From assembly GCA_017511265.1 (NCBI GenBank), contig JAFWKV010000001.1, positions 553 through 64,552 on the forward strand: a stretch of 64,000 bases of DNA, in the 5' to 3' direction. How positions within the stretch are numbered: the stretch's first letter is position 1; each line of letters begins with the position of its first letter. Below the pieces are notes generated by a model, which did no database searches, was not told where the DNA came from, and saw nothing but the letters and a program-made list of their open reading frames with translations. Of this stretch, positions 1 to 64,000 are shown one piece after another. This stretch comes from Clostridia bacterium. GTDB lineage: Bacteria > Bacillota > Clostridia > TANB77 > CAG-508. Made by a program: the position numbers and the translations under genes.

Positions 1-3000
1 CCTTCTAGTGGCTGATTTGTGTCTTCATCTACTTTTGTTAATGTAAATGATGGGTTATTGTCTAATGTTATTGTAATAACTGGATTGTCTGGATTTGTAT
101 AGTCTATTTCTGCTTCTCCTCGTATGCTTCCACTTTCTATTTGGAGTTCTAGCTCACTATTGTTTTTCTGTGCTTTAAATACTAGTGGTTCATTATTTAA
201 AACATATCCTTCCGTTGGGTAAATTTCTTTTAAAGTGTATGTTGCTGTTATGTTCTTTTCTTCAACAAATTGATATAGATTATCTATTTGTATTTCTCCA
301 TTTTCATCTGTTGTGTAAATTGTGTTTTCACTTTTATCTTCTCCTGTTAGTGTAAATTGTGTTCCTTGTAAAAGTGTTTCTGTATCTTTTTCTTTCTTTA
401 TAATTTTTAAGCTATATTCTGGTATTTTTTCATTATCTATTTGTATGTTTATTGTTGGTATTTCATCTGTTTTTGTTACACTACTTGATGTTATTCTTTC
501 TCCTGTTATTTGTAAGTTCATATTAGTGTTTAATGTAAATTTTATTGGTGTATTTGGTAGGTAATATCCTTTTGCTGTTACTTCTTGTAATGTATATTCT
601 TCGTTTAAATATAATCCACTTACATTTATTTCTCCATTTGAATTTGTAGTTAAGTTATTATCTTTTTCTTTTCCTGTTAGTTTAAATCTTACTCCACTTA
701 AATTCTGTGCTCCTGTATTTTTTATTATTTTTAATCTTGCTTTTGGTTCATTTTCTAACTGTAATTTTACTTTATAATCTTCACCATCATTTTTGTGGAC
801 AATTGCGGATTTTAACCAACTATATTTTTCTTCTAAGTTTGTATATGAGCCATTGTCATTTTTATATGCAACATGTAAATTATCTTCATTATCTGTATAT
901 GTATAGACCTTTATTTCTTCTTCATTTATTACATAATCACTCGTTGTTTTTATCTCTTTTATAATATAAGTTTTTTCGGCACATAAACCATATATTTTTA
1001 CTCTTCCATCATTGTCTGTAACTCTTATTTTGCTTTCTTCTTTTCCTTCTTCTGTTACTTTAAATGTTATTCCTTGTAATTTTTTATCTGTGTTTTCTTG
1101 TAATTTTTCTATTTCTAAATCATATTGTTTTGCTATCATAAAGCCTAATTTGTCACTTGCTGTATATGTATTATATTTTCCTGCATCTGTCATCAATGCA
1201 AAGTTTATTGCATGTTCGCTATATGCTATTTCATTATAGTTAACTCCTTCTGGTATGTTTATTGTATATTTAAATGTATGGCTATCTTTACTATGTAATA
1301 CATAATCTCCTAAACTTATAATATATGTTTTTATACTATTCCAATCTGTAACTTCATTTGCTGTTTTCCAATTATTATTTGTATCATTTATATCATTGCT
1401 TGGTTTTTCTTGTGTTGAATAATATACTGTTGTGTAATCTACTAATTCATTAGGTACTATTATTCCTGAATTTGTAATATTTGTTGTAAATTGTGAACCT
1501 AGTTCTCTATTTCCAACTATAAATTGATTTCCCTCAAAAGGTATTACTCCTTGTAATATTACATTTGTTATATCTTGAGCATAGTTGTTAGTTAAATTTA
1601 TATTTATTTCTGCTGTTCTTTGACTTTTTTCAACTTTTGCAACTCGTGGTGCTATTGTTGTACTATTTTTATCATCATAATTTGAAGCAATTTGATTTGT
1701 TAATAATTCGTTTGGAGATATTAAGTTAATTGCCTTTTTAGTATAATTTAGTATTTCTTCTGTATTTAAGTCTCCATCTATATCATAAATGTCGTTTCCT
1801 TTATAATAATAGTCTACTCCTTGTTCATTTATTGCATATAATTCTATATCTCTTGTTACTGTCGTATTTCGTGGGTCTGGTGTCATATTACAGTCTATAT
1901 TTATATTATATGTTTCTTCATTTTCATTTTCTGTTAAAACTTTTATATAGTAATTCCCATCTTGCTCAAATAAATCATACCCTAAAATTGCTACTCTATT
2001 CTTGTCTACTGTTACACTGTTTATCTCCATATTTATTATTTCTGATGGTACTTTTACTAAAAATGTTCCATTTTTCCATTTTTGTTCATTATACTGATTG
2101 GTTTCTGTTTTTATTGTTATTATTTGGTTTTCTGTTGTTTCTTGTGTTGAAAGTATTTGTTTACTAATGTTTATGCTTGCAACAGATAGTGGTGCTTCGT
2201 AATGTGCTGAATGTGTTACTGTACTTGAATTTGTTCCAAATGTTCCTGTTAAATTACTATTTATATATTCTAATTTGTCAAATTCTTCTCTTGTATAGTT
2301 TTCTGTAATATATTGGTCATCTAATTCTTTTACATTATATACTGTAAAACTTGAATTTACATTTGTTGCACTTGTTTCAACTCTTATATGTTTTATTGCA
2401 TTTTCGTAGCGATATGGATTAGATTCATTATATGTATTCCAATTTTCTTTTGTAAATGTTTCTATTAATTCGTTTGTTGTGTCATTATATACTTTTATCC
2501 ATCCATCTTCTCCTAGCATTCCATCTGCTCCTGAAAAGTATATTCCTACATTTGATGTTAGTTCTTCCATTGTTTCTTTGCTTGAATCTGTTTTTATAAA
2601 ATTATCATGTGCTTGTTCACTGCCTGTTTTTGTTTCTTTCATTGTTGTTCCTGTTGATATACCTTCTGTACCTGTTGTTAATTGCCATCTAACTGTATAA
2701 TAGTCGTCTTTTTCTTGTTCAGATATATTATTAAATATTTTAAGTGGTTTTTCTTTTGATACTACATATCTTGAATATGGCGATGCTACATATTTTCCTA
2801 CCGTTATATCAAATCTATATGCAAAGCCTTCATATTTTACCCATCTTGCAACTATTGTTGCTTCTGCTGTATTTGATACATATGGATTAGTAAATTCAGT
2901 GTTTTGGTTGTTGTATCCTTCATAATATGTTTTTACTGGTATTAATAGTTGAACACTATTTTCTTCCATATTTTCGTATGCTTCTTTTGGATATATAACT

Positions 3001-4034
3001 TTTACTTTATATTCATTGTATCTCTTTTCAATATATGATGATGTGTTTACTATTCCTGTAACTGTTTGGTTTTCATTTACAATTGCTTCTCTTTGTGCTG
3101 TAAATGCTCCTGTTTCTTGGTTATATTCGTATGTTATTCTGTCTCCTTCAAATTCTACAGAAATAGGCTTATATCCATTTAGTTCAGGAATTGTTCCTTC
3201 TAAATATGATTTTTTTAGTATTAAGTCATTGTCTTTTTCTTCTGTTTTTATGGTGAAGTTTAATACCATATTTTCGCCATTTAATAGTTCATCAAAACTG
3301 TTTACAGTGTTTTTTACATCTGAAACTGATATACCAGCTGTTGTTGTTCCATACCAATCGACATTAAAATTAATAGTTTTATTTATTGGTGTTTCTACTC
3401 CATTGTCATCTACATGTGTTCCTGTAAATGTTATACTATTTATTTTGCTATATTTTGTTGTATCATTTCCTATTGCTTCTGTTTTTTTGTATTGACTTGT
3501 ATAGTCTCCACTTCTTACAATTCCTGTAAGTAATTTTTGGCTACCATTTTGCATTTCTTTTAAATCTATTGTTTTGGTATTATTTGATATATAATTTGCT
3601 TTGATTATGCTATCTTTAACTATTGTTGTATTTAGATAAAAGTTGTTTGAATTAATTGTTATTTTCCCGTTTTTAAAGTATCCATTATTTATTACCTTTA
3701 GGTCCATATATAAAGTGTCTTCTTTTCCTACTTCATTACAGGTTCCTCTTATGGCATCTGCATTTCCGTCTAAATCTATGTCTTTTAAGAAAAATGCATC
3801 AAATTTTACATATTCTGAGTTTGTTGCTTCATCTCCATTGTTTACTGCGTCGTATGATCTAGAACGTAAAATTTCTGGTGTTATTTCAGTATTTGACTTT
3901 TGTATGTTTTGCTGTAGTTTTATAAAAATTGTTGCAATAATTGCTATAAATATAATTACAGCTATTATGTGTATTAGCTTTATTTCTATAATTTTACCTC
4001 TTTTTTTGGTTTCTTTTGTATTAGTATTTACCAT
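1..4034 (-). CDS. Large cell-surface adhesin, truncated by the window edge (N-terminal signal anchor, distal Cna-B/SpaA-type repeats)
   Basis: Absent from the ORF track because it runs off the window. My translation of the minus strand from ATG 4034..4032 (RBS AGAGGTAG) stays open to position 1. It begins MVNTNTKETKKRGKIIEIKLIHIIAVIIFIAIIATIF. The distal part has repeated LQG.xFxLT...D.NGxI...L....YxLxE units typical of Cna-B/prealbumin-fold adhesin repeats. Confidence 0.75.
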   Translation of the reverse strand, partial: MVNTNTKETKKRGKIIEIKLIHIIAVIIFIAIIATIFIKLQQNIQKSNTEITPEILRSRSYDAVNNGDEATNSEYVKFDAFFLKDIDLDGNADAIRGTCNEVGKEDTLYMDLKVINNGYFKNGKITINSNNFYLNTTIVKDSIIKANYISNNTKTIDLKEMQNGSQKLLTGIVRSGDYTSQYKKTEAIGNDTTKYSKINSITFTGTHVDDNGVETPINKTINFNVDWYGTTTAGISVSDVKNTVNSFDELLNGENMVLNFTIKTEEKDNDLILKKSYLEGTIPELNGYKPISVEFEGDRITYEYNQETGAFTAQREAIVNENQTVTGIVNTSSYIEKRYNEYKVKVIYPKEAYENMEENSVQLLIPVKTYYEGYNNQNTEFTNPYVSNTAEATIVARWVKYEGFAYRFDITVGKYVASPYSRYVVSKEKPLKIFNNISEQEKDDYYTVRWQLTTGTEGISTGTTMKETKTGSEQAHDNFIKTDSSKETMEELTSNVGIYFSGADGMLGEDGWIKVYNDTTNELIETFTKENWNTYNESNPYRYENAIKHIRVETSATNVNSSFTVYNVKELDDQYITENYTREEFDKLEYINSNLTGTFGTNSSTVTHSAHYEAPLSVASINISKQILSTQETTENQIITIKTETNQYNEQKWKNGTFLVKVPSEIINMEINSVTVDKNRVAILGYDLFEQDGNYYIKVLTENENEETYNINIDCNMTPDPRNTTVTRDIELYAINEQGVDYYYKGNDIYDIDGDLNTEEILNYTKKAINLISPNELLTNQIASNYDDKNSTTIAPRVAKVEKSQRTAEININLTNNYAQDITNVILQGVIPFEGNQFIVGNRELGSQFTTNITNSGIIVPNELVDYTTVYYSTQEKPSNDINDTNNNWKTANEVTDWNSIKTYIISLGDYVLHSKDSHTFKYTINIPEGVNYNEIAYSEHAINFALMTDAGKYNTYTASDKLGFMIAKQYDLEIEKLQENTDKKLQGITFKVTEEGKEESKIRVTDNDGRVKIYGLCAEKTYIIKEIKTTSDYVINEEEIKVYTYTDNEDNLHVAYKNDNGSYTNLEEKYSWLKSAIVHKNDGEDYKVKLQLENEPKARLKIIKNTGAQNLSGVRFKLTGKEKDNNLTTNSNGEINVSGLYLNEEYTLQEVTAKGYYLPNTPIKFTLNTNMNLQITGERITSSSVTKTDEIPTINIQIDNEKIPEYSLKIIKKEKDTETLLQGTQFTLTGEDKSENTIYTTDENGEIQIDNLYQFVEEKNITATYTLKEIYPTEGYVLNNEPLVFKAQKNNSELELQIESGSIRGEAEIDYTNPDNPVITITLDNNPSFTLTKVDEDTNQPLE

Positions 4035-4072
4035 TTTTTCTACCTCTTATATAAAAATAATTATTCAATTTT

Positions 4073-4100
4073 ATTTTAACATACCGACAATGATTGTCAA
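4073..4100 (-). promoter_or_regulatory. Putative sigma-A promoter of the adhesin gene
   Basis: The minus strand reads TTGACA (4100..4095), a 16-nt spacer, then TGTTAAAAT (extended -10, TAAAAT at 4078..4073). It lies about 40 nt upstream of the start codon. Confidence 0.4.
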
Positions 4101-4135
4101 CATTTTTTTACATTTTTTTTAGGATATTTTTTACA

Positions 4136-4167
4136 TGGAAAAAGGGCTTAAAAATAATTTTAAGCCC
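4136..4167 (-). terminator. Rho-independent terminator after the 94-aa gene
   Basis: Stem GGGCTTAAAA/TTTTAAGCCC (4144..4167), followed on the minus strand by CTTTTT. Confidence 0.6.
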
Positions 4168-4174
4168 CCTGCCG

Positions 4175-4459
4175 TTATCGTTCTCCTTTATCTTTTTCTG
4201 AAGCAATTTTCTCCGAATAAATAAGAATCAATTCATTATATATTTCTTCTAATTTAATTTTTTTATTTGCTAACTTATAAATTGCATCCATATCATTATT
4301 ATTATAAGCTTCAATTACTTCTTTAGGCTTTATTCCAGACTGGGATATTTGGCCTAAATATGCGATTGCTTTTGGGTTTAAAGACAATAATCTATTAACT
4401 AGTCCTTTATTAGAAATATATTTTTCTATTTCTTCTTTTAATTCCTTTGAAATTTTCAT
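4175..4459 (-). CDS. Hypothetical small soluble protein (94 aa)
   Basis: Clean ORF with normal composition and its own terminator. I recognise no family. Confidence 0.55.
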   Translation of the reverse strand: MKISKELKEEIEKYISNKGLVNRLLSLNPKAIAYLGQISQSGIKPKEVIEAYNNNDMDAIYKLANKKIKLEEIYNELILIYSEKIASEKDKGER

Positions 4460-4492
4460 AAAATCACTCCTTTCTTATATTTATATAATATA

Positions 4493-4969
4493 TTAATCTG
4501 CATTTAATCTTCTAATTTCAAAAATTTGCCTTAATATTATTGTTCTAATAATAACAGCAATCAAACTACTTGCTGAATTAAAATCATATGTAGAACGAAC
4601 TGCAGCTATTATTAAAGTTACTAATTGCCCTAGTAAGCCTATTATTAAAATTATAGTAATAAAAGTTGTTTTTCCTTTTTTTATTGCTCTGTAAATTAAA
4701 AATCCCTCAAGGATAAATAAAAAGCATTCAATAAAATATACAGAAGATAAAATAATCTTAACAATTAAATGTACTATTGAATATTCTTCTTCATTTAAAT
4801 CAGCTAAATTAGTATTGTCATCTTCTTTTGTAGCCTGTATTAGTTGGTCTACATTTTCATCGGCATATGGTGAAACAATAGTAAAAACTCCGAGTCCAAA
4901 TTCAATTATTGCAAATATAAAACATATTATTGCAACAGCTTTTAGAAGTCTAAATTTTTTTGTACCCAT
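4493..4969 (-). CDS. Hypothetical integral membrane protein (about 4 TM segments)
   Basis: The ORF has several long hydrophobic segments. I recognise no family. Confidence 0.55.
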   Translation of the reverse strand: MGTKKFRLLKAVAIICFIFAIIEFGLGVFTIVSPYADENVDQLIQATKEDDNTNLADLNEEEYSIVHLIVKIILSSVYFIECFLFILEGFLIYRAIKKGKTTFITIILIIGLLGQLVTLIIAAVRSTYDFNSASSLIAVIIRTIILRQIFEIRRLNAD

Positions 4970-4984
4970 TTAATAATTCCTCCT

Positions 4985-6512
4985 TTACATAAGTGGTGCA
5001 AGTAATCGTAAAAATGCTTGCCATAAGTCTTTTAGTGGCTTAGGATTTGTTTCATCAATTGTTATTTCATGGCTCTTTTCCATTGAATCCAGTAAATCTT
5101 GTTTAATATCATCAATAATATCTACATTTTCAAAATAGCATCCACATTCAAAATGTAAATATAAACTTCTATAATCCATATTAATTGTTCCTACTGTAGC
5201 AACTTTATCATCAGAAACATAAACTTTACTGTGAACAAAACCAGGTGTATATCTATAAACCTTTACTCCACCTTTTACTAGTGGATCTGCATAGGACTCA
5301 GAAACAGTATAAACTATCTTTTTATCAGGTATTCCAGGAATAACAATTCTAACATCTACTCCCCTCTTTGCTGCAAGAATTAAGTTATTTATAACATCTG
5401 TATCTATAATTAAATATGGAGTATAAATGTAAATATATTTTTTTGCATTAGAAATGATATTTAGGTAAATATTTTCTGCAACCTTTTCATCTGTGAATGG
5501 ATTTTCTCCATAAGGTACTACATAACCTTGTCCATCTTCTTTTTTAGAAAAATCATATTTAAATTTAGAAAAATCATCATCTTCTTTTTTATATGCATTC
5601 CACATTTCTAAAAACATTACAGTATAATTCCAAACGGCATCTCCCTTTATTCTCATTCCATTATCTTTCCAGTGGCCATATTTGCTATTAATATTTATGT
5701 ATTCATCAGCAATATTTATTCCTCCAGAAAAGGCGACTTTTCCATCTACTACAAGGATTTTACGATGATCACGATGATTCATAATAACTCCAGCATCTAC
5801 ACCAATTTTATTAAATTGTATACACTTAATGCCTTTTTTATTTAGTGTTTTATTATATGACTCATCAAGAAGAGCCAAACAACCTAAATCATCATAAATA
5901 ACACGTACATCAACACCATTTGCTGCCTTTTCTTCTAAAATTTCTAAAATTGAATTCCACATTTTTCCTTCAGCAACAATAAAATATTCGAAAAATATGA
6001 ATTTTTCAGCTTTTTTTAGTTCTTCAAGCATTACAGGAAAAACGTCATCCCCAAGTTTATAATAGTCAACATTGTTGTTGCAAGTAATTGGATAACTCGT
6101 ATAGTTACTAATATATTTCAAATTGCTTAAATTTTTTTCATTTATTTCTTCAAGAATTTTTTCATCTTGTTTAAAAAACTTCTTCCCCTTTTCTTCGCTC
6201 TCCATAACATTACTTAATAGAATACTTCTTTTTTTATTTCTTCCGAAGGACAAAGAAAAGAATAGTTCCTACAATTGGAAAAAGTAAAATTATAATAATC
6301 CATGGGAGTGCGTATGAATAGTTTTTGCTTGTTTTTATAAGCACTAAAACAATTATTGTTCCAAAAAGTCTATATATAATTGTATCAATCTCAATATTGG
6401 GAACAATTAATGCTAAATGTTTTCCAGTAATCCATAGTAAAAACACCATATAAACAACATAAATGATAAGTGCTATTAAAGAACAAATACCTCTATAAAG
6501 TTTTTTATTCAT
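4985..6512 (-). pseudogene. cls: Cardiolipin synthase split by a frameshift (N-terminal TM part 6234..6512, catalytic part 4985..6253)
   Basis: The 422-aa ORF has two PLD HKD motifs (HRKILVVDGKVAFSGGINI and HSKVYVSDDKVATVGTINMD). The 92-aa ORF is the usual two-helix Cls N-terminus ending PIVGTILFFV. The expected continuation FGRNKKRS is in the other frame. The ORFs overlap by 20 nt. Confidence 0.85.
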
Positions 6513-7806
6513 TTATATCCCTCCTAACTATATCATCTAAAACACCATTACTTTCTATTTTAACTTTCACATTTTTTGATACCAAAAATTCGTAAAACCT
6601 TCTTTCTATATCATTGTTGTCTAAAATTGATGTAAATGTAAATGCCATCTTATTTTCATACGAACAAGCTGAACACTTAATTCTTTCAACTGGTTCTGGT
6701 GCAATTAGCATAAAAAACATATCTATGTATGGTTGATACTTACCAATAATTCCTACTCTACCAACATTCGAAAATGTTATAGTTGTATATTTTCTAATTT
6801 CAATATAACTTAACCTTACAATAAGTTTCTTTAAAAAAAGTGGAACAATTTTTACTAACGGATTATTACCTATTTTTACATTCGCAGACATAGTTCTCAT
6901 TATTTCTTCTTCAGTAAGTCTTTTTTGGAAATCATTTTTTACAAATTGTAAAATCTTTTCAAATGTATCAAGGTTATCTTTTTTTATTTCTGCCTCAAGT
7001 GTAATGTATGAAAAGAAATTTGATAAAGTTTTAGATGATGGAAAATATTTTTTCAAATTAACCGGTATACAAAGTTTTATCGGCTTTGTTCCATTATATT
7101 TTTTATAATTTTCTTCATAAATTGAATAGATTAGTACTGCAGATAAATATTGCGTTATTGAACAGTTGCTTTTTTTACATTTTTCTTTTAAGCTGTCTAC
7201 ATCAATAATTTCATGAATTGCAGAAACAGCATCTAATTTGATAGTAGATCCTTTTAATATATATGCTTTTTTAGATGATGCATTTGATTTTAAACTTTTA
7301 TCATAGTGTTGCATATAACTATCTTCTGTTGTATAATCTAAACTTTTTGTGCTTCTTAGATTTTCTTTAAATTCATTTGGATGTGCTAGCTCTATATATG
7401 AATATATTATTTCTTTAAAAAATAAGCTACCACTATTCCCATCAGTTAAAGCGTGATATATGTCTATATTTATTTCATTTTTAAAATATGTAACTTTAAA
7501 TAAATAATTATTATTCTTTTTGTAATCTATATATTTACAAGGATAGTCATTTTCTTCTTTTATTATAGGTAATTGGGTATTATATTCAAGATAATTCCAA
7601 AATATACCTGATTTCATTCTTACTCTAAATGGTTCATATTTTTTTAAAGCTATTATTACAGCTTTATATAAGATTTCAGGTTGAATTTTTTCTTTTAATC
7701 TAGCTGAAAATCTAAATACTGTACTATACTTTTTTCCTGCCGAAATTGGAAATATTTTAGCTGAATTATCTAGCCATCTCCTATGTAATTTTTTTTCTTT
7801 TTTCAT
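6505..7806 (-). CDS. Condensation-domain/alcohol-acetyltransferase-like acyltransferase (HxxxDG motif)
   Basis: Contains HALTDGNSG, which resembles the HHxxxDG catalytic motif of the WS-DGAT/condensation superfamily. I prefer the ATG at 7806 (MKKEKKLHRRW) over the TTG at 7827. The stop overlaps the cls start. Confidence 0.55.
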   Translation of the reverse strand: MKKEKKLHRRWLDNSAKIFPISAGKKYSTVFRFSARLKEKIQPEILYKAVIIALKKYEPFRVRMKSGIFWNYLEYNTQLPIIKEENDYPCKYIDYKKNNNYLFKVTYFKNEINIDIYHALTDGNSGSLFFKEIIYSYIELAHPNEFKENLRSTKSLDYTTEDSYMQHYDKSLKSNASSKKAYILKGSTIKLDAVSAIHEIIDVDSLKEKCKKSNCSITQYLSAVLIYSIYEENYKKYNGTKPIKLCIPVNLKKYFPSSKTLSNFFSYITLEAEIKKDNLDTFEKILQFVKNDFQKRLTEEEIMRTMSANVKIGNNPLVKIVPLFLKKLIVRLSYIEIRKYTTITFSNVGRVGIIGKYQPYIDMFFMLIAPEPVERIKCSACSYENKMAFTFTSILDNNDIERRFYEFLVSKNVKVKIESNGVLDDIVRRDINE

Positions 7807-7838
7807 ATAAGATATTTTCCTTTCCAAAAAAAATATGT

Positions 7839-8723
7839 TTATTGTCTCAATTTATAATCATTTAGCAAATCTTCATAAGCACGATTAGCTAAACTGTCAT
7901 TATAATTTATAATCCAAATATGTTGAGCTTCTTTATATTCCCTTATTTGAACATCTACATTTACTTTGCTAGCTTTTTCTTGTAATAAATGTACATCAGG
8001 ATTCAAAATATCATTTGTGCCTGTATAAATTATTAAATTATTCAATTTTGATAAATCTCCATTTATAGGGTTAGCAAAATATTTTTCATTTTCTGCTGCT
8101 CCTCTGGTGTAGAAAATACCCGCTATATACAATTTAAACTTATTTAAGTCTTTATCATAAGGCTGAACTTGGTCAATTTTAGGATTTGACATTGTCGTAT
8201 CTAGCCATGGAGATATTAGTATTGTTTGTTTTGGCAACGGATTATTATCATTTGCTAGTTTTTCTTCTAGACCAAGTGCTAATCCACCACCTGCTGAATC
8301 TCCCATTATTGTTAAATTTTCTGTTTTAACTGTTTTTAATAATTTACTATAAAAGTTATCTGTTATATTTAAAACAGATTTATATGTATATCTTGGTGTT
8401 AAAGGATAATCTGGTACTATAATTTTCGCTTTTGTATCTTTTGAAAGTTTTTGTACAAATTTCCAATGTTTATGTGTAGCTTCAGCCATATAAGCACCAC
8501 CATGAAAATATAGTATAACATTTTGGCTCATATCTTTTTTGGGTGAAATTGTAAATATTTTTCTTGACATAAAAGTACTTGTCTCAATCTTGAGTTCATC
8601 ATCAATTGTTTGAGGGATTTTTGATTCTATATCTACTATAAAAAAATAACCAGGTATAAGTATTGATATTGAAATAAAAATTATAATAATACTAATAATC
8701 AATCTTTTATTCATTTTATGCAC
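7839..8723 (-). CDS. Membrane-anchored alpha/beta hydrolase (HSL-type esterase/lipase)
   Basis: HGGAYM oxyanion motif and GDSAGG nucleophile elbow, with an N-terminal TM helix. Confidence 0.8.
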   Translation of the reverse strand: MHKMNKRLIISIIIIFISISILIPGYFFIVDIESKIPQTIDDELKIETSTFMSRKIFTISPKKDMSQNVILYFHGGAYMAEATHKHWKFVQKLSKDTKAKIIVPDYPLTPRYTYKSVLNITDNFYSKLLKTVKTENLTIMGDSAGGGLALGLEEKLANDNNPLPKQTILISPWLDTTMSNPKIDQVQPYDKDLNKFKLYIAGIFYTRGAAENEKYFANPINGDLSKLNNLIIYTGTNDILNPDVHLLQEKASKVNVDVQIREYKEAQHIWIINYNDSLANRAYEDLLNDYKLRQ

Positions 8724-8768
8724 CTCTTACATTATATATTATCACATTATTTATATTTTGGAAATATT

Positions 8769-9140
8769 TTATATGTTTGTTGGTGCTAAATAATTAAAAT
8801 ATGGTATATTTCTTAGGATAGCAAATAAAATAGATAATCCTACAAGAAAATACCAAATAATATTTGGTATTTCTTTTTTTCCTTTTAACAAGTACTTATA
8901 AACTAAATATACCAAACCAAAAGGTAATAGTATTATAACTAACATATTATATCTAAATGCTTGATAAAAATCTAATTTAATCAAAGAATATATTGCACGT
9001 GTTATTCCACATCCAGCACAATAAAACCCTGTTATTTTATTAAAAATACATGGTATTCCTATTTTATATTTAAATATTGCAATAGCAAATACACTTGCTA
9101 TTGCAATTAAAATTATTCTTTGAATTTTTTTGTTTTCCAT
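8769..9140 (-). CDS. DUF2752-family membrane protein
   Basis: CAGCGITRA matches the CxxCGxTR signature, and the protein is multi-TM. Confidence 0.65.
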   Translation of the reverse strand: MENKKIQRIILIAIASVFAIAIFKYKIGIPCIFNKITGFYCAGCGITRAIYSLIKLDFYQAFRYNMLVIILLPFGLVYLVYKYLLKGKKEIPNIIWYFLVGLSILFAILRNIPYFNYLAPTNI

Positions 9141-9487
9141 TAATTATTCCTTGCTATAGTATTTAATTCATTTTGAACTAGGCAGTAAGTTACAATTGAT
9201 AAACCAAAAATTGATAGTATTAAGTATAACACTGAATTGTCACTAGTATTAATACCACGTTTTTGATTTGCTTCATACATTTCTTTTCCTATTTTATAGT
9301 TCCAATAGATACCATAAATACCACATGTTATTAATGCGAATAAAAATGCTTTAACACCTGTAAAATCAGGATCTTCATTTGCTTTTCCTACATCATCTGT
9401 CATTGTAATAAACCAATAAATTCCATAAATACCACATGTAATAATTGATAATAGGATTGCAACTACAATATTTCTTTCTTTAATCAT
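9140..9487 (-). CDS. DUF4234-family membrane protein
   Basis: Duplicated ITCGIYGIYW motifs are characteristic of DUF4234. Confidence 0.65.
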   Translation of the reverse strand: MIKERNIVVAILLSIITCGIYGIYWFITMTDDVGKANEDPDFTGVKAFLFALITCGIYGIYWNYKIGKEMYEANQKRGINTSDNSVLYLILSIFGLSIVTYCLVQNELNTIARNN

Positions 9488-9635
9488 TTTTTTATCCCTC
9501 CTCTATCTTTATAAGTTTAATATACTATAATTCGACAAAAAAATCAAGCAAAATCTTTATATTCTTGCAAATTAATACTAAAAATGATATTATAATAAAA
9601 AATACAATATAATTATTCATGGAGTGTGATAAATA

Positions 9636-10619
9636 ATGATTGATAGAGATTCAAATCCGGATTTTTTAAATTCGTTTTTAGACTATTCTATTACAATATT
9701 AAATAAATCACCTAATTCTGTAAAAGAATACAATTATGACATAGCTATGTTTTTAAAATATATAATGATTCGTTTTAAACTTACAAAAGAAACTGACTAT
9801 TCTAGTATAGACATTTCAAAATTTAATGTATCTACATTAAAAAAAATATCTTTGGATGATATTCACGCATTTGTTTCTCATCTTGCAGTTGACAATAAAA
9901 GCAAAGCAACAACTCGTGCAAGAAAAGTCTCAACAATTAGAATATTTTTTAAATATCTTTCTGAAAAAGAAAAAGTATTGAAAATTAATCCTGCTCAAAA
10001 CCTTGAAACGCCTAAGTTGGATAAACGTATTCCTAAGTATCTATCCCTGGATGATAGCAGAAAGCTTTTAAATATAGCTGCTGATGAAAATAATAGAAAT
10101 AAAGAGCGTGATTTTGCAATAATTACATTATTTTTAAATTGTGGTTTACGTCTTTCTGAGCTAGTAGGAATTAATATAAAAGATATAGATTTTGGTGAAT
10201 ATAAATTAAATGTTATAGGTAAAGGTAATAAAGAGCGTACAATTTATTTGAATAAGGCTTGCATAAATGCAATAAATGATTATTTAGCAGTTAGACCACG
10301 TGAAGGTGTTAAAGTAGATTCTAAACATTCTGAAAAGGCTTTATTTTTAAGTGAACAACGTAAGCGTATTAGTAATCGTACTGTTCAATATATTGTTGAT
10401 AAGGAACTTGCTAAAGCTGGTCTTGATACTACAAAGTATTCTGTTCATAAATTAAGACATACTGCAGCTACTTTAATGTATCAGTATGGTAATGTAGATA
10501 TTAGAGCACTTCAAGAATTATTAGGACATGAAAGTATTTCTACTACTGAGATTTATACTCATGTTAATAATGAACAAGTTCGTAATGCTGTTGAGAGTAA
10601 CCCCCTTGCAGATATGTAA
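9636..10619 (+). CDS. Tyrosine recombinase, XerC/XerD-like
   Basis: C-terminal catalytic motifs GLRLSEL, HKLRHTAAT and LLGHESISTTEIYTHV. Confidence 0.85.
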   Translation: MIDRDSNPDFLNSFLDYSITILNKSPNSVKEYNYDIAMFLKYIMIRFKLTKETDYSSIDISKFNVSTLKKISLDDIHAFVSHLAVDNKSKATTRARKVSTIRIFFKYLSEKEKVLKINPAQNLETPKLDKRIPKYLSLDDSRKLLNIAADENNRNKERDFAIITLFLNCGLRLSELVGINIKDIDFGEYKLNVIGKGNKERTIYLNKACINAINDYLAVRPREGVKVDSKHSEKALFLSEQRKRISNRTVQYIVDKELAKAGLDTTKYSVHKLRHTAATLMYQYGNVDIRALQELLGHESISTTEIYTHVNNEQVRNAVESNPLADM

Positions 10620-10823
10620 AACAAAATTAAAGGCATAAATCTAGCAGGAGATGTATATATATAAATAAAGAAAATCTGCGTAAGCGACCAAACGAGCGTA
10701 GCGAGTGCGATTGGAGCAAGCTACAGACCAGCAATTTTCAGTTCGGAGCTTGCGACACACAAAGATTTTCGTATTTATATATATACATCTCCTGCTAGAT
10801 TTATGCTTTTAATTTTGTTTTTA
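10617..10823. repeat. ~200-bp palindromic element spanning stop codon to stop codon between the xer gene and dpaB
   Basis: The arms TAAAACAAAATTAAAGGCATAAATCTAGCAGGAGATGTATATATATAAATA and its near-perfect complement enclose a G+C-richer ~80-bp core. The core contains AACGAGCGTAGCGAGTG, a string shared with the 13.2-kb element. Confidence 0.8.
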
Positions 10824-11405
10824 CAATAGCATAGGCTGTATTTGTTCACCTTTTAGTGCATATTCAATTGTTTTACAAATGTATTCCGGATCAAAGACTA
10901 TAGACCTAGGCTTTGTTATAGGATTATCTTGCCTGAAAGGTACAAAATAATAATTTTTTCTATTTAACAATTTTCCTATATTTTCAGCATTTCCACTTAA
11001 TCCATTATTTGTCGATGGAGCAATTACTAGTGAATTTTCATTTCTCAAATGCGATTTTGCAGCCATAGTGGCTGGCGTATCTATAATATCATTGGCTAAT
11101 TTTGCCATTGTATTTCCTGAAGCTGGTGCAACAATCATAATATCTGTAAGTTTTTTAGGACCTATTGGTTCAGCATCTTGTATTGTGTGTATTATTTCAT
11201 TTTCTGTTATTTCTTCTATTTCATCAATAAAATCTTTTGCTTTTCCAAATTTAGTATCTTGGTTGTATGCATTATATGACATAATTGGTAAAACATTTGC
11301 TCCTTTTTTAACTAATTCTTTTATTTTAGGGATAGTTTTGCTAAATGTACAAAACGAACCTGTAAGTACAAATCCAATTTTTATACCATCAAAATTCAAT
11401 ATCAT
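10821..11405 (-). CDS. dpaB: Dipicolinate synthase subunit B (SpoVFB)
   Basis: Flavoprotein-type sequence with IGFVLTGSFCT, APASGNTMAKLANDI and YFVPFRQDNPITKP, typical of DpaB. I prefer the start at MILNFDG (RBS AAAGGGGGAG). Confidence 0.8.
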   Translation of the reverse strand: MILNFDGIKIGFVLTGSFCTFSKTIPKIKELVKKGANVLPIMSYNAYNQDTKFGKAKDFIDEIEEITENEIIHTIQDAEPIGPKKLTDIMIVAPASGNTMAKLANDIIDTPATMAAKSHLRNENSLVIAPSTNNGLSGNAENIGKLLNRKNYYFVPFRQDNPITKPRSIVFDPEYICKTIEYALKGEQIQPMLL

Positions 11406-11517
11406 CTCTCCCCCTTTCATATTATCTCTTATATAATATGAAAGTTATGTAAATTATGGGATAGAGTTAAAAATATTTAATCAAGGAGTAGAATACATAT
11501 TCTACTCCTCTTTTTTC

Positions 11518-11811
11518 TTACATTTTCAGTTCTTTTAGCATTCTTTTTATTAATTGAGTACATGTTAAGTAACACATTACTGAAAATCCAATACTTGTTA
11601 CAAACATAGCCCACTGTAGTAATATAAGAGAAGCTATAGCTATTGCTAAACAATAAGTTAAGCAATACCACCAGAATAAAAATACTTTCTTTGTTTTTTC
11701 AAAATCATTAAGAAGCAATCTCCAGCCTGTAGTTTTTAACTCATATATACTGCATAGACACAATATAAGTAACTCTGACATAAGTAGACCTAACATTATT
11801 GCATTACTCAT
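11518..11811 (-). CDS. Hypothetical small membrane protein
   Basis: A 97-aa hydrophobic ORF. The alternative-frame ORF 11477..11671 is probably spurious. Confidence 0.45.
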   Translation of the reverse strand: MSNAIMLGLLMSELLILCLCSIYELKTTGWRLLLNDFEKTKKVFLFWWYCLTYCLAIAIASLILLQWAMFVTSIGFSVMCYLTCTQLIKRMLKELKM

Positions 11812-11921
11812 TTTTTCTCCTTAATATTATATTGAACAATTAATGCAAGAATATATTTTCAACTTCTTAAATAAAAGAAGTTGGTAAAAAGATTTACCAA
11901 CTAATTATATCATTTAATTAC

Positions 11922-13115
11922 TTATTTTGCAATCATTCTAACAGTTTCTTTAGCAATCATAAGCTCCTCATTTGTAGGAACAACCCAAATTTTTACCTTT
12001 GAGGAATCTTTAGAGATTTCTTTTTCTTCTCCTCTACAATTGTTTTTATCTTCATCAATTTCAATGCCCATAAATTCAAGTTGTTTGCAAATATTTTTAC
12101 GCACATTAATTTGATTTTCTCCTACTCCTCCAGTAAATACAACTGCATCTATTCCCCCCATTGCGACAGCATATTTAGCAATATATCCTGCAATAGAATA
12201 TGTAAACATCTTCATTGCAATTGCTGCCATTTCATTATCTCCATAAGAAGCTAATTCTATTTCTCTAAAGTCAGGTGCCATACCAGATACTCCAATTAGG
12301 CCTGATTTCTTATTTAACATATTCTCAACTTCATCTGCAGTCATATTTTCTTTTTTCATTAGATAAGTTACAACTGATGGGTCTAGCTCGCCACTTCTTG
12401 TAACCATTGGAATTCCGCCAAGTGGAGTAAGTCCCATAGATGTGTCTATTGATTTGCCACCATCGACAGCACAGATGCTTGAACCTTGTCCTAAATGACA
12501 TGTTACTACTTTTAAATCTCTTCTATCTGCATTCATTAATTCTGCTAATCTAATTGAAACATACATATGTGATGTGCCATGGAATCCATATTTTCTTATT
12601 CCATATTTTTCATAATATTCATATGGAATTGGATATATATATTTCTCTTTAGCAATTGTTTGGTGGAATGCTGTATCAAATACCCCAACATTTACTTTAC
12701 CTGGCATTTCTTTTTGTATTACTCTTATTCCCTTTATTTGTGGTGGATTATGTAATGGTCCAAGGTCTGAACATTCTTCTAATACTTTTATTACATCTTC
12801 GTCTATAACAACTGTTTCTGTAATTTTTTCTCCACCATGTAACAGTCTGTGTCCTACTGCTGTTATTTCGTCTAAGCTGTCTATTACTTTATATTCCGGA
12901 TTTGTAAATTGCTTTAGTGTATAGTTTATTGCTTCTGAATGGTCAATTGCTACATGATTAATTGTTTTCTTTTGGCCACATGCTTTGTGTGTTATAAATG
13001 ATTCTTGCTCTCCTATTCTTTCGTATTTTCCTGAAGCTATTACTTCTTCTGTTTCCATATCGATTAATTGGTATTTTAGTGATGAACTACCACAATTTAA
13101 AACTAATATTTTCAT
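11922..13115 (-). CDS. ackA: Acetate kinase (paralog 1)
   Basis: MKILVLNCGSSSLKYQL N-terminus, with GFHGTSH and VPTNEE motifs. Confidence 0.9.
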   Translation of the reverse strand: MKILVLNCGSSSLKYQLIDMETEEVIASGKYERIGEQESFITHKACGQKKTINHVAIDHSEAINYTLKQFTNPEYKVIDSLDEITAVGHRLLHGGEKITETVVIDEDVIKVLEECSDLGPLHNPPQIKGIRVIQKEMPGKVNVGVFDTAFHQTIAKEKYIYPIPYEYYEKYGIRKYGFHGTSHMYVSIRLAELMNADRRDLKVVTCHLGQGSSICAVDGGKSIDTSMGLTPLGGIPMVTRSGELDPSVVTYLMKKENMTADEVENMLNKKSGLIGVSGMAPDFREIELASYGDNEMAAIAMKMFTYSIAGYIAKYAVAMGGIDAVVFTGGVGENQINVRKNICKQLEFMGIEIDEDKNNCRGEEKEISKDSSKVKIWVVPTNEELMIAKETVRMIAK

Positions 13116-13141
13116 TAAAAAATCCTCCTTATTTTTTTATT

Positions 13142-13347
13142 TCAAGTTATAATATAAAAAATTTATGCGACTCCTTGTTCATTACATTCGGATAGAAATT
13201 GTATTGCTAAAAAATGAGCCTCTTTCACTTAGTCCTCACTCGCTACTCTCGTTCGACGTGAACATCCCTCATTTTTGTAGCTTTACAATTTCTAATCCTC
13301 ATTTCAATCAAGCGTCGTCTTCTAAATTCTTTTATATTATAACTTGA
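13142..13347. repeat. Imperfect palindromic interspersed element between the two ackA genes
   Basis: Arms are TCAAGTTATAATATAAAA...AGAAATTGT...AAAATGAG. Strings of 18-19 nt (AAAATGAGGGATGTTCAC and AAAATGAGCCTCTTTCACT) recur, inverted, in the core of the 32.5-kb element. Confidence 0.75.
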
Positions 13348-13369
13348 AATTAATAATCAATAAAATATA

Positions 13370-14569
13370 CTATTTATTTTTTATAATTTCTAGAGTTTCT
13401 TTTGCAATTTGGAGTTCCTCGTTTGTAGGAACAACCCAAACTTTAATTTTAGAATCAGGCGTTGAAAGTTCTGCTTCTTCTCCTTTAGTTTGCTTATTTA
13501 ATTCTTGATCAATTTTTACTCCAAATACTTTTAAGTGCTTACATATTTGTTTTCTGTCTAAAACTGCTTTTTCGCCTACTCCAGCGGTAAATGTAATAAC
13601 ATCAATTCCACCCATTGCAACTGCACATTTTGCAATGTTTTGTGCTACTGTGTAATCAAATACATCTAAAGCAAGTGTTGCATGTGCTCCACCTGAAATG
13701 CTGTCTAATTCCACATCTCTAAAATCTAAAGATATTTGTGAAATTCCATAAACTCCAGATTTTTTATTTAGGATATTATCCATTTCTTCTGGTGTAGCAT
13801 TTAGCTTTTTCATTAAATATGTAACTACCGATGGATCTAAATCTCCACTTCTTGACCCCATGCAGAGTCCTCCAAGGGGTGTAAGACCCATTGTTGTTTC
13901 AACACATTCACCATTTTTAATTGCTGCTAAACTTGCTCCCTGTCCTAAATGACAATTTACAATTTTTAAGTCTTTAATATCTTTATTCATAAGTTCAGCA
14001 ACTCTGTTAGCAACATATTTATGAGATGTACCATGAAATCCATATTTTCTTATATGATATTTTTCATAATATTCATAAGGTATTGGGTATAAATATCTTT
14101 CTACAGGTATTGTTTTATGAAATCCTGTATCAAAAACAGTTACCATTTTTACGTCTGGAGCTACTTTTTGGCAGGCTCTTATTCCTGCGACGGCAGATTT
14201 ATTATGTAATGGCGCTAATTCTGCAACTCTTTCAATTTCATTAATTACATCTTCTGTTACTAAACAAGCATCTCTTAAGTTTTCTCCACCATGAACTATT
14301 CTATGCGCAATTCCGCCTAATTCGTCCATATTTTTTAGCACTCCATAATGCTTGTTCAATAATCTTGATAGTATAAATTTAATGGCTTTTTCGTGATTTG
14401 ATACTTGATGCTCAAAATGATGTTTAACATTATTTACTTTGTGTGTCAAAAATGAGTTAGGTTGTCCAATTCTTTCAAAGTTGCCTTTTACAAGCATTTT
14501 TTCTGTTTCCATATCTATTACTTGATATTTCATAGAAGAACTGCCTGAATTTATTACTAATATTTTCAT
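13370..14569 (-). CDS. ackA: Acetate kinase (paralog 2, diverged)
   Basis: Same family motifs as paralog 1. By eye it is about half to two-thirds identical to paralog 1. Confidence 0.9.
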   Translation of the reverse strand: MKILVINSGSSSMKYQVIDMETEKMLVKGNFERIGQPNSFLTHKVNNVKHHFEHQVSNHEKAIKFILSRLLNKHYGVLKNMDELGGIAHRIVHGGENLRDACLVTEDVINEIERVAELAPLHNKSAVAGIRACQKVAPDVKMVTVFDTGFHKTIPVERYLYPIPYEYYEKYHIRKYGFHGTSHKYVANRVAELMNKDIKDLKIVNCHLGQGASLAAIKNGECVETTMGLTPLGGLCMGSRSGDLDPSVVTYLMKKLNATPEEMDNILNKKSGVYGISQISLDFRDVELDSISGGAHATLALDVFDYTVAQNIAKCAVAMGGIDVITFTAGVGEKAVLDRKQICKHLKVFGVKIDQELNKQTKGEEAELSTPDSKIKVWVVPTNEELQIAKETLEIIKNK

Positions 14570-14572
14570 TAA

Positions 14573-15571
14573 TTAATTTTCTCCTTTTTGTGATTGTACA
14601 GCAGTAATAGCAACAACACCTGCAATATCTTCTGCTGAGCATCCTCTAGATAAATCGTTTACAGGCTTTGCTATTCCTTGGCAAATTGGTCCATATGCAT
14701 TTGCTTTTGCTAAACGTTGCACTAGCTTGTATCCAATGTTTCCTGCATTTAAATCAGGAAATACTAATACATTTGCTTCTCCCTTTAAAATACTATTAGG
14801 AGCCTTTAGTTCTGCAACCTCAGGAACAATGGCACTATCTAATTGTAATTCCCCATCTAAAATTAATTCTGGATAATTCTCTTTTGCAATTTTGGTTGCA
14901 TTTACAACTTTATCAACATCTTTTCCACTACCATGAGTTGAATATGAAAGCATTGCAACTTTTGCATTTGAGCCTGTTAAACTTTCAAAACTTTTAGCTG
15001 ATGAAGCTGCTATTTCTGCTAATTCTTCTTCATTGGGATTTGGGTTTAATCCACAGTCTGCAAATACAAATGTACCATTGTCACCATATTCGCAATTTGG
15101 TACTTCCATTAAGAAAAAGGCAGATACTAATTTTGTTCCAGGAGCAGTTTTAAGAATTTGTAGTGCTGGTCTTAAAGTATCAGCTGTTGAATGTATTGCT
15201 CCTGACACTAATCCATCTGCTTCTTCTTGTTTTACCATCATCATTCCATAGTATACTGGATCTAAAACTAATTCTTGGGCTTGCTCTATAGTCATTCCTT
15301 TATGTTTTCTTAGTTCATATAACTTTTCAGCATATTCTTCTTTTTTTGCTGAACTTTCAGGTTCAACTATTGTAGCTTTTGAAATGTCTATACTGTTCTC
15401 GTTAGCTAGTTTTGTTATTTCATCTTTTTTTCCTACTAAAACAATATGAGCAAAGCCTTCATTTAAAACCATTTGTGCTGCTTTTATTGTACGTATGTCA
15501 CTTGCTTCTGGTAATACTATGGTTTTAACGTCAAGCTTTGCTCTTGTTTTTATGTTTTCAATAAAGTTCAT
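14573..15571 (-). CDS. pta: Phosphate acetyltransferase
   Basis: Typical Pta sequence (IVLPEASD, GLVSGA, ANVLVFPDLNAGNIGYK). I chose the start at MNFIENIK, behind RBS GGGAGGAG. Confidence 0.9.
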   Translation of the reverse strand: MNFIENIKTRAKLDVKTIVLPEASDIRTIKAAQMVLNEGFAHIVLVGKKDEITKLANENSIDISKATIVEPESSAKKEEYAEKLYELRKHKGMTIEQAQELVLDPVYYGMMMVKQEEADGLVSGAIHSTADTLRPALQILKTAPGTKLVSAFFLMEVPNCEYGDNGTFVFADCGLNPNPNEEELAEIAASSAKSFESLTGSNAKVAMLSYSTHGSGKDVDKVVNATKIAKENYPELILDGELQLDSAIVPEVAELKAPNSILKGEANVLVFPDLNAGNIGYKLVQRLAKANAYGPICQGIAKPVNDLSRGCSAEDIAGVVAITAVQSQKGEN

Positions 15572-15676
15572 CTTTTTTTCTCCTCCCATTTTTTTCACAA
15601 CTATTATACATATATTTTGTAAAAAAAACAAGAGATTTTAAAAATCTGCTAATTTAAGCAAATTCTTTTTTTAATA

Positions 15677-15942
15677 TTATTTATAAACTTCTATTCTATG
15701 TCCAATTTCTAATACTAGAATTGTAATTTTTTCATCCTGTATTTCACATATTAGTCTATAATCTCCTATTCGATATCTCCATTGTCCAATTCTATTAGAA
15801 GTTAATCCTTTTCCGTGAATCCTAGGATTTTCGCATCCCTCTAAATTTTTTTCTATCCATCCAATTATTAAAGATGCTGTATATTTATCCATTTTTTTAG
15901 TTGCTTTATTGCTCTATCTGTTAATATCACTTTATAGTTCAT
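15677..15942 (-). pseudogene. RelE/ParE-family toxin, frameshifted in an A7 run
   Basis: The 71-aa ORF carries the toxin core (YRIGDYRLICEIQDEKITILVLEIGHR). The true N-terminus MNYKVILTDRAIKQLKK starts at 15942, directly after the antitoxin stop. It is in another frame, and one more A at 15892..15898 would fuse the two. Confidence 0.75.
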
Positions 15943-16161
15943 CTATAATCCTAGCTCCTCCTTTGCTTCCTCAATTGTATATGTTTTAGGATTTTTCTTA
16001 TATTCTTTCATAGCTTTTTCATAGCTTTTTAAATCATACTCATCTTCTATTTTTTCAATGATAGCTTTTCTTATTAAATCTGATAAAGACATATTATTTA
16101 TTTTTGCATAAGATTTTATTAGTTTCTCATCTTCTTCATTTAATCTTACTGAAACTGTCAT
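15943..16161 (-). CDS. Ribbon-helix-helix antitoxin (RelB/DUF6290-like)
   Basis: MTVSVRLNEEDEKLIKSYAKINNMSLSDLIRKAI is an RHH fold signature. RBS GGAGAG precedes the ATG at 16161, and the stop abuts the toxin ATG. Confidence 0.7.
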   Translation of the reverse strand: MTVSVRLNEEDEKLIKSYAKINNMSLSDLIRKAIIEKIEDEYDLKSYEKAMKEYKKNPKTYTIEEAKEELGL

Positions 16162-16277
16162 TTTTATCACTCTCCTTGTAATACAAGGTACTACATTCTC
16201 GTTTCTTTGTCAATAGTTTATTTTATTATTCTACACATTAAATTGTGAATTTATACTTTTAAAAAAATTTAAATGAG

Positions 16278-16307
16278 TTGATATTTTTCCCAAAATAATG
16301 ATATAAT
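16278..16307 (+). promoter_or_regulatory. Putative promoter of the dGTPase-like gene
   Basis: TTGATA, an 18-nt spacer, then TGATATAAT (extended -10). Confidence 0.45.
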
Positions 16308-16328
16308 CAACGCAAAAGGAGGTTTTTT

Positions 16329-17534
16329 ATGAATAAGTTATTTGAAAAAGAAAAAGCAGACGAAAATAATCCCAAATGGCAAAATATGATATCAAGAGAA
16401 CAACCATTATATGTTAGAAACAACAGCTTACGCTCTGAATTTGAAAGAGACTATACTAGAATAATCAATAGTAATGGTTATAAAAGATTAAAACACAAAA
16501 CACAAGTGTTTTTCAGACCTAAAAGCGACCATATATGTACTAGAAGTGAGCACGTTACACTTGTAGAATCTATCAGTCATACTTTAGCACATAATATGGG
16601 ACTAAATGAAGAACTAACAAAAGCCATAGCAACTGCACATGATATTGGCCACAGCCCATTTGGCCATGCCGGAGAAAAAATATTATCTCAAATTTCTCAA
16701 AGAGATTGTGGATGTACATTTTGGCATGAAAGAAATGGCATTAATATGTTAGATAATATAGAATTGTTAGAAGATTTAAATTTAGACAGAGAAAATTTAA
16801 ATTTAACTTATGCTGTACGTGATGGCGTAATTTCACACTGTGGCGAAATTGATGAAAATTCATTAAAACCACGTGACGAATTTATTAATTTATATGATTA
16901 CACATATCCAAATCAATATGCACCATATACTTGGGAAGGATGCGTTGTTAAAGTTTCGGATAAAATTTCTTACATCTGTAGAGATATTGAAGATGCAATA
17001 AGATTGCATATAATTGATAATGAATTAGATGATTTATACAATATTTTAAAATTGCCTAAAGGCACAAAAATAAATAATACAACAATAGTTAATGAATTAA
17101 TTTATGATTTGTACCAAAATTCTACACCTAAAAAAGGTTTATGCTTCTCAAAAGAAAAGTTTGATTTGCTAAACAATATTAAAAAGTTTAATTATGAAAA
17201 AATATATGGTTCAAAAAAAGTAAGAAAAAGTGACAAATATTTTTCTTTGATTATAAACGAATTTTATGAACTATTAAAAAGCGCTTATGATGGATCAAAT
17301 ACACTGGAGCACTTAAGAGAGTTGCAACACTTCTACCCTACTTTAATTGAAACATTTATTGATTGGATTTCGTGTTATTGGAATTTAACAGATAGAACTA
17401 ATTCAAATTTAAAAAACAAAATAATTTTTAACATAGATAATAAGCAAGATTATTACAAGGCTATTATTTACTTCATTTCAGGCATGACTGATAACTTTGC
17501 AATTGATACTTATATGGAGATGATCAGCTTTTAA
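16329..17534 (+). CDS. dGTP triphosphohydrolase-like HD-domain protein
   Basis: FERDYTRIINSNGYKRLKHKTQVF, RSEHV and HDIGHSPFGHAGE are hallmark Dgt-family motifs. Confidence 0.85.
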   Translation: MNKLFEKEKADENNPKWQNMISREQPLYVRNNSLRSEFERDYTRIINSNGYKRLKHKTQVFFRPKSDHICTRSEHVTLVESISHTLAHNMGLNEELTKAIATAHDIGHSPFGHAGEKILSQISQRDCGCTFWHERNGINMLDNIELLEDLNLDRENLNLTYAVRDGVISHCGEIDENSLKPRDEFINLYDYTYPNQYAPYTWEGCVVKVSDKISYICRDIEDAIRLHIIDNELDDLYNILKLPKGTKINNTTIVNELIYDLYQNSTPKKGLCFSKEKFDLLNNIKKFNYEKIYGSKKVRKSDKYFSLIINEFYELLKSAYDGSNTLEHLRELQHFYPTLIETFIDWISCYWNLTDRTNSNLKNKIIFNIDNKQDYYKAIIYFISGMTDNFAIDTYMEMISF

Positions 17535-17535
17535 G

Positions 17536-17690
17536 TGCTGTATTTTGGGACGGGGCGACAGGTGATGCCTTGGGGACGGAGGAAAAAGTATCACCTGTTT
17601 AAAATGTTAAATCTAGTTAAAATATAAACAGGTGATACTTTTTCCTCCGTCCCCAAAGCATCACCTGTCGCCCCGTCCCAAAATACAGCA
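17536..17690. repeat. 155-bp modular palindrome (GGGAC-module family)
   Basis: The left arm TGCTGTATTTTGGGACGGGGCGACAGGTGATGCCTTGGGGACGGAGGAAAAAGTATCACCTGTTTA has a near-perfect complement on the right. It starts 2 nt after the dgt-like stop. Confidence 0.9.
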
Positions 17691-17706
17691 GACACTTTTC
17701 CTTTTC

Positions 17707-18378
17707 TCAATCTCTCCTAGCAATCAAAGCATTAATGTGTATTCCTTGCTCAGAAAACATTTTTTCATGCTCAGTTTCAATATTATCAATATCTTCCCAA
17801 AAGTTATCTTCTTTATGTAGATCATAAGTCTTTTTTATAACTTCAAACCCAGATTCTTCAAAATAAATTAAACTTGAATTAAACAAATCAATATCATCAG
17901 TTTTAAAATAAACCTCTCCTCCTGGAGTTAAAAACTGCTTATACTTTTCAAGCTGTCTTGTATGAGTTAAACGTTTTTTTCTATGCTTGCCCTTTGGCCA
18001 AGGATTACAGAAATTAATATAAATTCGTTCTATTTTATCCTGCTCTCCTAAAATAAGTAGTATTCGTTCTATATCAAATCTTGTTAGCACTAAATTGTCA
18101 ACCTCTTTGTTAGCATCTTTATAAGACTGTTCAACATTTCTTTTTGCTAAGCCTAGCATAGCATCAACCAAATCAATTGCAATATAATTTATATTTTGAT
18201 GTTCTACTGCTAATTTTGATATAAACTGGCCCTTTCCACATCCTAATTCTAAGTGTATGGGTTGTTCAGGTTTAGCAAAAAAATTTCTCCAATTTTCCTT
18301 CCAATTTTCTGGGTCATCTACATAAAATTTACTCGCTTCTAATTCTGGTCTAGCCCACTTCTTATATCTAATTCTCAT
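17707..18378 (-). CDS. trmB: tRNA (guanine46-N7)-methyltransferase
   Basis: HLELGCGKGQF SAM motif and the FCNPWPK motif, with typical length. Confidence 0.9.
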   Translation of the reverse strand: MRIRYKKWARPELEASKFYVDDPENWKENWRNFFAKPEQPIHLELGCGKGQFISKLAVEHQNINYIAIDLVDAMLGLAKRNVEQSYKDANKEVDNLVLTRFDIERILLILGEQDKIERIYINFCNPWPKGKHRKKRLTHTRQLEKYKQFLTPGGEVYFKTDDIDLFNSSLIYFEESGFEVIKKTYDLHKEDNFWEDIDNIETEHEKMFSEQGIHINALIARRD

Positions 18379-18920
18379 TTACTTCCCTCACAATGCTTTT
18401 TATATAATGCTTTAATATTTTTTCTCTTTAATGTTGCATTTATCCCATTTTCAGCAACTTGGTCAAAAACTTCTGTAAGCATTTCTGATACATTTTGATT
18501 TAATTTTGTATTATATTTTTCCTTTGCCCAATACTCAGCTTCTGACTTCAATGTCCAATTTTTACCATTGTAGATTTTGCTTGCTGAAAGTTTATCACAA
18601 ATCATTTCTGCTACATATTTATAAGGAATCATAGGTGTTTTGTTCGTAGCCGCTTCATCATACCAATATTCAGGGTGATGTCTATTTCTTCCTTTATGAT
18701 GAAGCCACGCTTTTGAATATCCATTTTGCTTTTTGCATTCAGTTATTGGGCTATATGTTCCCTTGTAATATTTAATACTTTCCAAAAACTCTGTAGGAGA
18801 AAATTTTGACCAATCATGCATAAAACCTCTAAATGGAATACCTATTTTACAACAGAATATAAATACATACCATTTGTGGCGCATTACTAATACTGTATGT
18901 TTTACTACATTTTTTACCAT
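18375..18920 (-). CDS. Conserved hypothetical protein (possibly DUF5662-like)
   Basis: The ORF overlaps trmB by 4 nt. It has HDWSKF and HHKGRNRHHPEYW motifs. The family assignment is from memory only. Confidence 0.45.
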   Translation of the reverse strand: MVKNVVKHTVLVMRHKWYVFIFCCKIGIPFRGFMHDWSKFSPTEFLESIKYYKGTYSPITECKKQNGYSKAWLHHKGRNRHHPEYWYDEAATNKTPMIPYKYVAEMICDKLSASKIYNGKNWTLKSEAEYWAKEKYNTKLNQNVSEMLTEVFDQVAENGINATLKRKNIKALYKKHCEGSK

Positions 18921-18990
18921 AATAACCTCCGTTTACTTTTTATATTATATCAAATATTATTAAATTTTCAAGAATTAAAAATATAAGCTA

Positions 18991-19866
18991 TTATTGCAGA
19001 TTAATATTAAAATCATTTGGTAAATCACATTTTAGTTCTACTTGTTTATTTGTTGCAGGATTTACAAATGTCATTTTATAGCAATGTAAAGCTTGTCTAC
19101 TAATTAAATTAGATTTCTTACCATATAATGTATCTCCTAATAAAGGATGTCCAATATAAGCCATATGTACTCGTATTTGATGGGTTCTTCCTGTTTTTAA
19201 AATACATTTTACTACAGAATTATCATTATTTTCTTGTAATACTTCATAATAAGTAATTGCCTCTTGACCACTTTCATTTACACAGCGCTCGATAATACTT
19301 TTTTCTTTTCGTGCTATTGGCAAATTAATTATTCCAGATTTTTCTTTAAATATTCCATCTACAATACATATATATTCTTTTTTGAATATACCATTTTTCA
19401 TTTGCTTTATTAAACATTCTTGTATATATTCGTTTTTTGCAAAAATAACTAATCCAGATGTATCTAAATCAAGTCTATTTACTGGTCGTATCTTCTTTTT
19501 TAAACCTATTTTATCAAAATAAAACCTAACTCCATTAGATAGACTATCATTATAGTGCCTCATTGAAGGATGTACTGCAATTCCTGAAGGTTTATTAACT
19601 ATTAATAAACCTTCATCTTCGTATATAATATCTAAAGTCATTTTAACCGGTTGTATATTTAAATTGTTTTCTTCATAATCAAGCATTATTTGGATCTTAT
19701 CGTTTAGTTGAGGTGTTATTCTTGTATCACATAAATTATTATTTAGCATAATTTTATTGTTTTTTATTAATTTCACCAATAGTCTTGAAGAAATATTCAA
19801 TTCTGTTTTTAAAAGTTGATTAAAACTTTTATAATTATTATTTTTTACTATATATTTTAAAACCAT
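18991..19866 (-). CDS. RluA-family 23S rRNA pseudouridine synthase (RluD-like)
   Basis: RPVNRLDLDTSGLVIFAK catalytic Asp motif and GRTHQIRVH motif. Confidence 0.9.
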   Translation of the reverse strand: MVLKYIVKNNNYKSFNQLLKTELNISSRLLVKLIKNNKIMLNNNLCDTRITPQLNDKIQIMLDYEENNLNIQPVKMTLDIIYEDEGLLIVNKPSGIAVHPSMRHYNDSLSNGVRFYFDKIGLKKKIRPVNRLDLDTSGLVIFAKNEYIQECLIKQMKNGIFKKEYICIVDGIFKEKSGIINLPIARKEKSIIERCVNESGQEAITYYEVLQENNDNSVVKCILKTGRTHQIRVHMAYIGHPLLGDTLYGKKSNLISRQALHCYKMTFVNPATNKQVELKCDLPNDFNINLQ

Positions 19867-19906
19867 TTTATTCTTTCCTTATCAGAATCTGCAAATGAGA
19901 ACAGAG

Positions 19907-19939
19907 GTGATACTTTTTCCTCCGTCCCCAAAGTATCAC
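19907..19939. repeat. Solitary GGGGACGGAGG-loop hairpin
   Basis: A 10-bp stem GTGATACTTT/AAAGTATCAC encloses the 13-nt TTCCTCCGTCCCC. The same unit occurs at 52537, 52603, 17.6 kb and 41.1 kb. Confidence 0.75.
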
Positions 19940-19954
19940 TTTATAGCACATAAA

Positions 19955-20302
19955 AAGAGTAAATCTGTAAGCCGGGTTCTGTCGTTTAAAATAGTCATTT
20001 ATCTAGGATATATATTACTATATATCTCAAGCCACGCAGGTTAGAAGTTGCCGAGCAGGCTTAATCTTCAATTTAGGTGTTGCTCCAGATGGGGTTTACA
20101 CAGCCCAATATGTCACCATATTGGCGGTGAGCTCTTACCTCGCCTTTTCACCCTTTCCGTAATCTACGGTGGTTATTTTCTGTTGCACTATCCTTAAGGT
20201 CACCCTCACTAGACGTTATCTAGCATCTTTGCTCTGTGGAGCCCGGACTTTCCTCTCGTAGTATCTTTCGATATTCTACCAGCGACTATTCAATTTACTC
20301 TG
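19955..20302 (-). ncRNA. rnpB: RNase P RNA (bacterial, type B-like)
   Basis: The minus strand contains GAGGAAAGTCCGGGCTCCACAG and, near the 3' end, ACAGAACCCGGCTTA. P1 pairs AGAGTAAAT (20301..20293) with ATTTACTCT (19964..19956). An extended -10 TGTTATAAT sits just upstream. Confidence 0.85.
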
Positions 20303-20336
20303 AAAGATATTATAACATTTATTTAATAATAAGTAA

Positions 20337-20363
20337 AGGATGAGAAAAATAATTTCTCATCCT
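20337..20363. terminator. Hairpin terminator between the hypothetical gene and rnpB
   Basis: Stem AGGATGAGAAA/TTTCTCATCCT flanked by A/T runs. Confidence 0.5.
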
Positions 20364-20393
20364 TTAAACTAGTATAGTAATCTACTTATCTTA

Positions 20394-20702
20394 CTATATG
20401 AGAACTTTGAATTGACCATCCTCATTCACAATTAGTGAGTGTGTGCACTTGTCTTTCTTGATTTTTCCGTTTTGATATTTAATCTCTTCATAAAACCAAA
20501 TTTTATATAGATGTTTTAACTCCAATTTCGAATACTTGATAATTCTTTTGCAATTGATTAAAAATCTATTATATGCTTCGTATGAGGTTGTAGATGTTGT
20601 AAGCATAGCTTTTGATTCATAATAAGACCAATTTACATGCTTACAAATTAATCCAGATGGTGTCATCAAAGAAATTTCTGCACGAACAGTTCTAATACTC
20701 AT
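20394..20702 (-). CDS. Hypothetical protein (102 aa)
   Basis: ORF only. I recognise no family. Confidence 0.45.
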   Translation of the reverse strand: MSIRTVRAEISLMTPSGLICKHVNWSYYESKAMLTTSTTSYEAYNRFLINCKRIIKYSKLELKHLYKIWFYEEIKYQNGKIKKDKCTHSLIVNEDGQFKVLI

Positions 20703-20775
20703 TAGTTCTCCTATCTAGTAGTTGTTTAAACTAGCAGATATATAATATCACATTTATTATAATAAGTAAAGTCCT

Positions 20776-21693
20776 TTATTTGTCTTGCTTTTCTGTTTCT
20801 TCTAAGAAATTTTTATATTTTATAAAATAAACATCTTTATTACCTATATCTGCTGCATTTTTCAATTCGTTTAAAATAATAAATGTTTTGTTGGTGTTAT
20901 AATAATTTTCTTTATCACTTATTCTACTTAATTCCATTGAATAACTTTCTATAGCTTTTCCAATATATTTTTTACATTCTTCCCAATTATCTATACTTGC
21001 AAAAACATAACTATTAAAAACATTTGACTTTGTATCTAATAAGTTTGCATACTCAGTATTATTAGGTAAACTATTTACATAAGCAGGTAAATATCTATAT
21101 AAATTTGCTAGCTTCATTAATGTTTTTTCTTTATTTTCTTCTTTAGAAATAACAGCTAATTCATCTAATTCCTTATTAAAATTTAAAATTTGTTCCTGAT
21201 TTATGTTCATACTATATAAGTCAAGTGTCATAGTAGGAATAGTTGAATACAAAATTTCTATATCGTTTTTTATTGCTTCCCAATCTGTTGTATCATGATT
21301 TGTTAAAATTCTTTGTTCTTTTAACCCATATTGTTCTGCTGTAGTATTAGTTGTGCTATTACTACTTTCCTGACTTTTTGAGGAAGATTCAGATTGTCCT
21401 CCTGAGCTACTACTTGAAGAATACTGTTCTTGTCCCCCATCTTTTTCGCTTTCAGCTTGATTTTTAGAACCCACACTTGTTTTTGAAACAGATATTTTAA
21501 AATTTTCTAATGTAATATTGTTTACACTATTTAATAGATATGTTAATTTATTGTCCATGTATTTTATTTCAGATATTAATTTTTCATTTTCCTTTGTATC
21601 ATTGTTATTTGTTATATTTTTTACCAAAAAAATGATTAATATTACAATAGCAACTGCTAATAATATAAATAAAGCAGTTTTAAAATTTTTCAT
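20776..21693 (-). CDS. Hypothetical membrane-anchored protein with a Ser-rich linker
   Basis: N-terminal TM helix followed by a SSSSSGGQSESSSKSQESS low-complexity linker. Confidence 0.55.
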   Translation of the reverse strand: MKNFKTALFILLAVAIVILIIFLVKNITNNNDTKENEKLISEIKYMDNKLTYLLNSVNNITLENFKISVSKTSVGSKNQAESEKDGGQEQYSSSSSSGGQSESSSKSQESSNSTTNTTAEQYGLKEQRILTNHDTTDWEAIKNDIEILYSTIPTMTLDLYSMNINQEQILNFNKELDELAVISKEENKEKTLMKLANLYRYLPAYVNSLPNNTEYANLLDTKSNVFNSYVFASIDNWEECKKYIGKAIESYSMELSRISDKENYYNTNKTFIILNELKNAADIGNKDVYFIKYKNFLEETEKQDK

Positions 21694-21761
21694 AAAATCA
21701 CCTTAAAAGTAGTGTTTCCGTTTTTTTATCTTTTATTCTAAATGAAAATAAGGAGAATGAT

Positions 21762-22043
21762 ATGGTTACAATTGTAAAGCTTTATAGTGAAATAAGTGGT
21801 GAAATAAATAGATTTTTAAGTAATTTTTATAATATTAATTTGCATCTTGAAAGTTCTTTAAAATGGGAAAAGGATTATGAGAATCCAATTGAAATGGCGG
21901 AAATAATGGGCACTTTTATAGATAATAATGATAAATATAATATTAATATGTGGGTTAGTTTTGATAAAGGGTTGTTTATAAATGTTACAGAACATAATGT
22001 TAATAAAATTATTCGATATATGTATGAAAGATTTCCTTATTAA
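21762..22043 (+). CDS. Hypothetical protein (93 aa)
   Basis: ORF with an RBS-like AAGGAGAATG upstream. Confidence 0.5.
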   Translation: MVTIVKLYSEISGEINRFLSNFYNINLHLESSLKWEKDYENPIEMAEIMGTFIDNNDKYNINMWVSFDKGLFINVTEHNVNKIIRYMYERFPY

Positions 22044-22066
22044 ATACTACAACAATTCCTATAAAT

Positions 22067-22249
22067 GAAGATGACAATATATAATAATTATTTTCTTTCC
22101 TCGGCTTGCTTCGTGGATTACAAATTCTAAAAGAAAAATCAAAACTTTACCCGAAGACAGGACCCTTTTTGATTTTTCTTTTAGAATTTGTACATTCCAC
22201 TCCACGGCACATTCATCATTTCAAAATTTTTTATATATTATCATCTTCG
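22067..22249. mobile_element. MITE-like element, copy 1 (~183 bp, terminal inverted repeats)
   Basis: TIRs GAAGATGACAATATATAA and TTATATATTATCATCTTCG enclose a hairpin core GGATTACAAATTCTAAAAGAAAAATCAAAA...TTTTGATTTTTCTTTTAGAATTTGTA. Confidence 0.75.
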
Positions 22250-22761
22250 TCTGTAGGAGTTGTTGTATTGTTAGTAGCTTCTTCCTTAACTTCTTCAGCA
22301 CTTTCAGCTTTTTCATAAGCTTCTTCTACTTCGTCCACTATTTCAACTTCTTTAACAGGTTCTTCAGCTTCATCATTATTTTCATCTTCTTCAATTTCTT
22401 CTTGTTTGTCACCACAATTTGGACAGTATTTTGAAGTTTTATCTATTTTTTCATAGCAATTAGAGCACTGTTTTAAGTCTTTTAAATTTAAAATTTCGTT
22501 TAATATATTTTCAATCTCATCAGACAAAACGTCAACTTTTGTACATTCTTCTTCCAATTCTTCTTTTATGTTGATAGTATCTTGTAGCAAATGTTTTTCA
22601 TACACCTTTTTACCTATTTGCTTATATAAATCTTCTATATCAGATTTATCCTCATTCATTTTCATTCTTAATTTAGCCTCTTTTGCAAGTTTACCAGTCT
22701 TCTCAGCAGTAAACTTATAAGTTTCACTAGCCTTTTTTCCAATCTTATCAAAAAAATCCAT
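22231..22761 (-). CDS. Zinc-ribbon domain protein with an acidic C-terminal tail
   Basis: CSNCYEKIDKTSKYCPNCG zinc ribbon. The last six codons and the stop (DEDDNI*) lie inside the MITE terminal repeat. Confidence 0.7.
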   Translation of the reverse strand: MDFFDKIGKKASETYKFTAEKTGKLAKEAKLRMKMNEDKSDIEDLYKQIGKKVYEKHLLQDTINIKEELEEECTKVDVLSDEIENILNEILNLKDLKQCSNCYEKIDKTSKYCPNCGDKQEEIEEDENNDEAEEPVKEVEIVDEVEEAYEKAESAEEVKEEATNNTTTPTDEDDNI

Positions 22762-22858
22762 CTTCCTATTCCCTCCAATTCTATAATTAAATAGATAGTA
22801 TAATTATTATCTATTTAGAAGATAAAAACATATAAAAAGTAAGTAATGCATAGCAACT

Positions 22859-23039
22859 AAGATGACAATATATAAAAAATTTTGAAGAGACGAATGCGCC
22901 GTGGAGTGGAATGTACAAATTCTTAAGAAAAATCAAAAAGGGTCCTGTCTTCGGGTAAAGTTTTGATTTTTCTATTAGAATTTGTAATCCACGAAGCAAG
23001 CCGAGGAAAGAAAAAATTTATTATATATTATCATCTTCG
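22859..23039. mobile_element. MITE-like element, copy 2 (core inverted relative to copy 1)
   Basis: The reverse complement matches the copy 1 core at about 95% by eye, with the same TIRs. The spurious ORFs starting MLRGLQIL on opposite strands reveal the pair. Confidence 0.75.
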
Positions 23040-23108
23040 TTGTCAGAAGTATGTTTTAATTTATAGTTTTTATAATATATTATATATAAAATTATAAACT
23101 ATATACGT

Positions 23109-24098
23109 TTATTCAGCCTTTTTGTCTCTTGTCATAAGCATCTCGAGAGCCTCTTCAGGCTTCAATCCATTATATAAAATTTTATAAACCGCATCAAGAA
23201 TTGGCATTTCAATACCATGTAACTCAGCAAGACTATGAGCTACTTCAATATTATCAATACACTCTATTGTCATACCAACAATTTTCTTTGTTTCATCCAA
23301 AGTTTTACCTTCTCCAATTAGTTTGCCAGCTCTTCTATTTCTACTATGCTCACTTTGGCAAGTAACAATTAAATCACCAAGACCTGTCAATCCATAAAAA
23401 GTATCCTTTTTTCCACCAAGTTCAACACCTAGTCTTGAAAGCTCTTTTAGGCCTCTTGTTATAAGTGCTGCAAAAGTATTATCACCTAAATTAATTCCAG
23501 TAGCAAGCCCAGCGCAAAACGCAATTATATTTTTTAGAGCTCCACCTAATTCAACTCCTTTTATATCTCTTGATGTATATAATCTCATGGTTACAGATGA
23601 AAATGTATTTTGCACATCTCTTAATATACGCTCATCTTTAGATGCAATAACTAACAATGTTGGAATTGCAAGAGAAACTTCTTCTGCATGGCTTGGTCCT
23701 GCCAAAGCTCCTACTCTTGCATTAGGAATTTCGTCAAGAATAACTTCATCTAAAGTTTTCATTGTATCTTCTTCAAATCCTTTTGAGCAAATTATAATTG
23801 GTTGTTTTTTTGGATTTACATATTCTTTATATTGCTTAACTGTGCTTCTTGTAAATTTTGACGGTGTAACATGTAAAATAAAGTCAGCATCATCAATTAC
23901 TTCTTGAAAGTTTGTAGAACATACTACGCTATCTGGTATTACTGCTTGAGGTAAAAATTTGCATTTTCTTTCAGTATTAATAAAATCTCTTTCTTCTTCA
24001 GAAAAGGACCATACCTTTACATTATTCCCCAAATTAGCTAAATGTATACTTAATGCTACGCCCCATGTGCCACTTCCTATTATAGCTATTGTTTTCAT
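23109..24098 (-). CDS. gpsA: NAD(P)H-dependent glycerol-3-phosphate dehydrogenase
   Basis: IGSGTWG Rossmann motif, GALKNIIA, and conserved der-plsY-gpsA synteny. Confidence 0.92.
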   Translation of the reverse strand: MKTIAIIGSGTWGVALSIHLANLGNNVKVWSFSEEERDFINTERKCKFLPQAVIPDSVVCSTNFQEVIDDADFILHVTPSKFTRSTVKQYKEYVNPKKQPIIICSKGFEEDTMKTLDEVILDEIPNARVGALAGPSHAEEVSLAIPTLLVIASKDERILRDVQNTFSSVTMRLYTSRDIKGVELGGALKNIIAFCAGLATGINLGDNTFAALITRGLKELSRLGVELGGKKDTFYGLTGLGDLIVTCQSEHSRNRRAGKLIGEGKTLDETKKIVGMTIECIDNIEVAHSLAELHGIEMPILDAVYKILYNGLKPEEALEMLMTRDKKAE

Positions 24099-24115
24099 TT
24101 TATTGCCCCCTATAT

Positions 24116-24748
24116 TTAACTTTTCTTAAAACTAATTTTATTCTCTGTTCCATTTAGAATACGCTGTATATTTTCTCTATGGTTAAATGCTACAATTACA
24201 GCTAAAATTATGCTATAAACAAAATATCCGCTTCCATCGCTCACTAAATAATTGCTATGTATAAATAAAGTTAACACTGGAAATAAAATTGCTGCACCAA
24301 CTGACCCAACAGAAACCATTCTAGTAAGTAACATTAGCACTAAAGCAAACACTAAGCATATTAGTCCAATTTGCCAGTTTGTTATAAGAAGCACACCTAA
24401 AGAAGTAGCAACACCTTTTCCACCTTTAAATTCAAAAAATATTGGAAAAGTATGTCCTACAATAACAAGAATTCCTGCAATTTGCACTAATAAAGCTTTA
24501 TCAGCATCTTTAAAAATCCAGCCTGCAATTACTGCAATTAAAATTGCAACAATTCCCTTTAAAATATCACATAAAAGTGTAATTGCAGCAGCTTTTTTAC
24601 CTACTGAACGTAGCATATTAGTTGAACCAGCATTTCCGCTTCCTCTTTCTCTTACATCAAAACCTGCTATTTTTTTACTAATTATGACTGAAAAATTAAT
24701 ACTTCCTATTGCATATGCAATTATTGCAATAATAATATAAGCTGCCAT
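24116..24748 (-). CDS. plsY: Glycerol-3-phosphate acyltransferase PlsY
   Basis: GSGNAGSTN and FKGGKGVAT motifs in a multi-TM protein. Confidence 0.92.
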   Translation of the reverse strand: MAAYIIIAIIAYAIGSINFSVIISKKIAGFDVRERGSGNAGSTNMLRSVGKKAAAITLLCDILKGIVAILIAVIAGWIFKDADKALLVQIAGILVIVGHTFPIFFEFKGGKGVATSLGVLLITNWQIGLICLVFALVLMLLTRMVSVGSVGAAILFPVLTLFIHSNYLVSDGSGYFVYSIILAVIVAFNHRENIQRILNGTENKISFKKS

Positions 24749-24750
24749 TT

Positions 24751-26079
24751 TTATACCTCCTTTTCTCCCTTTTCTCTTACTATTAACCTTACCGGTGTTC
24801 CAATTAAACCAAATTCTTTTCTAAATTGATTAATAATATATCTTTGATATGAAAAATGAAATAACTCTTTATTATTAACAAAAATAACAAAAGTTGGTGG
24901 TTTGGTCGAAGCTTGTGTACCGTAAAAAATCTTTAGTCTTTTACCTTTATCAGTTGGTGGTTGAGTAATTGCTATTGCTTCATTTATAACTTGATTAACT
25001 ACTGATGTTGAAACTCTTAAACTATTTTGTTTTGCTACATCATTAATCATCGGAAATAATTTTTGTACTCTTTGTCCTGTTTTTGCAGAAATAAATATTA
25101 TAGGTGCATATGATAAATAAGAAAGTTTATTATATACTTCTTTTTTATATTTTTCTACTGTTCCTGTTTCTTTATCATAATCATCCCATTTGTTTACAAC
25201 TATAATCACACCTTTTCCTGCCTCATGGGCTTCTCCTGCAATTTTAGCATCTTGATCTGTTACGCCCTCATTTGCATCAATAAGTAATAAACAAACATCT
25301 GCTCTTTCAATTGCCAATAATGTTCTCATTACACTAAATTTTTCAATTGACTCTTTAACCTTATTTTTCTTTCTTACTCCTGCTGTATCTATAAACACAT
25401 ATTTTCCATTGCTATTTTCAAAATAAGAATCAATTGCATCTCTTGTAGTTCCTGCTATGTCACTTACTATTGCTCTATTTTCACCAAGTACTTTATTTAC
25501 CAATGAAGATTTGCCTACATTTGGCTTTCCTATTACTGCAACTTTTATTAATTCTTTATCATCATCTCTTTCATCTTTTGGAGGAAAGTGTTCAAATATT
25601 GCATCTAGCACATCTCCTATACCTAAAGCATTTGCTGCAGATAATGGCATTGGGTCTCCTAAGCCTAAATTGTAAAATTCATATATATCATCTTGTGTTT
25701 TGCCTAAATTGTCTGCTTTATTGCATACAAGTACTACTGGCTTTTTTGCCTTTTTAAGCATTAATGCAATTTCTTGATCTGCTGCTGTAACACCTTGTTT
25801 TATGTCTGTTAAAAATATTATAACATCTGCTATTTGCATTGCCATATTTGCTTGTTCTCTCATTTGTGATAATATTATATCATCTGATTCCGGCTCAATT
25901 CCACCTGTATCTATTAGTGTAAAATCTCTACCTCTCCAATTCGATTCTGCATATACTCTGTCTCTTGTTACTCCTGGTGTATCTTCTACTATTGATATAC
26001 GTGTTCCTACTAAGTAATTAAAAAATGTTGATTTTCCTACATTTGGTTTTCCAATTATTGCTACTACTGGTTTTGACAT
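24751..26079 (-). CDS. der: Ribosome-assembly GTPase Der (EngA)
   Basis: Two tandem G domains (GKPNVGKST and GKPNVGKSS) plus a KH-like C-terminus. Confidence 0.95.
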   Translation of the reverse strand: MSKPVVAIIGKPNVGKSTFFNYLVGTRISIVEDTPGVTRDRVYAESNWRGRDFTLIDTGGIEPESDDIILSQMREQANMAMQIADVIIFLTDIKQGVTAADQEIALMLKKAKKPVVLVCNKADNLGKTQDDIYEFYNLGLGDPMPLSAANALGIGDVLDAIFEHFPPKDERDDDKELIKVAVIGKPNVGKSSLVNKVLGENRAIVSDIAGTTRDAIDSYFENSNGKYVFIDTAGVRKKNKVKESIEKFSVMRTLLAIERADVCLLLIDANEGVTDQDAKIAGEAHEAGKGVIIVVNKWDDYDKETGTVEKYKKEVYNKLSYLSYAPIIFISAKTGQRVQKLFPMINDVAKQNSLRVSTSVVNQVINEAIAITQPPTDKGKRLKIFYGTQASTKPPTFVIFVNNKELFHFSYQRYIINQFRKEFGLIGTPVRLIVREKGEKEV

Positions 26080-26149
26080 TGTTTCACCTTCTTTGTTTGT
26101 ACTAATATAATAATTCTTTTTTCACAATAATTTTACTATATACACAATA

Positions 26150-26192
26150 AAAAAGCAAGAGAAAACTTTTTGGGACAGGTCCAAAAAGTTTC
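26150..26192 (-). terminator. Terminator-like hairpin after the GH3 gene
   Basis: On the minus strand, GAAACTTTTTGGAC..GTCCCAAAAAGTTTTC is followed by a U-rich tract. The left arm repeats the last codons of the gene. Confidence 0.55.
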
Positions 26193-26194
26193 CC

Positions 26195-27280
26195 CTAAAA
26201 AGTTTCATCTCGAATTTCTTGTATTTTCTCATTTATGTTTTCAACATCCACGCCATTATAAATTACATCATCAGAAATACTGTATTTCTGTTTTAAATTA
26301 AGAATCCTTTTAGTACTCCTGTTAACTCTATATTCTTTAATCACACCGCTTCTAGCCATATTATACACCTGTTCAATTGCGTTTTTTTCATCCTTAGGAG
26401 TAAATCTAAAAAGAACAATATCACTACCTGAAGTAAAAGCTTGTCTAACTGCTAATTTATAACCATAAATAAACCTAATAGCACGCATCTTCAAATCATC
26501 AGTAATAACAAGTCCTTTAAACTTGAGCTTTTGCCTTAAATATTTACCTATAAACTTTCTAGAAAGAGAAGCGGGTAAGGTTCTTGAAACACTTTTAATA
26601 ACAATATGGCTTACCATAACTGCATCTGCACCATTTCTAATTGCAATTTTAAATGGCATCATATCAACATTTTCAATTTGCTCAATATCCTTTTCTACAA
26701 TGGGTAAAAAAAAGTGAGAATCTTTTTTAGTTATTCCATGTCCTGGAAAGTGTTTTATAACAGAAATTACATTTTTTCGTTGCAATTCTTGCATTGCATC
26801 AATTCCGTACTTAGTTACATCTTTTTTATTTTCGCCAAATGCTCTATCGCCTATAGCATGATTGTCAGAAAAACGCTTAATGTCAAAAACAGGGGCAAAG
26901 TTCATATTTATACCAGAGTCATATAAAATATCACCTATAATGCTATATGCTTTTTTTACAAGCTTTTCGCCACCACTTTTAGCAAGCAAATGGGCAGAAG
27001 GCAAATTCAGTAATTCATTAGGCATTCTATTTACTCTACCACCTTCTTGATCAATAGCAATAAATAATGGAACTTTATTTACTTTATTTAGCTCTTTTAA
27101 ATCCTTAATAAGCTTTAACATTTCTTCATAAGAGTCATAATTTTTTTTATATAAAATAACCCCGCCAACTTTATACTTTAATATTAAATCTTTTACTCTA
27201 TCATTTACATGCTTTCCTTCAAATCCAACCATCATCATCTGACCCAGCTTCTCTTGAAAAGTTAAATCATTTAAATTCAT
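26195..27280 (-). CDS. Glycoside hydrolase family 3 beta-N-acetylhexosaminidase (NagZ-like)
   Basis: AIDQEGGRVNRM and KHFPGHG motifs. Confidence 0.8.
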   Translation of the reverse strand: MNLNDLTFQEKLGQMMMVGFEGKHVNDRVKDLILKYKVGGVILYKKNYDSYEEMLKLIKDLKELNKVNKVPLFIAIDQEGGRVNRMPNELLNLPSAHLLAKSGGEKLVKKAYSIIGDILYDSGINMNFAPVFDIKRFSDNHAIGDRAFGENKKDVTKYGIDAMQELQRKNVISVIKHFPGHGITKKDSHFFLPIVEKDIEQIENVDMMPFKIAIRNGADAVMVSHIVIKSVSRTLPASLSRKFIGKYLRQKLKFKGLVITDDLKMRAIRFIYGYKLAVRQAFTSGSDIVLFRFTPKDEKNAIEQVYNMARSGVIKEYRVNRSTKRILNLKQKYSISDDVIYNGVDVENINEKIQEIRDETF

Positions 27281-27293
27281 ACCTTTACCTTTC

Positions 27294-29228
27294 TTAAATA
27301 CTATGTTTTTTATACTCTTTCAGTAAAGCCTTAAGTGCATCAATTTGCCCTTGAAGTTCTCTTCCAGTATCCGTATCAGCAACTGTTTTACGTTCAGTAG
27401 TTCTAGCATCAACAATAATTTCAGACTGAATATCCTCACTATACTTAATAGCATCTCTAATTGAATTAAACGGATTATTTGCATTAAGTACCAATCCACG
27501 AGAATTATAAGAAAGAGTATAACCTGCCTTCCCTGTCTTTTCTCTGTATGCTTTAGCAAAGCCTCCATCAATAACCAGTAATTTGCCTCCAGCTCGAACA
27601 GGGCTCTCTCCATCTTTCATATTAACAGGAGTATGACCATTTATAATGTGAGAAAATTCATTATCTATTCCAAATGCTTTAAGTAGTTTCTCGCAATTTT
27701 CTTTTTTTACAACATAAGAATAATAAGGTATTTTGTTTTCTTTATGTGTAGTTTTGTCATTTATAAAATAGCGTTCAAATGTTGTCATTTGATCCTTGCC
27801 AAAAAATGGCGAATGTTTTCCACACCACAAATACCACATATAGTCTCTAGCATCTTTGTCATTTCCGTAATATGCCTTTTCTATAACAATATCTAAGTAA
27901 TCTAGTAATTCCTTACCTGCTAATTCTTTGTCAAGTACTTTAACTTTAATAAATTCACCTTTTTCATCAATAGGAATGCAAGCATGTATTAGCAAATTCG
28001 AATTAAAAATTTTATATGTTGAACCCATATCATATAAAAATTTTATATGTTCATGTAATTTAGCACTATTTGCAAAAGAAGTATGTAATCTTTCAACTAT
28101 TTCTTTCTCTTCTTTTGTTAGAGCATATGGAGATTTTGGGTCTATTGTTGGAAAATATGTGTCATTTAATTCATACTCTTTTCCTTTGATTTTTACTGTT
28201 CCTTTTTCAAAATCAATTTTATCCAATAAAAGTCTATTATCTAAGCCATATTCTGGATGTCTTTTTATTAATTGTCCTTCAAGTTTAAATTGAATTATAG
28301 CCATTGCTTTATTAATTTTTGATAATAATTTATTATCGGTATCTGCATATTTGTTATAATCATATATCTTTGGTAAAAATTCTTTACCTGGATCTTCTTT
28401 ATATGTTTGTAAAGCAAAAATTGAAAGTGGCCTTATATTTATTCCATACCTATCTTCTAATACACGTATATTGTCATACCTTGCACAAATTCTAACTAAA
28501 TTTGCAATACATACATTATTTCCACATGCAGCTCCCATCCACATTATGTCGTGATTTCCCCATTGAATGTCTAGATATTTTAATTTCATTAATCTATCTA
28601 TTATTAAATCTGGATATAAGCCTCTGTCAAATATATCTCCAACTATATGTAAATAATCTATTGCTAATCTTTTTATTGCTTTTGAAATTGATTTTATTAA
28701 TTCGTCTGCTGCTTCAAGTTCTATAATGTTGTCAATTATGGATTGATAATATTCTTCTTTTTCTGTTCTGTTTATTGGTGCATGAAGTAATTCATCTATT
28801 ATATATGCAAATGTTTTAGGCAGGGTTTTTCTAACTTTTGACCTTGTATATTTACTACCTACTTCTCTACATATTTTTATAAGTCTTCTAATTGTTAGAT
28901 TATACCATTCCTCTGTAGCTTTGTTTTTATTTTTTAAAATTCTTAGTCTTTCTTCTGGGTAATATATTAGTGTTGCTAAGTCGTCTATTTCTTTTTTTGA
29001 TAATTCTGATTGATATAATGCATTTATTTTTGCTTTTATTCTTCCAGCTCCATTGTTTAATATATGTACAAATGGTTCGTATTCGCCATGTAAATCACTT
29101 AAAAATATTTCTGTTCCTTTTGGCAATTTTAATATTGCCTCTAGGTTTATAATTTCTTCTACTACTTCCTTTGTATTTGTAAATTCTTTACTTAATAATT
29201 GTAAATATGCTTGTTTATTGTATTCCAT
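27294..29228 (-). CDS. fbp: Fructose-1,6-bisphosphatase class 3
   Basis: The ~640-aa length and the N-terminus EIINLEAILKLPKGTEIFLSDLHGEY are diagnostic of the Firmicute class III FBPase. Confidence 0.9.
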   Translation of the reverse strand: MEYNKQAYLQLLSKEFTNTKEVVEEIINLEAILKLPKGTEIFLSDLHGEYEPFVHILNNGAGRIKAKINALYQSELSKKEIDDLATLIYYPEERLRILKNKNKATEEWYNLTIRRLIKICREVGSKYTRSKVRKTLPKTFAYIIDELLHAPINRTEKEEYYQSIIDNIIELEAADELIKSISKAIKRLAIDYLHIVGDIFDRGLYPDLIIDRLMKLKYLDIQWGNHDIMWMGAACGNNVCIANLVRICARYDNIRVLEDRYGINIRPLSIFALQTYKEDPGKEFLPKIYDYNKYADTDNKLLSKINKAMAIIQFKLEGQLIKRHPEYGLDNRLLLDKIDFEKGTVKIKGKEYELNDTYFPTIDPKSPYALTKEEKEIVERLHTSFANSAKLHEHIKFLYDMGSTYKIFNSNLLIHACIPIDEKGEFIKVKVLDKELAGKELLDYLDIVIEKAYYGNDKDARDYMWYLWCGKHSPFFGKDQMTTFERYFINDKTTHKENKIPYYSYVVKKENCEKLLKAFGIDNEFSHIINGHTPVNMKDGESPVRAGGKLLVIDGGFAKAYREKTGKAGYTLSYNSRGLVLNANNPFNSIRDAIKYSEDIQSEIIVDARTTERKTVADTDTGRELQGQIDALKALLKEYKKHSI

Positions 29229-29332
29229 TTAATCACCTCGCAAAAGAAATTATATACTATAGTATACAAAAATGCTAGTATTTTTCTCCAATTTGTGTTA
29301 AAATTAGTTTTAATTCAGATTGGAGGAAGCAT

Positions 29333-31027
29333 ATGGCATTTGATGGATTGAGCTTAAAAGCTTTAAGCTATGAATTTAAGCAATTAATTGGATATAAAAT
29401 AGATAAAGTTTTTGAACCTAACAAAAACAATATTGTTTTAGGCTTATATGGAAATAATACAAAATTTGCATTAAACATTTGTATAGATAGCAAATTTTAC
29501 AGAATTAATTTAACAACACATCCTAAGCCTAATCCTATGCAATCACTTAATTTTTGTATGCTTTTAAGAAAACACATTATAGGATATAAAATAAAGAATA
29601 TTTTAACTTATGGCTTAGAAAGACTTATTATATTTGAGCTTGAACCTTTTGATGGATACGAAAAAAACATTAAATATTTAATTGTAGAACTAATGGGTAA
29701 GCATAGTAATATTATTTTAACAGATAATAATAAGGTTATAATAGATAGTATTAGGCACACAAATACTTCTAGCAATTCTTACAGAAATATTTTTCCAAAG
29801 CAAATATATCAGTTACCAAAATCTGATAAACTTAATATTGAGGATATTATGAATTTTGAAAAATTTTATGAAATCATTAGTCCAGATTTAGAAGCAAATT
29901 CTCTTGAAAAATCTATTTCTAATAAATTTACTGGCCTTTCTATGTCATCTATAAAGTTTTTTATGCAAAATTCAAATAATTCTTCAGTTGAAAGTGCAAA
30001 GCATGTTTTTGTAATGATAAAAAATATACTTAAAGAAGCGGAAAATAGTAATGTCCATTTTGAGCAAATTGATGAAAATGACTATTGCTTAGCACTTAAT
30101 AAAACACAGTCACAGCCCTTTTGCTTAAATTTTTTTATTGATGATTTCTATTATAAAAAAGAATCTGCATTTGATTTTATAACATATAGAAATAGTATTT
30201 TAAAGCTTATTCTAGATAAGTTAAAAAAATATAATAAAAGACTATTAAATATAAATGCAAAACTTATTGATTGTGATAATAAAAACACATATCAATTATA
30301 TGGTGAACTACTCACAGCTAATTTATATAAGTTTAATAATGAGCATTTGGAAAATGTTGAGGTTCTTAATTACAATACAGGTAAGACTGTAATTATTCCT
30401 TTAGATAAAACATATACTGTAAATGAAAATTGTAAAAGATATTATAAAAAATATAACAAATTAAAAAATGCATTAAATATTGTTGAAAAGCAAAAGAAAG
30501 AAACAGAAAATGAATTAAAATATATTGAAAGTGTAGTTTTTGAATTAGAAAGTGCTAAATCTATTGAAGAAGTAAATATGATTTATGACGAAATTGCCGA
30601 AAACAGCTTATTTAAGAGCAAATCTAATGTAGCTAAAAAGAAAACAAATGCCAAAAAGAAAAAGAATAGGCAATTATCTACATTTAATCCTTTAACATTT
30701 GTCATAAATGGATATACTGTTTTAGTAGGTAGAAACAATAAAGAAAATGATTGGCTAACTACCAAATATGCTTCTTCTAATGACCTATGGTTTCATACTA
30801 AGAACATTCACGGAAGTCATGTTATTTTAAGAACAGAAGGTTATTCAAAAATTGATGTAGATATTTTGCTTGAATGTGCTAAGCTAGCTGCAAAACATAG
30901 TAAAGGCAAAAATTCGGCAAATGTACCTGTTGATTATGCTTTAGTTAAATATGTAAAAAAGCCGCACAGTGCAAAACCTGGCATGGTTATCTATACACAT
31001 AATAAAACATTGTATGTTACTCCATAA
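29333..31027 (+). CDS. rqcH: Ribosome quality-control NFACT protein RqcH (FbpA family)
   Basis: MAFDGLSLKAL...KIDKVFEP N-terminus, a coiled-coil middle, and a C-terminal DLWFHTKNIHGSHVIL (DUF814/NFACT-R). Confidence 0.85.
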   Translation: MAFDGLSLKALSYEFKQLIGYKIDKVFEPNKNNIVLGLYGNNTKFALNICIDSKFYRINLTTHPKPNPMQSLNFCMLLRKHIIGYKIKNILTYGLERLIIFELEPFDGYEKNIKYLIVELMGKHSNIILTDNNKVIIDSIRHTNTSSNSYRNIFPKQIYQLPKSDKLNIEDIMNFEKFYEIISPDLEANSLEKSISNKFTGLSMSSIKFFMQNSNNSSVESAKHVFVMIKNILKEAENSNVHFEQIDENDYCLALNKTQSQPFCLNFFIDDFYYKKESAFDFITYRNSILKLILDKLKKYNKRLLNINAKLIDCDNKNTYQLYGELLTANLYKFNNEHLENVEVLNYNTGKTVIIPLDKTYTVNENCKRYYKKYNKLKNALNIVEKQKKETENELKYIESVVFELESAKSIEEVNMIYDEIAENSLFKSKSNVAKKKTNAKKKKNRQLSTFNPLTFVINGYTVLVGRNNKENDWLTTKYASSNDLWFHTKNIHGSHVILRTEGYSKIDVDILLECAKLAAKHSKGKNSANVPVDYALVKYVKKPHSAKPGMVIYTHNKTLYVTP

Positions 31028-31043
31028 CATACAATGTTCTATT

Positions 31044-31571
31044 TTATCCAAGTAAAGCTAATAGAATAAGCAAATATACTAATTCTTCTCCAGTTAATTT
31101 TCTATCCATAAATTCAGTATTAATTTTAAATCTTTTCCAAAACCATTTCATATCATCTTTAAGACTTTCTTTTAATCCTTTTTTCTCATCTGGCTTGTCA
31201 ACAAATGATATATCATAATGGTCAACATCTTGTGCTTTAAAGAATAATTCAAAATCATCTGTTTCCCCTTTATTTAGGTCTTTTATTTCTAAATAATCAG
31301 TTCCTAATAATGTATTTCGTGGCGAATATAAATCTACCTTCATATATTTCCCGTTTAAGTCTTCTTCTCCATCATTTGTTATCTTTCCTTTAATACGCCC
31401 ATTTACAAGTGTTGCCTCTGATTGTTCTATTTGAACCTGTGACGGAGTATTTTCACTCGACCTTATTGTATTATAATTAGAATTTAATCCAACAAATATT
31501 AATATATTTGAGAAAAAATAAAATAATACTATCCAAATAATATATTTGGCAAATTTTTTTAATGTATCCAT
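31044..31571 (-). CDS. Hypothetical membrane-anchored protein
   Basis: N-terminal and C-terminal TM segments. I recognise no family. Confidence 0.5.
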   Translation of the reverse strand: MDTLKKFAKYIIWIVLFYFFSNILIFVGLNSNYNTIRSSENTPSQVQIEQSEATLVNGRIKGKITNDGEEDLNGKYMKVDLYSPRNTLLGTDYLEIKDLNKGETDDFELFFKAQDVDHYDISFVDKPDEKKGLKESLKDDMKWFWKRFKINTEFMDRKLTGEELVYLLILLALLG

Positions 31572-31628
31572 ATTTTTACTTTCCTTTCATTCTATTACTA
31601 TTATAACAGTTATTTACATAAAAATCAA

Positions 31629-31661
31629 GAAAAAAGGCTGTTGGTATTAACACCAACAGCC
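31629..31661 (-). terminator. Rho-independent terminator
   Basis: Stem GGCTGTTGGT/ACCAACAGCC, followed on the minus strand by TTTTTTCTT. Confidence 0.7.
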
Positions 31662-31678
31662 TCAGGTACGTATTTGTT

Positions 31679-31894
31679 TTAATTCACAAGTACTTCATAG
31701 GCTATCTTAAAAAACAGAATGCCAAGTACACATATGCCTAATACTCCGAAAAGCAAAAAGATAGCTAATAGTGGTGCATAAGAAATAATCTTTAATACTT
31801 CAAATAAGACTAACCCACCACCATAAAGAGTTGCTGTTCCTATCACTGCAAAAATAAGAGCAATAAAACAGTCAAAAAAAGAAATTTTTTTCAT
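31679..31894 (-). CDS. Small membrane protein (71 aa from MKKISFF)
   Basis: Two hydrophobic helices. I prefer the internal start with RBS AGAAAGG. Confidence 0.45.
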   Translation of the reverse strand: MKKISFFDCFIALIFAVIGTATLYGGGLVLFEVLKIISYAPLLAIFLLFGVLGICVLGILFFKIAYEVLVN

Positions 31895-32049
31895 AATCCG
31901 TACCTTTCTACGTATTTTTAGATACTTATAAAGTATAACACACTGCTCATAAAAAATCAACTATTAGACAAATCTTGATTAAAATGGTATAATTAAAGTA
32001 TGTACTTGTAGTATTCATGTGTTAGGTATTAATTGAAAGGTAGGTAATT

Positions 32050-32415
32050 ATGCTGTTTTTTTCACCCAAAATGCTTCACATCAAAGAGGTAAAATTACCT
32101 CGTACCCCTCAGGAGTTTGCGAAAGCTCTTATCCAGTGGGGTACAGACGCCTCACATGAAAATTCCTCTCTTCTTTTAGATCTTGATACATTAAGGTTCA
32201 TGAGAGAATGGGCTCTTAGCTACTATGATGACTCGTGTCTCTGCTGTGTTCTACGCGAGTGTGTTGTCATTGGTAGTTATATGCCTTATAACGGAAAAAA
32301 TGTTGTTGTGCTGGATGAACTTCTATTAACATATCCAGATCATCAGCTCTTGTACAACAAGAAGCCAGGAAAGATTTCTTCTATAATGGGCTTGTACGTT
32401 GCTCATCTCATCTAA
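32050..32415 (+). CDS. Hypothetical protein with atypical (higher G+C) composition
   Basis: Clean 121-aa ORF. A sampled 60-nt stretch (32101..32160) is about 53% G+C, against an AT-rich background. It has its own extended -10 promoter and terminator. Confidence 0.55.
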   Translation: MLFFSPKMLHIKEVKLPRTPQEFAKALIQWGTDASHENSSLLLDLDTLRFMREWALSYYDDSCLCCVLRECVVIGSYMPYNGKNVVVLDELLLTYPDHQLLYNKKPGKISSIMGLYVAHLI

Positions 32416-32437
32416 AAGAAAAAAGGAGTAGTACAAA

Positions 32438-32466
32438 AGGGACGCAAACTTGCGTCCCTACTTTTA
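32438..32466 (+). terminator. Rho-independent terminator of the 121-aa gene
   Basis: Stem AGGGACGCAA/TTGCGTCCCT followed by ACTTTTAT. Confidence 0.65.
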
Positions 32467-32860
32467 TGCTGTCTTTTGGGACGGGGCAAAAAAACATCAG
32501 CCTGCTGTCAATGGGGACGTAGCAATTTGACAACCTGCCTTTGGCTAAGTTCCCTTAATTTTTTATATTAGCGCTTGATTGGAATAAGCATTAGAAATTG
32601 TTTAGCTAGAAAATGAGGGATGTTCACGGTACTCGTGTTGAATTATGAATTATAGAAAAATTTGATTTTTCTATAATGAAGAATGATACGCGAGGGACTG
32701 AGTGAAAGAGGCTCATTTTCTAGCCTTACAATTTCTTTGCGAATGAAATGAACAAGCTAATATAAAAAATTAAGGGAACTTAGCCAAAGGCAGGTTGTCA
32801 AATTGCTACATCCCCATTGACAGCAGGTGATGTTTTTTTGCCCCGTCCCAAAAGACAGCA
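32467..32860. repeat. 394-bp nested (Russian-doll) palindrome of the GGGAC-module family
   Basis: The ~105-bp arms (TGCTGTCTTTTGGGACGGGGCAAAAAAACATCAGCCTGCTGTCAATGGGGACGTAGCAATTTGACAACCTGCCTTTGGCTAAGTTCCCTTAATTTTTTATATTAGC) differ at 2 positions. The core equals the 13.2-kb element family, with a further small palindrome inserted at its centre. The right end abuts the mutS stop. Confidence 0.9.
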
Positions 32861-35473
32861 TCACTTCATTTTTTCTTTCATTCTAACCAATGTGTTTAGT
32901 GCATCAATTGGAGTTAGTGCATTTAAATCAACTTGGTCAATCTCGTGAGCTATTTCAGCAAGTTTATAATTAAACATATCAAATTGTCCTTCAACCTGCT
33001 TCTTATCTTCTTTTTCCTGTTTTTTATCTCTTAAAATACTTTTTCTTTCAAGTGTTCTTAAAATCTCATTTGCCTTTTGAGTAACATCTTTAGGTACTCC
33101 TGCAAGTTTGGCAACATGAATTCCATAACTTTCATCTGTACCACCTTTAAGAATTTTTCTTAAAAATATTATATCTTCTCCCTTTTCCTTAACAGCTATT
33201 TGATAATTTTTTACACCTTCTAATCTATTTTCCAGTTCAGTTAATTCATGATAATGTGTTGCAAATAGTGTTTTTGCTCCACATTTTTCTTTGTTTGCAA
33301 TAAAGTCTGCAACAGCCCATGCAATTGAAAGTCCATCATATGTTGATGTTCCTCTCCCTATTTCATCAAGAATTACTAAGCTATTTGATGTGGCTTCCTT
33401 TAGTATTGATGCAACTTCCATCATTTCTACCATAAATGTACTTTGTCCCATACTCAAGTCATCTGATGCTCCAACCCTAGTAAATATTTTATCTACTGCA
33501 CCTATTTTAGCACTTGATGCTGGTACAAAGCTTCCAACTTGTGCCATTAGTGTAATTAACGCTACTTGCCTCATATATGTGGATTTTCCAGCCATATTAG
33601 GTCCTGTAATTATTGCCAATCTATTTTCATCTTTATCCAAATATGTATCATTTTCAACAAAGCTTCCTGTTGGTATCATCTTCTCAATTACAGGATGCCT
33701 ACCATCTTTAATGTCTATTATTCCATTTTGCTTTACCTCTGGCATACAATAATTCATATCTTCTGCAACTTGTGCAAATGATGTTAATACATCTAGTGTT
33801 GCAACAATTGTACTTGAAGTTTGAAGTCTTTTTATATTTTTAGATATTTCTTCTCTAACCTCTGTAAATGCGTTATATTCTAAGTTTACAACCTTTTCTT
33901 CAGCACCTAATACTTTGTTTTCTATTTCTTTTAATTCTTCTGTTATATATCTTTCAGCATTTGTAAGTGTTTGCTTTCTTATAAATCTAGCTGGAACTTG
34001 TGATAAAAATGATTTAGTAACCTCTATATAATACCCAAATACTTTATTAAAGCCTACTTTCAAGTTCTTTATTCCTGTTTTTTCACGTTCTTCCGCTTCT
34101 ATTTTTATAATCCAATTCTTCCCATCTGTAGTTGCTCTTTTTAATTCATCTATTTCTTCGTCATAGCCAAGCTTTATAATTCCACCTTCTTTTATGCTGA
34201 TAGGTGGTTCATCAACTATTGCTTTTTCAATTAAGTCATGCACATCTTGTAACTCGTCTAAATTTTCATGCAATTCTTTCAAATAATCACTTTTACAGTT
34301 ACTTAATACATTTTTCACAGATGGCAATTTTGCAAGTGAACTTTTAAGCGAAATCATATCTCTTGCATTGGCATTACCATAAGCCATTTTACCTGCCAAA
34401 CGCTCAATATCATAAACTTTTTTTAAGCTATCTATAATATCTCCTCTGATCATAATTTCTTCTTTTAGTTCTTTTACAGCACTTAAACGTTTATTAATTT
34501 CAATAACGTCTATTAGTGGGTCATTAAGCCATCTTCTTAGCATACGTCCGCCCATAGAAGTTGAAGTTTTATCTAATACCCAAAGTAAAGTTCCTTTTTT
34601 GCTCTTATCTCTTAGTTTTTCAGTGATTTCTAGGTTTCTTCTTGCATTTATATCTAAAGACATATATTTTGATATATTGTAAATTGTAATTTTGTTTATA
34701 TGTTCTAGGCTTGTTTTTTGAGTTTGTTTTAAGTATTCTAAAAGTGCATTAATTGAAGCTATAGCAATTGATTTTTCTTCTATATTTTCTATTAGATTAT
34801 TAGCTGGGTCTTGTACAGTGAATTTTTCTTTTAATTTGCTACAATCATCTGTAAAAAAAGTATCTCCAAATTTTGTAACATATATATCAAATCTTTCCTT
34901 TATTTTATCCATTTCTTCTCTGCAATCATACATCATACTGTTTACTACAAGCTCTGCTGGATTAAATCTTGCAATTTCATCTAGTACCATTGCAAAATTA
35001 TTTGTTTGCTTAACTTCACTGCTGTAGAATTCACCTGTTGAAACATCACACAAGCTTATTCCAAAGTATATTCCAGTTTTAAAAATTGACATTATATAGT
35101 TGTTTTTTCTTTCTTCTAGCATATTTGATTCTACAATAGTTCCTGGTGTAACTACTCTTATAACATCTCTTTCCACCATTCCCTTTGTTGTTTTTGGGTC
35201 AGTTAATTGCTCACATATTGCAACTTTATAACCTTTTGCTATAAGTTTTGCAATATAGCTTTCTGCAGCATGGTGTGGCACTCCACACATTGGTGCACGT
35301 TCTGCTTGCCCACAATCTCTACCTGTTAAAGTTATTTCTAATTCTCTTGATGCTGTTAGTGCATCATCAAAAAACATTTCGTAGAAGTCACCTAATCTAT
35401 AAAATAATATACAATCTTCATATTGTTTTTTTGTTTCAAAATATTTTTGCATCATTGGTGAATATTCTGCCAT
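32861..35473 (-). CDS. mutS: DNA mismatch repair protein MutS
   Basis: 870 aa, with the MutS N-terminus TPMMQKY and Walker A GPNMAGKST. Confidence 0.95.
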   Translation of the reverse strand: MAEYSPMMQKYFETKKQYEDCILFYRLGDFYEMFFDDALTASRELEITLTGRDCGQAERAPMCGVPHHAAESYIAKLIAKGYKVAICEQLTDPKTTKGMVERDVIRVVTPGTIVESNMLEERKNNYIMSIFKTGIYFGISLCDVSTGEFYSSEVKQTNNFAMVLDEIARFNPAELVVNSMMYDCREEMDKIKERFDIYVTKFGDTFFTDDCSKLKEKFTVQDPANNLIENIEEKSIAIASINALLEYLKQTQKTSLEHINKITIYNISKYMSLDINARRNLEITEKLRDKSKKGTLLWVLDKTSTSMGGRMLRRWLNDPLIDVIEINKRLSAVKELKEEIMIRGDIIDSLKKVYDIERLAGKMAYGNANARDMISLKSSLAKLPSVKNVLSNCKSDYLKELHENLDELQDVHDLIEKAIVDEPPISIKEGGIIKLGYDEEIDELKRATTDGKNWIIKIEAEEREKTGIKNLKVGFNKVFGYYIEVTKSFLSQVPARFIRKQTLTNAERYITEELKEIENKVLGAEEKVVNLEYNAFTEVREEISKNIKRLQTSSTIVATLDVLTSFAQVAEDMNYCMPEVKQNGIIDIKDGRHPVIEKMIPTGSFVENDTYLDKDENRLAIITGPNMAGKSTYMRQVALITLMAQVGSFVPASSAKIGAVDKIFTRVGASDDLSMGQSTFMVEMMEVASILKEATSNSLVILDEIGRGTSTYDGLSIAWAVADFIANKEKCGAKTLFATHYHELTELENRLEGVKNYQIAVKEKGEDIIFLRKILKGGTDESYGIHVAKLAGVPKDVTQKANEILRTLERKSILRDKKQEKEDKKQVEGQFDMFNYKLAEIAHEIDQVDLNALTPIDALNTLVRMKEKMK

Positions 35474-35492
35474 TTGTATTACTCCTCTTATT

Positions 35493-36356
35493 CTATCTTA
35501 TTTTTGTATATTCTTCTTCTAATTCTTCTAATTGCCTCATTTCTTCTGGTTTTGCAGCTCTTGCTGTAAATTGTTCTTTTAATTTTTTTATTCTTTCCGC
35601 TGCTGTTTTTCTTACATCCGCTTCTTTTATTCTTCTATATTCTTCTAGTGCCATTCTTGCTGTAAAATATGTGGTATTTGGAATTTCACTTGAATATACT
35701 ATTTCTGGCTTGTTTAATTCTTTTCCTCTTACATAAACTTCTACTGTACATAAGCCAGATTTTTCAATTGCATCAACTGTTGAAGGAACACCACTATATG
35801 CTTGATTATGGTGTGAAGTTGAAACTAGTCTTCCAAAACCTATTTTATCAATTTGTTCTTGATATCTTTCATGTAATGAAATTAAGCTTTCTAATTTTGG
35901 AACAGCAAGAACTCTTACAGTTACTGAAAATCCCTTCTCTTTCATTTCTTTAATTCTATTTATTATCCTGTCGTTTTTTAATGTTCCTTCAAAAATAAAA
36001 TTGTAGCCTTCATCTATTGATTTTCTTAATATTTGGCCAGTCCATGTTCCTGCATCTTGTTCTACAATGCTTACATATTCTGTTGGATATTTTTTAGCCA
36101 TTTCTATTGCTTTTGGATGATATGGTTTATATTCGTCTGTTGTTATTATAATAACTTGTTTTCCTTGGCTCTCTAATTCATTTTTAGAATATGTAATAAC
36201 TGCGCCTTTTCCAGCTCCTGATTGTGCTCCAACAATTATTGCTATTGGCTCATTACTTGTAAGCATCCCATTAAACACTTCATCTTCTATTTTTCTATAT
36301 ATTGTTTGATGTTCTTCTGGCGTTAATTTGTATTTATCTCTTATATTTTGTTCCAC
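35493..36356 (-). CDS. Zeta-toxin-family P-loop kinase-like protein
   Basis: The layout resembles zeta/PezT: P-loop GAQSGAGKG about 45 aa from the N-terminus, and a helical Lys/Glu-rich C-terminal tail. The Walker A ends GKG instead of GKT/S. Confidence 0.7.
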   Translation of the reverse strand: MEQNIRDKYKLTPEEHQTIYRKIEDEVFNGMLTSNEPIAIIVGAQSGAGKGAVITYSKNELESQGKQVIIITTDEYKPYHPKAIEMAKKYPTEYVSIVEQDAGTWTGQILRKSIDEGYNFIFEGTLKNDRIINRIKEMKEKGFSVTVRVLAVPKLESLISLHERYQEQIDKIGFGRLVSTSHHNQAYSGVPSTVDAIEKSGLCTVEVYVRGKELNKPEIVYSSEIPNTTYFTARMALEEYRRIKEADVRKTAAERIKKLKEQFTARAAKPEEMRQLEELEEEYTKIR

Positions 36357-36378
36357 TTTTATAGTTCCTCCAGCTTAT

Positions 36379-36591
36379 TTAAATATTTTCATATATTTCT
36401 TTTATTTCTTTGCCATATACATTTAATATCTTTTTTATTATCTCTTTGTCACCACTATACATTAAGCTTCTTTCTTTTTTTAGCTGTTCTAATTCTTTTT
36501 TGTATTTAATATCTTCTGATTTTTTTACACAGTCTGCTATTTTATATGCCATTATCTCTACAGCTGAGTCGAAATCTGAATATTCGCTCAT
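36379..36591 (-). CDS. Small acidic helical protein, candidate cognate antitoxin
   Basis: A 70-aa ORF from MSEYSDFDS, directly upstream of the zeta-like gene. Its ATG overlaps the miaB TGA (ATGA). The functional call is inferred from position only. Confidence 0.4.
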   Translation of the reverse strand: MSEYSDFDSAVEIMAYKIADCVKKSEDIKYKKELEQLKKERSLMYSGDKEIIKKILNVYGKEIKEIYENI

Positions 36592-38000
36592 ATTATTTCT
36601 CCCTTCAAGTACCACATATGTTGTGATACTATCTTTAAATTTATAATTTGATCTTTTAAATTTTCGTCTCCCTCAAAAACAACAACCTTATTGCTTTCAG
36701 TTCTGCCTGTTAGCATATTAGGGTTATTCTTGCTCTTGCCTTCTACTAATACCTTCTGAACTGTTCCTACATATTTTTGATTATTTTCTTCAACTTGACT
36801 TTCAACCAATTCTTTTAGTCTGTCAAATCTTTTATGTTTAATTTCATCTGGTATTTGATTTTCCATTTTTGCTCCTGGTGTCCCTTCACGAATTGAATAT
36901 ATGAACATAAAGACTTGTTCAAATCTAACCTTTTCTACAATGTCTAATGTATCCTCAAAATCTTCTTCAGTTTCACCTGCAAATCCCACTATTATATCAG
37001 TCGTAAACACTACTCCAGGTATTTTTTGTTGCATTTTGCTAACTAACTCTAAGTATTGTTCTTTAGTATATTTTCTGTTCATTACTTTTAACATTTTTGT
37101 GCTTCCTGATTGAAGTGGCAAGTGTATTAACTTGCATACTTTTTCACAATCTCTAACTGCTTCTATTACATCATCTGTAAAGTCTTTTGGATGTGGCGAA
37201 ATAAATCTAATTCTTTCTATTCCATCTATTTGGTTTATTGCTCTAAGTAAAGTTGCAAAAGAGTTTATTCCATTCCAATCTAGACTTTTTTCTTTCCATT
37301 TTTCAACTCGTAAATATGAATTAACATTTTGACCAAGTAAAGTAATTTCTTTATATCCTTCTTGTGCTAATTCTTTGATTTCTCTTATTATATCTTGTGG
37401 ATGTCTACTTCTTTCTCTTCCCCTTACATAAGGAACTATGCAAAAGGAACAGAAATTGTTACAACCGTACATTATTGTAACATTTGCTTGAGTATTGCTT
37501 GTTCTTTTTATTGGCAAACCTTCATATACTTTTCCATCTATGTCTAATATGTCTCTTACCTTATTTCTTTCTTGTAAAGAATTGTATAAATCTTCCGGAA
37601 ATTTGTGTAGAGTGTGTGTTCCAAATACAATGTCTACAAATGGATATGAACTATTTATTTTTTCAACCATCTGTTTTTCTTGCATCATACATCCACCTAT
37701 TGCAATTATTGTACCTTTTTGTTCTTTTATTCTTTTTAATTCTCCTAGTTTTCCAAATAATCTATCCTCTGCATTTTCTCTAACACAGCATGTGTTAAAC
37801 AAGCATAAATCTGCATCTTTAAAGCTATCCACCTTGTTGTAACCCATTTGTTCAATCATTCCAGCTAATTTTTCAGAATCGTTTTCATTTAGTTGGCATC
37901 CCATTGTTATTATTGTATATTTTAAGTTTTTATTTTTGTTTTCGGTTTTAACTTTATTTATGTATTTTTTTTGTTCTTCAATTTCTTGCTTTGTTTCCAT
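36588..38000 (-). CDS. miaB: tRNA-i6A37 methylthiotransferase MiaB
   Basis: Radical-SAM CNNFCSFCIVP motif and a TRAM C-terminus. I placed the start at METKQE (RBS GGAGGAAAAA), because the longer ORF would overlap rpmE. Confidence 0.9.
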   Translation of the reverse strand: METKQEIEEQKKYINKVKTENKNKNLKYTIITMGCQLNENDSEKLAGMIEQMGYNKVDSFKDADLCLFNTCCVRENAEDRLFGKLGELKRIKEQKGTIIAIGGCMMQEKQMVEKINSSYPFVDIVFGTHTLHKFPEDLYNSLQERNKVRDILDIDGKVYEGLPIKRTSNTQANVTIMYGCNNFCSFCIVPYVRGRERSRHPQDIIREIKELAQEGYKEITLLGQNVNSYLRVEKWKEKSLDWNGINSFATLLRAINQIDGIERIRFISPHPKDFTDDVIEAVRDCEKVCKLIHLPLQSGSTKMLKVMNRKYTKEQYLELVSKMQQKIPGVVFTTDIIVGFAGETEEDFEDTLDIVEKVRFEQVFMFIYSIREGTPGAKMENQIPDEIKHKRFDRLKELVESQVEENNQKYVGTVQKVLVEGKSKNNPNMLTGRTESNKVVVFEGDENLKDQIINLKIVSQHMWYLKGEII

Positions 38001-38070
38001 TTTTTCCTCCATTTCGTCAAGCTTTATTTTATTATATTTTTCTGGAATTTGCAAGAAAAAAAATATAGTC

Positions 38071-38271
38071 TTATGCAAGACCATATTTTTTCTTAAATCT
38101 ATCTGCTCTACCACCTACTGTATCTTGTCTTAAATTACCTGTCCAGAATGGATGGCATTTTGAGCATACGTCTACTTTCATATCTTTTTTTGTTGAACCA
38201 ACTTCTAAAACATTTCCACAAGCACACGTGATTGTTGTTGTTTCATAAGCTGGATGTAAATCCTTTTTCAT
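38071..38271 (-). CDS. rpmE: 50S ribosomal protein L31 (Zn-ribbon type A)
   Basis: MKKDLHPAY...CACG...[10 protein letters not shown]. Confidence 0.95.
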
Positions 38272-38370
38272 TTATGTATTCACCTCTTTCTCACTTCATA
38301 ATAAATTTGCCATATATTATATTAACATATTTTTTTTTAGATTTCAAGTTTTAATTAATATTTATTTACA

Positions 38371-38532
38371 TTATTTTTTATTTTCCTGTTGGTATTGATT
38401 ATACAAATACTCAACTGTAGCTGTTAGTTCTTTGTTAAGTGATACTTTATTAACTAATTTTGACATAACATTTATTAAACATGCTACTATTAAAATAATT
38501 AACCCTATTTTTTTCCAATATTTAGCTAACAT
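38371..38532 (-). CDS. Possible small membrane protein (53 aa, below the ORF-track cutoff)
   Basis: My translation gives MLAKYWKKIGLIILIVACLINVMSKLVNK...QQENKK*. There is no strong RBS, so this is speculative. Confidence 0.3.
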   Translation of the reverse strand: MLAKYWKKIGLIILIVACLINVMSKLVNKVSLNKELTATVEYLYNQYQQENKK

Positions 38533-38601
38533 TTTTCTTCTCCTATAAATTAATTACATATTAATTATACTTTTTTTTCGTTTATTTGTCAACAATTCCT
38601 A

Positions 38602-39615
38602 TTAGATTAGCTCAAATGATATTTTTCCCTTACCATCTTTGTATTCTACTGTTGAAATACTTCCATTTATAATTGTCATGCTAGGTCCTTTGTGTGAAAT
38701 ATCAGCATCATAAATTATTGGTATATTTAATTTTGAAATGATGCTATCTTTTACGCATTCAAGCATATCATAACCTAAATAAGAATTATCATTTCCGCAT
38801 CTCCCAAAAATTATACCTTTTGTATACTTAAAATAGCCTAATTCATTAAACTTCCAAAGTGTTCTTATTAGCTCTTCTTTTGATAAATCACAATTGTCAA
38901 AGCACCATATAATTCCATCATTTTTATATTTTTCTATAAAAATGTTTGTTCCGTCATATTTTGTTCCAGCAAGTTCTGAAATTATGTCTATACATCCAGC
39001 AAGCATTCTGCCCTTTATAGTTGCAGTTTTACCATCTAATAATTTCCATTCGACTTTTTGCGTTAGATTATATCCTTCTAAACCTGTTACTTTTTCTTGT
39101 CTTTCATTTTCATACATTTCATAACTATGCTGTGTTAGCAAATTTCCCTTAACTATTTCAAGATTTTCTACTAAACTCGTGTCATATTCTTCAGCTCCAA
39201 AGCTTTTAAAGTTATTTCCATAAATTGTTGCTATGTCATATTTAGTTGTTAGTGGGAATAAAATGCCTGTTGGGTCTGAAAAGCCTTCTATCCATTTTGG
39301 ATTATCGACTAATTTATCAAAATCCACATAAGGTAAAATTTCTACTAAAAATTCTCCCCCGCTAGCACACCAAATAAAATTGATATCTTTTCTTTCAAAC
39401 ATTTCATTTAATTCTTTTGCTCTTGTTTGTGCATCTGCACTTCTACATCTGTCTGATTTAAAGGCATTTTTAGATAATTCTACTTTATATCCCATTTTCT
39501 CCATTTTTATTTTAGCATTTTTGTATCTCTTTATATCAAGTTCTTCGTACGCACCATTTGACGGAGCTGGAACTCCTATAACACTTCCTTTTTTTAAAAA
39601 GTTTGGATAAATCAT
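38602..39615 (-). CDS. S66-family LD-carboxypeptidase (LdcA/MccF-like)
   Basis: GFSDPTG nucleophile motif, with typical length and layout. Confidence 0.8.
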   Translation of the reverse strand: MIYPNFLKKGSVIGVPAPSNGAYEELDIKRYKNAKIKMEKMGYKVELSKNAFKSDRCRSADAQTRAKELNEMFERKDINFIWCASGGEFLVEILPYVDFDKLVDNPKWIEGFSDPTGILFPLTTKYDIATIYGNNFKSFGAEEYDTSLVENLEIVKGNLLTQHSYEMYENERQEKVTGLEGYNLTQKVEWKLLDGKTATIKGRMLAGCIDIISELAGTKYDGTNIFIEKYKNDGIIWCFDNCDLSKEELIRTLWKFNELGYFKYTKGIIFGRCGNDNSYLGYDMLECVKDSIISKLNIPIIYDADISHKGPSMTIINGSISTVEYKDGKGKISFELI

Positions 39616-39721
39616 TTTATTCACTTCCATTTCCTTATTATTTGATTATTCTAAATATATCACTTCTATTGTAGAAAGTAAATTAAATATAGTATATAAT
39701 ATAATAAAATAATTATAAAGG

Positions 39722-41053
39722 ATGGAAAAGATGAAAATTCAAAAATACGAAACTAATTTTAAAAGAAACCTTTTTTGGAAAGAAAGCACATTAAACACAA
39801 AACAATACACAGAAAAACAAGAAAATAAAGTAATAAATGTTTATCCTGTCATATCTTATCAAGAAATAATAGGCTTTGGTGGAGCTTTTACAGAAGCGGC
39901 AGGCTATGCTTATAGTAAGCTAAGTGATTCAAAAAAAGTTGAACTTATAGATGACTATTTTTCACAAAATGGCTTAAACTATTCAATTGGTAGATTACCT
40001 GTCGGGAGTTGTGACTTTTCTCTTAATTCTTATTCATATTCAAAAAGACCAGATTTGTCTGATTTTAGTATAGAAAGAGATAGAAAATATCTCTTACCTT
40101 TTCTGAAATCTTCACTAGAAAAAAGGCAATTGAAATTATTAGCTTCTCCATGGAGCCCTCCAAGCTTTATGAAATCCAATAAAATGCTAAAATTAGGTGG
40201 TAAGCTTTTAAATAAATATTATCAAACTTGGGCAGATTATTTGGTAAAGTATATACAAGCCTATGAATCTGAAAATGTACCTATAAAATACATAACAGTT
40301 CAAAATGAAGCAAATGCAACTCAAATATGGGAATCTTGTTTGTACTCAGCTGAAGAAGAAGTAAATTTTGCAACAAATTATCTATATTATGGTTTTGTAC
40401 ATAATAATATTGATACTAAAATACTGATATGGGATCATAACAAAGAAAAACTTTTTACAAGAGCTCTATCAGAACTAAGCACAGATTCTGCAAAGCAAGC
40501 TATTTCTGGATTTGCATTTCATTGGTATTCTGGTGACCATTTTGAAAATATTAAATTGACACATGATGCTTTTCCTGATAAGCTTTTATTTCATACAGAA
40601 GGCTGTACAGGCTTTTCTCATTTTAGAAAAGAAGATGAAGTTCAAAATGGCGAAATATATGCTCATGATATTTTAGGTGATTTAAATGCCGGTATAAATG
40701 CCTTTATAGACTGGAATTTAATACTTGATCATAAAGGAGGGCCAAATCATAAGTTAAATTACTGCAATAGTCCAATAATGCTAAATGATGCTAATTCTGA
40801 TTATGTTAAAAATTTAACGTATTATTATATTGGGCATTTTAGTAAATTTATTAAACCTGGTAGCAAACGTATTGCTTTTAGTAGATATGATGATAGAATT
40901 GAAGTAACTGCTTTTAAGAATACTGATGGTTCTATTGCTGTTGTTCTTCTGAATCGTAATAATTGGAACTATGAATATAATTTATGTATAAATGATTTTG
41001 TTATTCATGATAATTTAGATAGTCATGCTATTGTTACTTTGGTAATTAAGTAA
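39722..41053 (+). CDS. Glycoside hydrolase family 30 (glucosylceramidase-like)
   Basis: GFGGAFTEAA, ASPWSPPSFMK and ITVQNE motifs. Confidence 0.85.
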   Translation: MEKMKIQKYETNFKRNLFWKESTLNTKQYTEKQENKVINVYPVISYQEIIGFGGAFTEAAGYAYSKLSDSKKVELIDDYFSQNGLNYSIGRLPVGSCDFSLNSYSYSKRPDLSDFSIERDRKYLLPFLKSSLEKRQLKLLASPWSPPSFMKSNKMLKLGGKLLNKYYQTWADYLVKYIQAYESENVPIKYITVQNEANATQIWESCLYSAEEEVNFATNYLYYGFVHNNIDTKILIWDHNKEKLFTRALSELSTDSAKQAISGFAFHWYSGDHFENIKLTHDAFPDKLLFHTEGCTGFSHFRKEDEVQNGEIYAHDILGDLNAGINAFIDWNLILDHKGGPNHKLNYCNSPIMLNDANSDYVKNLTYYYIGHFSKFIKPGSKRIAFSRYDDRIEVTAFKNTDGSIAVVLLNRNNWNYEYNLCINDFVIHDNLDSHAIVTLVIK

Positions 41054-41214
41054 GTGATGCCTTGGGGACGGAGGAAAAAGAAGCGATGCCTTGGGGACGG
41101 AGGAAAAAGTATCACCTGTTTATATTATAGCTAGAATTTACAGTTTAAACAGGTGATACTTTTTCCTCCGTCCCCAAGGCATCGCTTCTTTTTCCTCCGT
41201 CCCCAAGGCATCAC
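41054..41214. repeat. 161-bp modular palindrome (two GTGATGCCTTGGGGACGGAGG-type modules per arm)
   Basis: It begins the base after the GH30 TAA, and its last base is the first base of the convergent gene's stop codon. It shares its inner module with the 17.5-kb palindrome. Confidence 0.9.
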
Positions 41215-41408
41215 TAATTATGGTCGTCAAATAATAATTTAATTCCCCATAATCCTGACACACCTACAAGTGAATAAACAATCCTACTAAGTATTGACAT
41301 ATCTCCAAACAAAGTTGCAACTAAGTCAAATTTAAATAGTCCTATCAATCCCCAGTTGATTGCACCAATTATAATTAAAGTCAAAGCTGTTTTATCTATA
41401 ATTTTCAT
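41214..41408 (-). CDS. DUF378-family small membrane protein
   Basis: IIGAINWGLIGLFKFDLVATLFG signature. The start at MKIIDK follows RBS GGAGGTG. Confidence 0.75.
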   Translation of the reverse strand: MKIIDKTALTLIIIGAINWGLIGLFKFDLVATLFGDMSILSRIVYSLVGVSGLWGIKLLFDDHN

Positions 41409-41512
41409 TTTATTTTGCACCTCCATATCTTTTATTCATATATATGTTATTTTTTTCAATTTTATTCTTTTTATTCATAAAAAAATAGTATGGATTTATT
41501 ATCCATACCATT

Positions 41513-42220
41513 TTAATTTTTGTTTAATACTTTTTCTACCAACTTTGATACACTTGGAAGTTCTTCTAAGGCTATTTCTTTTAATTCTTCAACAGATTCT
41601 TCCATACAATATCCATTGAAATCTTTTATCATTTGAATATCGCTATATCCATCCCCGATAGTATATATATTATTTTTTTCAACTCCTAATTTTTCTGCAA
41701 GCATTTTTATTGATTTCGATTTATTTACTTTATTCGATACAATTTCAATTGAACTTGATGTTATATTATATGATATTATATATTGCGAAAATTTACTGTT
41801 AATTTTTTCATTCATTTCAAGTGATTTCTTTTTAGTTGGATATTTTACATTTATTTTTGTCAAATTTGTGTGTTCAAAGTCAACTCTGCTTTCCAACTTA
41901 CTGCAACAGAACCATTCTGTTGATTTTTCTAATTCTAATTCGTTTTTTAATTCGTTTATTATATTATTATTTATCGATACATTAAAAATAATATCATTTT
42001 TCTTATTTAATATTGTTGCACCATGATTTATTATGCTATAATCATATATTAAATTATACTGATTTACCTTTTTCATTAAATCATAATAACTTCTTCCTGT
42101 AGCAATAATAAATTTATTGCCTAGTTTTATGAATTTGTCAACTGCCATTTTGTTTTTTTCAATGTCTTCATCATTTATATAAAATGTTCTGTCATAATCA
42201 CTTGCAATTATTTTTTTCAT
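41513..42220 (-). CDS. HAD-superfamily (Cof-type) phosphatase
   Basis: ASDYDRTF (motif I), ATGRSY and GDGYSDIQM (motif IV). Confidence 0.8.
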   Translation of the reverse strand: MKKIIASDYDRTFYINDEDIEKNKMAVDKFIKLGNKFIIATGRSYYDLMKKVNQYNLIYDYSIINHGATILNKKNDIIFNVSINNNIINELKNELELEKSTEWFCCSKLESRVDFEHTNLTKINVKYPTKKKSLEMNEKINSKFSQYIISYNITSSSIEIVSNKVNKSKSIKMLAEKLGVEKNNIYTIGDGYSDIQMIKDFNGYCMEESVEELKEIALEELPSVSKLVEKVLNKN

Positions 42221-42296
42221 ATATAACTCCTCATATTCAATATGTAACTATTTTACATCTTTTTTTTCAAAAAGTAAACTATATATAATAAAATCA

Positions 42297-42325
42297 TTTA
42301 CAAATTTATTTTTTTATTATATAAT
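42297..42325 (+). promoter_or_regulatory. Putative promoter of tRNA-Thr
   Basis: TTTACA, a 17-nt spacer, then TATAAT, ending 12 nt before the tRNA 5' end. Confidence 0.45.
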
Positions 42326-42337
42326 AACAAATATTAT

Positions 42338-42413
42338 GCTTCTATAGCTCAGTAGGTAGAGCACAGCCATGGTAAGGCTGGGGTCGCCGGTTCGATTCCG
42401 GCTGGAAGCTCCA
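42338..42413 (+). tRNA. tRNA-Thr (anticodon GGT), CCA encoded
   Basis: Hand-folded cloverleaf: acceptor GCTTCTA/TGGAAGC, D arm GCTC..GAGC, anticodon stem CAGCC/GGCTG with loop ATGGTAA, T arm GCCGG-TTCGATT-CCGGC. Confidence 0.9.
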
Positions 42414-42498
42414 GTAGCGTTTCTGTTCAAACTTGCTTTAGCAGATTCGTTTTTTTATAGTATTTATTTGAGAAATTAAATAAAAGAGGAGATCAACA

Positions 42499-43428
42499 AT
42501 GAAAAAATTATCAATAGTAGTTCCTGTATATTATAACGAAGAAAATCTTTTAGCATTATATACAGATTTAAAAGAAAAAGTGTTAGACGTTTTACCCAAA
42601 TTCAAATTAGACTATGAACTCATTTTTGTAGATGACGGCTCAAAAGACAATTCATACGGAATAATGAAAAATTTGTCAAAACTTGATTCTAAAATTGTTT
42701 TAGTAAAACTATCTAGAAACTTTGGTGAGCATTCTGCCATTTTAGCAGGACTTACAAAATCAACTGGAGACCTAGCTGTTCGTAAAGCTGCCGATTTACA
42801 AGAACCTTCTGACTTAATTTTAAAAATGATAGAAAAATATAATGAGGGCAACAAAGTTGTGCTTGCCACTAGAGCTGACAGAGAAGAACCTCTAATTCAA
42901 CGTGCATTTTCGTCTTTATATGCATTTATGATGAGAAAATTTGCCTTGCCTAATATGCCAAAAGGTGGTTTTGATAGCTTTCTTATTGACAGAGAAGTTA
43001 TTGATGTTTTAGTTAGTATGCAAGAAAAAAATACTTCTTTAATGAGTCAAATTTTATGGAGCGGTTTTAAAACTGACACTGTTCCCTATACTAGATTAAA
43101 AAGAGAAGCGGGAAAATCAAGATGGACACTTTCTAAAAAGATTAAACTTGTTATTGATTCTTTACTTGGATTCTCGTACTTACCTATTAGATTAATTTCA
43201 TTTATGGGAATATTTTTAGCTATATCTTCTTTTATTGGTTTATGTATTGTTCTTTATAGAAAAATGGTTGGTATTATTGATGTTGAGGGTTATTCTTCTT
43301 TGCTTATTCTTATGCTTTTTGGATTTGGTATTGTTATGTTTTCGCTTGGAATTTTAGGCGAATATATGTGGAGAATGTTTGATGCAACAAGAAACAGACC
43401 TCCTTTTATTATCGATAAAGATGACTAA
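42499..43428 (+). CDS. Family 2 glycosyltransferase, polyprenyl-phosphate sugar transferase type (GtrB/DPM1-like)
   Basis: LSIVVPVYYNEENL, FVDDGSKDNS, and two C-terminal TM helices. Confidence 0.85.
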   Translation: MKKLSIVVPVYYNEENLLALYTDLKEKVLDVLPKFKLDYELIFVDDGSKDNSYGIMKNLSKLDSKIVLVKLSRNFGEHSAILAGLTKSTGDLAVRKAADLQEPSDLILKMIEKYNEGNKVVLATRADREEPLIQRAFSSLYAFMMRKFALPNMPKGGFDSFLIDREVIDVLVSMQEKNTSLMSQILWSGFKTDTVPYTRLKREAGKSRWTLSKKIKLVIDSLLGFSYLPIRLISFMGIFLAISSFIGLCIVLYRKMVGIIDVEGYSSLLILMLFGFGIVMFSLGILGEYMWRMFDATRNRPPFIIDKDD

Positions 43429-43472
43429 AAGATGACTTTTGGGACTATCCCAAAAGTCATCTTTCTTTTTTA
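43427..43472 (+). terminator. Rho-independent terminator of the GT2 gene
   Basis: AAAAGATGACTTTTGGGA-CT-ATCCCAAAAGTCATCTT followed by TCTTTTTT. Confidence 0.65.
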
Positions 43473-43489
43473 CAAAAATAAATATAATC

Positions 43490-44137
43490 TCAAAAAATTC
43501 TTACAAACTCACAAACTAAAGTATCATCGCCATCCATATAATAATTTATATCATACGTTTTGGTAGATTCATCTTCTTTTACAACATATCTAGCACTATA
43601 TAACTCTTTGTTTTTGTATATGCTCTCTGAATATGGCATTTTGTCATCACTGATGTTTACCTCATTTGGCTTTTGTTCTAAATCCATTAACCCCATATTA
43701 GATTTACATTCCATCTCAAATTTTCTTATCATTTCTTCTGCTTGAACTGTCTCATCAATTTCTTCGTTATGTGTTAATTTATATTTTAATTGTACAATAT
43801 TTATTTTTGTATTGTCATCTCTTATATATATAACTTTAGCCATATTGTTGTCTAAATACATGTCTACATCTGCATCAAATGTATATGCTTCTTTCCCAAC
43901 TTTATATTTTGATGCTATTTTAAAATCTTTAATTTTACTTTTTGATGAAGCATATAGACTTGTATTTAGGTCTTCTATGTCAATCACTTGATGCGTATAT
44001 AAATGTAACTTTGCATTTGAATTTTCTTCAGATTTTTCTTTTTTTTCATTATGTAAAACTATAAACAGTAATCCAATTATAAACACAATTATGCAAATTC
44101 CCATTACAATTATATGTTTTTTATTTAAATTTTTCAT
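43490..44137 (-). CDS. Hypothetical membrane-anchored protein
   Basis: N-terminal TM helix. It lies directly downstream of the giant surface-protein gene. Confidence 0.5.
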   Translation of the reverse strand: MKNLNKKHIIVMGICIIVFIIGLLFIVLHNEKKEKSEENSNAKLHLYTHQVIDIEDLNTSLYASSKSKIKDFKIASKYKVGKEAYTFDADVDMYLDNNMAKVIYIRDDNTKINIVQLKYKLTHNEEIDETVQAEEMIRKFEMECKSNMGLMDLEQKPNEVNISDDKMPYSESIYKNKELYSARYVVKEDESTKTYDINYYMDGDDTLVCEFVRIF

Positions 44138-44204
44138 AAGTTATCCTCCATAACTTTTTGGGACGCGTTCCAAAAAGATCCGCGTCCATAAAAGTTTCTA
44201 TTAT

Positions 44205-47200
44205 TTACTGTCCAAAAGCTGAAAAGAATGTACTCAATGCATTTGCTGCATTATTTAGTAATCCGTTATTAATTTGTGTCAGGTAAGTTGTGTAATATGT
44301 TGTTCCATTAATTGTTTCTGTATCATCTTTTCTTTCATAGTTATCTTCTACCTCTGCGATATTTCCATCTACACTACCCAAAACGCCCTTCACAATTCCA
44401 TCATAGAATTTAATTGTTCCAGTATTTATTATACCATAGGTTGTTCCTCTTATTTCAGGTGAGGACATATTCACTGTTCCATCTTTTTTTCCTATTTTAA
44501 CTGTTGAATTAGCTGAATTTGTAATAGCAGCATTTGTAATACTACCTTGAGTATCTAAAATTATTGTTCCATCTTCTATTGTTACGGTTCCACCATTAAA
44601 GTTTTGAATAGTTCCTCTAGGCTCACCTGATGGTGCATTTCCTGTTGTAGTAGAACTTATAGTTGAATTACCTCTTATTTCTACAGTACCTCCATTGTTG
44701 TATACTGCTTGTCTTTCTCCTGTTGATATCATAGTTACTCCATCAATTATTACTGTTCCGCCTGCATAATTGTCAATTGTAGAAGATAATTGTACTACTG
44801 AATTTATAGTTCCATTTGTAAGTTTAATTGTCCCATAATTGTCTATAACTTTACTACTACCATTATTACTTAAAGTATTATTTTGTAGATTTATTATTAT
44901 ATTTTGTCCTGCAGATGTTTTAACATATTCTGTAGAATCCGTTAATATATTAATTGTTACCTCAGTACCATCTTTTGGTACTTGATTAACTGCCTCTTGT
45001 AATGTATTATAAGATACATCATTAATTTCTGCAGTGTCAACTACAGTCCAGTGAGCATAATATGTTACATCTTCATTTATTATTGTATCTTCTGTTATTG
45101 ATTCTCCACCTTCTTTTGATGTATACCATCCATCGCATTGGAATCCTGCTCTGGTTGCTTTTGGTAAGTCTCCTAAAGCAGTTCCACTTTCAACTAGTTT
45201 TGTTCCATTAATTATTTTACCACCATTTGGGTCGAAAGTAACTGTATATGTACTTTTCCAATGTGCATAAAATGTTATATCTCCATCTATTATTGTATTT
45301 TCTGTTATTTTGATTCCACCTTCTGCTGATGTGTACCATCCGTCAAGCATATATCCTGATTTTGTTGCTGTTGGCAATGTTCCTACAGGGTCACCTGGTT
45401 TTACTTTCCTTGTTCCATTAGCTATTGTGCCTCCATTTGGATCAAATGTTACAGTATCTTTTTCTTTTAGATAAACTACGTCATATGTATCACTATCTAT
45501 AGTTTCTGTTTTGTGTGCTATTACATAGTCATCTTCTATATTTTTTAAATGTTGGTCATTATCAGTTGCACTTGTTATTCCCTTTATAACACCATCATAA
45601 AAACTTAAATCTACAGTACTGCTTAAGCCATACTTTTTGCCTTGTATTATAGGAGTATTCATAACCATATTTCCATCTTTTGTTCCTATTGTCAGTGTTG
45701 TTTTACTATTATATAAGCCAGTTCCTGCACTAGATTCTGACCTTATTGTTCCTCCAGTTATTGTCATTTTGCTTTCATTTGATACTGCTATTCCATTATT
45801 TGTTCCATTAGTTGATACTATTGTTCCTCCAGATATTGTAACTGTTCCATTAGTATTATGAACTGTTCCTCTATTTTTGTTAGTTTCTACTGTTGCTTTA
45901 GAACTTAAATATGCATTTCCTGTTATTTCTATGGTTCCTCCTTCATTATATATTGCTTGTCTAGTTCCTGTAGTTATAATGCTTCCGCCACTAATTGTCA
46001 AATTGGCTTTTGATTTATTGTTAATAGCTCCTTGTGTTGTTGATGAGGTTATTGTTCCATTTGAAATTGCAAGAGTTCCAAAGTTATTAATTACAGGATT
46101 TACTCCATTATTACTTATAGTAAAATCTTGTAAATCAAATACAATATTTTTACCTGCAGCTACTTCAAGTTTTTCACTTGTATCTCTTAATAAAATAATT
46201 GTTTTTTGAGGTCCATTAGCAGTTACTGCATTTATAGCAGCTTGTAAAGTACTATAAAATGTCCCCTCAATTTCTGCTTTTTCTGTTTTCCATTGTGCAT
46301 ATAATGTTATATTTCCTAAATTATTTACTTCTTGTTGATATGTATATCTTGTTCCACTTCCATCAGGTTCGGTATTCCATCCCGCAAATGAATAATTTGT
46401 TTTTTGGAATGTATTTTTCCTTAATTTTTCTGTTTTATTGAACGGAATTGTTTGTGGTTCCATTGTTCCTGTTGCACTTGCATCATTTTTATCAAATGTT
46501 ATTGTATATCCTCCATTTGTAAAGTATCCTGGGTTTGATGTGCCCTCATCTATGTGAGCATATGTATAACTTACATTAGATGCATCATATACTGTGCCTG
46601 CTCCACCGACAATGTTAGTTGCACCAATAAACATATCATTACCATTTGCTGAATCCGTTATACCTGTTGTTACAAAATTTGATGATGCATAAATTGTTAT
46701 TAAATCTGTACAACCCTGAAACATATTATTAATTTTTGTTACATTTGTAGTATTAAAATTACTTAAATTTAAAGTCGTTATTCCACTACAACTATAAAAC
46801 ATATATTCCATAGTTGTTACACTGCCAGTATCAAATCCACCTAACTCTATGGTCGTTAAACTGCTACAGTTTTTTAACATTGCTTGCATATTTGTTACCA
46901 TTGATGTATTAAAGCTACTTATATTCAGACTTGTTAAGCCACTACATCCATCAAATATATTTGACATATTTGTTACTTGTGTTGTATCAAAGTTGCTTAA
47001 GTCTAACCCAGTTAGACCACTGCAACCTTGATACATACCCTGCATATTTGTTACACTTGAAGTATTAAAATGATTTACATTTATACTTGTTAAGCTACTA
47101 CAGTTTTGAAACATATTTCCCAAATTTGTAACATTGCTTGTATCAAAATTGCTTACATTTAGTGTTCCAACATTTTGGCAATTTGAAAACATATAGTGCA

Positions 47201-50200
47201 TATCGTTTACATTACTTGTATCAATTTCACTTACATCCAATGTGCTTACATTTTTACAATTATAAAATAGAAATTCCATATCAGTTACTTTGCTTGTGTT
47301 AAGGTTCGATAAGTTTAACGTAGCATTAATACTATTTCCTATATATGCAAATAAATATGCTGAGCTTGAGTTAGCAAATACTCCACCATTTTGTCCTATT
47401 ACTACATCATAGCCATTTGTGTTATCACCAGTTGCCCATAGTAGCACTCCTCCATTACTTTGCTGTGATACGTCCCAACATGTTGTATTATCTACTGTAT
47501 GGCCATCTATTGATGTTGCAAATGATATGCTCTTTATTTTGTCTCTTGTTATGCTTGTACCTAAGAATGTTCCATCTGCTGTAGCAGTTGTGTTTGCTTT
47601 AAGATTTGCTTCTTGCCAATGTGCATAATAGGTTACATCCTGGTTTCCCATTATAGTATTTTCTGATATCTGTTCTCCATTTTCTGTGAACCATCCTAAA
47701 AATTGGTAACCTGTTTTTCTTGCTGTTGGTAATGTTCCAATTCTTGTATCTTCAGCTACTGTTCTTGTATCTTCGCTTGCTGTTCCACCATTTGCATTAA
47801 ATGTTACAGTATAATCTTTGTAGAAGTATTTTGATGTTATTGTTATGCCATCTCCAAGTTTTGATATTGGAACCGCAACTACAGGACGAATTCTTTTACT
47901 ATTTCCATAATAGTTATAACTAACGCTTCCTTTAATTTCAACAAACATTTCATTGCTTTTGTCATTAGCTGAAGGAGAAGATAGCCACCATGCTCCAGTA
48001 CTTGGAGAATATATTGCTTCATCCATTTCAGATGAATATCCTAATCCACTAACATAAAAACTATAGTTTTCTACCTCACCACCTGATGTATTTTTTCCTA
48101 TTTTATATCCTGTTGCATTTTCTTCTACACTACAATCTAATTGTATTTCATGTGTTGCATTATATGATGCAACAAACATTTCTAATGAAGGTGCTCCTAC
48201 TGCCCAAAGTGCATAGTCTGCTTTATAATCATTCCAATTTGTTGTGTCTAATAAAGTTTGCAAACCTTGTATATTACTATTTATATTTGTTCCATCTGAT
48301 TTTAATTCCCATGATGAGTTTTGTGTATATTTTTTGTTTATCTTTTCACCTACTGATGATATTGTAGACGTTCCAAATCCAGGTAAATTGTTTAGAGCAT
48401 TATTTCCAATACTATCAGATATCAAGTATGCATAATTATTATCTGCATAGAACAATCTCCATATTCTATTATCGACTGTGCTATTTCCTGTAGTATAACC
48501 TGTTACTATTTTACCAAAATCACTTGAATATGTTGAATTTACTGTACCTAGCTCTAAATATCCATTTGAAAAGTATCCTGGATTTGATGTACCCCCATCT
48601 ATGTGTGCATATGTGTGGTTTATATGAGATGCATCATATACTGTGCCTGCTCCTCCTACAAGTTTAGTTGAACCAGTAAACATATCTGTACTATTTTCTA
48701 CTGCTGTCGTAACAAAGCTTGATGATGCATATATTGTTGCCAAATTAGAGCAATTAGCAAACATAGTATTCATACTTTTAACTTTTGATGTGTTAAAGCT
48801 ACTTACATCTATTTCACTTAAGGCATAATCATATGCAAACATTCCTTCCATTGTAGTAACATTTGATGTATCAAGTCCACTTACATTCAAACTTGGTAGT
48901 GTTCTGCAATTATAGAACAGATAGCTCATATTTGTCACATTGCTTGTATCAAAGTTTGTTAAATCTATTGTGGCATCTATACTATTTCCTATATATGCAA
49001 ACAAATATGCTGAGCTAGCGTTTGCTACAACACCACCATTCTGTCCGATTACTACTTCATATCCATTTGTGTCATCTCCAGTTGCCCATAGTAAAACACC
49101 ACCATTACTCTGTTTTGAGACATCCCAACATGTTGTATTATCTACTGTGTGTCCATCTATTGAATTTGTAAACGATACTTTCTTTATTTTGTCTCTAGTT
49201 ATGCTTGTTCCAAGGAATGCTCCATTTTCTGTTGCTGTTGTATTTGCTTTTAGGTATGTTCCCCATTGTGCATATAATGTTACTGTTCCATTTTCTGTTG
49301 CAGTTAAATTGATTACTTCTTGTTTATCTAAATAAGTTGTTCCGCTTCCATCAGATGCAGTATTCCAGCATGCAAAAGGATAGTTTGGATGTTGGAATGT
49401 ATTTTGGCTTAAATTCTGTGCTGTATTATATGTAAATGTTTGTGCTTCCATTTCTCCTGTTGCATTTTCGTCATTTTTGTCAAAGTTAACTGTATATTTA
49501 AACGCTTCCCATTGTGCATACAGTGTATGTGCTCCTGTTTGTGTTACAGTTGTATCTGCTGTGATATAGTTAGGATTTTCTCCTGGATTTTGTTCTATTG
49601 TCCAACCTTTAAAGCTATAATTTTCTCTTGTTGGAATTGGTAAGGTTCCATATTTGCTATCATATTCTACTTCTATTTCACTTGGTTCTACTGTTATTCC
49701 GTCTCCTGCATTAAATGTTACTTTAAATTTATTTACTTCCCATTGTGCATACAGTGTATGTGCTTCTGTTTGTGTTACAGTTGTGTCTGCTGTGATATAG
49801 TTAGGATTTTCTCCTGGCTCTTGTTCTATTGTCCAACCTTTAAATCTATAATGTTCTCTTGTTGGGATTGGTAAGGTTCCATATTTTTTACCATATTCTA
49901 CTTCTATTTCACTTGGGTTTATTGTTATTCCGGTTCCTGCATTAAGCGTTACTAAATATTTATTTACCATATTTATAAGAATTGCTATGGTTTTGCCTTT
50001 ATTTTCTTCCTTTACAGTTAAAGTTATTGTATTAGGTGTATATTTATTAGCAACTACAGTAAGAACATTTCCGTTTATCTCTGCATGTATAAATTCATCC
50101 TCATAATTTTTTGAAAAATTGCTACTTTGTGCGGTATTTGCTATTGTATACTCACCTGAATCTTCTCCCATTATGTTTACAGTTCCAGTTTGCCCTTTAG

Positions 50201-51311
50201 ATAATGTTAATTCGGTTACATCTGCATAGATTGATGCTTCTCCAACTGTTAATTTTGCTATTCTTGTTGATAATTCCTTTCTATATGTTTGATTAGTTTG
50301 TACTATTTCACAATAATAATATGTATTATTCATATCCATTGTTGCTTCCGGAATTGTGTAAACAGCATTTGTTGCACCTTCAATTGCTACTTTGTTAGCA
50401 CCATCACTACTTGTGCATTTATACCATTGATATGTAATGCTTCCATTTCCTGTTTCAGCTACATTAAAACTAAATGTTGCTGGTTTTCCTTCGGCTACAA
50501 ATACGTCTTGTAAGTCATCAGCTATTGTCATTCTACTTATTACAACAGTAGTTTGGTTTACAGATTCGTTTCCTGCTGTATCGACAATTTTTACATACCA
50601 AACTCCCTCATTTAATACCTCTATAGTGCAATTTGGTTCTATTGTTTCAGTTTTTGCTATTTTCCAATCAACTTGGTTAACAGATGATCCCTGTCCATAA
50701 TAAATAGTATACTTTTTTATGTCTCCTGTTGTCTCGATATTATTTATATAAAGTTTGTTTTCAATTGATGATAGGTTAAATGATATTCCTGAGATTGGCT
50801 TTTTGTATTCAACATTATATCTATCATCATCCAATCCACTAACAGTCCATATAGTTTTTTCTTTATACTTGATTCCATCTAGAGAAATAACTTTTCTTCG
50901 TTTTACATTAACTAAAAATTCTTGATCTATATTTTTAAATCCCAAGCTTTCTATTGTAGCTTTATCATAATATCTATAATCTTCTTGATCTATAATTTCT
51001 TCTTCTATTCCTTCTAATTGTTTCTTTTCTTCTTTTGCTCCATCGAAGGCCTGCTTTTGTTTGTCTTGTTCTAAATCTTGTAGTGTTCTTCCCAATTGTA
51101 GAACAGAATCATCACCTTTTCTATAATTTTGTTCTAATTCATTTACCTTATCTTGCATCATTTGTAATTCTGTACCACGGGCAGCTAGTCTTGCATTTTC
51201 TATAGAGTCCCTTCCTGCTGTAATTCCTACTCCTGATAAGATTAATAATAATATAATTGTTATTACTAATGCTGCAAGTGTAATACCTTTGTTACTTACT
51301 AAATTGTTCAT
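44205..51311 (-). CDS. Giant (2368 aa) surface protein: pilin-like N-terminal signal, Listeria-Bacteroides (Flg_new) repeats, two BspA/DUF285-type LRR blocks, two beta-helix-like modules
   Basis: The N-terminus NKGITLAALVITIILLLILSG resembles a class III (prepilin) signal. YTVTFNANGG...GYxFxGW...YAxW units are Flg_new repeats. Runs of LxxFDTSNVTNMxxMFxxC are DUF285/BspA LRRs. GT/NG-rich segments look like a parallel beta-helix. Confidence 0.85.
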   Translation of the reverse strand: MNNLVSNKGITLAALVITIILLLILSGVGITAGRDSIENARLAARGTELQMMQDKVNELEQNYRKGDDSVLQLGRTLQDLEQDKQKQAFDGAKEEKKQLEGIEEEIIDQEDYRYYDKATIESLGFKNIDQEFLVNVKRRKVISLDGIKYKEKTIWTVSGLDDDRYNVEYKKPISGISFNLSSIENKLYINNIETTGDIKKYTIYYGQGSSVNQVDWKIAKTETIEPNCTIEVLNEGVWYVKIVDTAGNESVNQTTVVISRMTIADDLQDVFVAEGKPATFSFNVAETGNGSITYQWYKCTSSDGANKVAIEGATNAVYTIPEATMDMNNTYYYCEIVQTNQTYRKELSTRIAKLTVGEASIYADVTELTLSKGQTGTVNIMGEDSGEYTIANTAQSSNFSKNYEDEFIHAEINGNVLTVVANKYTPNTITLTVKEENKGKTIAILINMVNKYLVTLNAGTGITINPSEIEVEYGKKYGTLPIPTREHYRFKGWTIEQEPGENPNYITADTTVTQTEAHTLYAQWEVNKFKVTFNAGDGITVEPSEIEVEYDSKYGTLPIPTRENYSFKGWTIEQNPGENPNYITADTTVTQTGAHTLYAQWEAFKYTVNFDKNDENATGEMEAQTFTYNTAQNLSQNTFQHPNYPFACWNTASDGSGTTYLDKQEVINLTATENGTVTLYAQWGTYLKANTTATENGAFLGTSITRDKIKKVSFTNSIDGHTVDNTTCWDVSKQSNGGVLLWATGDDTNGYEVVIGQNGGVVANASSAYLFAYIGNSIDATIDLTNFDTSNVTNMSYLFYNCRTLPSLNVSGLDTSNVTTMEGMFAYDYALSEIDVSSFNTSKVKSMNTMFANCSNLATIYASSSFVTTAVENSTDMFTGSTKLVGGAGTVYDASHINHTYAHIDGGTSNPGYFSNGYLELGTVNSTYSSDFGKIVTGYTTGNSTVDNRIWRLFYADNNYAYLISDSIGNNALNNLPGFGTSTISSVGEKINKKYTQNSSWELKSDGTNINSNIQGLQTLLDTTNWNDYKADYALWAVGAPSLEMFVASYNATHEIQLDCSVEENATGYKIGKNTSGGEVENYSFYVSGLGYSSEMDEAIYSPSTGAWWLSSPSANDKSNEMFVEIKGSVSYNYYGNSKRIRPVVAVPISKLGDGITITSKYFYKDYTVTFNANGGTASEDTRTVAEDTRIGTLPTARKTGYQFLGWFTENGEQISENTIMGNQDVTYYAHWQEANLKANTTATADGTFLGTSITRDKIKSISFATSIDGHTVDNTTCWDVSQQSNGGVLLWATGDNTNGYDVVIGQNGGVFANSSSAYLFAYIGNSINATLNLSNLNTSKVTDMEFLFYNCKNVSTLDVSEIDTSNVNDMHYMFSNCQNVGTLNVSNFDTSNVTNLGNMFQNCSSLTSINVNHFNTSSVTNMQGMYQGCSGLTGLDLSNFDTTQVTNMSNIFDGCSGLTSLNISSFNTSMVTNMQAMLKNCSSLTTIELGGFDTGSVTTMEYMFYSCSGITTLNLSNFNTTNVTKINNMFQGCTDLITIYASSNFVTTGITDSANGNDMFIGATNIVGGAGTVYDASNVSYTYAHIDEGTSNPGYFTNGGYTITFDKNDASATGTMEPQTIPFNKTEKLRKNTFQKTNYSFAGWNTEPDGSGTRYTYQQEVNNLGNITLYAQWKTEKAEIEGTFYSTLQAAINAVTANGPQKTIILLRDTSEKLEVAAGKNIVFDLQDFTISNNGVNPVINNFGTLAISNGTITSSTTQGAINNKSKANLTISGGSIITTGTRQAIYNEGGTIEITGNAYLSSKATVETNKNRGTVHNTNGTVTISGGTIVSTNGTNNGIAVSNESKMTITGGTIRSESSAGTGLYNSKTTLTIGTKDGNMVMNTPIIQGKKYGLSSTVDLSFYDGVIKGITSATDNDQHLKNIEDDYVIAHKTETIDSDTYDVVYLKEKDTVTFDPNGGTIANGTRKVKPGDPVGTLPTATKSGYMLDGWYTSAEGGIKITENTIIDGDITFYAHWKSTYTVTFDPNGGKIINGTKLVESGTALGDLPKATRAGFQCDGWYTSKEGGESITEDTIINEDVTYYAHWTVVDTAEINDVSYNTLQEAVNQVPKDGTEVTINILTDSTEYVKTSAGQNIIINLQNNTLSNNGSSKVIDNYGTIKLTNGTINSVVQLSSTIDNYAGGTVIIDGVTMISTGERQAVYNNGGTVEIRGNSTISSTTTGNAPSGEPRGTIQNFNGGTVTIEDGTIILDTQGSITNAAITNSANSTVKIGKKDGTVNMSSPEIRGTTYGIINTGTIKFYDGIVKGVLGSVDGNIAEVEDNYERKDDTETINGTTYYTTYLTQINNGLLNNAANALSTFFSAFGQ

Positions 51312-51408
51312 TTTATTCCCCCAAAATTTTATCTATTGTTACAACTTTATTTAACCATAACAGGCACTTTTTTTCAATAGTTTTTTATTTATTTTTAAAT
51401 ATTTTTTT

Positions 51409-51436
51409 CTGTCTTTTGGGATGGGGCAAAAGACAG
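51409..51436. repeat. Solitary GGGAC-family hairpin
   Basis: CTGTCTTTTG-GGATGGGG-CAAAAGACAG, 4 nt beyond the rpe stop. No U-tract follows in the rpe direction. Confidence 0.65.
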
Positions 51437-51440
51437 CACT

Positions 51441-52097
51441 CTATCGTAGTTCATCAATTATTGTTTTGTAATTTGTTGCACTTAAAATAGCAGTACCAGA
51501 AACGAGAATATTGGCACCTGCTTGTTTTACGCTGTCAGCTGTACGAAGATTTATACCTCCATCTGCCTCAATGTCTGTTTCTAAGCCTTGCTTATCAATA
51601 TAATCTTTTAAAGTTTCTATCTTGTTCACCATATCAACAAGCAAGGTTTGCCCACCTTTACCTGGTTCTACTGTCATAACAAGACATAAATGAACATAAG
51701 GCAAAAATTTAAATACATTTTCTATTGGCGTGTTTGGCTTTACTGAGATTCCTACCTTGCAATTTAAATCTTTTATTAATTTTATCATTTCCATTACTTC
51801 TTCGTCATTTTTGCAAGCTTCTAAGTGAAATGTTATAATGTTTGGCTCTACTCCTGAAAAATCTAAAATAGCTTCTTTTACATCTTTAACCATTAAGTGT
51901 ACATCTAGTGGTAGGTTTGAAATTCTTTTTATGTATGATGCATATTCTAGCATTTTTTGGTATGTGTCTTTTTCTACAAATTTGCCATCCATTACGTCTA
52001 TGTGGAAATAGTCTGTTTTTGCTTGTTCTAGCGCTATGAATGTTTTTGATTCTTCTCCTTTTTTTACAGAAAGAATTGAGGTTGAAATTTCTATCAT
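51441..52097 (-). CDS. rpe: Ribulose-phosphate 3-epimerase
   Basis: Typical Rpe motifs (HIDVMDGKFV, LVMTVEPGKGGQ, DGGIN) and conserved rsgA-rpe synteny. Confidence 0.92.
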   Translation of the reverse strand: MIEISTSILSVKKGEESKTFIALEQAKTDYFHIDVMDGKFVEKDTYQKMLEYASYIKRISNLPLDVHLMVKDVKEAILDFSGVEPNIITFHLEACKNDEEVMEMIKLIKDLNCKVGISVKPNTPIENVFKFLPYVHLCLVMTVEPGKGGQTLLVDMVNKIETLKDYIDKQGLETDIEADGGINLRTADSVKQAGANILVSGTAILSATNYKTIIDELR

Positions 52098-52115
52098 TTT
52101 TTGTCTCCTTTTTTT

Positions 52116-52145
52116 GATGTTTTTTGGGACGGGGCAAAAAACATC
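52116..52145. repeat. Solitary GGGAC-family hairpin
   Basis: GATGTTTTTTG-GGACGGGG-CAAAAAACATC. It has the same loop as the unit at 51409 but a different stem word. Confidence 0.65.
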
Positions 52146-52215
52146 TTTTTATTAATTAAATCATAATATCATCTATTTTACAACTCTTAAGTCGAATTTT
52201 GTCGATGAAAAGTTC

Positions 52216-52244
52216 TTGCTTTTACGCTGTTTCCATAATATAAT
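52216..52244 (+). promoter_or_regulatory. Putative promoter of the 24-codon ORF
   Basis: TTGCTT (52216..52221), a 17-nt spacer, then TATAAT (52239..52244). Confidence 0.4.
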
Positions 52245-52289
52245 AATTACACCTCTTTATAGAGAGTATCTTTACAAGGAGGTGATGTT

Positions 52290-52364
52290 ATGACTAGTTA
52301 CGAATTAATCTTTTTCTTAATAATTTTATTATTAGAAAAAGATAATGACAAAAGTCAAGATTAG
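52290..52364 (+). CDS. 24-aa ORF with a strong SD (candidate small toxic or leader peptide)
   Basis: AAGGAGGTG lies 7 nt upstream of the ATG. The product is MTSYELIFFLIILLLEKDNDKSQD*, and a terminator follows directly. Confidence 0.4.
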   Translation: MTSYELIFFLIILLLEKDNDKSQD

Positions 52365-52379
52365 TACATAACTAATCAT

Positions 52380-52412
52380 AAAAAACAGGTAGCTGTAGAC
52401 TACCTGTTTTTT
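52380..52412. terminator. Bidirectional rho-independent terminator
   Basis: AAAAA-ACAGGTAG-CTGTAGA-CTACCTGT-TTTTT. The A-run and T-run flanks allow termination in both directions. Confidence 0.65.
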
Positions 52413-52466
52413 GTTATGTCTAGTTACGACTTAATAACAAAAGTCAATTTTGCAATTGCTAATATT

Positions 52467-52495
52467 ATAATACTATTTTTTTTCTCTTTTGTCAA
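52467..52495 (-). promoter_or_regulatory. Putative minus-strand promoter firing toward the bidirectional terminator (candidate antisense sRNA)
   Basis: The minus strand reads TTGACA (52495..52490), a 17-nt spacer, then TATTAT (52472..52467). Confidence 0.4.
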
Positions 52496-52536
52496 TATTT
52501 TTTGTCTTATTTTTCCAATTTTTATTTAAAATTTTA

Positions 52537-52633
52537 TGATACTTTTTCCTCCGTCCCCAAAGTATCAGCTTTTGCCTAATTTTTCCATTTTTTATTTCTA
52601 TGTGATACTTTTTCCTCCGTCCCCAAAGTATCA
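52537..52633. repeat. Tandem pair of GGGGACGGAGG-loop hairpins downstream of rsgA
   Basis: TGATACTTT-TTCCTCCGTCCCC-AAAGTATCA occurs at 52537..52567 and 52603..52633, within a ~65-bp tandem duplication. Confidence 0.8.
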
Positions 52634-52672
52634 TAAATTTTGCAAAAGTTGTTATACCTTTCTTTTGCAATT

Positions 52673-53476
52673 TTACCGCTGGGCTAGTGCAGCTTTTACA
52701 CCACAGTTTTTTTCTTTTATATGTGTGCAACCTACAAATTCACATTTTTCTACATAAGGTGCAATATCAATAAAATAATTTTCTAGGTCTTTTGCTTTTA
52801 TCTCATTTAGTTCAAAGTTTGCAAATCCTGGTGTGTCTGCTATAAATGTGTTGTTATCTAATTCATATAGTTTTACTTGTGTTGTTGTATTTTTTCCTTT
52901 TTTATTTTTTTTACTTATTTCACCTTCTAATGTAATGTCTTTATTGAACAATGCATTTATTGTTGTTGATTTTCCTACTCCTGAATTTCCAGAAAACGCA
53001 CTTATTTTTCCTTTTAGTACAGCTTTGACTTCTTCAATGCCTTCATTTGCTTTTGCATTTGTTGCTATAACTGTATATCCTGTTTTTGTATATATGTCCA
53101 CAATTTTTTTATATGTGTCTGCTAAGTCTATTTTATTTACTACTATTATTGGTTTTATTTGTAAATATTCCGCATATGCTAATTGTTTGTCTAGCATTAG
53201 CAAATCTGGCTTTGGGTGTTTTGTTGATATTATAAATATTATTTGTTCAATATTTGCTATTTTAGGTCTTTTTAATTGCATCTTTCTTGGCTGAATTTCG
53301 TTTATTATGCTGTCTATTTCTTTTTTGTCTTCTAGTTCTTCAATTTCTACTATATCCCCAACAAGAGGGGTTACCCCCTCTTGTTTAAATTTGCCTCTAG
53401 CACTTGCTGAATACACATTGCCATTAGCTTTTACTTTATACAAATTTGAAATATTTTCTATAATTATTCCTTGCAA
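52673..53476 (-). CDS. rsgA: Ribosome small-subunit GTPase RsgA (CpgA), with the C-terminal tail out of frame
   Basis: OB fold, circularly permuted GTPase (NKIDL, GNSGVGKST) and zinc motif CEFVGCTHIKEKNC. The expected tail GKIAKERYNNFCKIY lies in another frame (to 52576). Confidence 0.88.
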   Translation of the reverse strand: MQGIIIENISNLYKVKANGNVYSASARGKFKQEGVTPLVGDIVEIEELEDKKEIDSIINEIQPRKMQLKRPKIANIEQIIFIISTKHPKPDLLMLDKQLAYAEYLQIKPIIVVNKIDLADTYKKIVDIYTKTGYTVIATNAKANEGIEEVKAVLKGKISAFSGNSGVGKSTTINALFNKDITLEGEISKKNKKGKNTTTQVKLYELDNNTFIADTPGFANFELNEIKAKDLENYFIDIAPYVEKCEFVGCTHIKEKNCGVKAALAQR

Positions 53477-53488
53477 TCTTTTTCTCCT

Positions 53489-55477
53489 TTAATTAAAAGC
53501 GTATGTTGTTTCACTGTCTAAGTCTATAGTATAGTTATCTGTCCATTCTCCACCATTTGTGTCTTTTATTTCTAATATTAATTTTACTTTGCCTTTTCCT
53601 GTGATTGTTGGTGAAAGTGTTGCTGTGTTTTTATCTACGCCAGATTTTGAATATACTGTATTACCATCTGCTGTAAGTTTTACTGTGACTTTCTTTTCAC
53701 TATCTGGATAGTCTTTGTCTGATGCATCATATCCTTTTGTAATACTTTTTACATTAATGTTTATTGTTGCTGTTTTCTCTTCTGCAACTTTGTTTACAGT
53801 AATTGTTATGCTACTACCTTCATTTACTTCTTTTCCTGCGTCTATGCTTTGTTTTAATACTGTTCCATCTTCTTTACCTTTTTCTTCTTCATATACTACT
53901 GTGACTTTAAATCCTGCTTTTGAAAGTGTGCTTTTTGCCTCTTCTTCTTCACTGCCTATTACTGATGGTACTTGAACTTTTTTAGCTCCTGCACTTACTT
54001 TTATTTTTATTGTATCGCCTTTGTTAACTTCTGTTCCTGCTTCTTTATCTTGTTCAAATACTATTCCTGCTTCAACCTTTTTGTTTGTTTCTTCTTCTAC
54101 TTCAAATTTTAGTCCTAATTCTTCCAAGGTTTTCACAGCATCTGCTTCTTTCTCTCCAACTACTTTTGGAACTGTTACCTTTTCTATTCCTTTACTTACA
54201 ACAACTTTTATTGTAGTATTTTCTTTTACATTTTTCTTCTCTGTTGGGTCTTGTGAGATTATTTGCCCTGCTGGATATTTTTCGTTGTATTCTTCGCCCG
54301 CAACTTCTACTGTTAACTTTAATTTTTGATTTTTGTTGTTTATTTCATCAACTTGTCTTTTTGCTTGTTCTATTTCTACTCCTACTAAGTTTGGTATGTC
54401 TATTTTAGCAGCTGTAATCTGTGCATAAACCCATGTTCCACCAAAACTCAATAAGAATAGTAAAATCAAGCCCAATACTGCACTTAGTTTTTTATGTTCT
54501 TTTATCCATGCTACTAATTTATTATCTTTCTTCTTTTTTCCTCGTTTATTTCCTGATTCATCTAAGTCGTCATCATCATATATTGTCGATATTCTTTGTG
54601 TCGCAAATTCATCGCTATATGTATCTTCATTATCTACAAAGTCCCCATCTGGGTCTTTTAGTGACATATTAAGGTCTCTTAGCATTGCTGTTGCACTTTG
54701 ATATCTTAAGCTTGTGTCTTTTCTTAATGCTTTCATTATGATGTCATTTACAGCTTCAGGTACCTTTTCGTTTACTTCTATTGGTTCTTCTGGATCCTCT
54801 TGCATGTGTTTTAGTGCTACAGATACTGGTGTATCTGCATCAAATGGAAGTTTACCTGTTAGCATTTCATACATTACTACTCCTAGTGAGTATAAGTCTG
54901 ATTTGGCATCTGTATAGCCACCTCTAGCATGTTCTGGCGAAAAGTAATGCACTGACCCTATTGTTGTTCCAAATGCTGTTATTGTAGAATTTGAAACTGC
55001 TTTTGCTATTCCAAAGTCAGTTACTTTTGCTACACCGTCTTCTGTTATTATTATATTGTGTGGTTTTATGTCTCTATGTATTATATTGTTTTTATGTGCT
55101 GTTTCCAAGGCTGATGCAATTTGTATTGCAATGTTAACAGACCATTTCCATGGAAGTGGTCCATTTTCTTCTAAGATTATTTCTTTTAGGGTTTTTCCTT
55201 GTATTAATTCCATGACTATATAATGCAAATTATCTTGCTTTCCTACATCATATACTGATACTATATTTGGATGTGTAATGCTTGCTGCCGCTTGTGCTTC
55301 TACTTCAAACCTTTTAATAAATTCTTGGTCTGTTGTAAATTCGTCTCTTAATATTTTTACTGCTACAAATCGGTTAAGTAAAGTATCTTTTGCTTTGTAT
55401 ACTGTAGCCATTCCTCCATTACCAACTTTTTTTATGATTTCATATCTGTCAGCTAACATGCTTCCATTTAAATCCAT
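53489..55477 (-). CDS. prkC: Ser/Thr protein kinase with PASTA repeats (PrkC/PknB type)
   Basis: Hanks kinase motifs (VAVKIL, HRDIKPHN, DFGIA), a TM segment, three PASTA-like repeats and a C-terminal beta domain. Confidence 0.92.
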   Translation of the reverse strand: MDLNGSMLADRYEIIKKVGNGGMATVYKAKDTLLNRFVAVKILRDEFTTDQEFIKRFEVEAQAAASITHPNIVSVYDVGKQDNLHYIVMELIQGKTLKEIILEENGPLPWKWSVNIAIQIASALETAHKNNIIHRDIKPHNIIITEDGVAKVTDFGIAKAVSNSTITAFGTTIGSVHYFSPEHARGGYTDAKSDLYSLGVVMYEMLTGKLPFDADTPVSVALKHMQEDPEEPIEVNEKVPEAVNDIIMKALRKDTSLRYQSATAMLRDLNMSLKDPDGDFVDNEDTYSDEFATQRISTIYDDDDLDESGNKRGKKKKDNKLVAWIKEHKKLSAVLGLILLFLLSFGGTWVYAQITAAKIDIPNLVGVEIEQAKRQVDEINNKNQKLKLTVEVAGEEYNEKYPAGQIISQDPTEKKNVKENTTIKVVVSKGIEKVTVPKVVGEKEADAVKTLEELGLKFEVEEETNKKVEAGIVFEQDKEAGTEVNKGDTIKIKVSAGAKKVQVPSVIGSEEEEAKSTLSKAGFKVTVVYEEEKGKEDGTVLKQSIDAGKEVNEGSSITITVNKVAEEKTATININVKSITKGYDASDKDYPDSEKKVTVKLTADGNTVYSKSGVDKNTATLSPTITGKGKVKLILEIKDTNGGEWTDNYTIDLDSETTYAFN

Positions 55478-55509
55478 TTTTATCTCTCCTCATTTTTAAA
55501 AATATAGTT

Positions 55510-56244
55510 TTATATATTTTTTATTACTACAACTGTTATATTGTCTATTCCTCCGTTTTCATTTGCAAGGTCTACAAGTTTACCTGGTGCTCTTTCGATA
55601 TTTCCTTGTACAGTATTAAATATTTGCTCTTTTGTTACCATATTTGTTAAACCATCTGAAGTCATTACTAGTATGTCGTCTTTTAAAAATCCTTTTACTG
55701 ATACGTCTGGTTCTACAAAAGCACTACATCCTATAGCTTTCATTAGCATGTTTTTCTTTGGATGTGTTTCTGCTTCTGCTTCTGTTATTTTTCCGTCTTT
55801 TACTAATTTTTGTACATAACTGTGGTCTTGTGTTAGTTTTCTTATAAATTGCTTTCTTACTCTATATATTCTACTGTCCCCTACATGTCCAATATACACT
55901 TTGTTGTTGTGTACTAAACAAATTTCTAATGTTGTTCCCATTCCTTCTAGGTCTTTGTTTTCTTTTGATTTTTCATATATGACCATATTTGCATATTCCA
56001 TACTGCTTCCTACTAGCTGTATTAGGCTGTCTCTGTCTTTTGATATTTCTTTGTAGTTGTTTTCTATGTATTTTTTTACACATGTTGTTGCCATTTGACT
56101 TGCTATTTCTCCGCCTTTGTATCCCCCCATTCCGTCTGCAAGAATGTATAGTTTGACGTCATTTAGTGTGTCTGATATGTAGAAATAGTCTTGATTTGTT
56201 TGCCTTGCTTTACCTATGTCTGATTTAGCATAAGCTATTATCAT
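55510..56244 (-). CDS. stp: PP2C-family Ser/Thr phosphatase (Stp/PrpC)
   Basis: ADGMGG, GTTL and SDGLTN motifs. It lies upstream of prkC, as is usual. Confidence 0.9.
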   Translation of the reverse strand: MIIAYAKSDIGKARQTNQDYFYISDTLNDVKLYILADGMGGYKGGEIASQMATTCVKKYIENNYKEISKDRDSLIQLVGSSMEYANMVIYEKSKENKDLEGMGTTLEICLVHNNKVYIGHVGDSRIYRVRKQFIRKLTQDHSYVQKLVKDGKITEAEAETHPKKNMLMKAIGCSAFVEPDVSVKGFLKDDILVMTSDGLTNMVTKEQIFNTVQGNIERAPGKLVDLANENGGIDNITVVVIKNI

Positions 56245-56324
56245 TGTTTCACCTCTGTTTTTATTATTTATATTTCTTCAGTTTATTTTATATCATACCT
56301 TGTTTTTTTTTTCAATAGATTAGC

Positions 56325-56376
56325 AAAAAAAATAAAAAAGAATCGAGCCACTCTCCTGTGTAGGATTGTGACTCGA
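56325..56376 (-). terminator. Rho-independent terminator of the 85-aa gene
   Basis: On the minus strand, stem TCGAGTCAC...GTGGCTCGA is followed by TTCTTTTTTATTTTTTTT. Confidence 0.65.
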
Positions 56377-56396
56377 CCTGAAAAGATGTGTGGAAC

Positions 56397-56654
56397 TTAG
56401 CTGTTGCTAACCCTGTTCCACTTGACGCTATGGCACTCCTCAACGTGGAGTTGCCCATTAATCTCCGAGACTCTTACAAGAAAAGTTTCGTTGTCAGACT
56501 GCACCGCATAGACAAGGTAATTGTCTTTGTGGTACGAGTGAGTTGAATGGATAAGAGTCAATGCGGCTCCATCCTCCAAGTTGAAGTCCGGCTCGCCATT
56601 AGCGTACTTGTTGTTGAATACGCGAATAATCTCGCGCATGAGTTCCATATCCAT
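56397..56654 (-). CDS. Hypothetical 85-aa protein, strong compositional outlier
   Basis: The stretch 56401..56460 is about 52% G+C. RBS AAAGGAG is present. I recognise no family. Confidence 0.6.
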   Translation of the reverse strand: MDMELMREIIRVFNNKYANGEPDFNLEDGAALTLIHSTHSYHKDNYLVYAVQSDNETFLVRVSEINGQLHVEECHSVKWNRVSNS

Positions 56655-56702
56655 GGATACTCCTTTCTCTGTTGTGCCTTGGGACTTTTTCCCCTTGGTA
56701 AT

Positions 56703-56731
56703 ATTATAGCAAAGCTATGCGTAATTGTCAA
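56703..56731 (-). promoter_or_regulatory. Consensus sigma-A promoter of the 85-aa gene
   Basis: The minus strand reads TTGACA (56731..56726), a 17-nt spacer, then TATAAT (56708..56703). Confidence 0.6.
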
Positions 56732-56758
56732 ATTATGTAAGGCGGTGTATTGGAGACA

Positions 56759-56822
56759 GGAAAACTTTTTTAAAACGTCCCCAAAAGTTTTCCACAGTCC
56801 ACCCTGTCCCCAAAAGTTTTCC
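56759..56822. repeat. GGGAC-family hairpin plus half-repeat, overlapping the cotJC stop
   Basis: GGAAAACTTTT-TTAAAACGTCCCC-AAAAGTTTTCC is followed by a second GTCCCCAAAAGTTTTCC. The last base is the first base of the cotJC stop codon. Confidence 0.75.
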
Positions 56823-57398
56823 TAATAAAATTTCTTTGCTGCTAGTCTGTCTTGTACGCCACGTAGTGCTTCGCCAAAACGTTGAAAATGCACCACTTCT
56901 CTTTGTCTTAAATAACGTAATGGGTCTATTACTTCTGGATTGTCTTTACTTAAGTCAATTAATTTTTCATACGTTGCACGTGCTTTTTGTTCTGCTGCTA
57001 GGTCTTCTTGTAAGTTTGCTATTGGATCTCCTTTTGCTGCAATATATGCTGCTGTAAATGGTACTCCTGCTGCTGATACTGGATATACATCTAATCCATG
57101 GTCTGTATAATATGCATCCAAACCAGCTTCTTTTATTTCTTCTATTGTAGCTCCTTTTGTCAATTGGTTTACTATAGTTCCTACCATTTCTAAGTGAGCC
57201 AATTCTTCTGTTCCGGATATCATTTAAAATTGCTTTTGAAGTTTGGTCAGGCATTCCAAATCGTTGAGATAAATACCTTAATGATGCAGCAAGTTCTCCG
57301 TCTGGGCCACCATATTGAGAAATAATATTTTTAGCAAGTTTCAAGTCTTTACACTTTATATTTATTGGGTATTGTAGCATTTTGTTATAAGTCCACAT
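56822..57398 (-). pseudogene. cotJC: Manganese-catalase-family spore coat protein CotJC, frameshifted
   Basis: The N-terminal ORF reads MWTYNKMLQYPINIK...YGGPDGELAASLRYLSQRFGMPD...ILNDI. The rest, GTEELAHLEM...AAEQKARATYE..., is in the ORF 56822..57223. An extra C in GATATC-C-GGAACA (about 57216) separates them. Confidence 0.85.
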
Positions 57399-57437
57399 TT
57401 AAAAATTCCCCCTTTCCCATGGCCACCCTTCGTTTAG
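57399..57437 (-). other. cotJB: Displaced 3' end of cotJB (encodes ...LNEGWPWERGNF*)
   Basis: My translation of the minus strand gives CTA AAC GAA GGG TGG CCA TGG GAA AGG GGG AAT TTT TAA. The TAA directly abuts the cotJC ATG (TAAATG). Confidence 0.75.
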
Positions 57438-57438
57438 A

Positions 57439-59031
57439 TTAGGAACATATATTAAATTTATATTTTATATTAATATTTCTATCGTCTATGATTATTTTAT
57501 CTATTAATTTAAATAATAAGCTTTTACTTGCATCATTTATTTCATTAAAGCTCATGATTTTTTTCATATTTTCTTTAAATTCATTATTTCCAATAATTAT
57601 TTCTTTATCTGTTTTATCACATTCTTGTTTATATATTTCCATTTTTCTTTCATATTCTTTCTTTTGTTTTTCATATTTTTTTACTAATACATTAAATGTA
57701 TCATTAGATATTACCTCTGATATTTTATCTTCATATAAATTACTTATAATCTTATTTAATTCTTCCATTTTTTTAGTTAGTTTTATTAATTCAGATTTTT
57801 TATTATTTTTTTTTATTCTATCCTTGTTATAGTCTAGTTGTTCTATGTTTAAATATTTTTTTATATTACTTTTTATAGCTTCTGTTACTAATCTGATAAG
57901 TTCATCTTCTCTTATATGGACATTACTACAGAATTTATTACCATATTTTTTGTATCTTGAACAAATACATCTAAAATTTTTTCCATGATTTTTATTATAT
58001 GTTATTCTACTGCCACATTTGCAAAATACTAGTCCTGTAAGAAGATGCTTTTCTTTGTTTGAATAATTCCATTCATTAGTTTGTTTATTCAGCATTTCTT
58101 GTACTATGTCAAAGTCAGCTCTTTCAATTATAGCTTTATGATTATCGAGAACAATAATTTGATTTTCTGTTGGAACTTTTGACGTTCTTTTTATCTTGTA
58201 ATTTATCTTTTTGTTTTTTAGTTGAACTAAATCTCCAGCATAAATTCTATCTCTTAATATTTTATTTATTACAGTAGAATTCCATTGGTATGTTGTGTGC
58301 TTTTTGCAATTAGGATTAAAATAATTTGTGGTTTCTTCTTTGTATTTAAGTGGTGTTATTATTCCCATATCGTTAAATATATTTGCTATTTGCGTTTTGC
58401 TTTTTCCTTTTTTATACAATCTAAAAATCATTTTAACATTTTCTGATACATTTTCATCAACTATAATTTTGTTTTTATTATTATTGTCTTTTTTGTATCC
58501 ATATGGTAAAAATGCTTTTATACAATCTCCACATTTTGCTTTTGTTTCTATTGCTGACCTGACTTTGTTTGATATGTCTTTTGCGTACATATCATTTATA
58601 ACAGATTTAAACGGTGTCATATCATTATTACTGTTATATTGATCATATGTATCAATATTATCGTTTACTGCTATATATCTTACCATTTTTGTTGGAAAAT
58701 ATTTTTCTACATACATGCCAACTCCAATATGGTCTCTTCCAAGTCTTGAAAGGTCTTTTGTTATTACAAGGTTTACTAACCCTCTTTCTATGTCGTTTAA
58801 TAAATTCTGAAATCCTGGTCTTTCAAAATTAGTACCTGTATATCCATCATCATAATAAACATTTGCTAATGTCCATTTTTGTTCTTTAACTATAGATTTT
58901 AAAAACTTAATTTGGTTTTCTATGCTCTCTGATATGTTTTTGTATTTTTCTTCTTTTTCGTCTTCTTTTGAAAGTCTCGCATATATTGCTACTTTCCATT
59001 TTATATTATAGTCATTATATAACCTGTTCAT
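57439..59031 (-). CDS. Large serine recombinase (SpoIVCA/TnpX/phage-integrase type)
   Basis: Resolvase catalytic domain (VAIYARLSKED, SIENQ, DDGYTGTNFERPGF, KDLSRLGRD), followed by recombinase and zinc-ribbon (CKCGS...C.CSRY) domains and a coiled-coil tail. Confidence 0.9.
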   Translation of the reverse strand: MNRLYNDYNIKWKVAIYARLSKEDEKEEKYKNISESIENQIKFLKSIVKEQKWTLANVYYDDGYTGTNFERPGFQNLLNDIERGLVNLVITKDLSRLGRDHIGVGMYVEKYFPTKMVRYIAVNDNIDTYDQYNSNNDMTPFKSVINDMYAKDISNKVRSAIETKAKCGDCIKAFLPYGYKKDNNNKNKIIVDENVSENVKMIFRLYKKGKSKTQIANIFNDMGIITPLKYKEETTNYFNPNCKKHTTYQWNSTVINKILRDRIYAGDLVQLKNKKINYKIKRTSKVPTENQIIVLDNHKAIIERADFDIVQEMLNKQTNEWNYSNKEKHLLTGLVFCKCGSRITYNKNHGKNFRCICSRYKKYGNKFCSNVHIREDELIRLVTEAIKSNIKKYLNIEQLDYNKDRIKKNNKKSELIKLTKKMEELNKIISNLYEDKISEVISNDTFNVLVKKYEKQKKEYERKMEIYKQECDKTDKEIIIGNNEFKENMKKIMSFNEINDASKSLLFKLIDKIIIDDRNINIKYKFNICS

Positions 59032-59069
59032 TGTTCCTCCTCTCTAAAATTATATAAATGACTACTTAC

Positions 59070-59183
59070 CTATTTTTTGTTTTGATAAAATAAAAACTTA
59101 TAATTTTCATCAACCCATTCTTGTATTAGTTCTTGTATGTTTTTGCCTTCTTTAGTATATGTTTCTTTTACTCTGTTTTCCAT
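59070..59183 (-). CDS. Possible 37-aa ORF upstream of the recombinase
   Basis: My translation gives MENRVKETYTKEGKNIQELIQEWVDENYKFLFYQNKK*. It is below the track cutoff and has no clear RBS, so this is speculative. Confidence 0.25.
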   Translation of the reverse strand: MENRVKETYTKEGKNIQELIQEWVDENYKFLFYQNKK

Positions 59184-59231
59184 TAATATCACCTCAGTAA
59201 AATATATTTTTTTAATAATATATAAATTACC

Positions 59232-59265
59232 AACAACAAAAAAGGCATCTATTTTTTAGATACCT
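59232..59265 (-). terminator. Terminator after the ABC transporter gene
   Basis: An imperfect 8-bp stem (AGGTATCT/AGATGCCT on the minus strand) followed by TTTTTGTTG. Confidence 0.45.
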
Positions 59266-59283
59266 TTTTATATAATTGTATTT

Positions 59284-61698
59284 TTATTCTGTTTTTAATG
59301 ATTCAACAGGGTCTTTTTTGCTTGCCATACTAGCTGGTCCAATTCCTGAGAATACTGTTAGTCCCATACTGATTAATATTAGTATAATTGCATGTACAGG
59401 TGATAATAACATAATATTGTCTATTTTTGCAAGCAAGCTGACTATTGCATTTATTCCTAGTGATAGTATAAAACTTACAGCTATTCCTAAAACACCTGAA
59501 GCTAAGCCTTCAATAATTGTTTCAGCTCTAAATACCCTTTTTACGTCTTTTTTACTAGCACCAATTGCACGTAAAATTCCAATTTCTTTTGTTCTTTCTA
59601 ATACTGATATGTATGTAATAATACCAATCATCAAGCTTGAAACTATTAAAGATATTGCTACAAAAGCAATCATAACCATTGATATCATAGAAACAATTTG
59701 AGATATACCTTGTGTTAAACTTTCCATTTGGTCTACATATATAATTTTATCTTCTTCGTTTGCTTGATTATTATATGTTTCTATAAATTTCTTTATTTCA
59801 GCTTTAGAATTTGCATCTTTTGGATAAATATTTATTGTATATGGATTTTCAAGTTTCCCTGATCCTAATATTTTCAAGTTCTTTTCATAAGTTGAATTTA
59901 TACCGTCAAATGCTTCTCCTGTAAATATGTTAATATTTTTATTAGCCATTTGTTCTTTTACTATTTCTGTTTCATTTGCTGTATTCATGTAATCTTCTAT
60001 TAATTCATGTGTATATCCTAAAAATCCACTAGGTGTATTTTTGTCTTTTACTTTTATGATTCCTGTGATTTTTAATTCAGGTGCTTTATTATACAATTCT
60101 TTAATAAATTCACTGTCATTTTCTCTACTTACCCATGTGTTTCCAACCTTTTGATAATAATCGCTACCTTTAATTATTCTATATGTCTTTCCAATCAATT
60201 TATCAAAGTCATAAGAAATATCTTCTGCTTTAACTTTTTCCCCATTTGAGGCTTTTTCTGTAAATTTAGCAATATCAGCTCTGTCTTCTATGTCTAATGA
60301 ATACATTGTTGTGAGTGATAATTCATTGTTTTCGTCTACTACAAGTGCTAGTTCATTTTTTGATTTTGGCATAGTACCTGAAACTACTTCATATTGGTCA
60401 CTATTTTTTAGCTCTTTAAATGAGTTTTTTAATAAATTAATTGAAAATAAGTCTCCTAATATTCCTTCATCTGATGTTTCAGAATCGTCAATTGGATTGA
60501 TTTTTGTTATGTTTCCGTTTTTGCCTGTGTCATATAATTGTATGTTTACATTATACGTGTACTGAATAAAAGAAGAAAATTTGTCTGTTTCGTTTTTGTG
60601 TTGTTCAATATATTCTTTCATTTTTTGTAGGTTGTTTTTCTTTGTTGCTGACTTTGAGCTAAGTGTCAAGTTTGTAGAAATGTCATCTTTAGCAACTATT
60701 GTGTCTTTATGCTCATTTTTTTCGTTTTTGATTTCTATTGTGTCAGTTTGTGTTCCTGTGTCTGAAACACTTGCTGTACTTTCCATACTTACAGCTTGAG
60801 TTGCTGATGATTCTTTTTGCATATTATTTGCATATTCTGTAACACCATTTGATAATGATAATACAAGTGCAATACCAATTATACCAATGCTTCCGGCTAT
60901 TGCTGTTACTAATGTTCTGCCTCTTTTGGTCATTAAGTTGTTTTTACTTAACGATAAAGCTGTAAGTAAACTCATTGAACTTCTCTTTTTATTATCATCT
61001 GAGTCTGTAGCTTCATTTCCATCAAATGGTTCTGTATCATCTATTATATGGCCATCTTTTAAGCTTACTATTCTAGTTGAATATTTTTGTGCAAGTTCTG
61101 GGTTGTGTGTAACCATTATAACTAGTTTTTCTTTTGCTACTTCTTTTAGTAAATCCATTATTTGTACACTTGTTTCTGAATCTAATGCACCTGTTGGCTC
61201 GTCAGCTAATATTATATCTGGATTATTTACTAATGCTCTTGCTATTGCAACTCTTTGCATTTGGCCTCCAGATAGTTGTCTTGGCTTTTTGTTTATGTGT
61301 TCTCCTAGTCCCACTTTTTTTAATGCTTCTGTAGCTCTTTTTTTGCGTTCTGATTTTGAAACACCTGATAGTGTCAATGCTAGTTCTACGTTGGATAGAA
61401 CTGATTGGTGTCCAATTAAATTGTAACTTTGAAATATAAATCCTATTTTGTGGTTTCTATATGTGTCCCAATTACTATCTTTATATTCCTTTGTACTAAT
61501 TCCGTTTATTATTAGTTCTCCTGTTGTATAGTGGTCTAATCCTCCTATTATGTTTAGTAATGTTGATTTACCACTACCACTTTGTCCTAAAATAGATACA
61601 AATTCATTTTTTCTAAAGTTGATTGAGACATTATCTAATGCTTTTTGCTCGATTGTGTCCATTTTATATATTTTAGTTATATTTTTTAAGGTTAACAT
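59284..61698 (-). CDS. Fused ABC transporter ATPase-permease (MacB/FtsX type)
   Basis: N-terminal NBD (GQSGSGKST, LSGGQMQR, ILADEP), a long extracytoplasmic domain, and a C-terminal FtsX-like 4-TM domain. Confidence 0.85.
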   Translation of the reverse strand: MLTLKNITKIYKMDTIEQKALDNVSINFRKNEFVSILGQSGSGKSTLLNIIGGLDHYTTGELIINGISTKEYKDSNWDTYRNHKIGFIFQSYNLIGHQSVLSNVELALTLSGVSKSERKKRATEALKKVGLGEHINKKPRQLSGGQMQRVAIARALVNNPDIILADEPTGALDSETSVQIMDLLKEVAKEKLVIMVTHNPELAQKYSTRIVSLKDGHIIDDTEPFDGNEATDSDDNKKRSSMSLLTALSLSKNNLMTKRGRTLVTAIAGSIGIIGIALVLSLSNGVTEYANNMQKESSATQAVSMESTASVSDTGTQTDTIEIKNEKNEHKDTIVAKDDISTNLTLSSKSATKKNNLQKMKEYIEQHKNETDKFSSFIQYTYNVNIQLYDTGKNGNITKINPIDDSETSDEGILGDLFSINLLKNSFKELKNSDQYEVVSGTMPKSKNELALVVDENNELSLTTMYSLDIEDRADIAKFTEKASNGEKVKAEDISYDFDKLIGKTYRIIKGSDYYQKVGNTWVSRENDSEFIKELYNKAPELKITGIIKVKDKNTPSGFLGYTHELIEDYMNTANETEIVKEQMANKNINIFTGEAFDGINSTYEKNLKILGSGKLENPYTINIYPKDANSKAEIKKFIETYNNQANEEDKIIYVDQMESLTQGISQIVSMISMVMIAFVAISLIVSSLMIGIITYISVLERTKEIGILRAIGASKKDVKRVFRAETIIEGLASGVLGIAVSFILSLGINAIVSLLAKIDNIMLLSPVHAIILILISMGLTVFSGIGPASMASKKDPVESLKTE

Positions 61699-61843
61699 TG
61701 TTTTCCTCCTTTTTTAGTGTTTAGTTTAATACTGTATTTTTATTTTTATAGATTTTTTTATTATGAAACAAAATGGACTAGATAAGGCTAGTCCATTTTG
61801 CTTTCATTTTTTGCTGACTTAAATTAAATAGACTTGTTTTTTA

Positions 61844-62227
61844 TTATTCTTGTGATCTTACTTTATATATTGCTATTAAGGTAATTACATCAAGAATTAA
61901 ATCCACAATACCTGTTACTCTTTGGTTTACAAAGAATCCAACAATTGCTCCAACAAGTCCAAGTATTAATAATACCATTAACAATGTTCCTTTGCTTTTG
62001 TCATTGATTATTCTTCTTATAAGCCACCAAAACCATAAATAAACTAAAGCACTTGTTACTGCTGTAACTCCTACAAAGATTTTTGGATCTATTCCATTTG
62101 TTTGTCCTGCAATGGCTTGCATTGCCTCATTACTGCTTATAGAAATGAGCATAAAAACAATACCAAGAATTGCATATATCATATAAAGCCAACTCATTCC
62201 TTTTAGCCAACTTTTAGCTTTTTCCAT
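61844..62227 (-). CDS. Hypothetical 4-TM membrane protein (element cargo)
   Basis: Hydrophobic ORF. The start at the second ATG has better spacing to RBS AAAGGGGA. Confidence 0.5.
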   Translation of the reverse strand: MEKAKSWLKGMSWLYMIYAILGIVFMLISISSNEAMQAIAGQTNGIDPKIFVGVTAVTSALVYLWFWWLIRRIINDKSKGTLLMVLLILGLVGAIVGFFVNQRVTGIVDLILDVITLIAIYKVRSQE

Positions 62228-62320
62228 GACCATATCCCCTTTCTCTTTAATTCGCTTATATTGTACTATAAAAGAAATAATTTGTCAATAATTTGTATTT
62301 TTTCTTTTATTTTGGGTGAT

Positions 62321-62650
62321 TCATTTATTTTTTCCTATTTTGAACGCAGGCCATGGTTGCTCTAACCATCTCCATTTATTACATGGATAGTTGATTGTAA
62401 GTGGTCCATATATTTTTTGATATTCGTCTTTTAGTTCTTTACATTCTTTACAGTATTTTTTGTGAAGGCAAAGGGCTTTTTTGTCTTCTGGATGTGTGTC
62501 TAGATATAATGCTAGTTCTGTTATAGCGAAGTCTAAACTTCTGATTTCATCTGCCATTTCTCTTCTTATTTTTTCTTTTTCACAGCAGGTTTTATCTTCG
62601 TTTTCTTCTGCTGGCATATTTCCTTGCATCATCATTGCCATTGTGTTCAT
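62321..62650 (-). CDS. cotJB: Spore coat protein CotJB, 5' portion with an element-derived tail (interrupted gene)
   Basis: LDFAITELALYLDTHPEDKKAL...YGPLT...NKWRWLEQPWP matches the CotJB family. It then runs into 8 residues (AFKIGKNK*) inside the inserted element. The ATG at 62650 overlaps the cotJA TGA. Confidence 0.8.
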   Translation of the reverse strand: MNTMAMMMQGNMPAEENEDKTCCEKEKIRREMADEIRSLDFAITELALYLDTHPEDKKALCLHKKYCKECKELKDEYQKIYGPLTINYPCNKWRWLEQPWPAFKIGKNK

Positions 62651-63021
62651 TCCTCTATCTTCTTCCGACATTTGTTACACCCCTCTCCTATTTTATTTGT
62701 TGCTTCTAAATATTCTATTTCTTTCATTGATTGTCCTGGACAGTATGGGCTTACTAGTTCTGGATAGATTGTTCCCATTTTTAGGCCTATATTTGGTTTG
62801 AATGTTTTATCCATATATTGGATTGGTACATAGCTTTGACCTAACATAGGGGTTTGTGGGAATACGTTTTCTTCTTCTCCAAATCCACATTCGCATTCGT
62901 CGTCATAGTCTGGACATTGACAGTATTCGTGTTGACATGCTTCTTCTAGCTTTTCTTTTTCGCATTTGTTGTCTTGGTTGTTGTTCATACAGCAATATCT
63001 TCTTATTCTACGATTGTACAT
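62647..63021 (-). CDS. cotJA: Spore coat-associated protein CotJA
   Basis: LGQSYVPIQYMDKTFKPNIGLKMGTIYPELVSPY matches the CotJA core motif. It lies upstream of cotJB. Confidence 0.8.
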   Translation of the reverse strand: MYNRRIRRYCCMNNNQDNKCEKEKLEEACQHEYCQCPDYDDECECGFGEEENVFPQTPMLGQSYVPIQYMDKTFKPNIGLKMGTIYPELVSPYCPGQSMKEIEYLEATNKIGEGCNKCRKKIEE

Positions 63022-63070
63022 TTTTTTTCCTCCTTTTCGTTTATATTACATAATATGAAAAAGAGTGAAA

Positions 63071-63304
63071 AAAAGTGATGCCTTAGCTGTCTTTTGGGAC
63101 GGTGTTGTCAATGGGGAAGGAGCTGTCAATGGGGACGTGCTTAAATGAAAACGTGTCAATGGGGACGGGTTTAAATGACACACATTAAAAATGTGTGTCA
63201 TTTAAGCCCGTCCCCATTGACACGTTTTCATTTAAGCACGTCCCCATTGACAGCTCCTTCCCCATTGACAACACCGTCCCAAAAGACAGCTAAGGCATCA
63301 CTTT
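63071..63304. repeat. 234-bp near-perfect palindrome with three TGTCAATGGGGA(A/C)G modules per arm
   Basis: The ~115-bp arms differ at one position, and the centre is CACATTAAAAATGTG. The outer shell reuses GTGATGCC and CTGTCTTTTGGGACGG words seen elsewhere. Confidence 0.9.
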
Positions 63305-63340
63305 TCCTTAAGTTATTATTCTCTGATATAATTTCTCTTT

Positions 63341-64000
63341 TTATTGATTTAACCCATAAATAAGTTTCGTGTTATAATAATTAGAATTTTTTTCTAATTC
63401 ATTTTTTACATAATTCAGACCATATTTTCCAATAAGTGTTTTTTCATTTGAAAATAAATTAGTTCCTAACCCTAATTTGTTTCCCTCTATCTTTACACCA
63501 AGACTTGCAAGTGTTGTAGGAAACATATCCATTGTTGAACCATATTTATATTTAGTATTTTCAGGAAAAACCGCAGGATTTATAATTATGTCTACTACAG
63601 TTCTTTCATAACCACTATCTCTTATTTCATTAAAAGTTTCAGGTTGCATACTTGTATGGTCACCACATATTATTATTGTTGTATTATCATAAAATTCCTG
63701 TTCCTGTATCCATTCAACAAACTGTTTAATCTTTTTAGACGAACAATTCAGTACATTAAAATACTGTTCTTCAAATTCTTCATCACATTCTTCACATTTA
63801 AATCCATCTGGGGCATGTGTATCAGCTGTTAGCATAGTAAAATTAAATGGCATTTCTTGTTCAGACATCAACATAATTTTTTCTTTTGCATATTCAAATA
63901 GGTCACTATCTGGAAATCCCCACCATACAAAGTCTCCAGCATCTTTTTTTTCTTCTTTTACAGCTTGATTAAAATCAAATATTTGGTAATTTCCATGTTC
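63341..64000 (-). CDS. LTA-synthase/sulfatase-family protein, C-terminal part (5' end beyond the window)
   Basis: ICGDHTS and GLGTNLFS are typical of the LtaS extracellular domain. The frame stays open upstream of the listed Met to position 64000 (...DFVWWGFPDSDLFEYAKEKIMLMSEQE). Confidence 0.8.
   Translation of the reverse strand, partial: EHGNYQIFDFNQAVKEEKKDAGDFVWWGFPDSDLFEYAKEKIMLMSEQEMPFNFTMLTADTHAPDGFKCEECDEEFEEQYFNVLNCSSKKIKQFVEWIQEQEFYDNTTIIICGDHTSMQPETFNEIRDSGYERTVVDIIINPAVFPENTKYKYGSTMDMFPTTLASLGVKIEGNKLGLGTNLFSNEKTLIGKYGLNYVKNELEKNSNYYNTKLIYGLNQ

Follow-up and report, generated by a model that had tools for sequence, protein, structure and literature searches.

The coat operon cotJ in the DNA analysed here, a stretch of 64,000 nucleotides from a Clostridia bacterium (hereafter the window), is split by a 4.9-kb element encoding a large serine recombinase (LSR) that interrupts cotJB near its 3' end, and precise excision in silico restores both an intact, conserved open reading frame and the TAA-ATG junction with cotJC. 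The comparative evidence agrees with an earlier note on this DNA that had proposed such an arrangement. cotJB is a new target gene of the known skin/gin-type gene-intervening elements, and the element belongs to a family using this exact cotJB site in many uncultured gut Clostridia. The best explanation, to which we give a probability of roughly 0.55, is a small non-phage LSR integrative element at the 3' end of cotJB that is excised in the mother cell; that excision would be developmental, taking place during sporulation, is suggested by analogy with known elements.

Results

Organisation of the cotJ locus

The earlier note had placed cotJA, a cotJB ORF, a membrane protein, an ABC transporter, a 530-aa recombinase and cotJC in this order; all these features are present on the minus strand and every coordinate was correct (Table 1).

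Table 1. Features of the interrupted cotJ locus, in window positions.
Feature	Position	Strand	Basis or remark
cotJA, intact	62647..63021	-	Pfam CotJA, E 1.3e-10
cotJB 5' segment	62352..62671	-	Pfam CotJB; start set by homologues' MSEEDR N-terminus
Intervening element, 4,928 bp, one TG copy counted	57426..62353	-	Junction alignment
attL	62330..62375		Junction alignment, 6 loci
Promoter-like site, sigma-70-type, TTGACA-17-TACAAT	62260..62288	-	11/12, consensus match only
129-aa predicted membrane protein, cargo	61844..62233	-	No family match
804-aa fused ABC ATPase and FtsX-type permease, MacB-like, cargo	59284..61698	-	Pfam ABC_tran and FtsX
Intrinsic-terminator-like hairpin and T run	59239..59269	-	3' of ABC gene
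orf40, 37 aa (MENRVKETYTKEGKNIQELIQEWVDENYKFLFYQNKK)	59070..59183	-	RBS GAGGTGA, directly upstream of recombinase
LSR, 530 aa, intact	57439..59031	-	Resolvase, Recombinase and Zn_ribbon_recom
attR	57402..57447		Crossover TG at 57425/57424
cotJB 3' segment, WPWERGNF and stop	57399..57425	-	TGG CCA TGG GAA AGG GGG AAT TTT TAA
cotJC, Mn-catalase family, 191 codons	56822..57398	-	Pfam Mn_catalase, two half-matches, different frames

The gene is cut at about codon 107-108 (PW/PW), the 5' segment comprising codons 1-106 and the TG of codon 107, which is the first Trp of PWPW. The interrupted ORF reads into the element and ends at 62321 with KWRWLEQPWP followed by AFKIGKNK and a stop. On the other side, the orphan minus-strand frame that had been described at 57437..57399 is indeed present and encodes LNEGWPWERGNF before a TAA adjoining the cotJC ATG at 57398; the cotJC Shine-Dalgarno sequence is contained in the 3' segment of cotJB. 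The insertion takes off the last six codons, replacing 6 of 114 residues, and parts cotJC from the cotJ promoter. The GC content is 27.2% in the element compared with 35.6% in the cotJ genes.

Apart from a +1 frameshift, caused by an extra C at 57215/57216 (GAT ATC C GGA), cotJC is complete. This frameshift, raised as a caveat in the earlier note, is real, since independent assemblies with 100% identity to the window also have it, and the sister lineage L001/L002 shares the extra C. No intact cotJC allele more than 93% identical was found in the protein collection searched. That a mother-cell sporulation gene is split is indicated by the identity of the gene, a Pfam CotJB match flanked by cotJA and cotJC, together with the mother-cell (sigma-E) expression of cotJ established for B. 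subtilis.

Reconstitution of CotJB

Joining the two segments at the TG points in silico gives a protein ending in EQPWPWERGNF, with its stop again abutting the cotJC ATG. The rebuilt CotJB matches the Pfam CotJB profile over positions 2-76 of 76 with 94.1 bits, and the split ORF over positions 2-74 with 87 bits. Among the 120 best CotJB cluster representatives, 73 have PWPWERGNF as their exact C-terminus and 116 a PWPWE-type ending, bearing out the earlier note's statement that this end is conserved; the rebuilt C-terminus equals the family consensus and is not due to chance. The predicted in-frame joining stood, but not the predicted start at an ATGA and length of 107 aa: since the homologues share an N-terminus beginning with MSEEDR, the start is placed at 62671 rather than at the ATGA at 62650, and the rebuilt protein therefore has 114 aa.

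Attachment sites

The crossover falls on the TG of the first TGG, within the GGCCA that had been recorded, correctly, on the plus strand at both junctions (57421..57425 and 62349..62353). In attL the TG lies at 62353/62352 (minus strand), with the cotJB arm at higher coordinates and the P' arm of the element (GCCTGCGTTCAAAATAGG...) at lower ones, while in attR the P arm (...CTAATCTAAACGAAGGG) begins 14 nt past the recombinase stop. The identical core common to the two junctions of the window is TGGCC, which the occupied/empty pair L018/L236 narrows to TGG; as in other LSR elements the crossover comprises 2 bp and there are no long direct repeats or target-site duplications. A 12-bp palindrome recreated by the joining, CCATGGCCATGG, had been suggested as attB core; it is not kept in relatives, which read CCATGGCCTTGG or CCTTGGCCATGG instead, and is a by-product of the PWPW codons.

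As is expected of LSR elements, whose attP forms an imperfect inverted repeat of ~40-50 bp, the rebuilt attP is dyad-symmetric about the crossover TG: the arms pair at 16 of 22 positions in the window, in L002 and in L019, and at 10 of 22 in L017 and L018; other centres gave at most 9 for the attP of the window and at most 10 for all attP tried. The predicted attB joint reads GAGCAACCATGGCCATGGGAAAGG and the predicted attP joint AAACGAAGGGTGGCCTGCGTTCAAAA. Pattern scans for attP in JGI metagenomes and IMG/VR gave chance matches only, and among about 15 billion proteins the 114-aa CotJB predicted for the window and for L002 after joining was absent. All 15 contigs read with the allele of the window (10 shown) carry the interrupted cotJB, and where these contigs cover more of the element they are 100% identical to the window.

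Gene content of the element

The promoter-like site is situated just inside attL, before the cargo genes. The gene of the 129-aa membrane protein is missing from the sister element in L001/L002, and for the 804-aa ABC protein the best NCBIfam model is MacB, below its cut-off. The hairpin divides the cargo from a module of orf40 and LSR, which alone is common to all elements, cargo and gene orientation varying. Transporter cargo had been considered unusual, a view that we do not uphold, as an efflux pump is encoded in the arsenic-resistance operon carried by the skin element of B. subtilis.

The LSR contains the resolvase domain, the recombinase domain and the zinc ribbon. Pfam matches (PF00239, PF07508 and PF13408) span residues 14-387, and residues 400-480 after the zinc ribbon are rich in K and E, as fits the coiled coil usual at the C-terminus of LSRs. 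An alignment of 28 sequences revealed that all invariant family columns are kept, including the serine motif YxRLSxED, and so are the invariant Y17/R19/S21/D24 and D93-R99 motifs. The protein is assigned to the integrase family PHROG 95 (E 4.9e-91) and its nearest solved domain is that of TnpX. The best NCBIfam model is XisF, at 94 bits against a cut-off of 375, and among the NCBIfam models no SpoIVCA-specific one matched. A prophage or prophage remnant was considered and rejected, the PHROG matches being limited to the integrase and generic ABC ('moron') families; nor does the LSR have a close counterpart in phages, the best phage LSR being 36% identical.

The short orf40 is kept at the same position in 11 of 11 related elements examined, with the motif ELIQEWxxEN. 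Its homologues number only 14 representatives at E<=1e-3 among 1.84 billion proteins, and searches of Pfam, NCBIfam and PHROG gave no match. By analogy with the small proteins accompanying other recombinases, orf40 is the best candidate for a recombination directionality factor (RDF). No strong sigma-70 site was found upstream of orf40 in the window. In 5 of the 11 related elements CATAnAnT is located 25-36 nt before the orf40 start (shuffle mean 0.19), a motif that may be a promoter element, judged by a short AT-rich consensus; it is missing upstream of the window's own orf40. The same arrangement, CATAAATT-GAGGTGAT, also precedes the small ORF of an unrelated LSR targeting cotJC.

Occurrence in related genomes

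LSRs 54-72% identical to that of the window are found at the identical cotJB codon in at least 10 other lineages of uncultured Clostridia (relatives at this site being L001/L002, L016-L021, L096/L097, L099 and L100-102), and 6 of 6 GTDB loci with an LSR identity of at least 54% are located at cotJB. The search for empty sites in related genomes, recommended in the earlier note, was successful for two sister species but gave none for the lineage of the window. In these species conspecific empty sites have flanks 99.9-100% identical to the occupied ones, overlapping by 7 nt (L232 vs L096) and by 3 nt, TGG (L236 vs L018). The empty-site DNA corresponds exactly to the predicted joint in both cases, and public data contain exact copies of both rebuilt CotJB proteins, one of which is encoded on 76 contigs.

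At least 23 contigs of the L018 species, drawn from several studies, carry the interrupted allele and 3 the intact one (~90% interrupted). All four occupancy states are present in the L096 species, whose second element encodes a Mob_Pre relaxase and is therefore considered mobilisable. Some operons hold two elements (L096, L018), and cotJC is cut at three further sites by three other LSR lineages; altogether, four cotJB/cotJC sites are used convergently by four LSR lineages with mutual identities of 25-45%, both gene halves being kept wherever the contigs allow a view. Despite the insertion in cotJB, cotJC is intact in L017, L019, L097 and L100-102, while L016 has an independent cotJC frameshift and the L018 genome a frameshift in the LSR of its cotJB element. 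These frameshifts, together with that in cotJC of the window and the sister lineage, imply that some copies are decaying.

Selection on the interrupted operon

With the element resident, cotJA and the 5' part of cotJB are under strong purifying selection. When comparing the window with L002, both element carriers, on the basis of a small number of changes (6-16 in each class across the cotJ genes), dN/dS was 0.077 for cotJA, 0.13 for the cotJB 5' segment, 0.06 for the ABC gene, 0.13 for the LSR and 0.18 for orf40, at dS values of 0.26-0.37 for cotJA and the cotJB 5' part and a comparable 0.14-0.43 for the element genes. By contrast, their operon partner cotJC is frameshifted in the window and in L016.

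Discussion

Comparison with known intervening elements

Mother-cell excision of elements splitting sporulation genes is a textbook programmed DNA rearrangement in bacteria, and the split targets known to us are few: sigK, spoVFB, spoVR, gerE, spsM and yabG, together with a note on cotJC. The closest parallel is gin in gerE of Bacillus cereus ATCC 10987, with its recombinase GirC and the 42-aa directionality factor GirX (PMC5595907). Both elements are small, lack phage structural genes and split a short mother-cell sporulation gene; both pair an LSR with a ~40-aa protein without motifs, an RDF in gin and a candidate here, and have a short common core at their junctions, precise joining of which restores the ORF. 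They differ in target and host (gerE in Bacillus, cotJB in uncultured gut Clostridia) and in the ABC transporter cargo; the likeness to GirC and GirX is one of protein type, size and arrangement, and excision of the cotJB element is predicted.

In Clostridioides difficile, skin is excised by the recombinase CD1231 and the small RDF CD1234 under a sigma-E/SpoIIID control that confines excision to the mother cell (PMC5025042). Like the cotJB elements, skin in sigK (B. subtilis, with SpoIVCA, and C. difficile) varies in gene orientation between species and has no cargo common to all, but it is prophage-derived and 2.6-48 kb in size. Since sigK is a regulatory gene, excision of skin acts as a developmental switch, whereas the cotJB element splits a structural coat-protein operon near the 3' end of the gene. 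SPbeta in spsM (SprA/SprB), vfbin in spoVFB, vrin in spoVR and yin in yabG are likewise mobile DNA in mother-cell genes of the spore envelope or its maturation, rebuilt by site-specific excision (PMC4191935, PMC5499854, PMC10747680); these are prophages or prophage-like, unlike the cotJB element, which has no phage genes apart from its integrase and ABC-family matches. For Laceyella sacchari, one line of a preprint mentions that cotJC holds a skin-like element (bioRxiv 10.1101/2022.02.25.481979). It concerns the same operon, so cotJ has already been seen once as a target, but a different gene and family (Thermoactinomycetaceae). No cotJB-intervening element was found in the literature searched, where this cotJC case is the only related one, and the earlier note's statement that no cotJB example has been characterised holds within that literature.

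Among cyanobacteria, heterocysts of Anabaena/Nostoc excise elements from nifD, fdxN (XisF) and hupL. Here too independent elements, several in number and with a recombinase each, lie in genes that only a terminally differentiated cell requires, and the presence of two elements in one cotJ operon (L096, L018) resembles the multiple occupancy of the nif region; phylum and developmental programme differ, and the likeness between the LSR and XisF is a generic LSR one only.

Proposed mechanism and alternative explanations

The LSR alone would catalyse integration (attP x attB), and excision (attL x attR) would need a directionality factor, for which orf40 is the candidate. As sporulation proceeds, the mother cell, which is differentiating terminally, would most likely excise the element and gain an intact cotJ operon, while the spore would keep the element. 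The cargo, i.e. the ABC transporter and the membrane protein, may be expressed from its own vegetative-type promoter. As cotJC is frameshifted, the pay-off of excision is compromised in this genome.

An assembly artefact or chimeric contig, with cotJB not truly interrupted, has a practically negligible probability and is refuted by the same junctions at 100% identity in independent assemblies from different assemblers and studies, and by homologous junctions in many other genomes. It is improbable that the element is an immobilised, fixed island where a truncated CotJB, with a foreign tail of 8 residues following 101 native ones counted from the ATGA, is adequate and an intact cotJC is read through from the LSR gene. 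The small number of residues replaced and the vertical inheritance of the element across the split between the window and L002 are compatible with such an island, as is the position of the LSR gene, co-oriented with cotJC at a distance of 40 nt with no terminator predicted in between. However, conservation within the family is highest at the residues replaced, the LSR has the opposite orientation in L017, L019 and L020 so that read-through into cotJC is not general, and an intact LSR and orf40 under purifying selection would be needless in a fixed island.

A stronger contender, possible though in our judgement not probable, is a plain site-specific mobile element without developmental role, for which the highly conserved but dispensable 3' end of cotJB would be a safe landing site; the operon would be knocked out or weakened and its genes decay afterwards, the cargo would repay the cost of the element, and rare excision would serve horizontal transfer. 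As cotJ mutants of B. subtilis have mild phenotypes, the insertion could simply be tolerated. The presence or absence of elements among strains of one species points the same way; all four occupancy states in the L096 species are ordinary mobile-element behaviour, and developmental control is therefore not required. Consistent with this are also the Mob_Pre relaxase, the cotJC frameshift fixed in the lineage and shared with L001/L002, the independent frameshifts of L016 and L018, the missing sporulation-type promoter motif upstream of the window's orf40, and the failure to find an attB or attP joint of this lineage in the assemblies and proteins searched. Against it stand the strong purifying selection on cotJA and the cotJB 5' part in two carrier lineages, the intact cotJC of several carriers, the ~90% share of the interrupted allele in the L018 species and the four unrelated LSR lineages on one mother-cell coat operon with the gene halves kept, a convergence that is the signature of elements experimentally excised in the mother cell (PMC5595907, PMC5025042, PMC4191935). 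Excision in the mother cell remains the reading that we prefer.

Implications

The new target is located in abundant uncultured gut spore-formers, where four recombinase lineages strike one coat operon, at four exact positions. Natural occupied/empty pairs locate the crossover, and with it attB and attP, to within 2-3 bp, and the new triplets of LSR, att sites and RDF candidate, with a specificity of ~40-50 bp, are of use for genome engineering. The locus is also a test bed for distinguishing domesticated switches from parasites in a safe harbour, a question on which the cotJC frameshifts of carriers bear directly. Tentatively, and with the odds somewhat against it, the cotJ operon may offer several landing sites to at least four unrelated LSR lineages, each with a ~40-aa RDF, sharing a mother-cell-type promoter layout and excised jointly in the mother cell. 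If so, coat-gene expression would hinge on combinatorial developmental DNA rearrangement, orf40 and its homologues would represent a new class of minimal RDF, and the operon would parallel, in a Firmicute, the several excisions that cyanobacterial heterocysts carry out in the nif region.

Interruption and predicted reconstruction of cotJB

In the window, cotJB is split by a large serine recombinase (LSR) element at a defined TG, and excision at this TG would restore cotJB and its coupling to cotJC.

Features of the cotJ operon, the intervening element and other parts of the window
Feature	Position	Strand	Remarks
cotJA	63021..62647	minus	Pfam CotJA
cotJB ORF	stop 62321	minus	Pfam CotJB; reads ...KWRWLEQPWP, then AFKIGKNK and stop
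Sigma-70-like site	just inside attL		TTGACA-17-TACAAT; ahead of membrane and ABC genes
Membrane ORF, 129 aa	after cotJB ORF	minus	
ABC protein, 804 aa	after membrane ORF	minus	ABC_tran and FtsX
Hairpin and T run	3' of ABC gene		
Small ORF (orf40), 37 aa	59183..59070	minus	RBS GAGGTGA; motif ELIQEWxxEN; directly upstream of recombinase
Recombinase, 530 aa	after small ORF	minus	Resolvase, Recombinase and Zn_ribbon_recom domains
cotJB 3' frame	14 nt past recombinase stop	minus	...WPWERGNF and stop; TAA abuts cotJC ATG at 57398
Intervening element	57426..62353		4,928 bp
Predicted attB joint			GGTTAGAGCAACCATGGCCATGGGAAAGGGGGAAT
Predicted attP joint			CTAATCTAAACGAAGGGTGGCCTGCGTTCAAAATAGG
Intergenic palindromes	63071-63305, 17546-17680, 32466-32861, 41053-41215		arms 56-116 nt, 87-99% complementary
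Promoter-like site	56703-56731	minus	perfect extended sigma-70 consensus TG-TTGACA-17-TATAAT, 5' of 85-aa ORF
85-aa ORF	56397-56654	minus	no family match; local GC peak 0.39-0.44
2,368-aa protein	44205-51311		DUF285 and Listeria-Bacteroides repeat domains
Acetate kinases	11922-14569		two paralogues in tandem

The earlier note had proposed that precise excision rebuilds the split gene and its cotJC coupling, with GGCCA at both junctions; the pentanucleotide was found at both positions on the + strand, and the proposal is borne out by the joint and by the homologous loci. When the rebuilt product was searched against Pfam CotJB the whole profile was covered (2-76 of 76, 94.1 bits), unlike with the split ORF (2-74, 87 bits). 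In 73 of the 120 best-matching CotJB cluster representatives the C-terminus is exactly PWPWERGNF, in 116 it is of the PWPWE type, and uninterrupted relatives with such an end, which the note had suggested looking for, include P0002, the nearest intact relative (88% identical), whose C-terminus ...KWRWLEQPWPWERGNF is identical to the reconstruction. Together, the profile coverage, the C-terminus counts and the P0002 match confirm the observation far beyond chance. The ATGA-coupled start and 107-aa product proposed earlier had to be revised: since all homologues begin MSEEDR/MSVE..., the start is placed at the ATG at 62671, giving a rebuilt protein of 114 aa. The window is chromosomal (mutS, miaB, der, fbp, ack and RNase P RNA are present) and its interrupted CotJB occurs in 15 contigs from several studies, ten of which were fetched (L006-L015), all matching the window at 100%.

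The same insertion in relatives

In the sister lineage L001/L002 (88-91% nucleotide identity) the same insertion is found, with the 129-aa gene missing and the ABC gene, small ORF and recombinase kept. A scan of one genome per GTDB species, queried with an alignment of recombinase homologues, revealed that all six loci with a recombinase at least 54% identical are at cotJB; in L017-L020 attL lies at the identical PW/PW codon (the slash marks the insertion point) and in L016 and L021 the sequence WPWE(G/R)G.. and a stop are found immediately 5' of cotJC. Three more recombinase relatives (62-67% identical) from metagenome assemblies, L096/L097, L099 and L100-102, show the LSR followed by cotJC, in L096 with the cotJB attL visible as well. 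All these loci belong to uncultured Clostridia of animal and human gut origin. Judged from them, the window element belongs to a site-specific family that is widespread.

Attachment site and empty sites

The only identical bases at the aligned junctions are TGGCC (window), TGGCCTT (L017), CATGG (L019) and TGG (L018). When rebuilt, attP forms an inverted repeat with the core AAACGAA-N8-TTCGTTT and arms of ~22 nt. With the centre placed at TG in the first Trp codon, 16/22 positions are complementary (any other centre, 10 or fewer), while no symmetry was found in attB of the window (8/22 at most) or of any other locus (9 at most). The 12-bp palindrome CCATGGCCATGG, earlier regarded as a plausible attB core, is not conserved in relatives, attB lacks a dyad signal, and its central GC as crossover is ruled out by the attL of L018; the crossover dinucleotide is TG (or GG).

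Uninterrupted cotJA-cotJB-cotJC was found in L232, L234 and L235, in the same chromosomal context as in L096. The flanks of L232 and L096 are 99.9-100% identical, with an overlap of 7 nt at the cotJB site, and L236, an empty site of the L018 species, has flanks 100% identical to those of the occupied locus and an overlap of 3 nt, TGG. These two natural occupied/empty pairs settle the precision, and the rebuilt CotJB of both the L096 and L018 species has residue-for-residue matches in public data. The very short core, symmetric attP and exact joints are hallmarks of LSRs. By exact look-up, the rebuilt CotJB of the window and L002, and likewise of L017 and L019, is absent from the protein collection. 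A degenerate attP pattern, AAACNAANNNTGGSSTKCGTTY, scanned over JGI metagenome contigs and IMG/VR, gave at least 120 and 9 matches, respectively, none near an LSR, orf40 or cotJ gene, so that all are regarded as chance matches; for the window lineage, protein look-up and these scans thus recovered no empty site and no attP joint. For the L018 species, the samples listed with the interrupted allele do not include the run that yielded the empty contig, and occupied and empty states were not found in one sample.

Contents of the elements

The sole module common to all elements is the small ORF (35-52 aa) with the recombinase directly downstream. The recombinase gene may lie at either element end and in either orientation, and the cargo varies (ECF sigma/anti-sigma, Fic, Bro-N, IS200-type transposase), the 3.5-kb element of L019 having almost none. 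A homologue of the window's cargo ABC transporter (47% identical) was observed in L017:12297-14894, outside the element and divergent from cotJA. The window's recombinase retains every family-invariant residue. Among solved structures TnpX provides the closest domain; of the NCBIfam models XisF fits best, with a score far below the cut-off. A phage origin of the element was rejected, as there are no phage genes and the best phage relative of the recombinase is 36% identical, and so was a defence-system cargo, for which PADLOC showed generic ATPase similarity only. A search with Rfam gave no family within the element or its surroundings.

Searches of Pfam, NCBIfam and PHROGs gave no family for the small ORF, and among 1.84 billion proteins just 14 representatives reach E<=1e-3. 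Its size and position match those of GirX (42 aa), which acts as directionality factor in gin (PMC5595907), and it is the candidate directionality factor here.

Other recombinases in the cotJ operon

Four recombinase lineages, mutually only 25-45% identical, target the operon, at cotJB PW/PW and at three cotJC sites, ...GGPDGEL/ (L022, L032), ...GTEE/ (L001/L002, L018, L099) and ...DHGV/ (L021, L096, L233). Both gene halves are retained where contigs allow (L032, L096), in L096 and L018 a single operon contains two elements, and the L096 species exhibits all four occupancy states.

At ...LNDIGTEE/ cotJC is broken in three lineages (L018:11794 onward, L001/L002 after ...CAGAAGAA, and L099:11443 onward), each time followed by similar element-end sequence, and in L018 there follows a serine recombinase of 516 aa that shares only 25% identity with that of the cotJB element; these insertions are a second element family with its own cotJC site. 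At ...YYTDHGV/DVYP, the 8.8-kb element of L096 (L096:11950-20777; L233 and L021 are also occupied here) encodes a DUF4368 recombinase of 521 aa together with a Mob_Pre relaxase, ParE and HEPN; L096 keeps both cotJC halves, and in L097 and L232 the site is precisely empty, the overlap being 5 nt. At GGPDGEL/ (L032:7144-9997; L022) the recombinases are 36-45% identical to that of the window, and the ~2.9-kb L032 element has a 14-nt core (CCAGATGGAGAACT) at both junctions.

Frameshifts in cotJC

The cotJC frameshift raised as a caveat in the earlier note is real: an extra C at 57215/57216 (GAT ATC C GGA), carried also by L001/L002. No intact cotJC allele of the window's species, more than 93% identical, was found in the protein collection, and with cotJC broken a benefit of reconstitution in this genome is doubtful. 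Window 57200-57700 and L002:5050-5555 (element right end and cotJC 5' part) are ~99% identical while the rest of the locus is at 88-91%, which suggests a recent recombination tract that includes the frameshift; dS is 0.056 in the cotJC 5' part, 0.14 in the LSR and 0.26-0.43 in cotJA, cotJB 5', orf40 and the ABC gene.

An independent +1 frameshift is found in cotJC of L016. CGG is a rare codon in low-GC Firmicutes, and since the extra base in L016 also creates CGG-A, programmed +1 frameshifting at AUC-CGG-A was considered. It was rejected because in both a run has simply grown by one base (C to CC, GG to GGG), with no slippery P-site codon and at differing positions, and the two frameshifts are treated as mutations. 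Each (window 57203-57221; L016:5090-5110) creates its CGG-A context just 5' of a GGA Gly codon and is followed ~11-16 nt downstream by a known recombinase insertion point (GTEE/ and PDGEL/), a proximity that may be a coincidence or reflect a mutated attB half-site. In the GTDB representative of L018 the cotJB-element recombinase (L018:9962-11528) has a frameshift near residues 403-408, where the sequence is rich in A, through either decay or an assembly error.

Maintained switch or plain insertion

The window and L002 both have the element; in a comparison of the two, dN/dS is 0.077 in cotJA and 0.13 in the 5' segment of cotJB (dS 0.26-0.37), and 0.06-0.18 in the element genes (dS 0.14-0.43). 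This purifying selection, together with an intact cotJC in the carriers L017, L019, L097 and L100-102 and the dominance of the interrupted allele in the L018 species (at least 23 contigs from several studies vs 3 intact), favours a maintained, reversible arrangement, as do the convergence of four lineages, with both gene halves kept where contigs allow, and the position of a CATAnAnT motif. The motif, which resembles the sigma-E -10 consensus CATACAHT, is located 25-36 nt 5' of the small-ORF start in 5/11 elements (shuffle mean 0.19) and is also found 5' of the small ORF that accompanies the unrelated recombinase of the GTEE site, with the same CATAAATT-GAGGTGAT layout. [quoted passage not shown] By this parallel, excision would be confined to the sporulating mother cell.

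Set against this is a plain safe-harbour insertion with partial operon decay, to which several findings point: the cotJC frameshift common to the window and L001/L002 with no intact allele above 93% identity, the independent L016 frameshift and that in the L018 recombinase, and the failure of the searches to recover an empty site or attP joint for the window lineage. A search for a sigma-E/sigma-K promoter upstream of the window's own orf40 likewise revealed no CATA motif, and the variation in occupancy among strains of the L096 species is what an ordinary mobile element shows. We regard such an insertion as a serious though less probable explanation, and give the full mechanism, with the small ORF as directionality factor and mother-cell excision, a probability of about 0.55.

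Other features of the window

Long near-perfect intergenic palindromes, composed of G-rich units (e.g. TGTCAATGGGGAC, TTGGGGACGG), occur in this AT-rich window, the biggest (116-nt arms, 3-nt loop) directly 5' of cotJA; might they be MITE- or REP-like? Two direct copies of GGAAAACTTTTGGGGAC are located between the 85-aa ORF region and the cotJC stop.

Relation to known systems

In architecture, gin in gerE comes closest among known systems; in logic, skin in sigK and other gene-intervening elements do. A skin-like element has been noted in cotJC of Laceyella sacchari (preprint, bioRxiv 10.1101/2022.02.25.481979). In the literature searched no cotJB-intervening element is reported, in agreement with the earlier note, which makes cotJB a new target within a known class. 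Of most specialist interest are the four sites, the four recombinase lineages and the double occupancy of one coat operon.

Follow-up and report, generated by a model that had tools for sequence, protein, structure and literature searches.

Close to one end of the window, the 64-kb stretch of Clostridia DNA analyzed here, two genes are read one after the other from the minus strand. The upstream one is a Sulfatase/LtaS-like gene (PF00884), of which the 3′ part lies at 63341..64000 with the stop codon at 63341-63343 and which runs beyond the window end, and the downstream one is cotJA (Pfam PF11007), located at 62647..63021 with its ATG at 63021. Between them lies a palindrome of 235 bp (63071-63305), recovered by repeat search, by folding and in independent assemblies, which consists of a G-rich arm (63071-63186), a centre of 3 nt (63187-63189) and a C-rich arm (63190-63305). 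The two arms, each of 116 nt, are 99% complementary and differ in a sole mismatch, GGGTTTAAAT versus GGGCTTAAAT, which bears out both the almost perfect palindrome with one mismatch and its location between the LtaS-like gene end and the cotJA start as given in the preliminary description.

Each arm is a series of four direct units: the outer one is TGTCTTTTGGGACGG and the other three are copies of TGTCAATGGGGA(A/C)G, with start-to-start spacings of 18, 18 and 30 nt. In the left arm, where the G-rich core of the units is on the plus strand, the outermost element is half of a type-A word (see below), GTGATGCCTTAG at 63075-63086, which is followed by the outer unit at 63088-63102 and by the three TGTCAATGGGGA[A/C]G[G/T] units at 63106-63120, 63124-63138 and 63154-63168. 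The right arm contains the same four units inverted, on the minus strand, and their C-rich core accordingly appears as CCGTCCC or CGTCCCC on the plus strand at 63208-63222, 63238-63252, 63256-63270 and 63274-63288. Both inner units of each arm are followed by (T/G)G(C/T)TTAAATGA, so the repeat search also confirms the three direct repeats per arm, two of them with this trailing sequence, that had been noticed earlier.

Folded as RNA, the palindrome reaches -230 kcal/mol, with a z of -37.6 against shuffled sequences, while one arm alone folds much like shuffled sequence (z -0.48). The unit that is the palindrome's own, TGTCAATGGGGACG, hereafter type C, is only a weak hairpin by itself and pairs with the opposite arm, and since a lone arm folds like shuffled sequence and the other unit types of the family fold well, the whole inverted array is the structural unit at 63 kb. 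The TTGACA words, from which a promoter had been considered, do not uphold that idea, as there is no sigma-70-like site inside the palindrome and TTGACA is simply the complement of the stem sequence TGTCAA. In an Rfam search of the window only RNase P and a tRNA reach the gathering score, and at relaxed E-values the palindromes match only plant and animal miRNA-precursor models below threshold, as generic long hairpins do. Several other readings of the sequence were dropped: a small ORF (MPWGRRKK) whose frame is not kept in other species, a hammerhead-like core that has no Rfam support, CsrA-type GGA loops, as the motif is also found in Collinsella, and a Shine-Dalgarno mimic or anti-SD sequence, as the orientation of the units relative to transcription is not fixed.

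In the direction of transcription a T7 tract (63068..63074, minus strand) comes on the transcribed strand directly after the hairpin foot. It is a candidate U-tract of an intrinsic terminator for the Sulfatase/LtaS-like gene, and its first four residues are paired with the A4 of the opposite hairpin foot. Just past the palindrome starts a block upstream of cotJA, TTTTTCATATTATGTAATATAAA (63040..63062, minus strand), that the window shares with L086, L087, L088 and L091, and that is present in all relatives compared, with or without the palindrome. These syntenic loci were reached via CotJA homologues. In L087, where CotJA is 88% identical and the gene order DUF6020-Sulfatase-cotJA-cotJB is the same as in the window, the whole spacer measures 63 bp and reads stop - AACCTCACATTTTGAGGTT - ATTTTT - CATATTATGTAATATAAA...AGGAGG...ATG, with AACCTCACATTTTGAGGTT and T5 as the sole hairpin and T-run. 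The same small hairpin precedes cotJA in L088 and L089, in which the upstream gene is of the GtrA family, and in L086 (CotJA 94% identical) a different small hairpin is followed by T7 GCACTC, which corresponds to the order [palindrome] T7 CACTC TTTTTCATATTATGTAATATAAA in the window. No units of the family were found in approximately 100 kb of the relatives' cotJ loci.

The relatives thus keep a T5-T7 run after a small hairpin at the same place, and as both the T-run and the cotJA upstream block are retained in the window, the palindrome occupies the slot of the relatives' terminator hairpin. The empty site belongs to a different species, as the 88% CotJA identity indicates, and not to a strain without the insert; the palindrome is present in every contig that encodes the identical CotJA and extends to the site, and no within-species presence or absence of the 63-kb element was seen. 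The foot of the palindrome together with T7 presents on the minus strand the arrangement that defines an intrinsic terminator, a stable hairpin and then a U-tract on the transcribed strand, and with T7 placed after it on that strand the palindrome is most likely the terminator of the upstream gene. A simple terminator scan gives nothing at the palindrome, its rules, which count at most 20 pairs, being probably blind to so long a hairpin. Judged from the sequence, the palindrome most likely functions as terminator and 3′-end-stabilizing hairpin of the Sulfatase/LtaS-like gene and would thereby insulate the cotJ promoter. Of the earlier proposal that the element insulates, terminates or regulates cotJ, the first two possibilities fit the terminator slot and T7, whereas a local regulatory or protein-binding device gives way to a dispersed repeat family.

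That family comprises about 25 units with the shared core (G)GGGACG(G) at seven intergenic sites of the 64-kb window, with none within genes. The heptamer GGGACGG/CCGTCCC occurs 18 times in the window against 0.55 expected from its composition. Exact copies of TGTCAATGGGGA number eight, six in the palindrome and two at 32.5 kb, and at up to two mismatches the window contains 10 matches against 3.3 expected; the unit does therefore recur elsewhere, as the preliminary description had anticipated. Its outer words, said to recur at 17.5, 32.5 and 41 kb, do so as separate words: CTGTCTTTTGGGACGG is found again exactly at 32.47 and 32.85 kb and as CTGTATTTTGGGACGG at 17.5 kb, and GTGATGCCTT returns as GTGATGCCTTGGGGACGG at 17.5 and 41 kb, whereas the joined 28-mer has no recurrence.

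Besides type C, two further unit types can be distinguished. Type A, GTGATACTTT-GGGGACGGAGGAA-AAAGTATCAC (33 nt), forms a DNA hairpin with a z of -4.3 and stands singly at 19905..19939 (minus strand), just 3′ of the RNase P RNA gene (rnpB), and twice within a 66-bp tandem repeat at 52537..52634 (minus strand), downstream of rsgA. Type B, GATGTTTTTT-GGGACGGGGC-AAAAAACATC (30 nt), folds with a z of -7.0 and is represented by a single hairpin at 52116..52145 (plus strand) just upstream of rpe. The remaining sites are composite. A 155-bp palindrome at 17536..17690, between the convergent ends of an HD-domain gene and trmB, consists of B+A, a centre and the inverted A+B; a 396-bp element at 32466..32861, between the convergent ends of a 121-aa ORF and mutS, has B+C in each arm around a 183-bp centre; and a 164-bp palindrome at 41052..41215 consists of A+A, a centre and the inverted A+A. 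The unit types are thus mixed within elements, as B+A at 17.5 kb, B+C at 32.5 kb and half-A+B+C+C+C at 63 kb. All four composite palindromes of the window have the same polarity, with the G-rich arm first and then the C-rich arm.

The non-palindromic centres of the 17.5-kb and 41-kb elements are homologous and lie in opposite orientations, which shows the two to be copies of one element and not hairpins that have become similar by convergence. Most family sites are either between convergent gene ends or just past a gene, and the neighbors are housekeeping genes: trmB, the RNase P RNA gene, mutS, a GH30 gene, rsgA and rpe. At 52.5 kb the same-species assembly L098 has one copy of the 66-bp unit fewer. 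Different sequences adjoin one arm of the 63-kb and 17.5-kb elements in the contigs L009 and L195, which reflects either further copies outside the window or rearrangements between copies.

Outside this genome the core motif is linked to genes of Y1 (HUH) transposases of the REP-associated type (RAYT). When one genome per species was scanned for the type-A word TTGGGGACGGAGGAAAAAG, 76 loci were obtained, most of them from Collinsella (60% GC), where the word is found beside terminators in at least seven different intergenic contexts and thus does not mark one conserved gene; all of these read TGATCCCTT-GGGGACGGAGGAA-AAAG and are often closed into a hairpin by GGGATCA. Five of the 76 loci belong to low-GC Clostridia MAGs, with hairpins such as GATGATTTT-GGGGACGGAGGAAAAAG-TCATC. 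The window's own species gave no match in this genome-collection scan or in a JGI metagenome scan for GATRCYTTGGGGACGGAGGAAAAAG, which returned no matches; a scan of viral contigs for the type-A word likewise had none, and a literature search by sequence words found chance matches in unrelated papers only.

Two of the type-A-word loci contain a RAYT gene. Both were spotted by tblastn with IS200 and E. coli RAYT queries, and both were confirmed by Pfam and NCBIfam. The Clostridia MAG L014 encodes a 253-aa Y1_Tnp protein (Pfam E 3.5e-13) that matches the NCBIfam REP-associated tyrosine transposase with an E of 2.4e-20 as opposed to 1.8e-3 for IS200, and its gene is flanked by AATGATTTTGGGGACGGAGGAAAAAGTCATT upstream, on the G-rich strand, and by the inverse downstream. 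In the spirochaete L061 a 163-aa RAYT, above the NCBIfam cut-off, is preceded by GGACGGAGGAAGAAAATA arrays and followed by inverted CCTCCGTCCC units. At E ≤ 1e-5 a search with the L014 protein finds 2021 homologues, most of them approximately 246-250 aa long and many encoded on very short contigs.

The order ABC-F, RAYT and tex is shared by L014, L103-106 and L107/108, with RAYT protein identities of 61-66%, as a vertically inherited, domesticated transposase gene might show. In L107, ATGATTTTGGGGACGGAGGAAAAAATCAT units are present on both sides of the RAYT gene and an extra inverted doublet lies past tex, while in L103-106 both flanking units read GGGGTCGGAGAC, a loop change. The protein that goes with this change is 61% identical, and the unit and the enzyme therefore change together. 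The Clostridial RAYTs, of 246-253 aa, score 72-74 bits, just under the 80-bit cut-off, with NF047646 (E ~1e-20, versus ~2e-3 for NF033573), and have weak, sub-threshold HTH_24/HTH_26 matches in the C-terminal tail. Invariant in the RAYT profile are N62, H63 and H65 as well as Y124-I-H, N128 and P129 (NHAH and YIHxNP; class-2 signature Y---NP). The profile finds the E. coli TnpArep 4ER8 as the best match in the PDB (E 2.3e-5), where the L014 protein as a single sequence gave no match. By tblastn, neither the window nor the 10 kb past its end contains a Y1 transposase gene, so the cognate enzyme of this particular genome is a predicted one.

With a profile of 18 RAYT proteins, 80 RAYT loci of 25-58% GC were collected from JGI metagenomes, and around these genes the motif follows a strict polarity. 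Within 300 nt upstream of the RAYT gene GGGACGG occurs 49 times in sense and once in antisense orientation, and within 600 nt downstream three times in sense and 55 times in antisense, against a background of 0.22 sense and 0.09 antisense occurrences per kb at more than 1 kb from the gene. The motif is present on both sides in 37 of the 80 loci, and the polarity, G-rich and then C-rich, is that of the four composite palindromes in the window. In L145 five direct TGTCATTGGGGACGG units upstream and four inverted ones downstream surround the RAYT gene, which is the two-arm layout of the palindrome except for the gene; L160, L149 and L176 carry GTGTCAAGGGGACGG...TTGACAC hairpins that closely match the type-C unit, and the units of L124 and L125 resemble type B.

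The units that flank RAYT genes are hairpins in which the stem varies by locus and the apex is invariant; in the most frequent class it reads GGGGACGGTTC. Among 34 aligned units, chosen by eye from 66, each of six stem pairs has 6-22 sequences in which both sides are changed and the pairing is kept. The unbiased version is a permutation test on all 165 distinct units, of which 35% have flanks complementary over at least 6 bp, compared with 6% when the right flanks are permuted and a maximum of 11.5% over 200 permutations. Enzyme-specific information seems to sit in the hairpin apex, with the stem varying between species.

The palindrome is therefore probably best understood as a REPIN/BIME-like cluster of the TIRtron type, made of 4 + 4 REP-like units, which was spread in trans by a RAYT and now lies in the terminator slot upstream of cotJA. 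According to this model, a RAYT encoded elsewhere in the genome would recognize the folded single-stranded units, and by cutting and rejoining them would copy inverted unit pairs and arrays into new intergenic sites. Insertion of one such array into the terminator hairpin that separated the Sulfatase/LtaS-like gene from cotJA, or replacement of that hairpin by the array, would have given the present locus, where the array together with T7 would now terminate transcription and also form a very stable hairpin at the 3′ end of the Sulfatase-gene mRNA. The 99% identity of the arms could be due to a recent origin or to correction between the arms, and the element may still be mobile.

An alternative would be a locally evolved, immobile cis-regulatory device: it could be a very large terminator working in both directions, or a sporulation or nucleoid protein that acts on cotJ could bind to an array of sites in it. 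The likeness to the other sites would then be explained by a shared binding protein. While the exact terminator slot followed by T7, the regular unit spacing and the placement of most family members between gene ends all agree with such a device, a 19-nt hairpin suffices in the relatives, the same units adjoin the unrelated mutS, trmB, rnpB, rpe and GH30 genes, copies have common non-palindromic centres, and the motif flanks RAYT genes across phyla. We consider this alternative unlikely.

Multiple transposase-binding sites are present in the ends of Tn7, Mu, IS21 and Tn402, and the palindrome could likewise be a MITE derived from a DDE-type insertion sequence, with the TGTC... units as such sites. 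The long terminal inverted repeats, the sub-terminal direct repeats starting with TGT, the several intergenic copies and the empty site in relatives would be in line with this origin. On the other hand, none of the four composite elements has a target-site duplication, and their flanks extend the palindrome rather than repeat directly; blastn of the 63-kb and 32.5-kb elements against a plasmid collection found no similarity; single units stand free as hairpins; and the core is tied with strict polarity to genes of Y1 and not DDE transposases. A DDE-derived MITE is accordingly a very improbable source of the element.

We give equally little credence to a relic in place, that is, a former RAYT locus, or REPtron, from which a deletion between the flanking arrays of units removed the transposase gene. 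Quentin et al. (PMC6006769) point out that structures of this kind can arise when the centre between inverted REP dimers is deleted, and the 4 + 4 layout and the polarity equal those of the arrays around the L145 gene. However, in four related Clostridia lineages the RAYT gene is at one conserved ABC-F/tex place and not beside cotJ, the relatives have a plain terminator at the site, and three more composite palindromes of the same polarity are found elsewhere in the window.

An inverted duplication made by the assembler is barely credible. Such errors are a known danger with long inverted repeats, and many contigs end within the palindrome, but four assemblies, from different samples and assemblers, have the same centre with the same single mismatch, and in the window as well as in L001/L109 the flanking sequence is unique on either side. 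The latter, a megahit contig of another sample (ERZ28019015), covers the palindrome completely, and L002, L008 and L009, from three other samples, cross its centre with the same C/T mismatch, which excludes a foldback artefact; five further contigs end inside it, as expected for a repeat. The concern that so long a palindrome would be unstable is answered in part, as the same sequence in four independent samples indicates that it persists in the population.

To our knowledge, REP/RAYT systems have been studied almost solely in Proteobacteria, with recognition rules known for GTAG-tagged hairpins, and we know of hardly any description of REP-type repeats in gut Clostridia. RAYT genes are accompanied by hairpins with a GGGGACGG apex in Clostridia, in a spirochaete and at the metagenomic loci, whose GC content ranges from 25 to 58%, and in Collinsella such hairpins occur as orphan units. 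We tentatively propose that these hairpins of invariant apex and free stem are the cognate substrates of a cross-phylum RAYT clade, possibly the subclass 2.1/TIRYT reported to lack REPs, and that in this Clostridia lineage they may have expanded into stably tolerated palindromes of more than 200 bp that act as terminators. The locus and its relatives offer a second, easily assayed type of substrate, and a concrete case of a repeat cluster in place of a terminator directly upstream of a sporulation operon. A near-perfect 235-bp palindrome kept across samples should also be useful for studies of long-palindrome tolerance in Firmicutes, and for annotation and assembly the family accounts for the contig breaks at its sites in this organism. 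What may be new is the hairpin-apex rule across phyla, along with the size and perfection of the 63-kb cluster.

Among the known systems, the bacterial MITEs Correia/NEMIS, RUP, BOX and ERIC depend on DDE transposases and make target duplications. Like the elements described here, they are non-coding sequences of 100-400 bp with long inverted repeats, located beside genes and likely co-transcribed as stable hairpins, and BOX is also modular, whereas the present elements have no target duplication and the associated enzyme is a Y1 HUH transposase. The CGTC-tagged REPs of Di Nocera et al. 2013 resemble the family in that CGTC is present in the C-rich strand of every unit (CCGTCCCC). Those REPs, however, have a stem of 8-9 bp and a loop of 4-5 nt, carry CGTC as an unpaired tag at the base of the stem and lack an associated transposase (PMC3733652). 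Here CGTC belongs to the apex and the units accompany a RAYT-type gene, so that the resemblance is probably superficial.

The likeness to the REP/BIME/REPIN-RAYT systems, such as the E. coli REPtron and the Pseudomonas REPINs, goes further. TnpAREP proteins are HUH single-strand nucleases related to the IS200/IS605 transposases, which co-evolve with REPs and are thought to spread REP, BIME and REPIN elements (PMC3333891, PMC8266576, PMC6006769, PMC5581495); they bind folded single-stranded REPs and cleave and rejoin REP/BIME strands in vitro (PMC3333891, PMC8266576). REPs lie mostly past genes and are credited with termination and mRNA stabilization (PMC3733652). Shared with these systems are short dispersed extragenic hairpin units, mostly after gene ends, their inverted pairs and clusters, the inversion of the units around a presumably single-copy Y1 HUH gene, which for the present family is seen in other organisms, the co-divergence of unit and protein, and the E. 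coli TnpArep 4ER8 as the closest solved relative of the protein. The differences are nevertheless clear. The units have no GT[AG]G tag (GTAG/GTGG) at the hairpin foot, which often reads TGAT/ATCA instead, and the family is therefore not a canonical GTAG REP; the invariant GGGGACGG sits at the top of the hairpin and the stem varies; the host is a low-GC Clostridia MAG; the near-perfect 2 x 116 nt cluster is much longer than a typical REPIN; and the Clostridial proteins, of about 250 aa with a C-terminal extension, fall just below the NCBIfam REP-associated cut-off. The REP survey of Di Nocera et al. has no mention of Firmicutes or Clostridia (PMC3733652), and Bertels et al. record Group 1 RAYTs also in Clostridia, with low-copy flanking words and no more than that.

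The TIRtrons appear to be closer still. TIRYT genes have flanking inverted repeats that share GGGGWSAS and form dimers and clusters (Di Nocera et al. 2013, PMC3733652), and Quentin et al. 2018 equate TIRYT with subclass 2.1, whose proteins measure approximately 238 aa and end in an HTH-like tail, and for which they list "no REP" (PMC6006769). In both cases RAYT-like genes are accompanied by inverted repeats of a G-rich motif, which form moderately abundant families of dimers or clusters, the Clostridial proteins with their 246-253 aa and sub-threshold HTH are comparable to the ~238-aa TIRYT proteins with the HTH-like tail, and GGGGACGG matches seven of the eight positions of GGGGWSAS, with G instead of A at position 7. 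Departures from subclass 2.1 are found in the protein motifs, NHAH and YIHxNP as opposed to NHVH or NH[YF]H and YIELNP or Y[IV]HLNP (PMC6006769), and in the flanking units, which are clearly hairpins here, whereas Quentin et al. report no REP-like hairpins. While membership in subclass 2.1 is thus a candidate assignment, the REPtrons and, more precisely, the TIRtrons/TIRYT are the closest described systems to the palindrome family of this Clostridia genome.

An ordinary bidirectional terminator hairpin, AAAAGGGACGCAAACTTGCGTCCCTACTTTT (32432-32460), directly adjoins the composite palindrome at 32.5 kb, and the element was therefore added alongside the terminator and not in its place. Within the 576-bp spacer between rsgA and rpe, positions 52150-52500 carry a strong terminator hairpin, AACAGGTAGTCTACAGCTACCTGTT, together with the promoter-like words TTGACA/TATAAT and two related segments, TTGACTTTTGT.ATTA ... 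CGTAACTAG.CATAAC. This arrangement may represent a small RNA; a small toxin-antitoxin pair is the other possibility.

In the cotJ region, cotJB and cotJC are separated by approximately 4.9 kb (56816-62321), whereas the two genes are adjacent in the related contig L088. The intervening DNA encodes a large serine recombinase (57439-59031), an ABC transporter (59284-61698) and a 129-aa membrane protein. The matches to cotJC itself (56816-57398, minus strand) are split over two frames, and the gene therefore looks frameshifted near codons 62-70.

A second type of palindromic element, MITE-like and about 185 bp long, occurs at 22066-22250 and 22856-23041 in mutually opposite orientation, and the two copies flank a gene for a zinc-ribbon protein (22231-22761, minus strand). 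The element carries AAGATGAYAATATATAA at its ends and a 26-bp hairpin inside, and it is a distinct element that has no relationship with the GGGGACGG family.

In the contigs L009 (1-150) and L195 (890-1044), quite different flanking DNA is attached to one arm of the 63-kb or 17.5-kb palindrome. Either these contigs are chimeric, having been assembled across further repeat copies, or repeat clusters have truly rearranged with one another. The centre of the 63-kb palindrome (63178-63201) contains the 12-mer AATGTGTGTCAT, which is also present in L014 (5110-5135), a Clostridia locus of the REP-associated transposase RAYT, where it follows the upstream unit and precedes the start of the RAYT gene; the sharing of this word may be a coincidence.

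The 26-nt word TGATCCCTTGGGGACGGAGGAAAAAG is also found in Collinsella (60% GC, Actinomycetota) in at least seven intergenic contexts (loci L010-L085), for example in L015 at 5060-5078 and 7293-7311. These copies adjoin terminators, such as that 3′ of the formate-THF ligase gene, and no RAYT gene was found in the retrieved flanks of the Collinsella loci.

At some RAYT loci (L061, 6610-6710, from a spirochaete, and the flanks in L118-L120) short units are strung together in long tandem arrays and do not stand as single hairpins; examples are GGACGGAGGAAGAAAATA repeated four times and many GGGACGGTCCT units. Across several Clostridia lineages the position of the RAYT gene is constant, following an ABC-F gene and preceding tex (4299-5060 in L014, 10001-10744 in L103-L106 and L107, and 803-1543 in L108), and the encoded proteins are 61-66% identical. 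Such a fixed place is what would be expected if the gene had been domesticated and passed on vertically.
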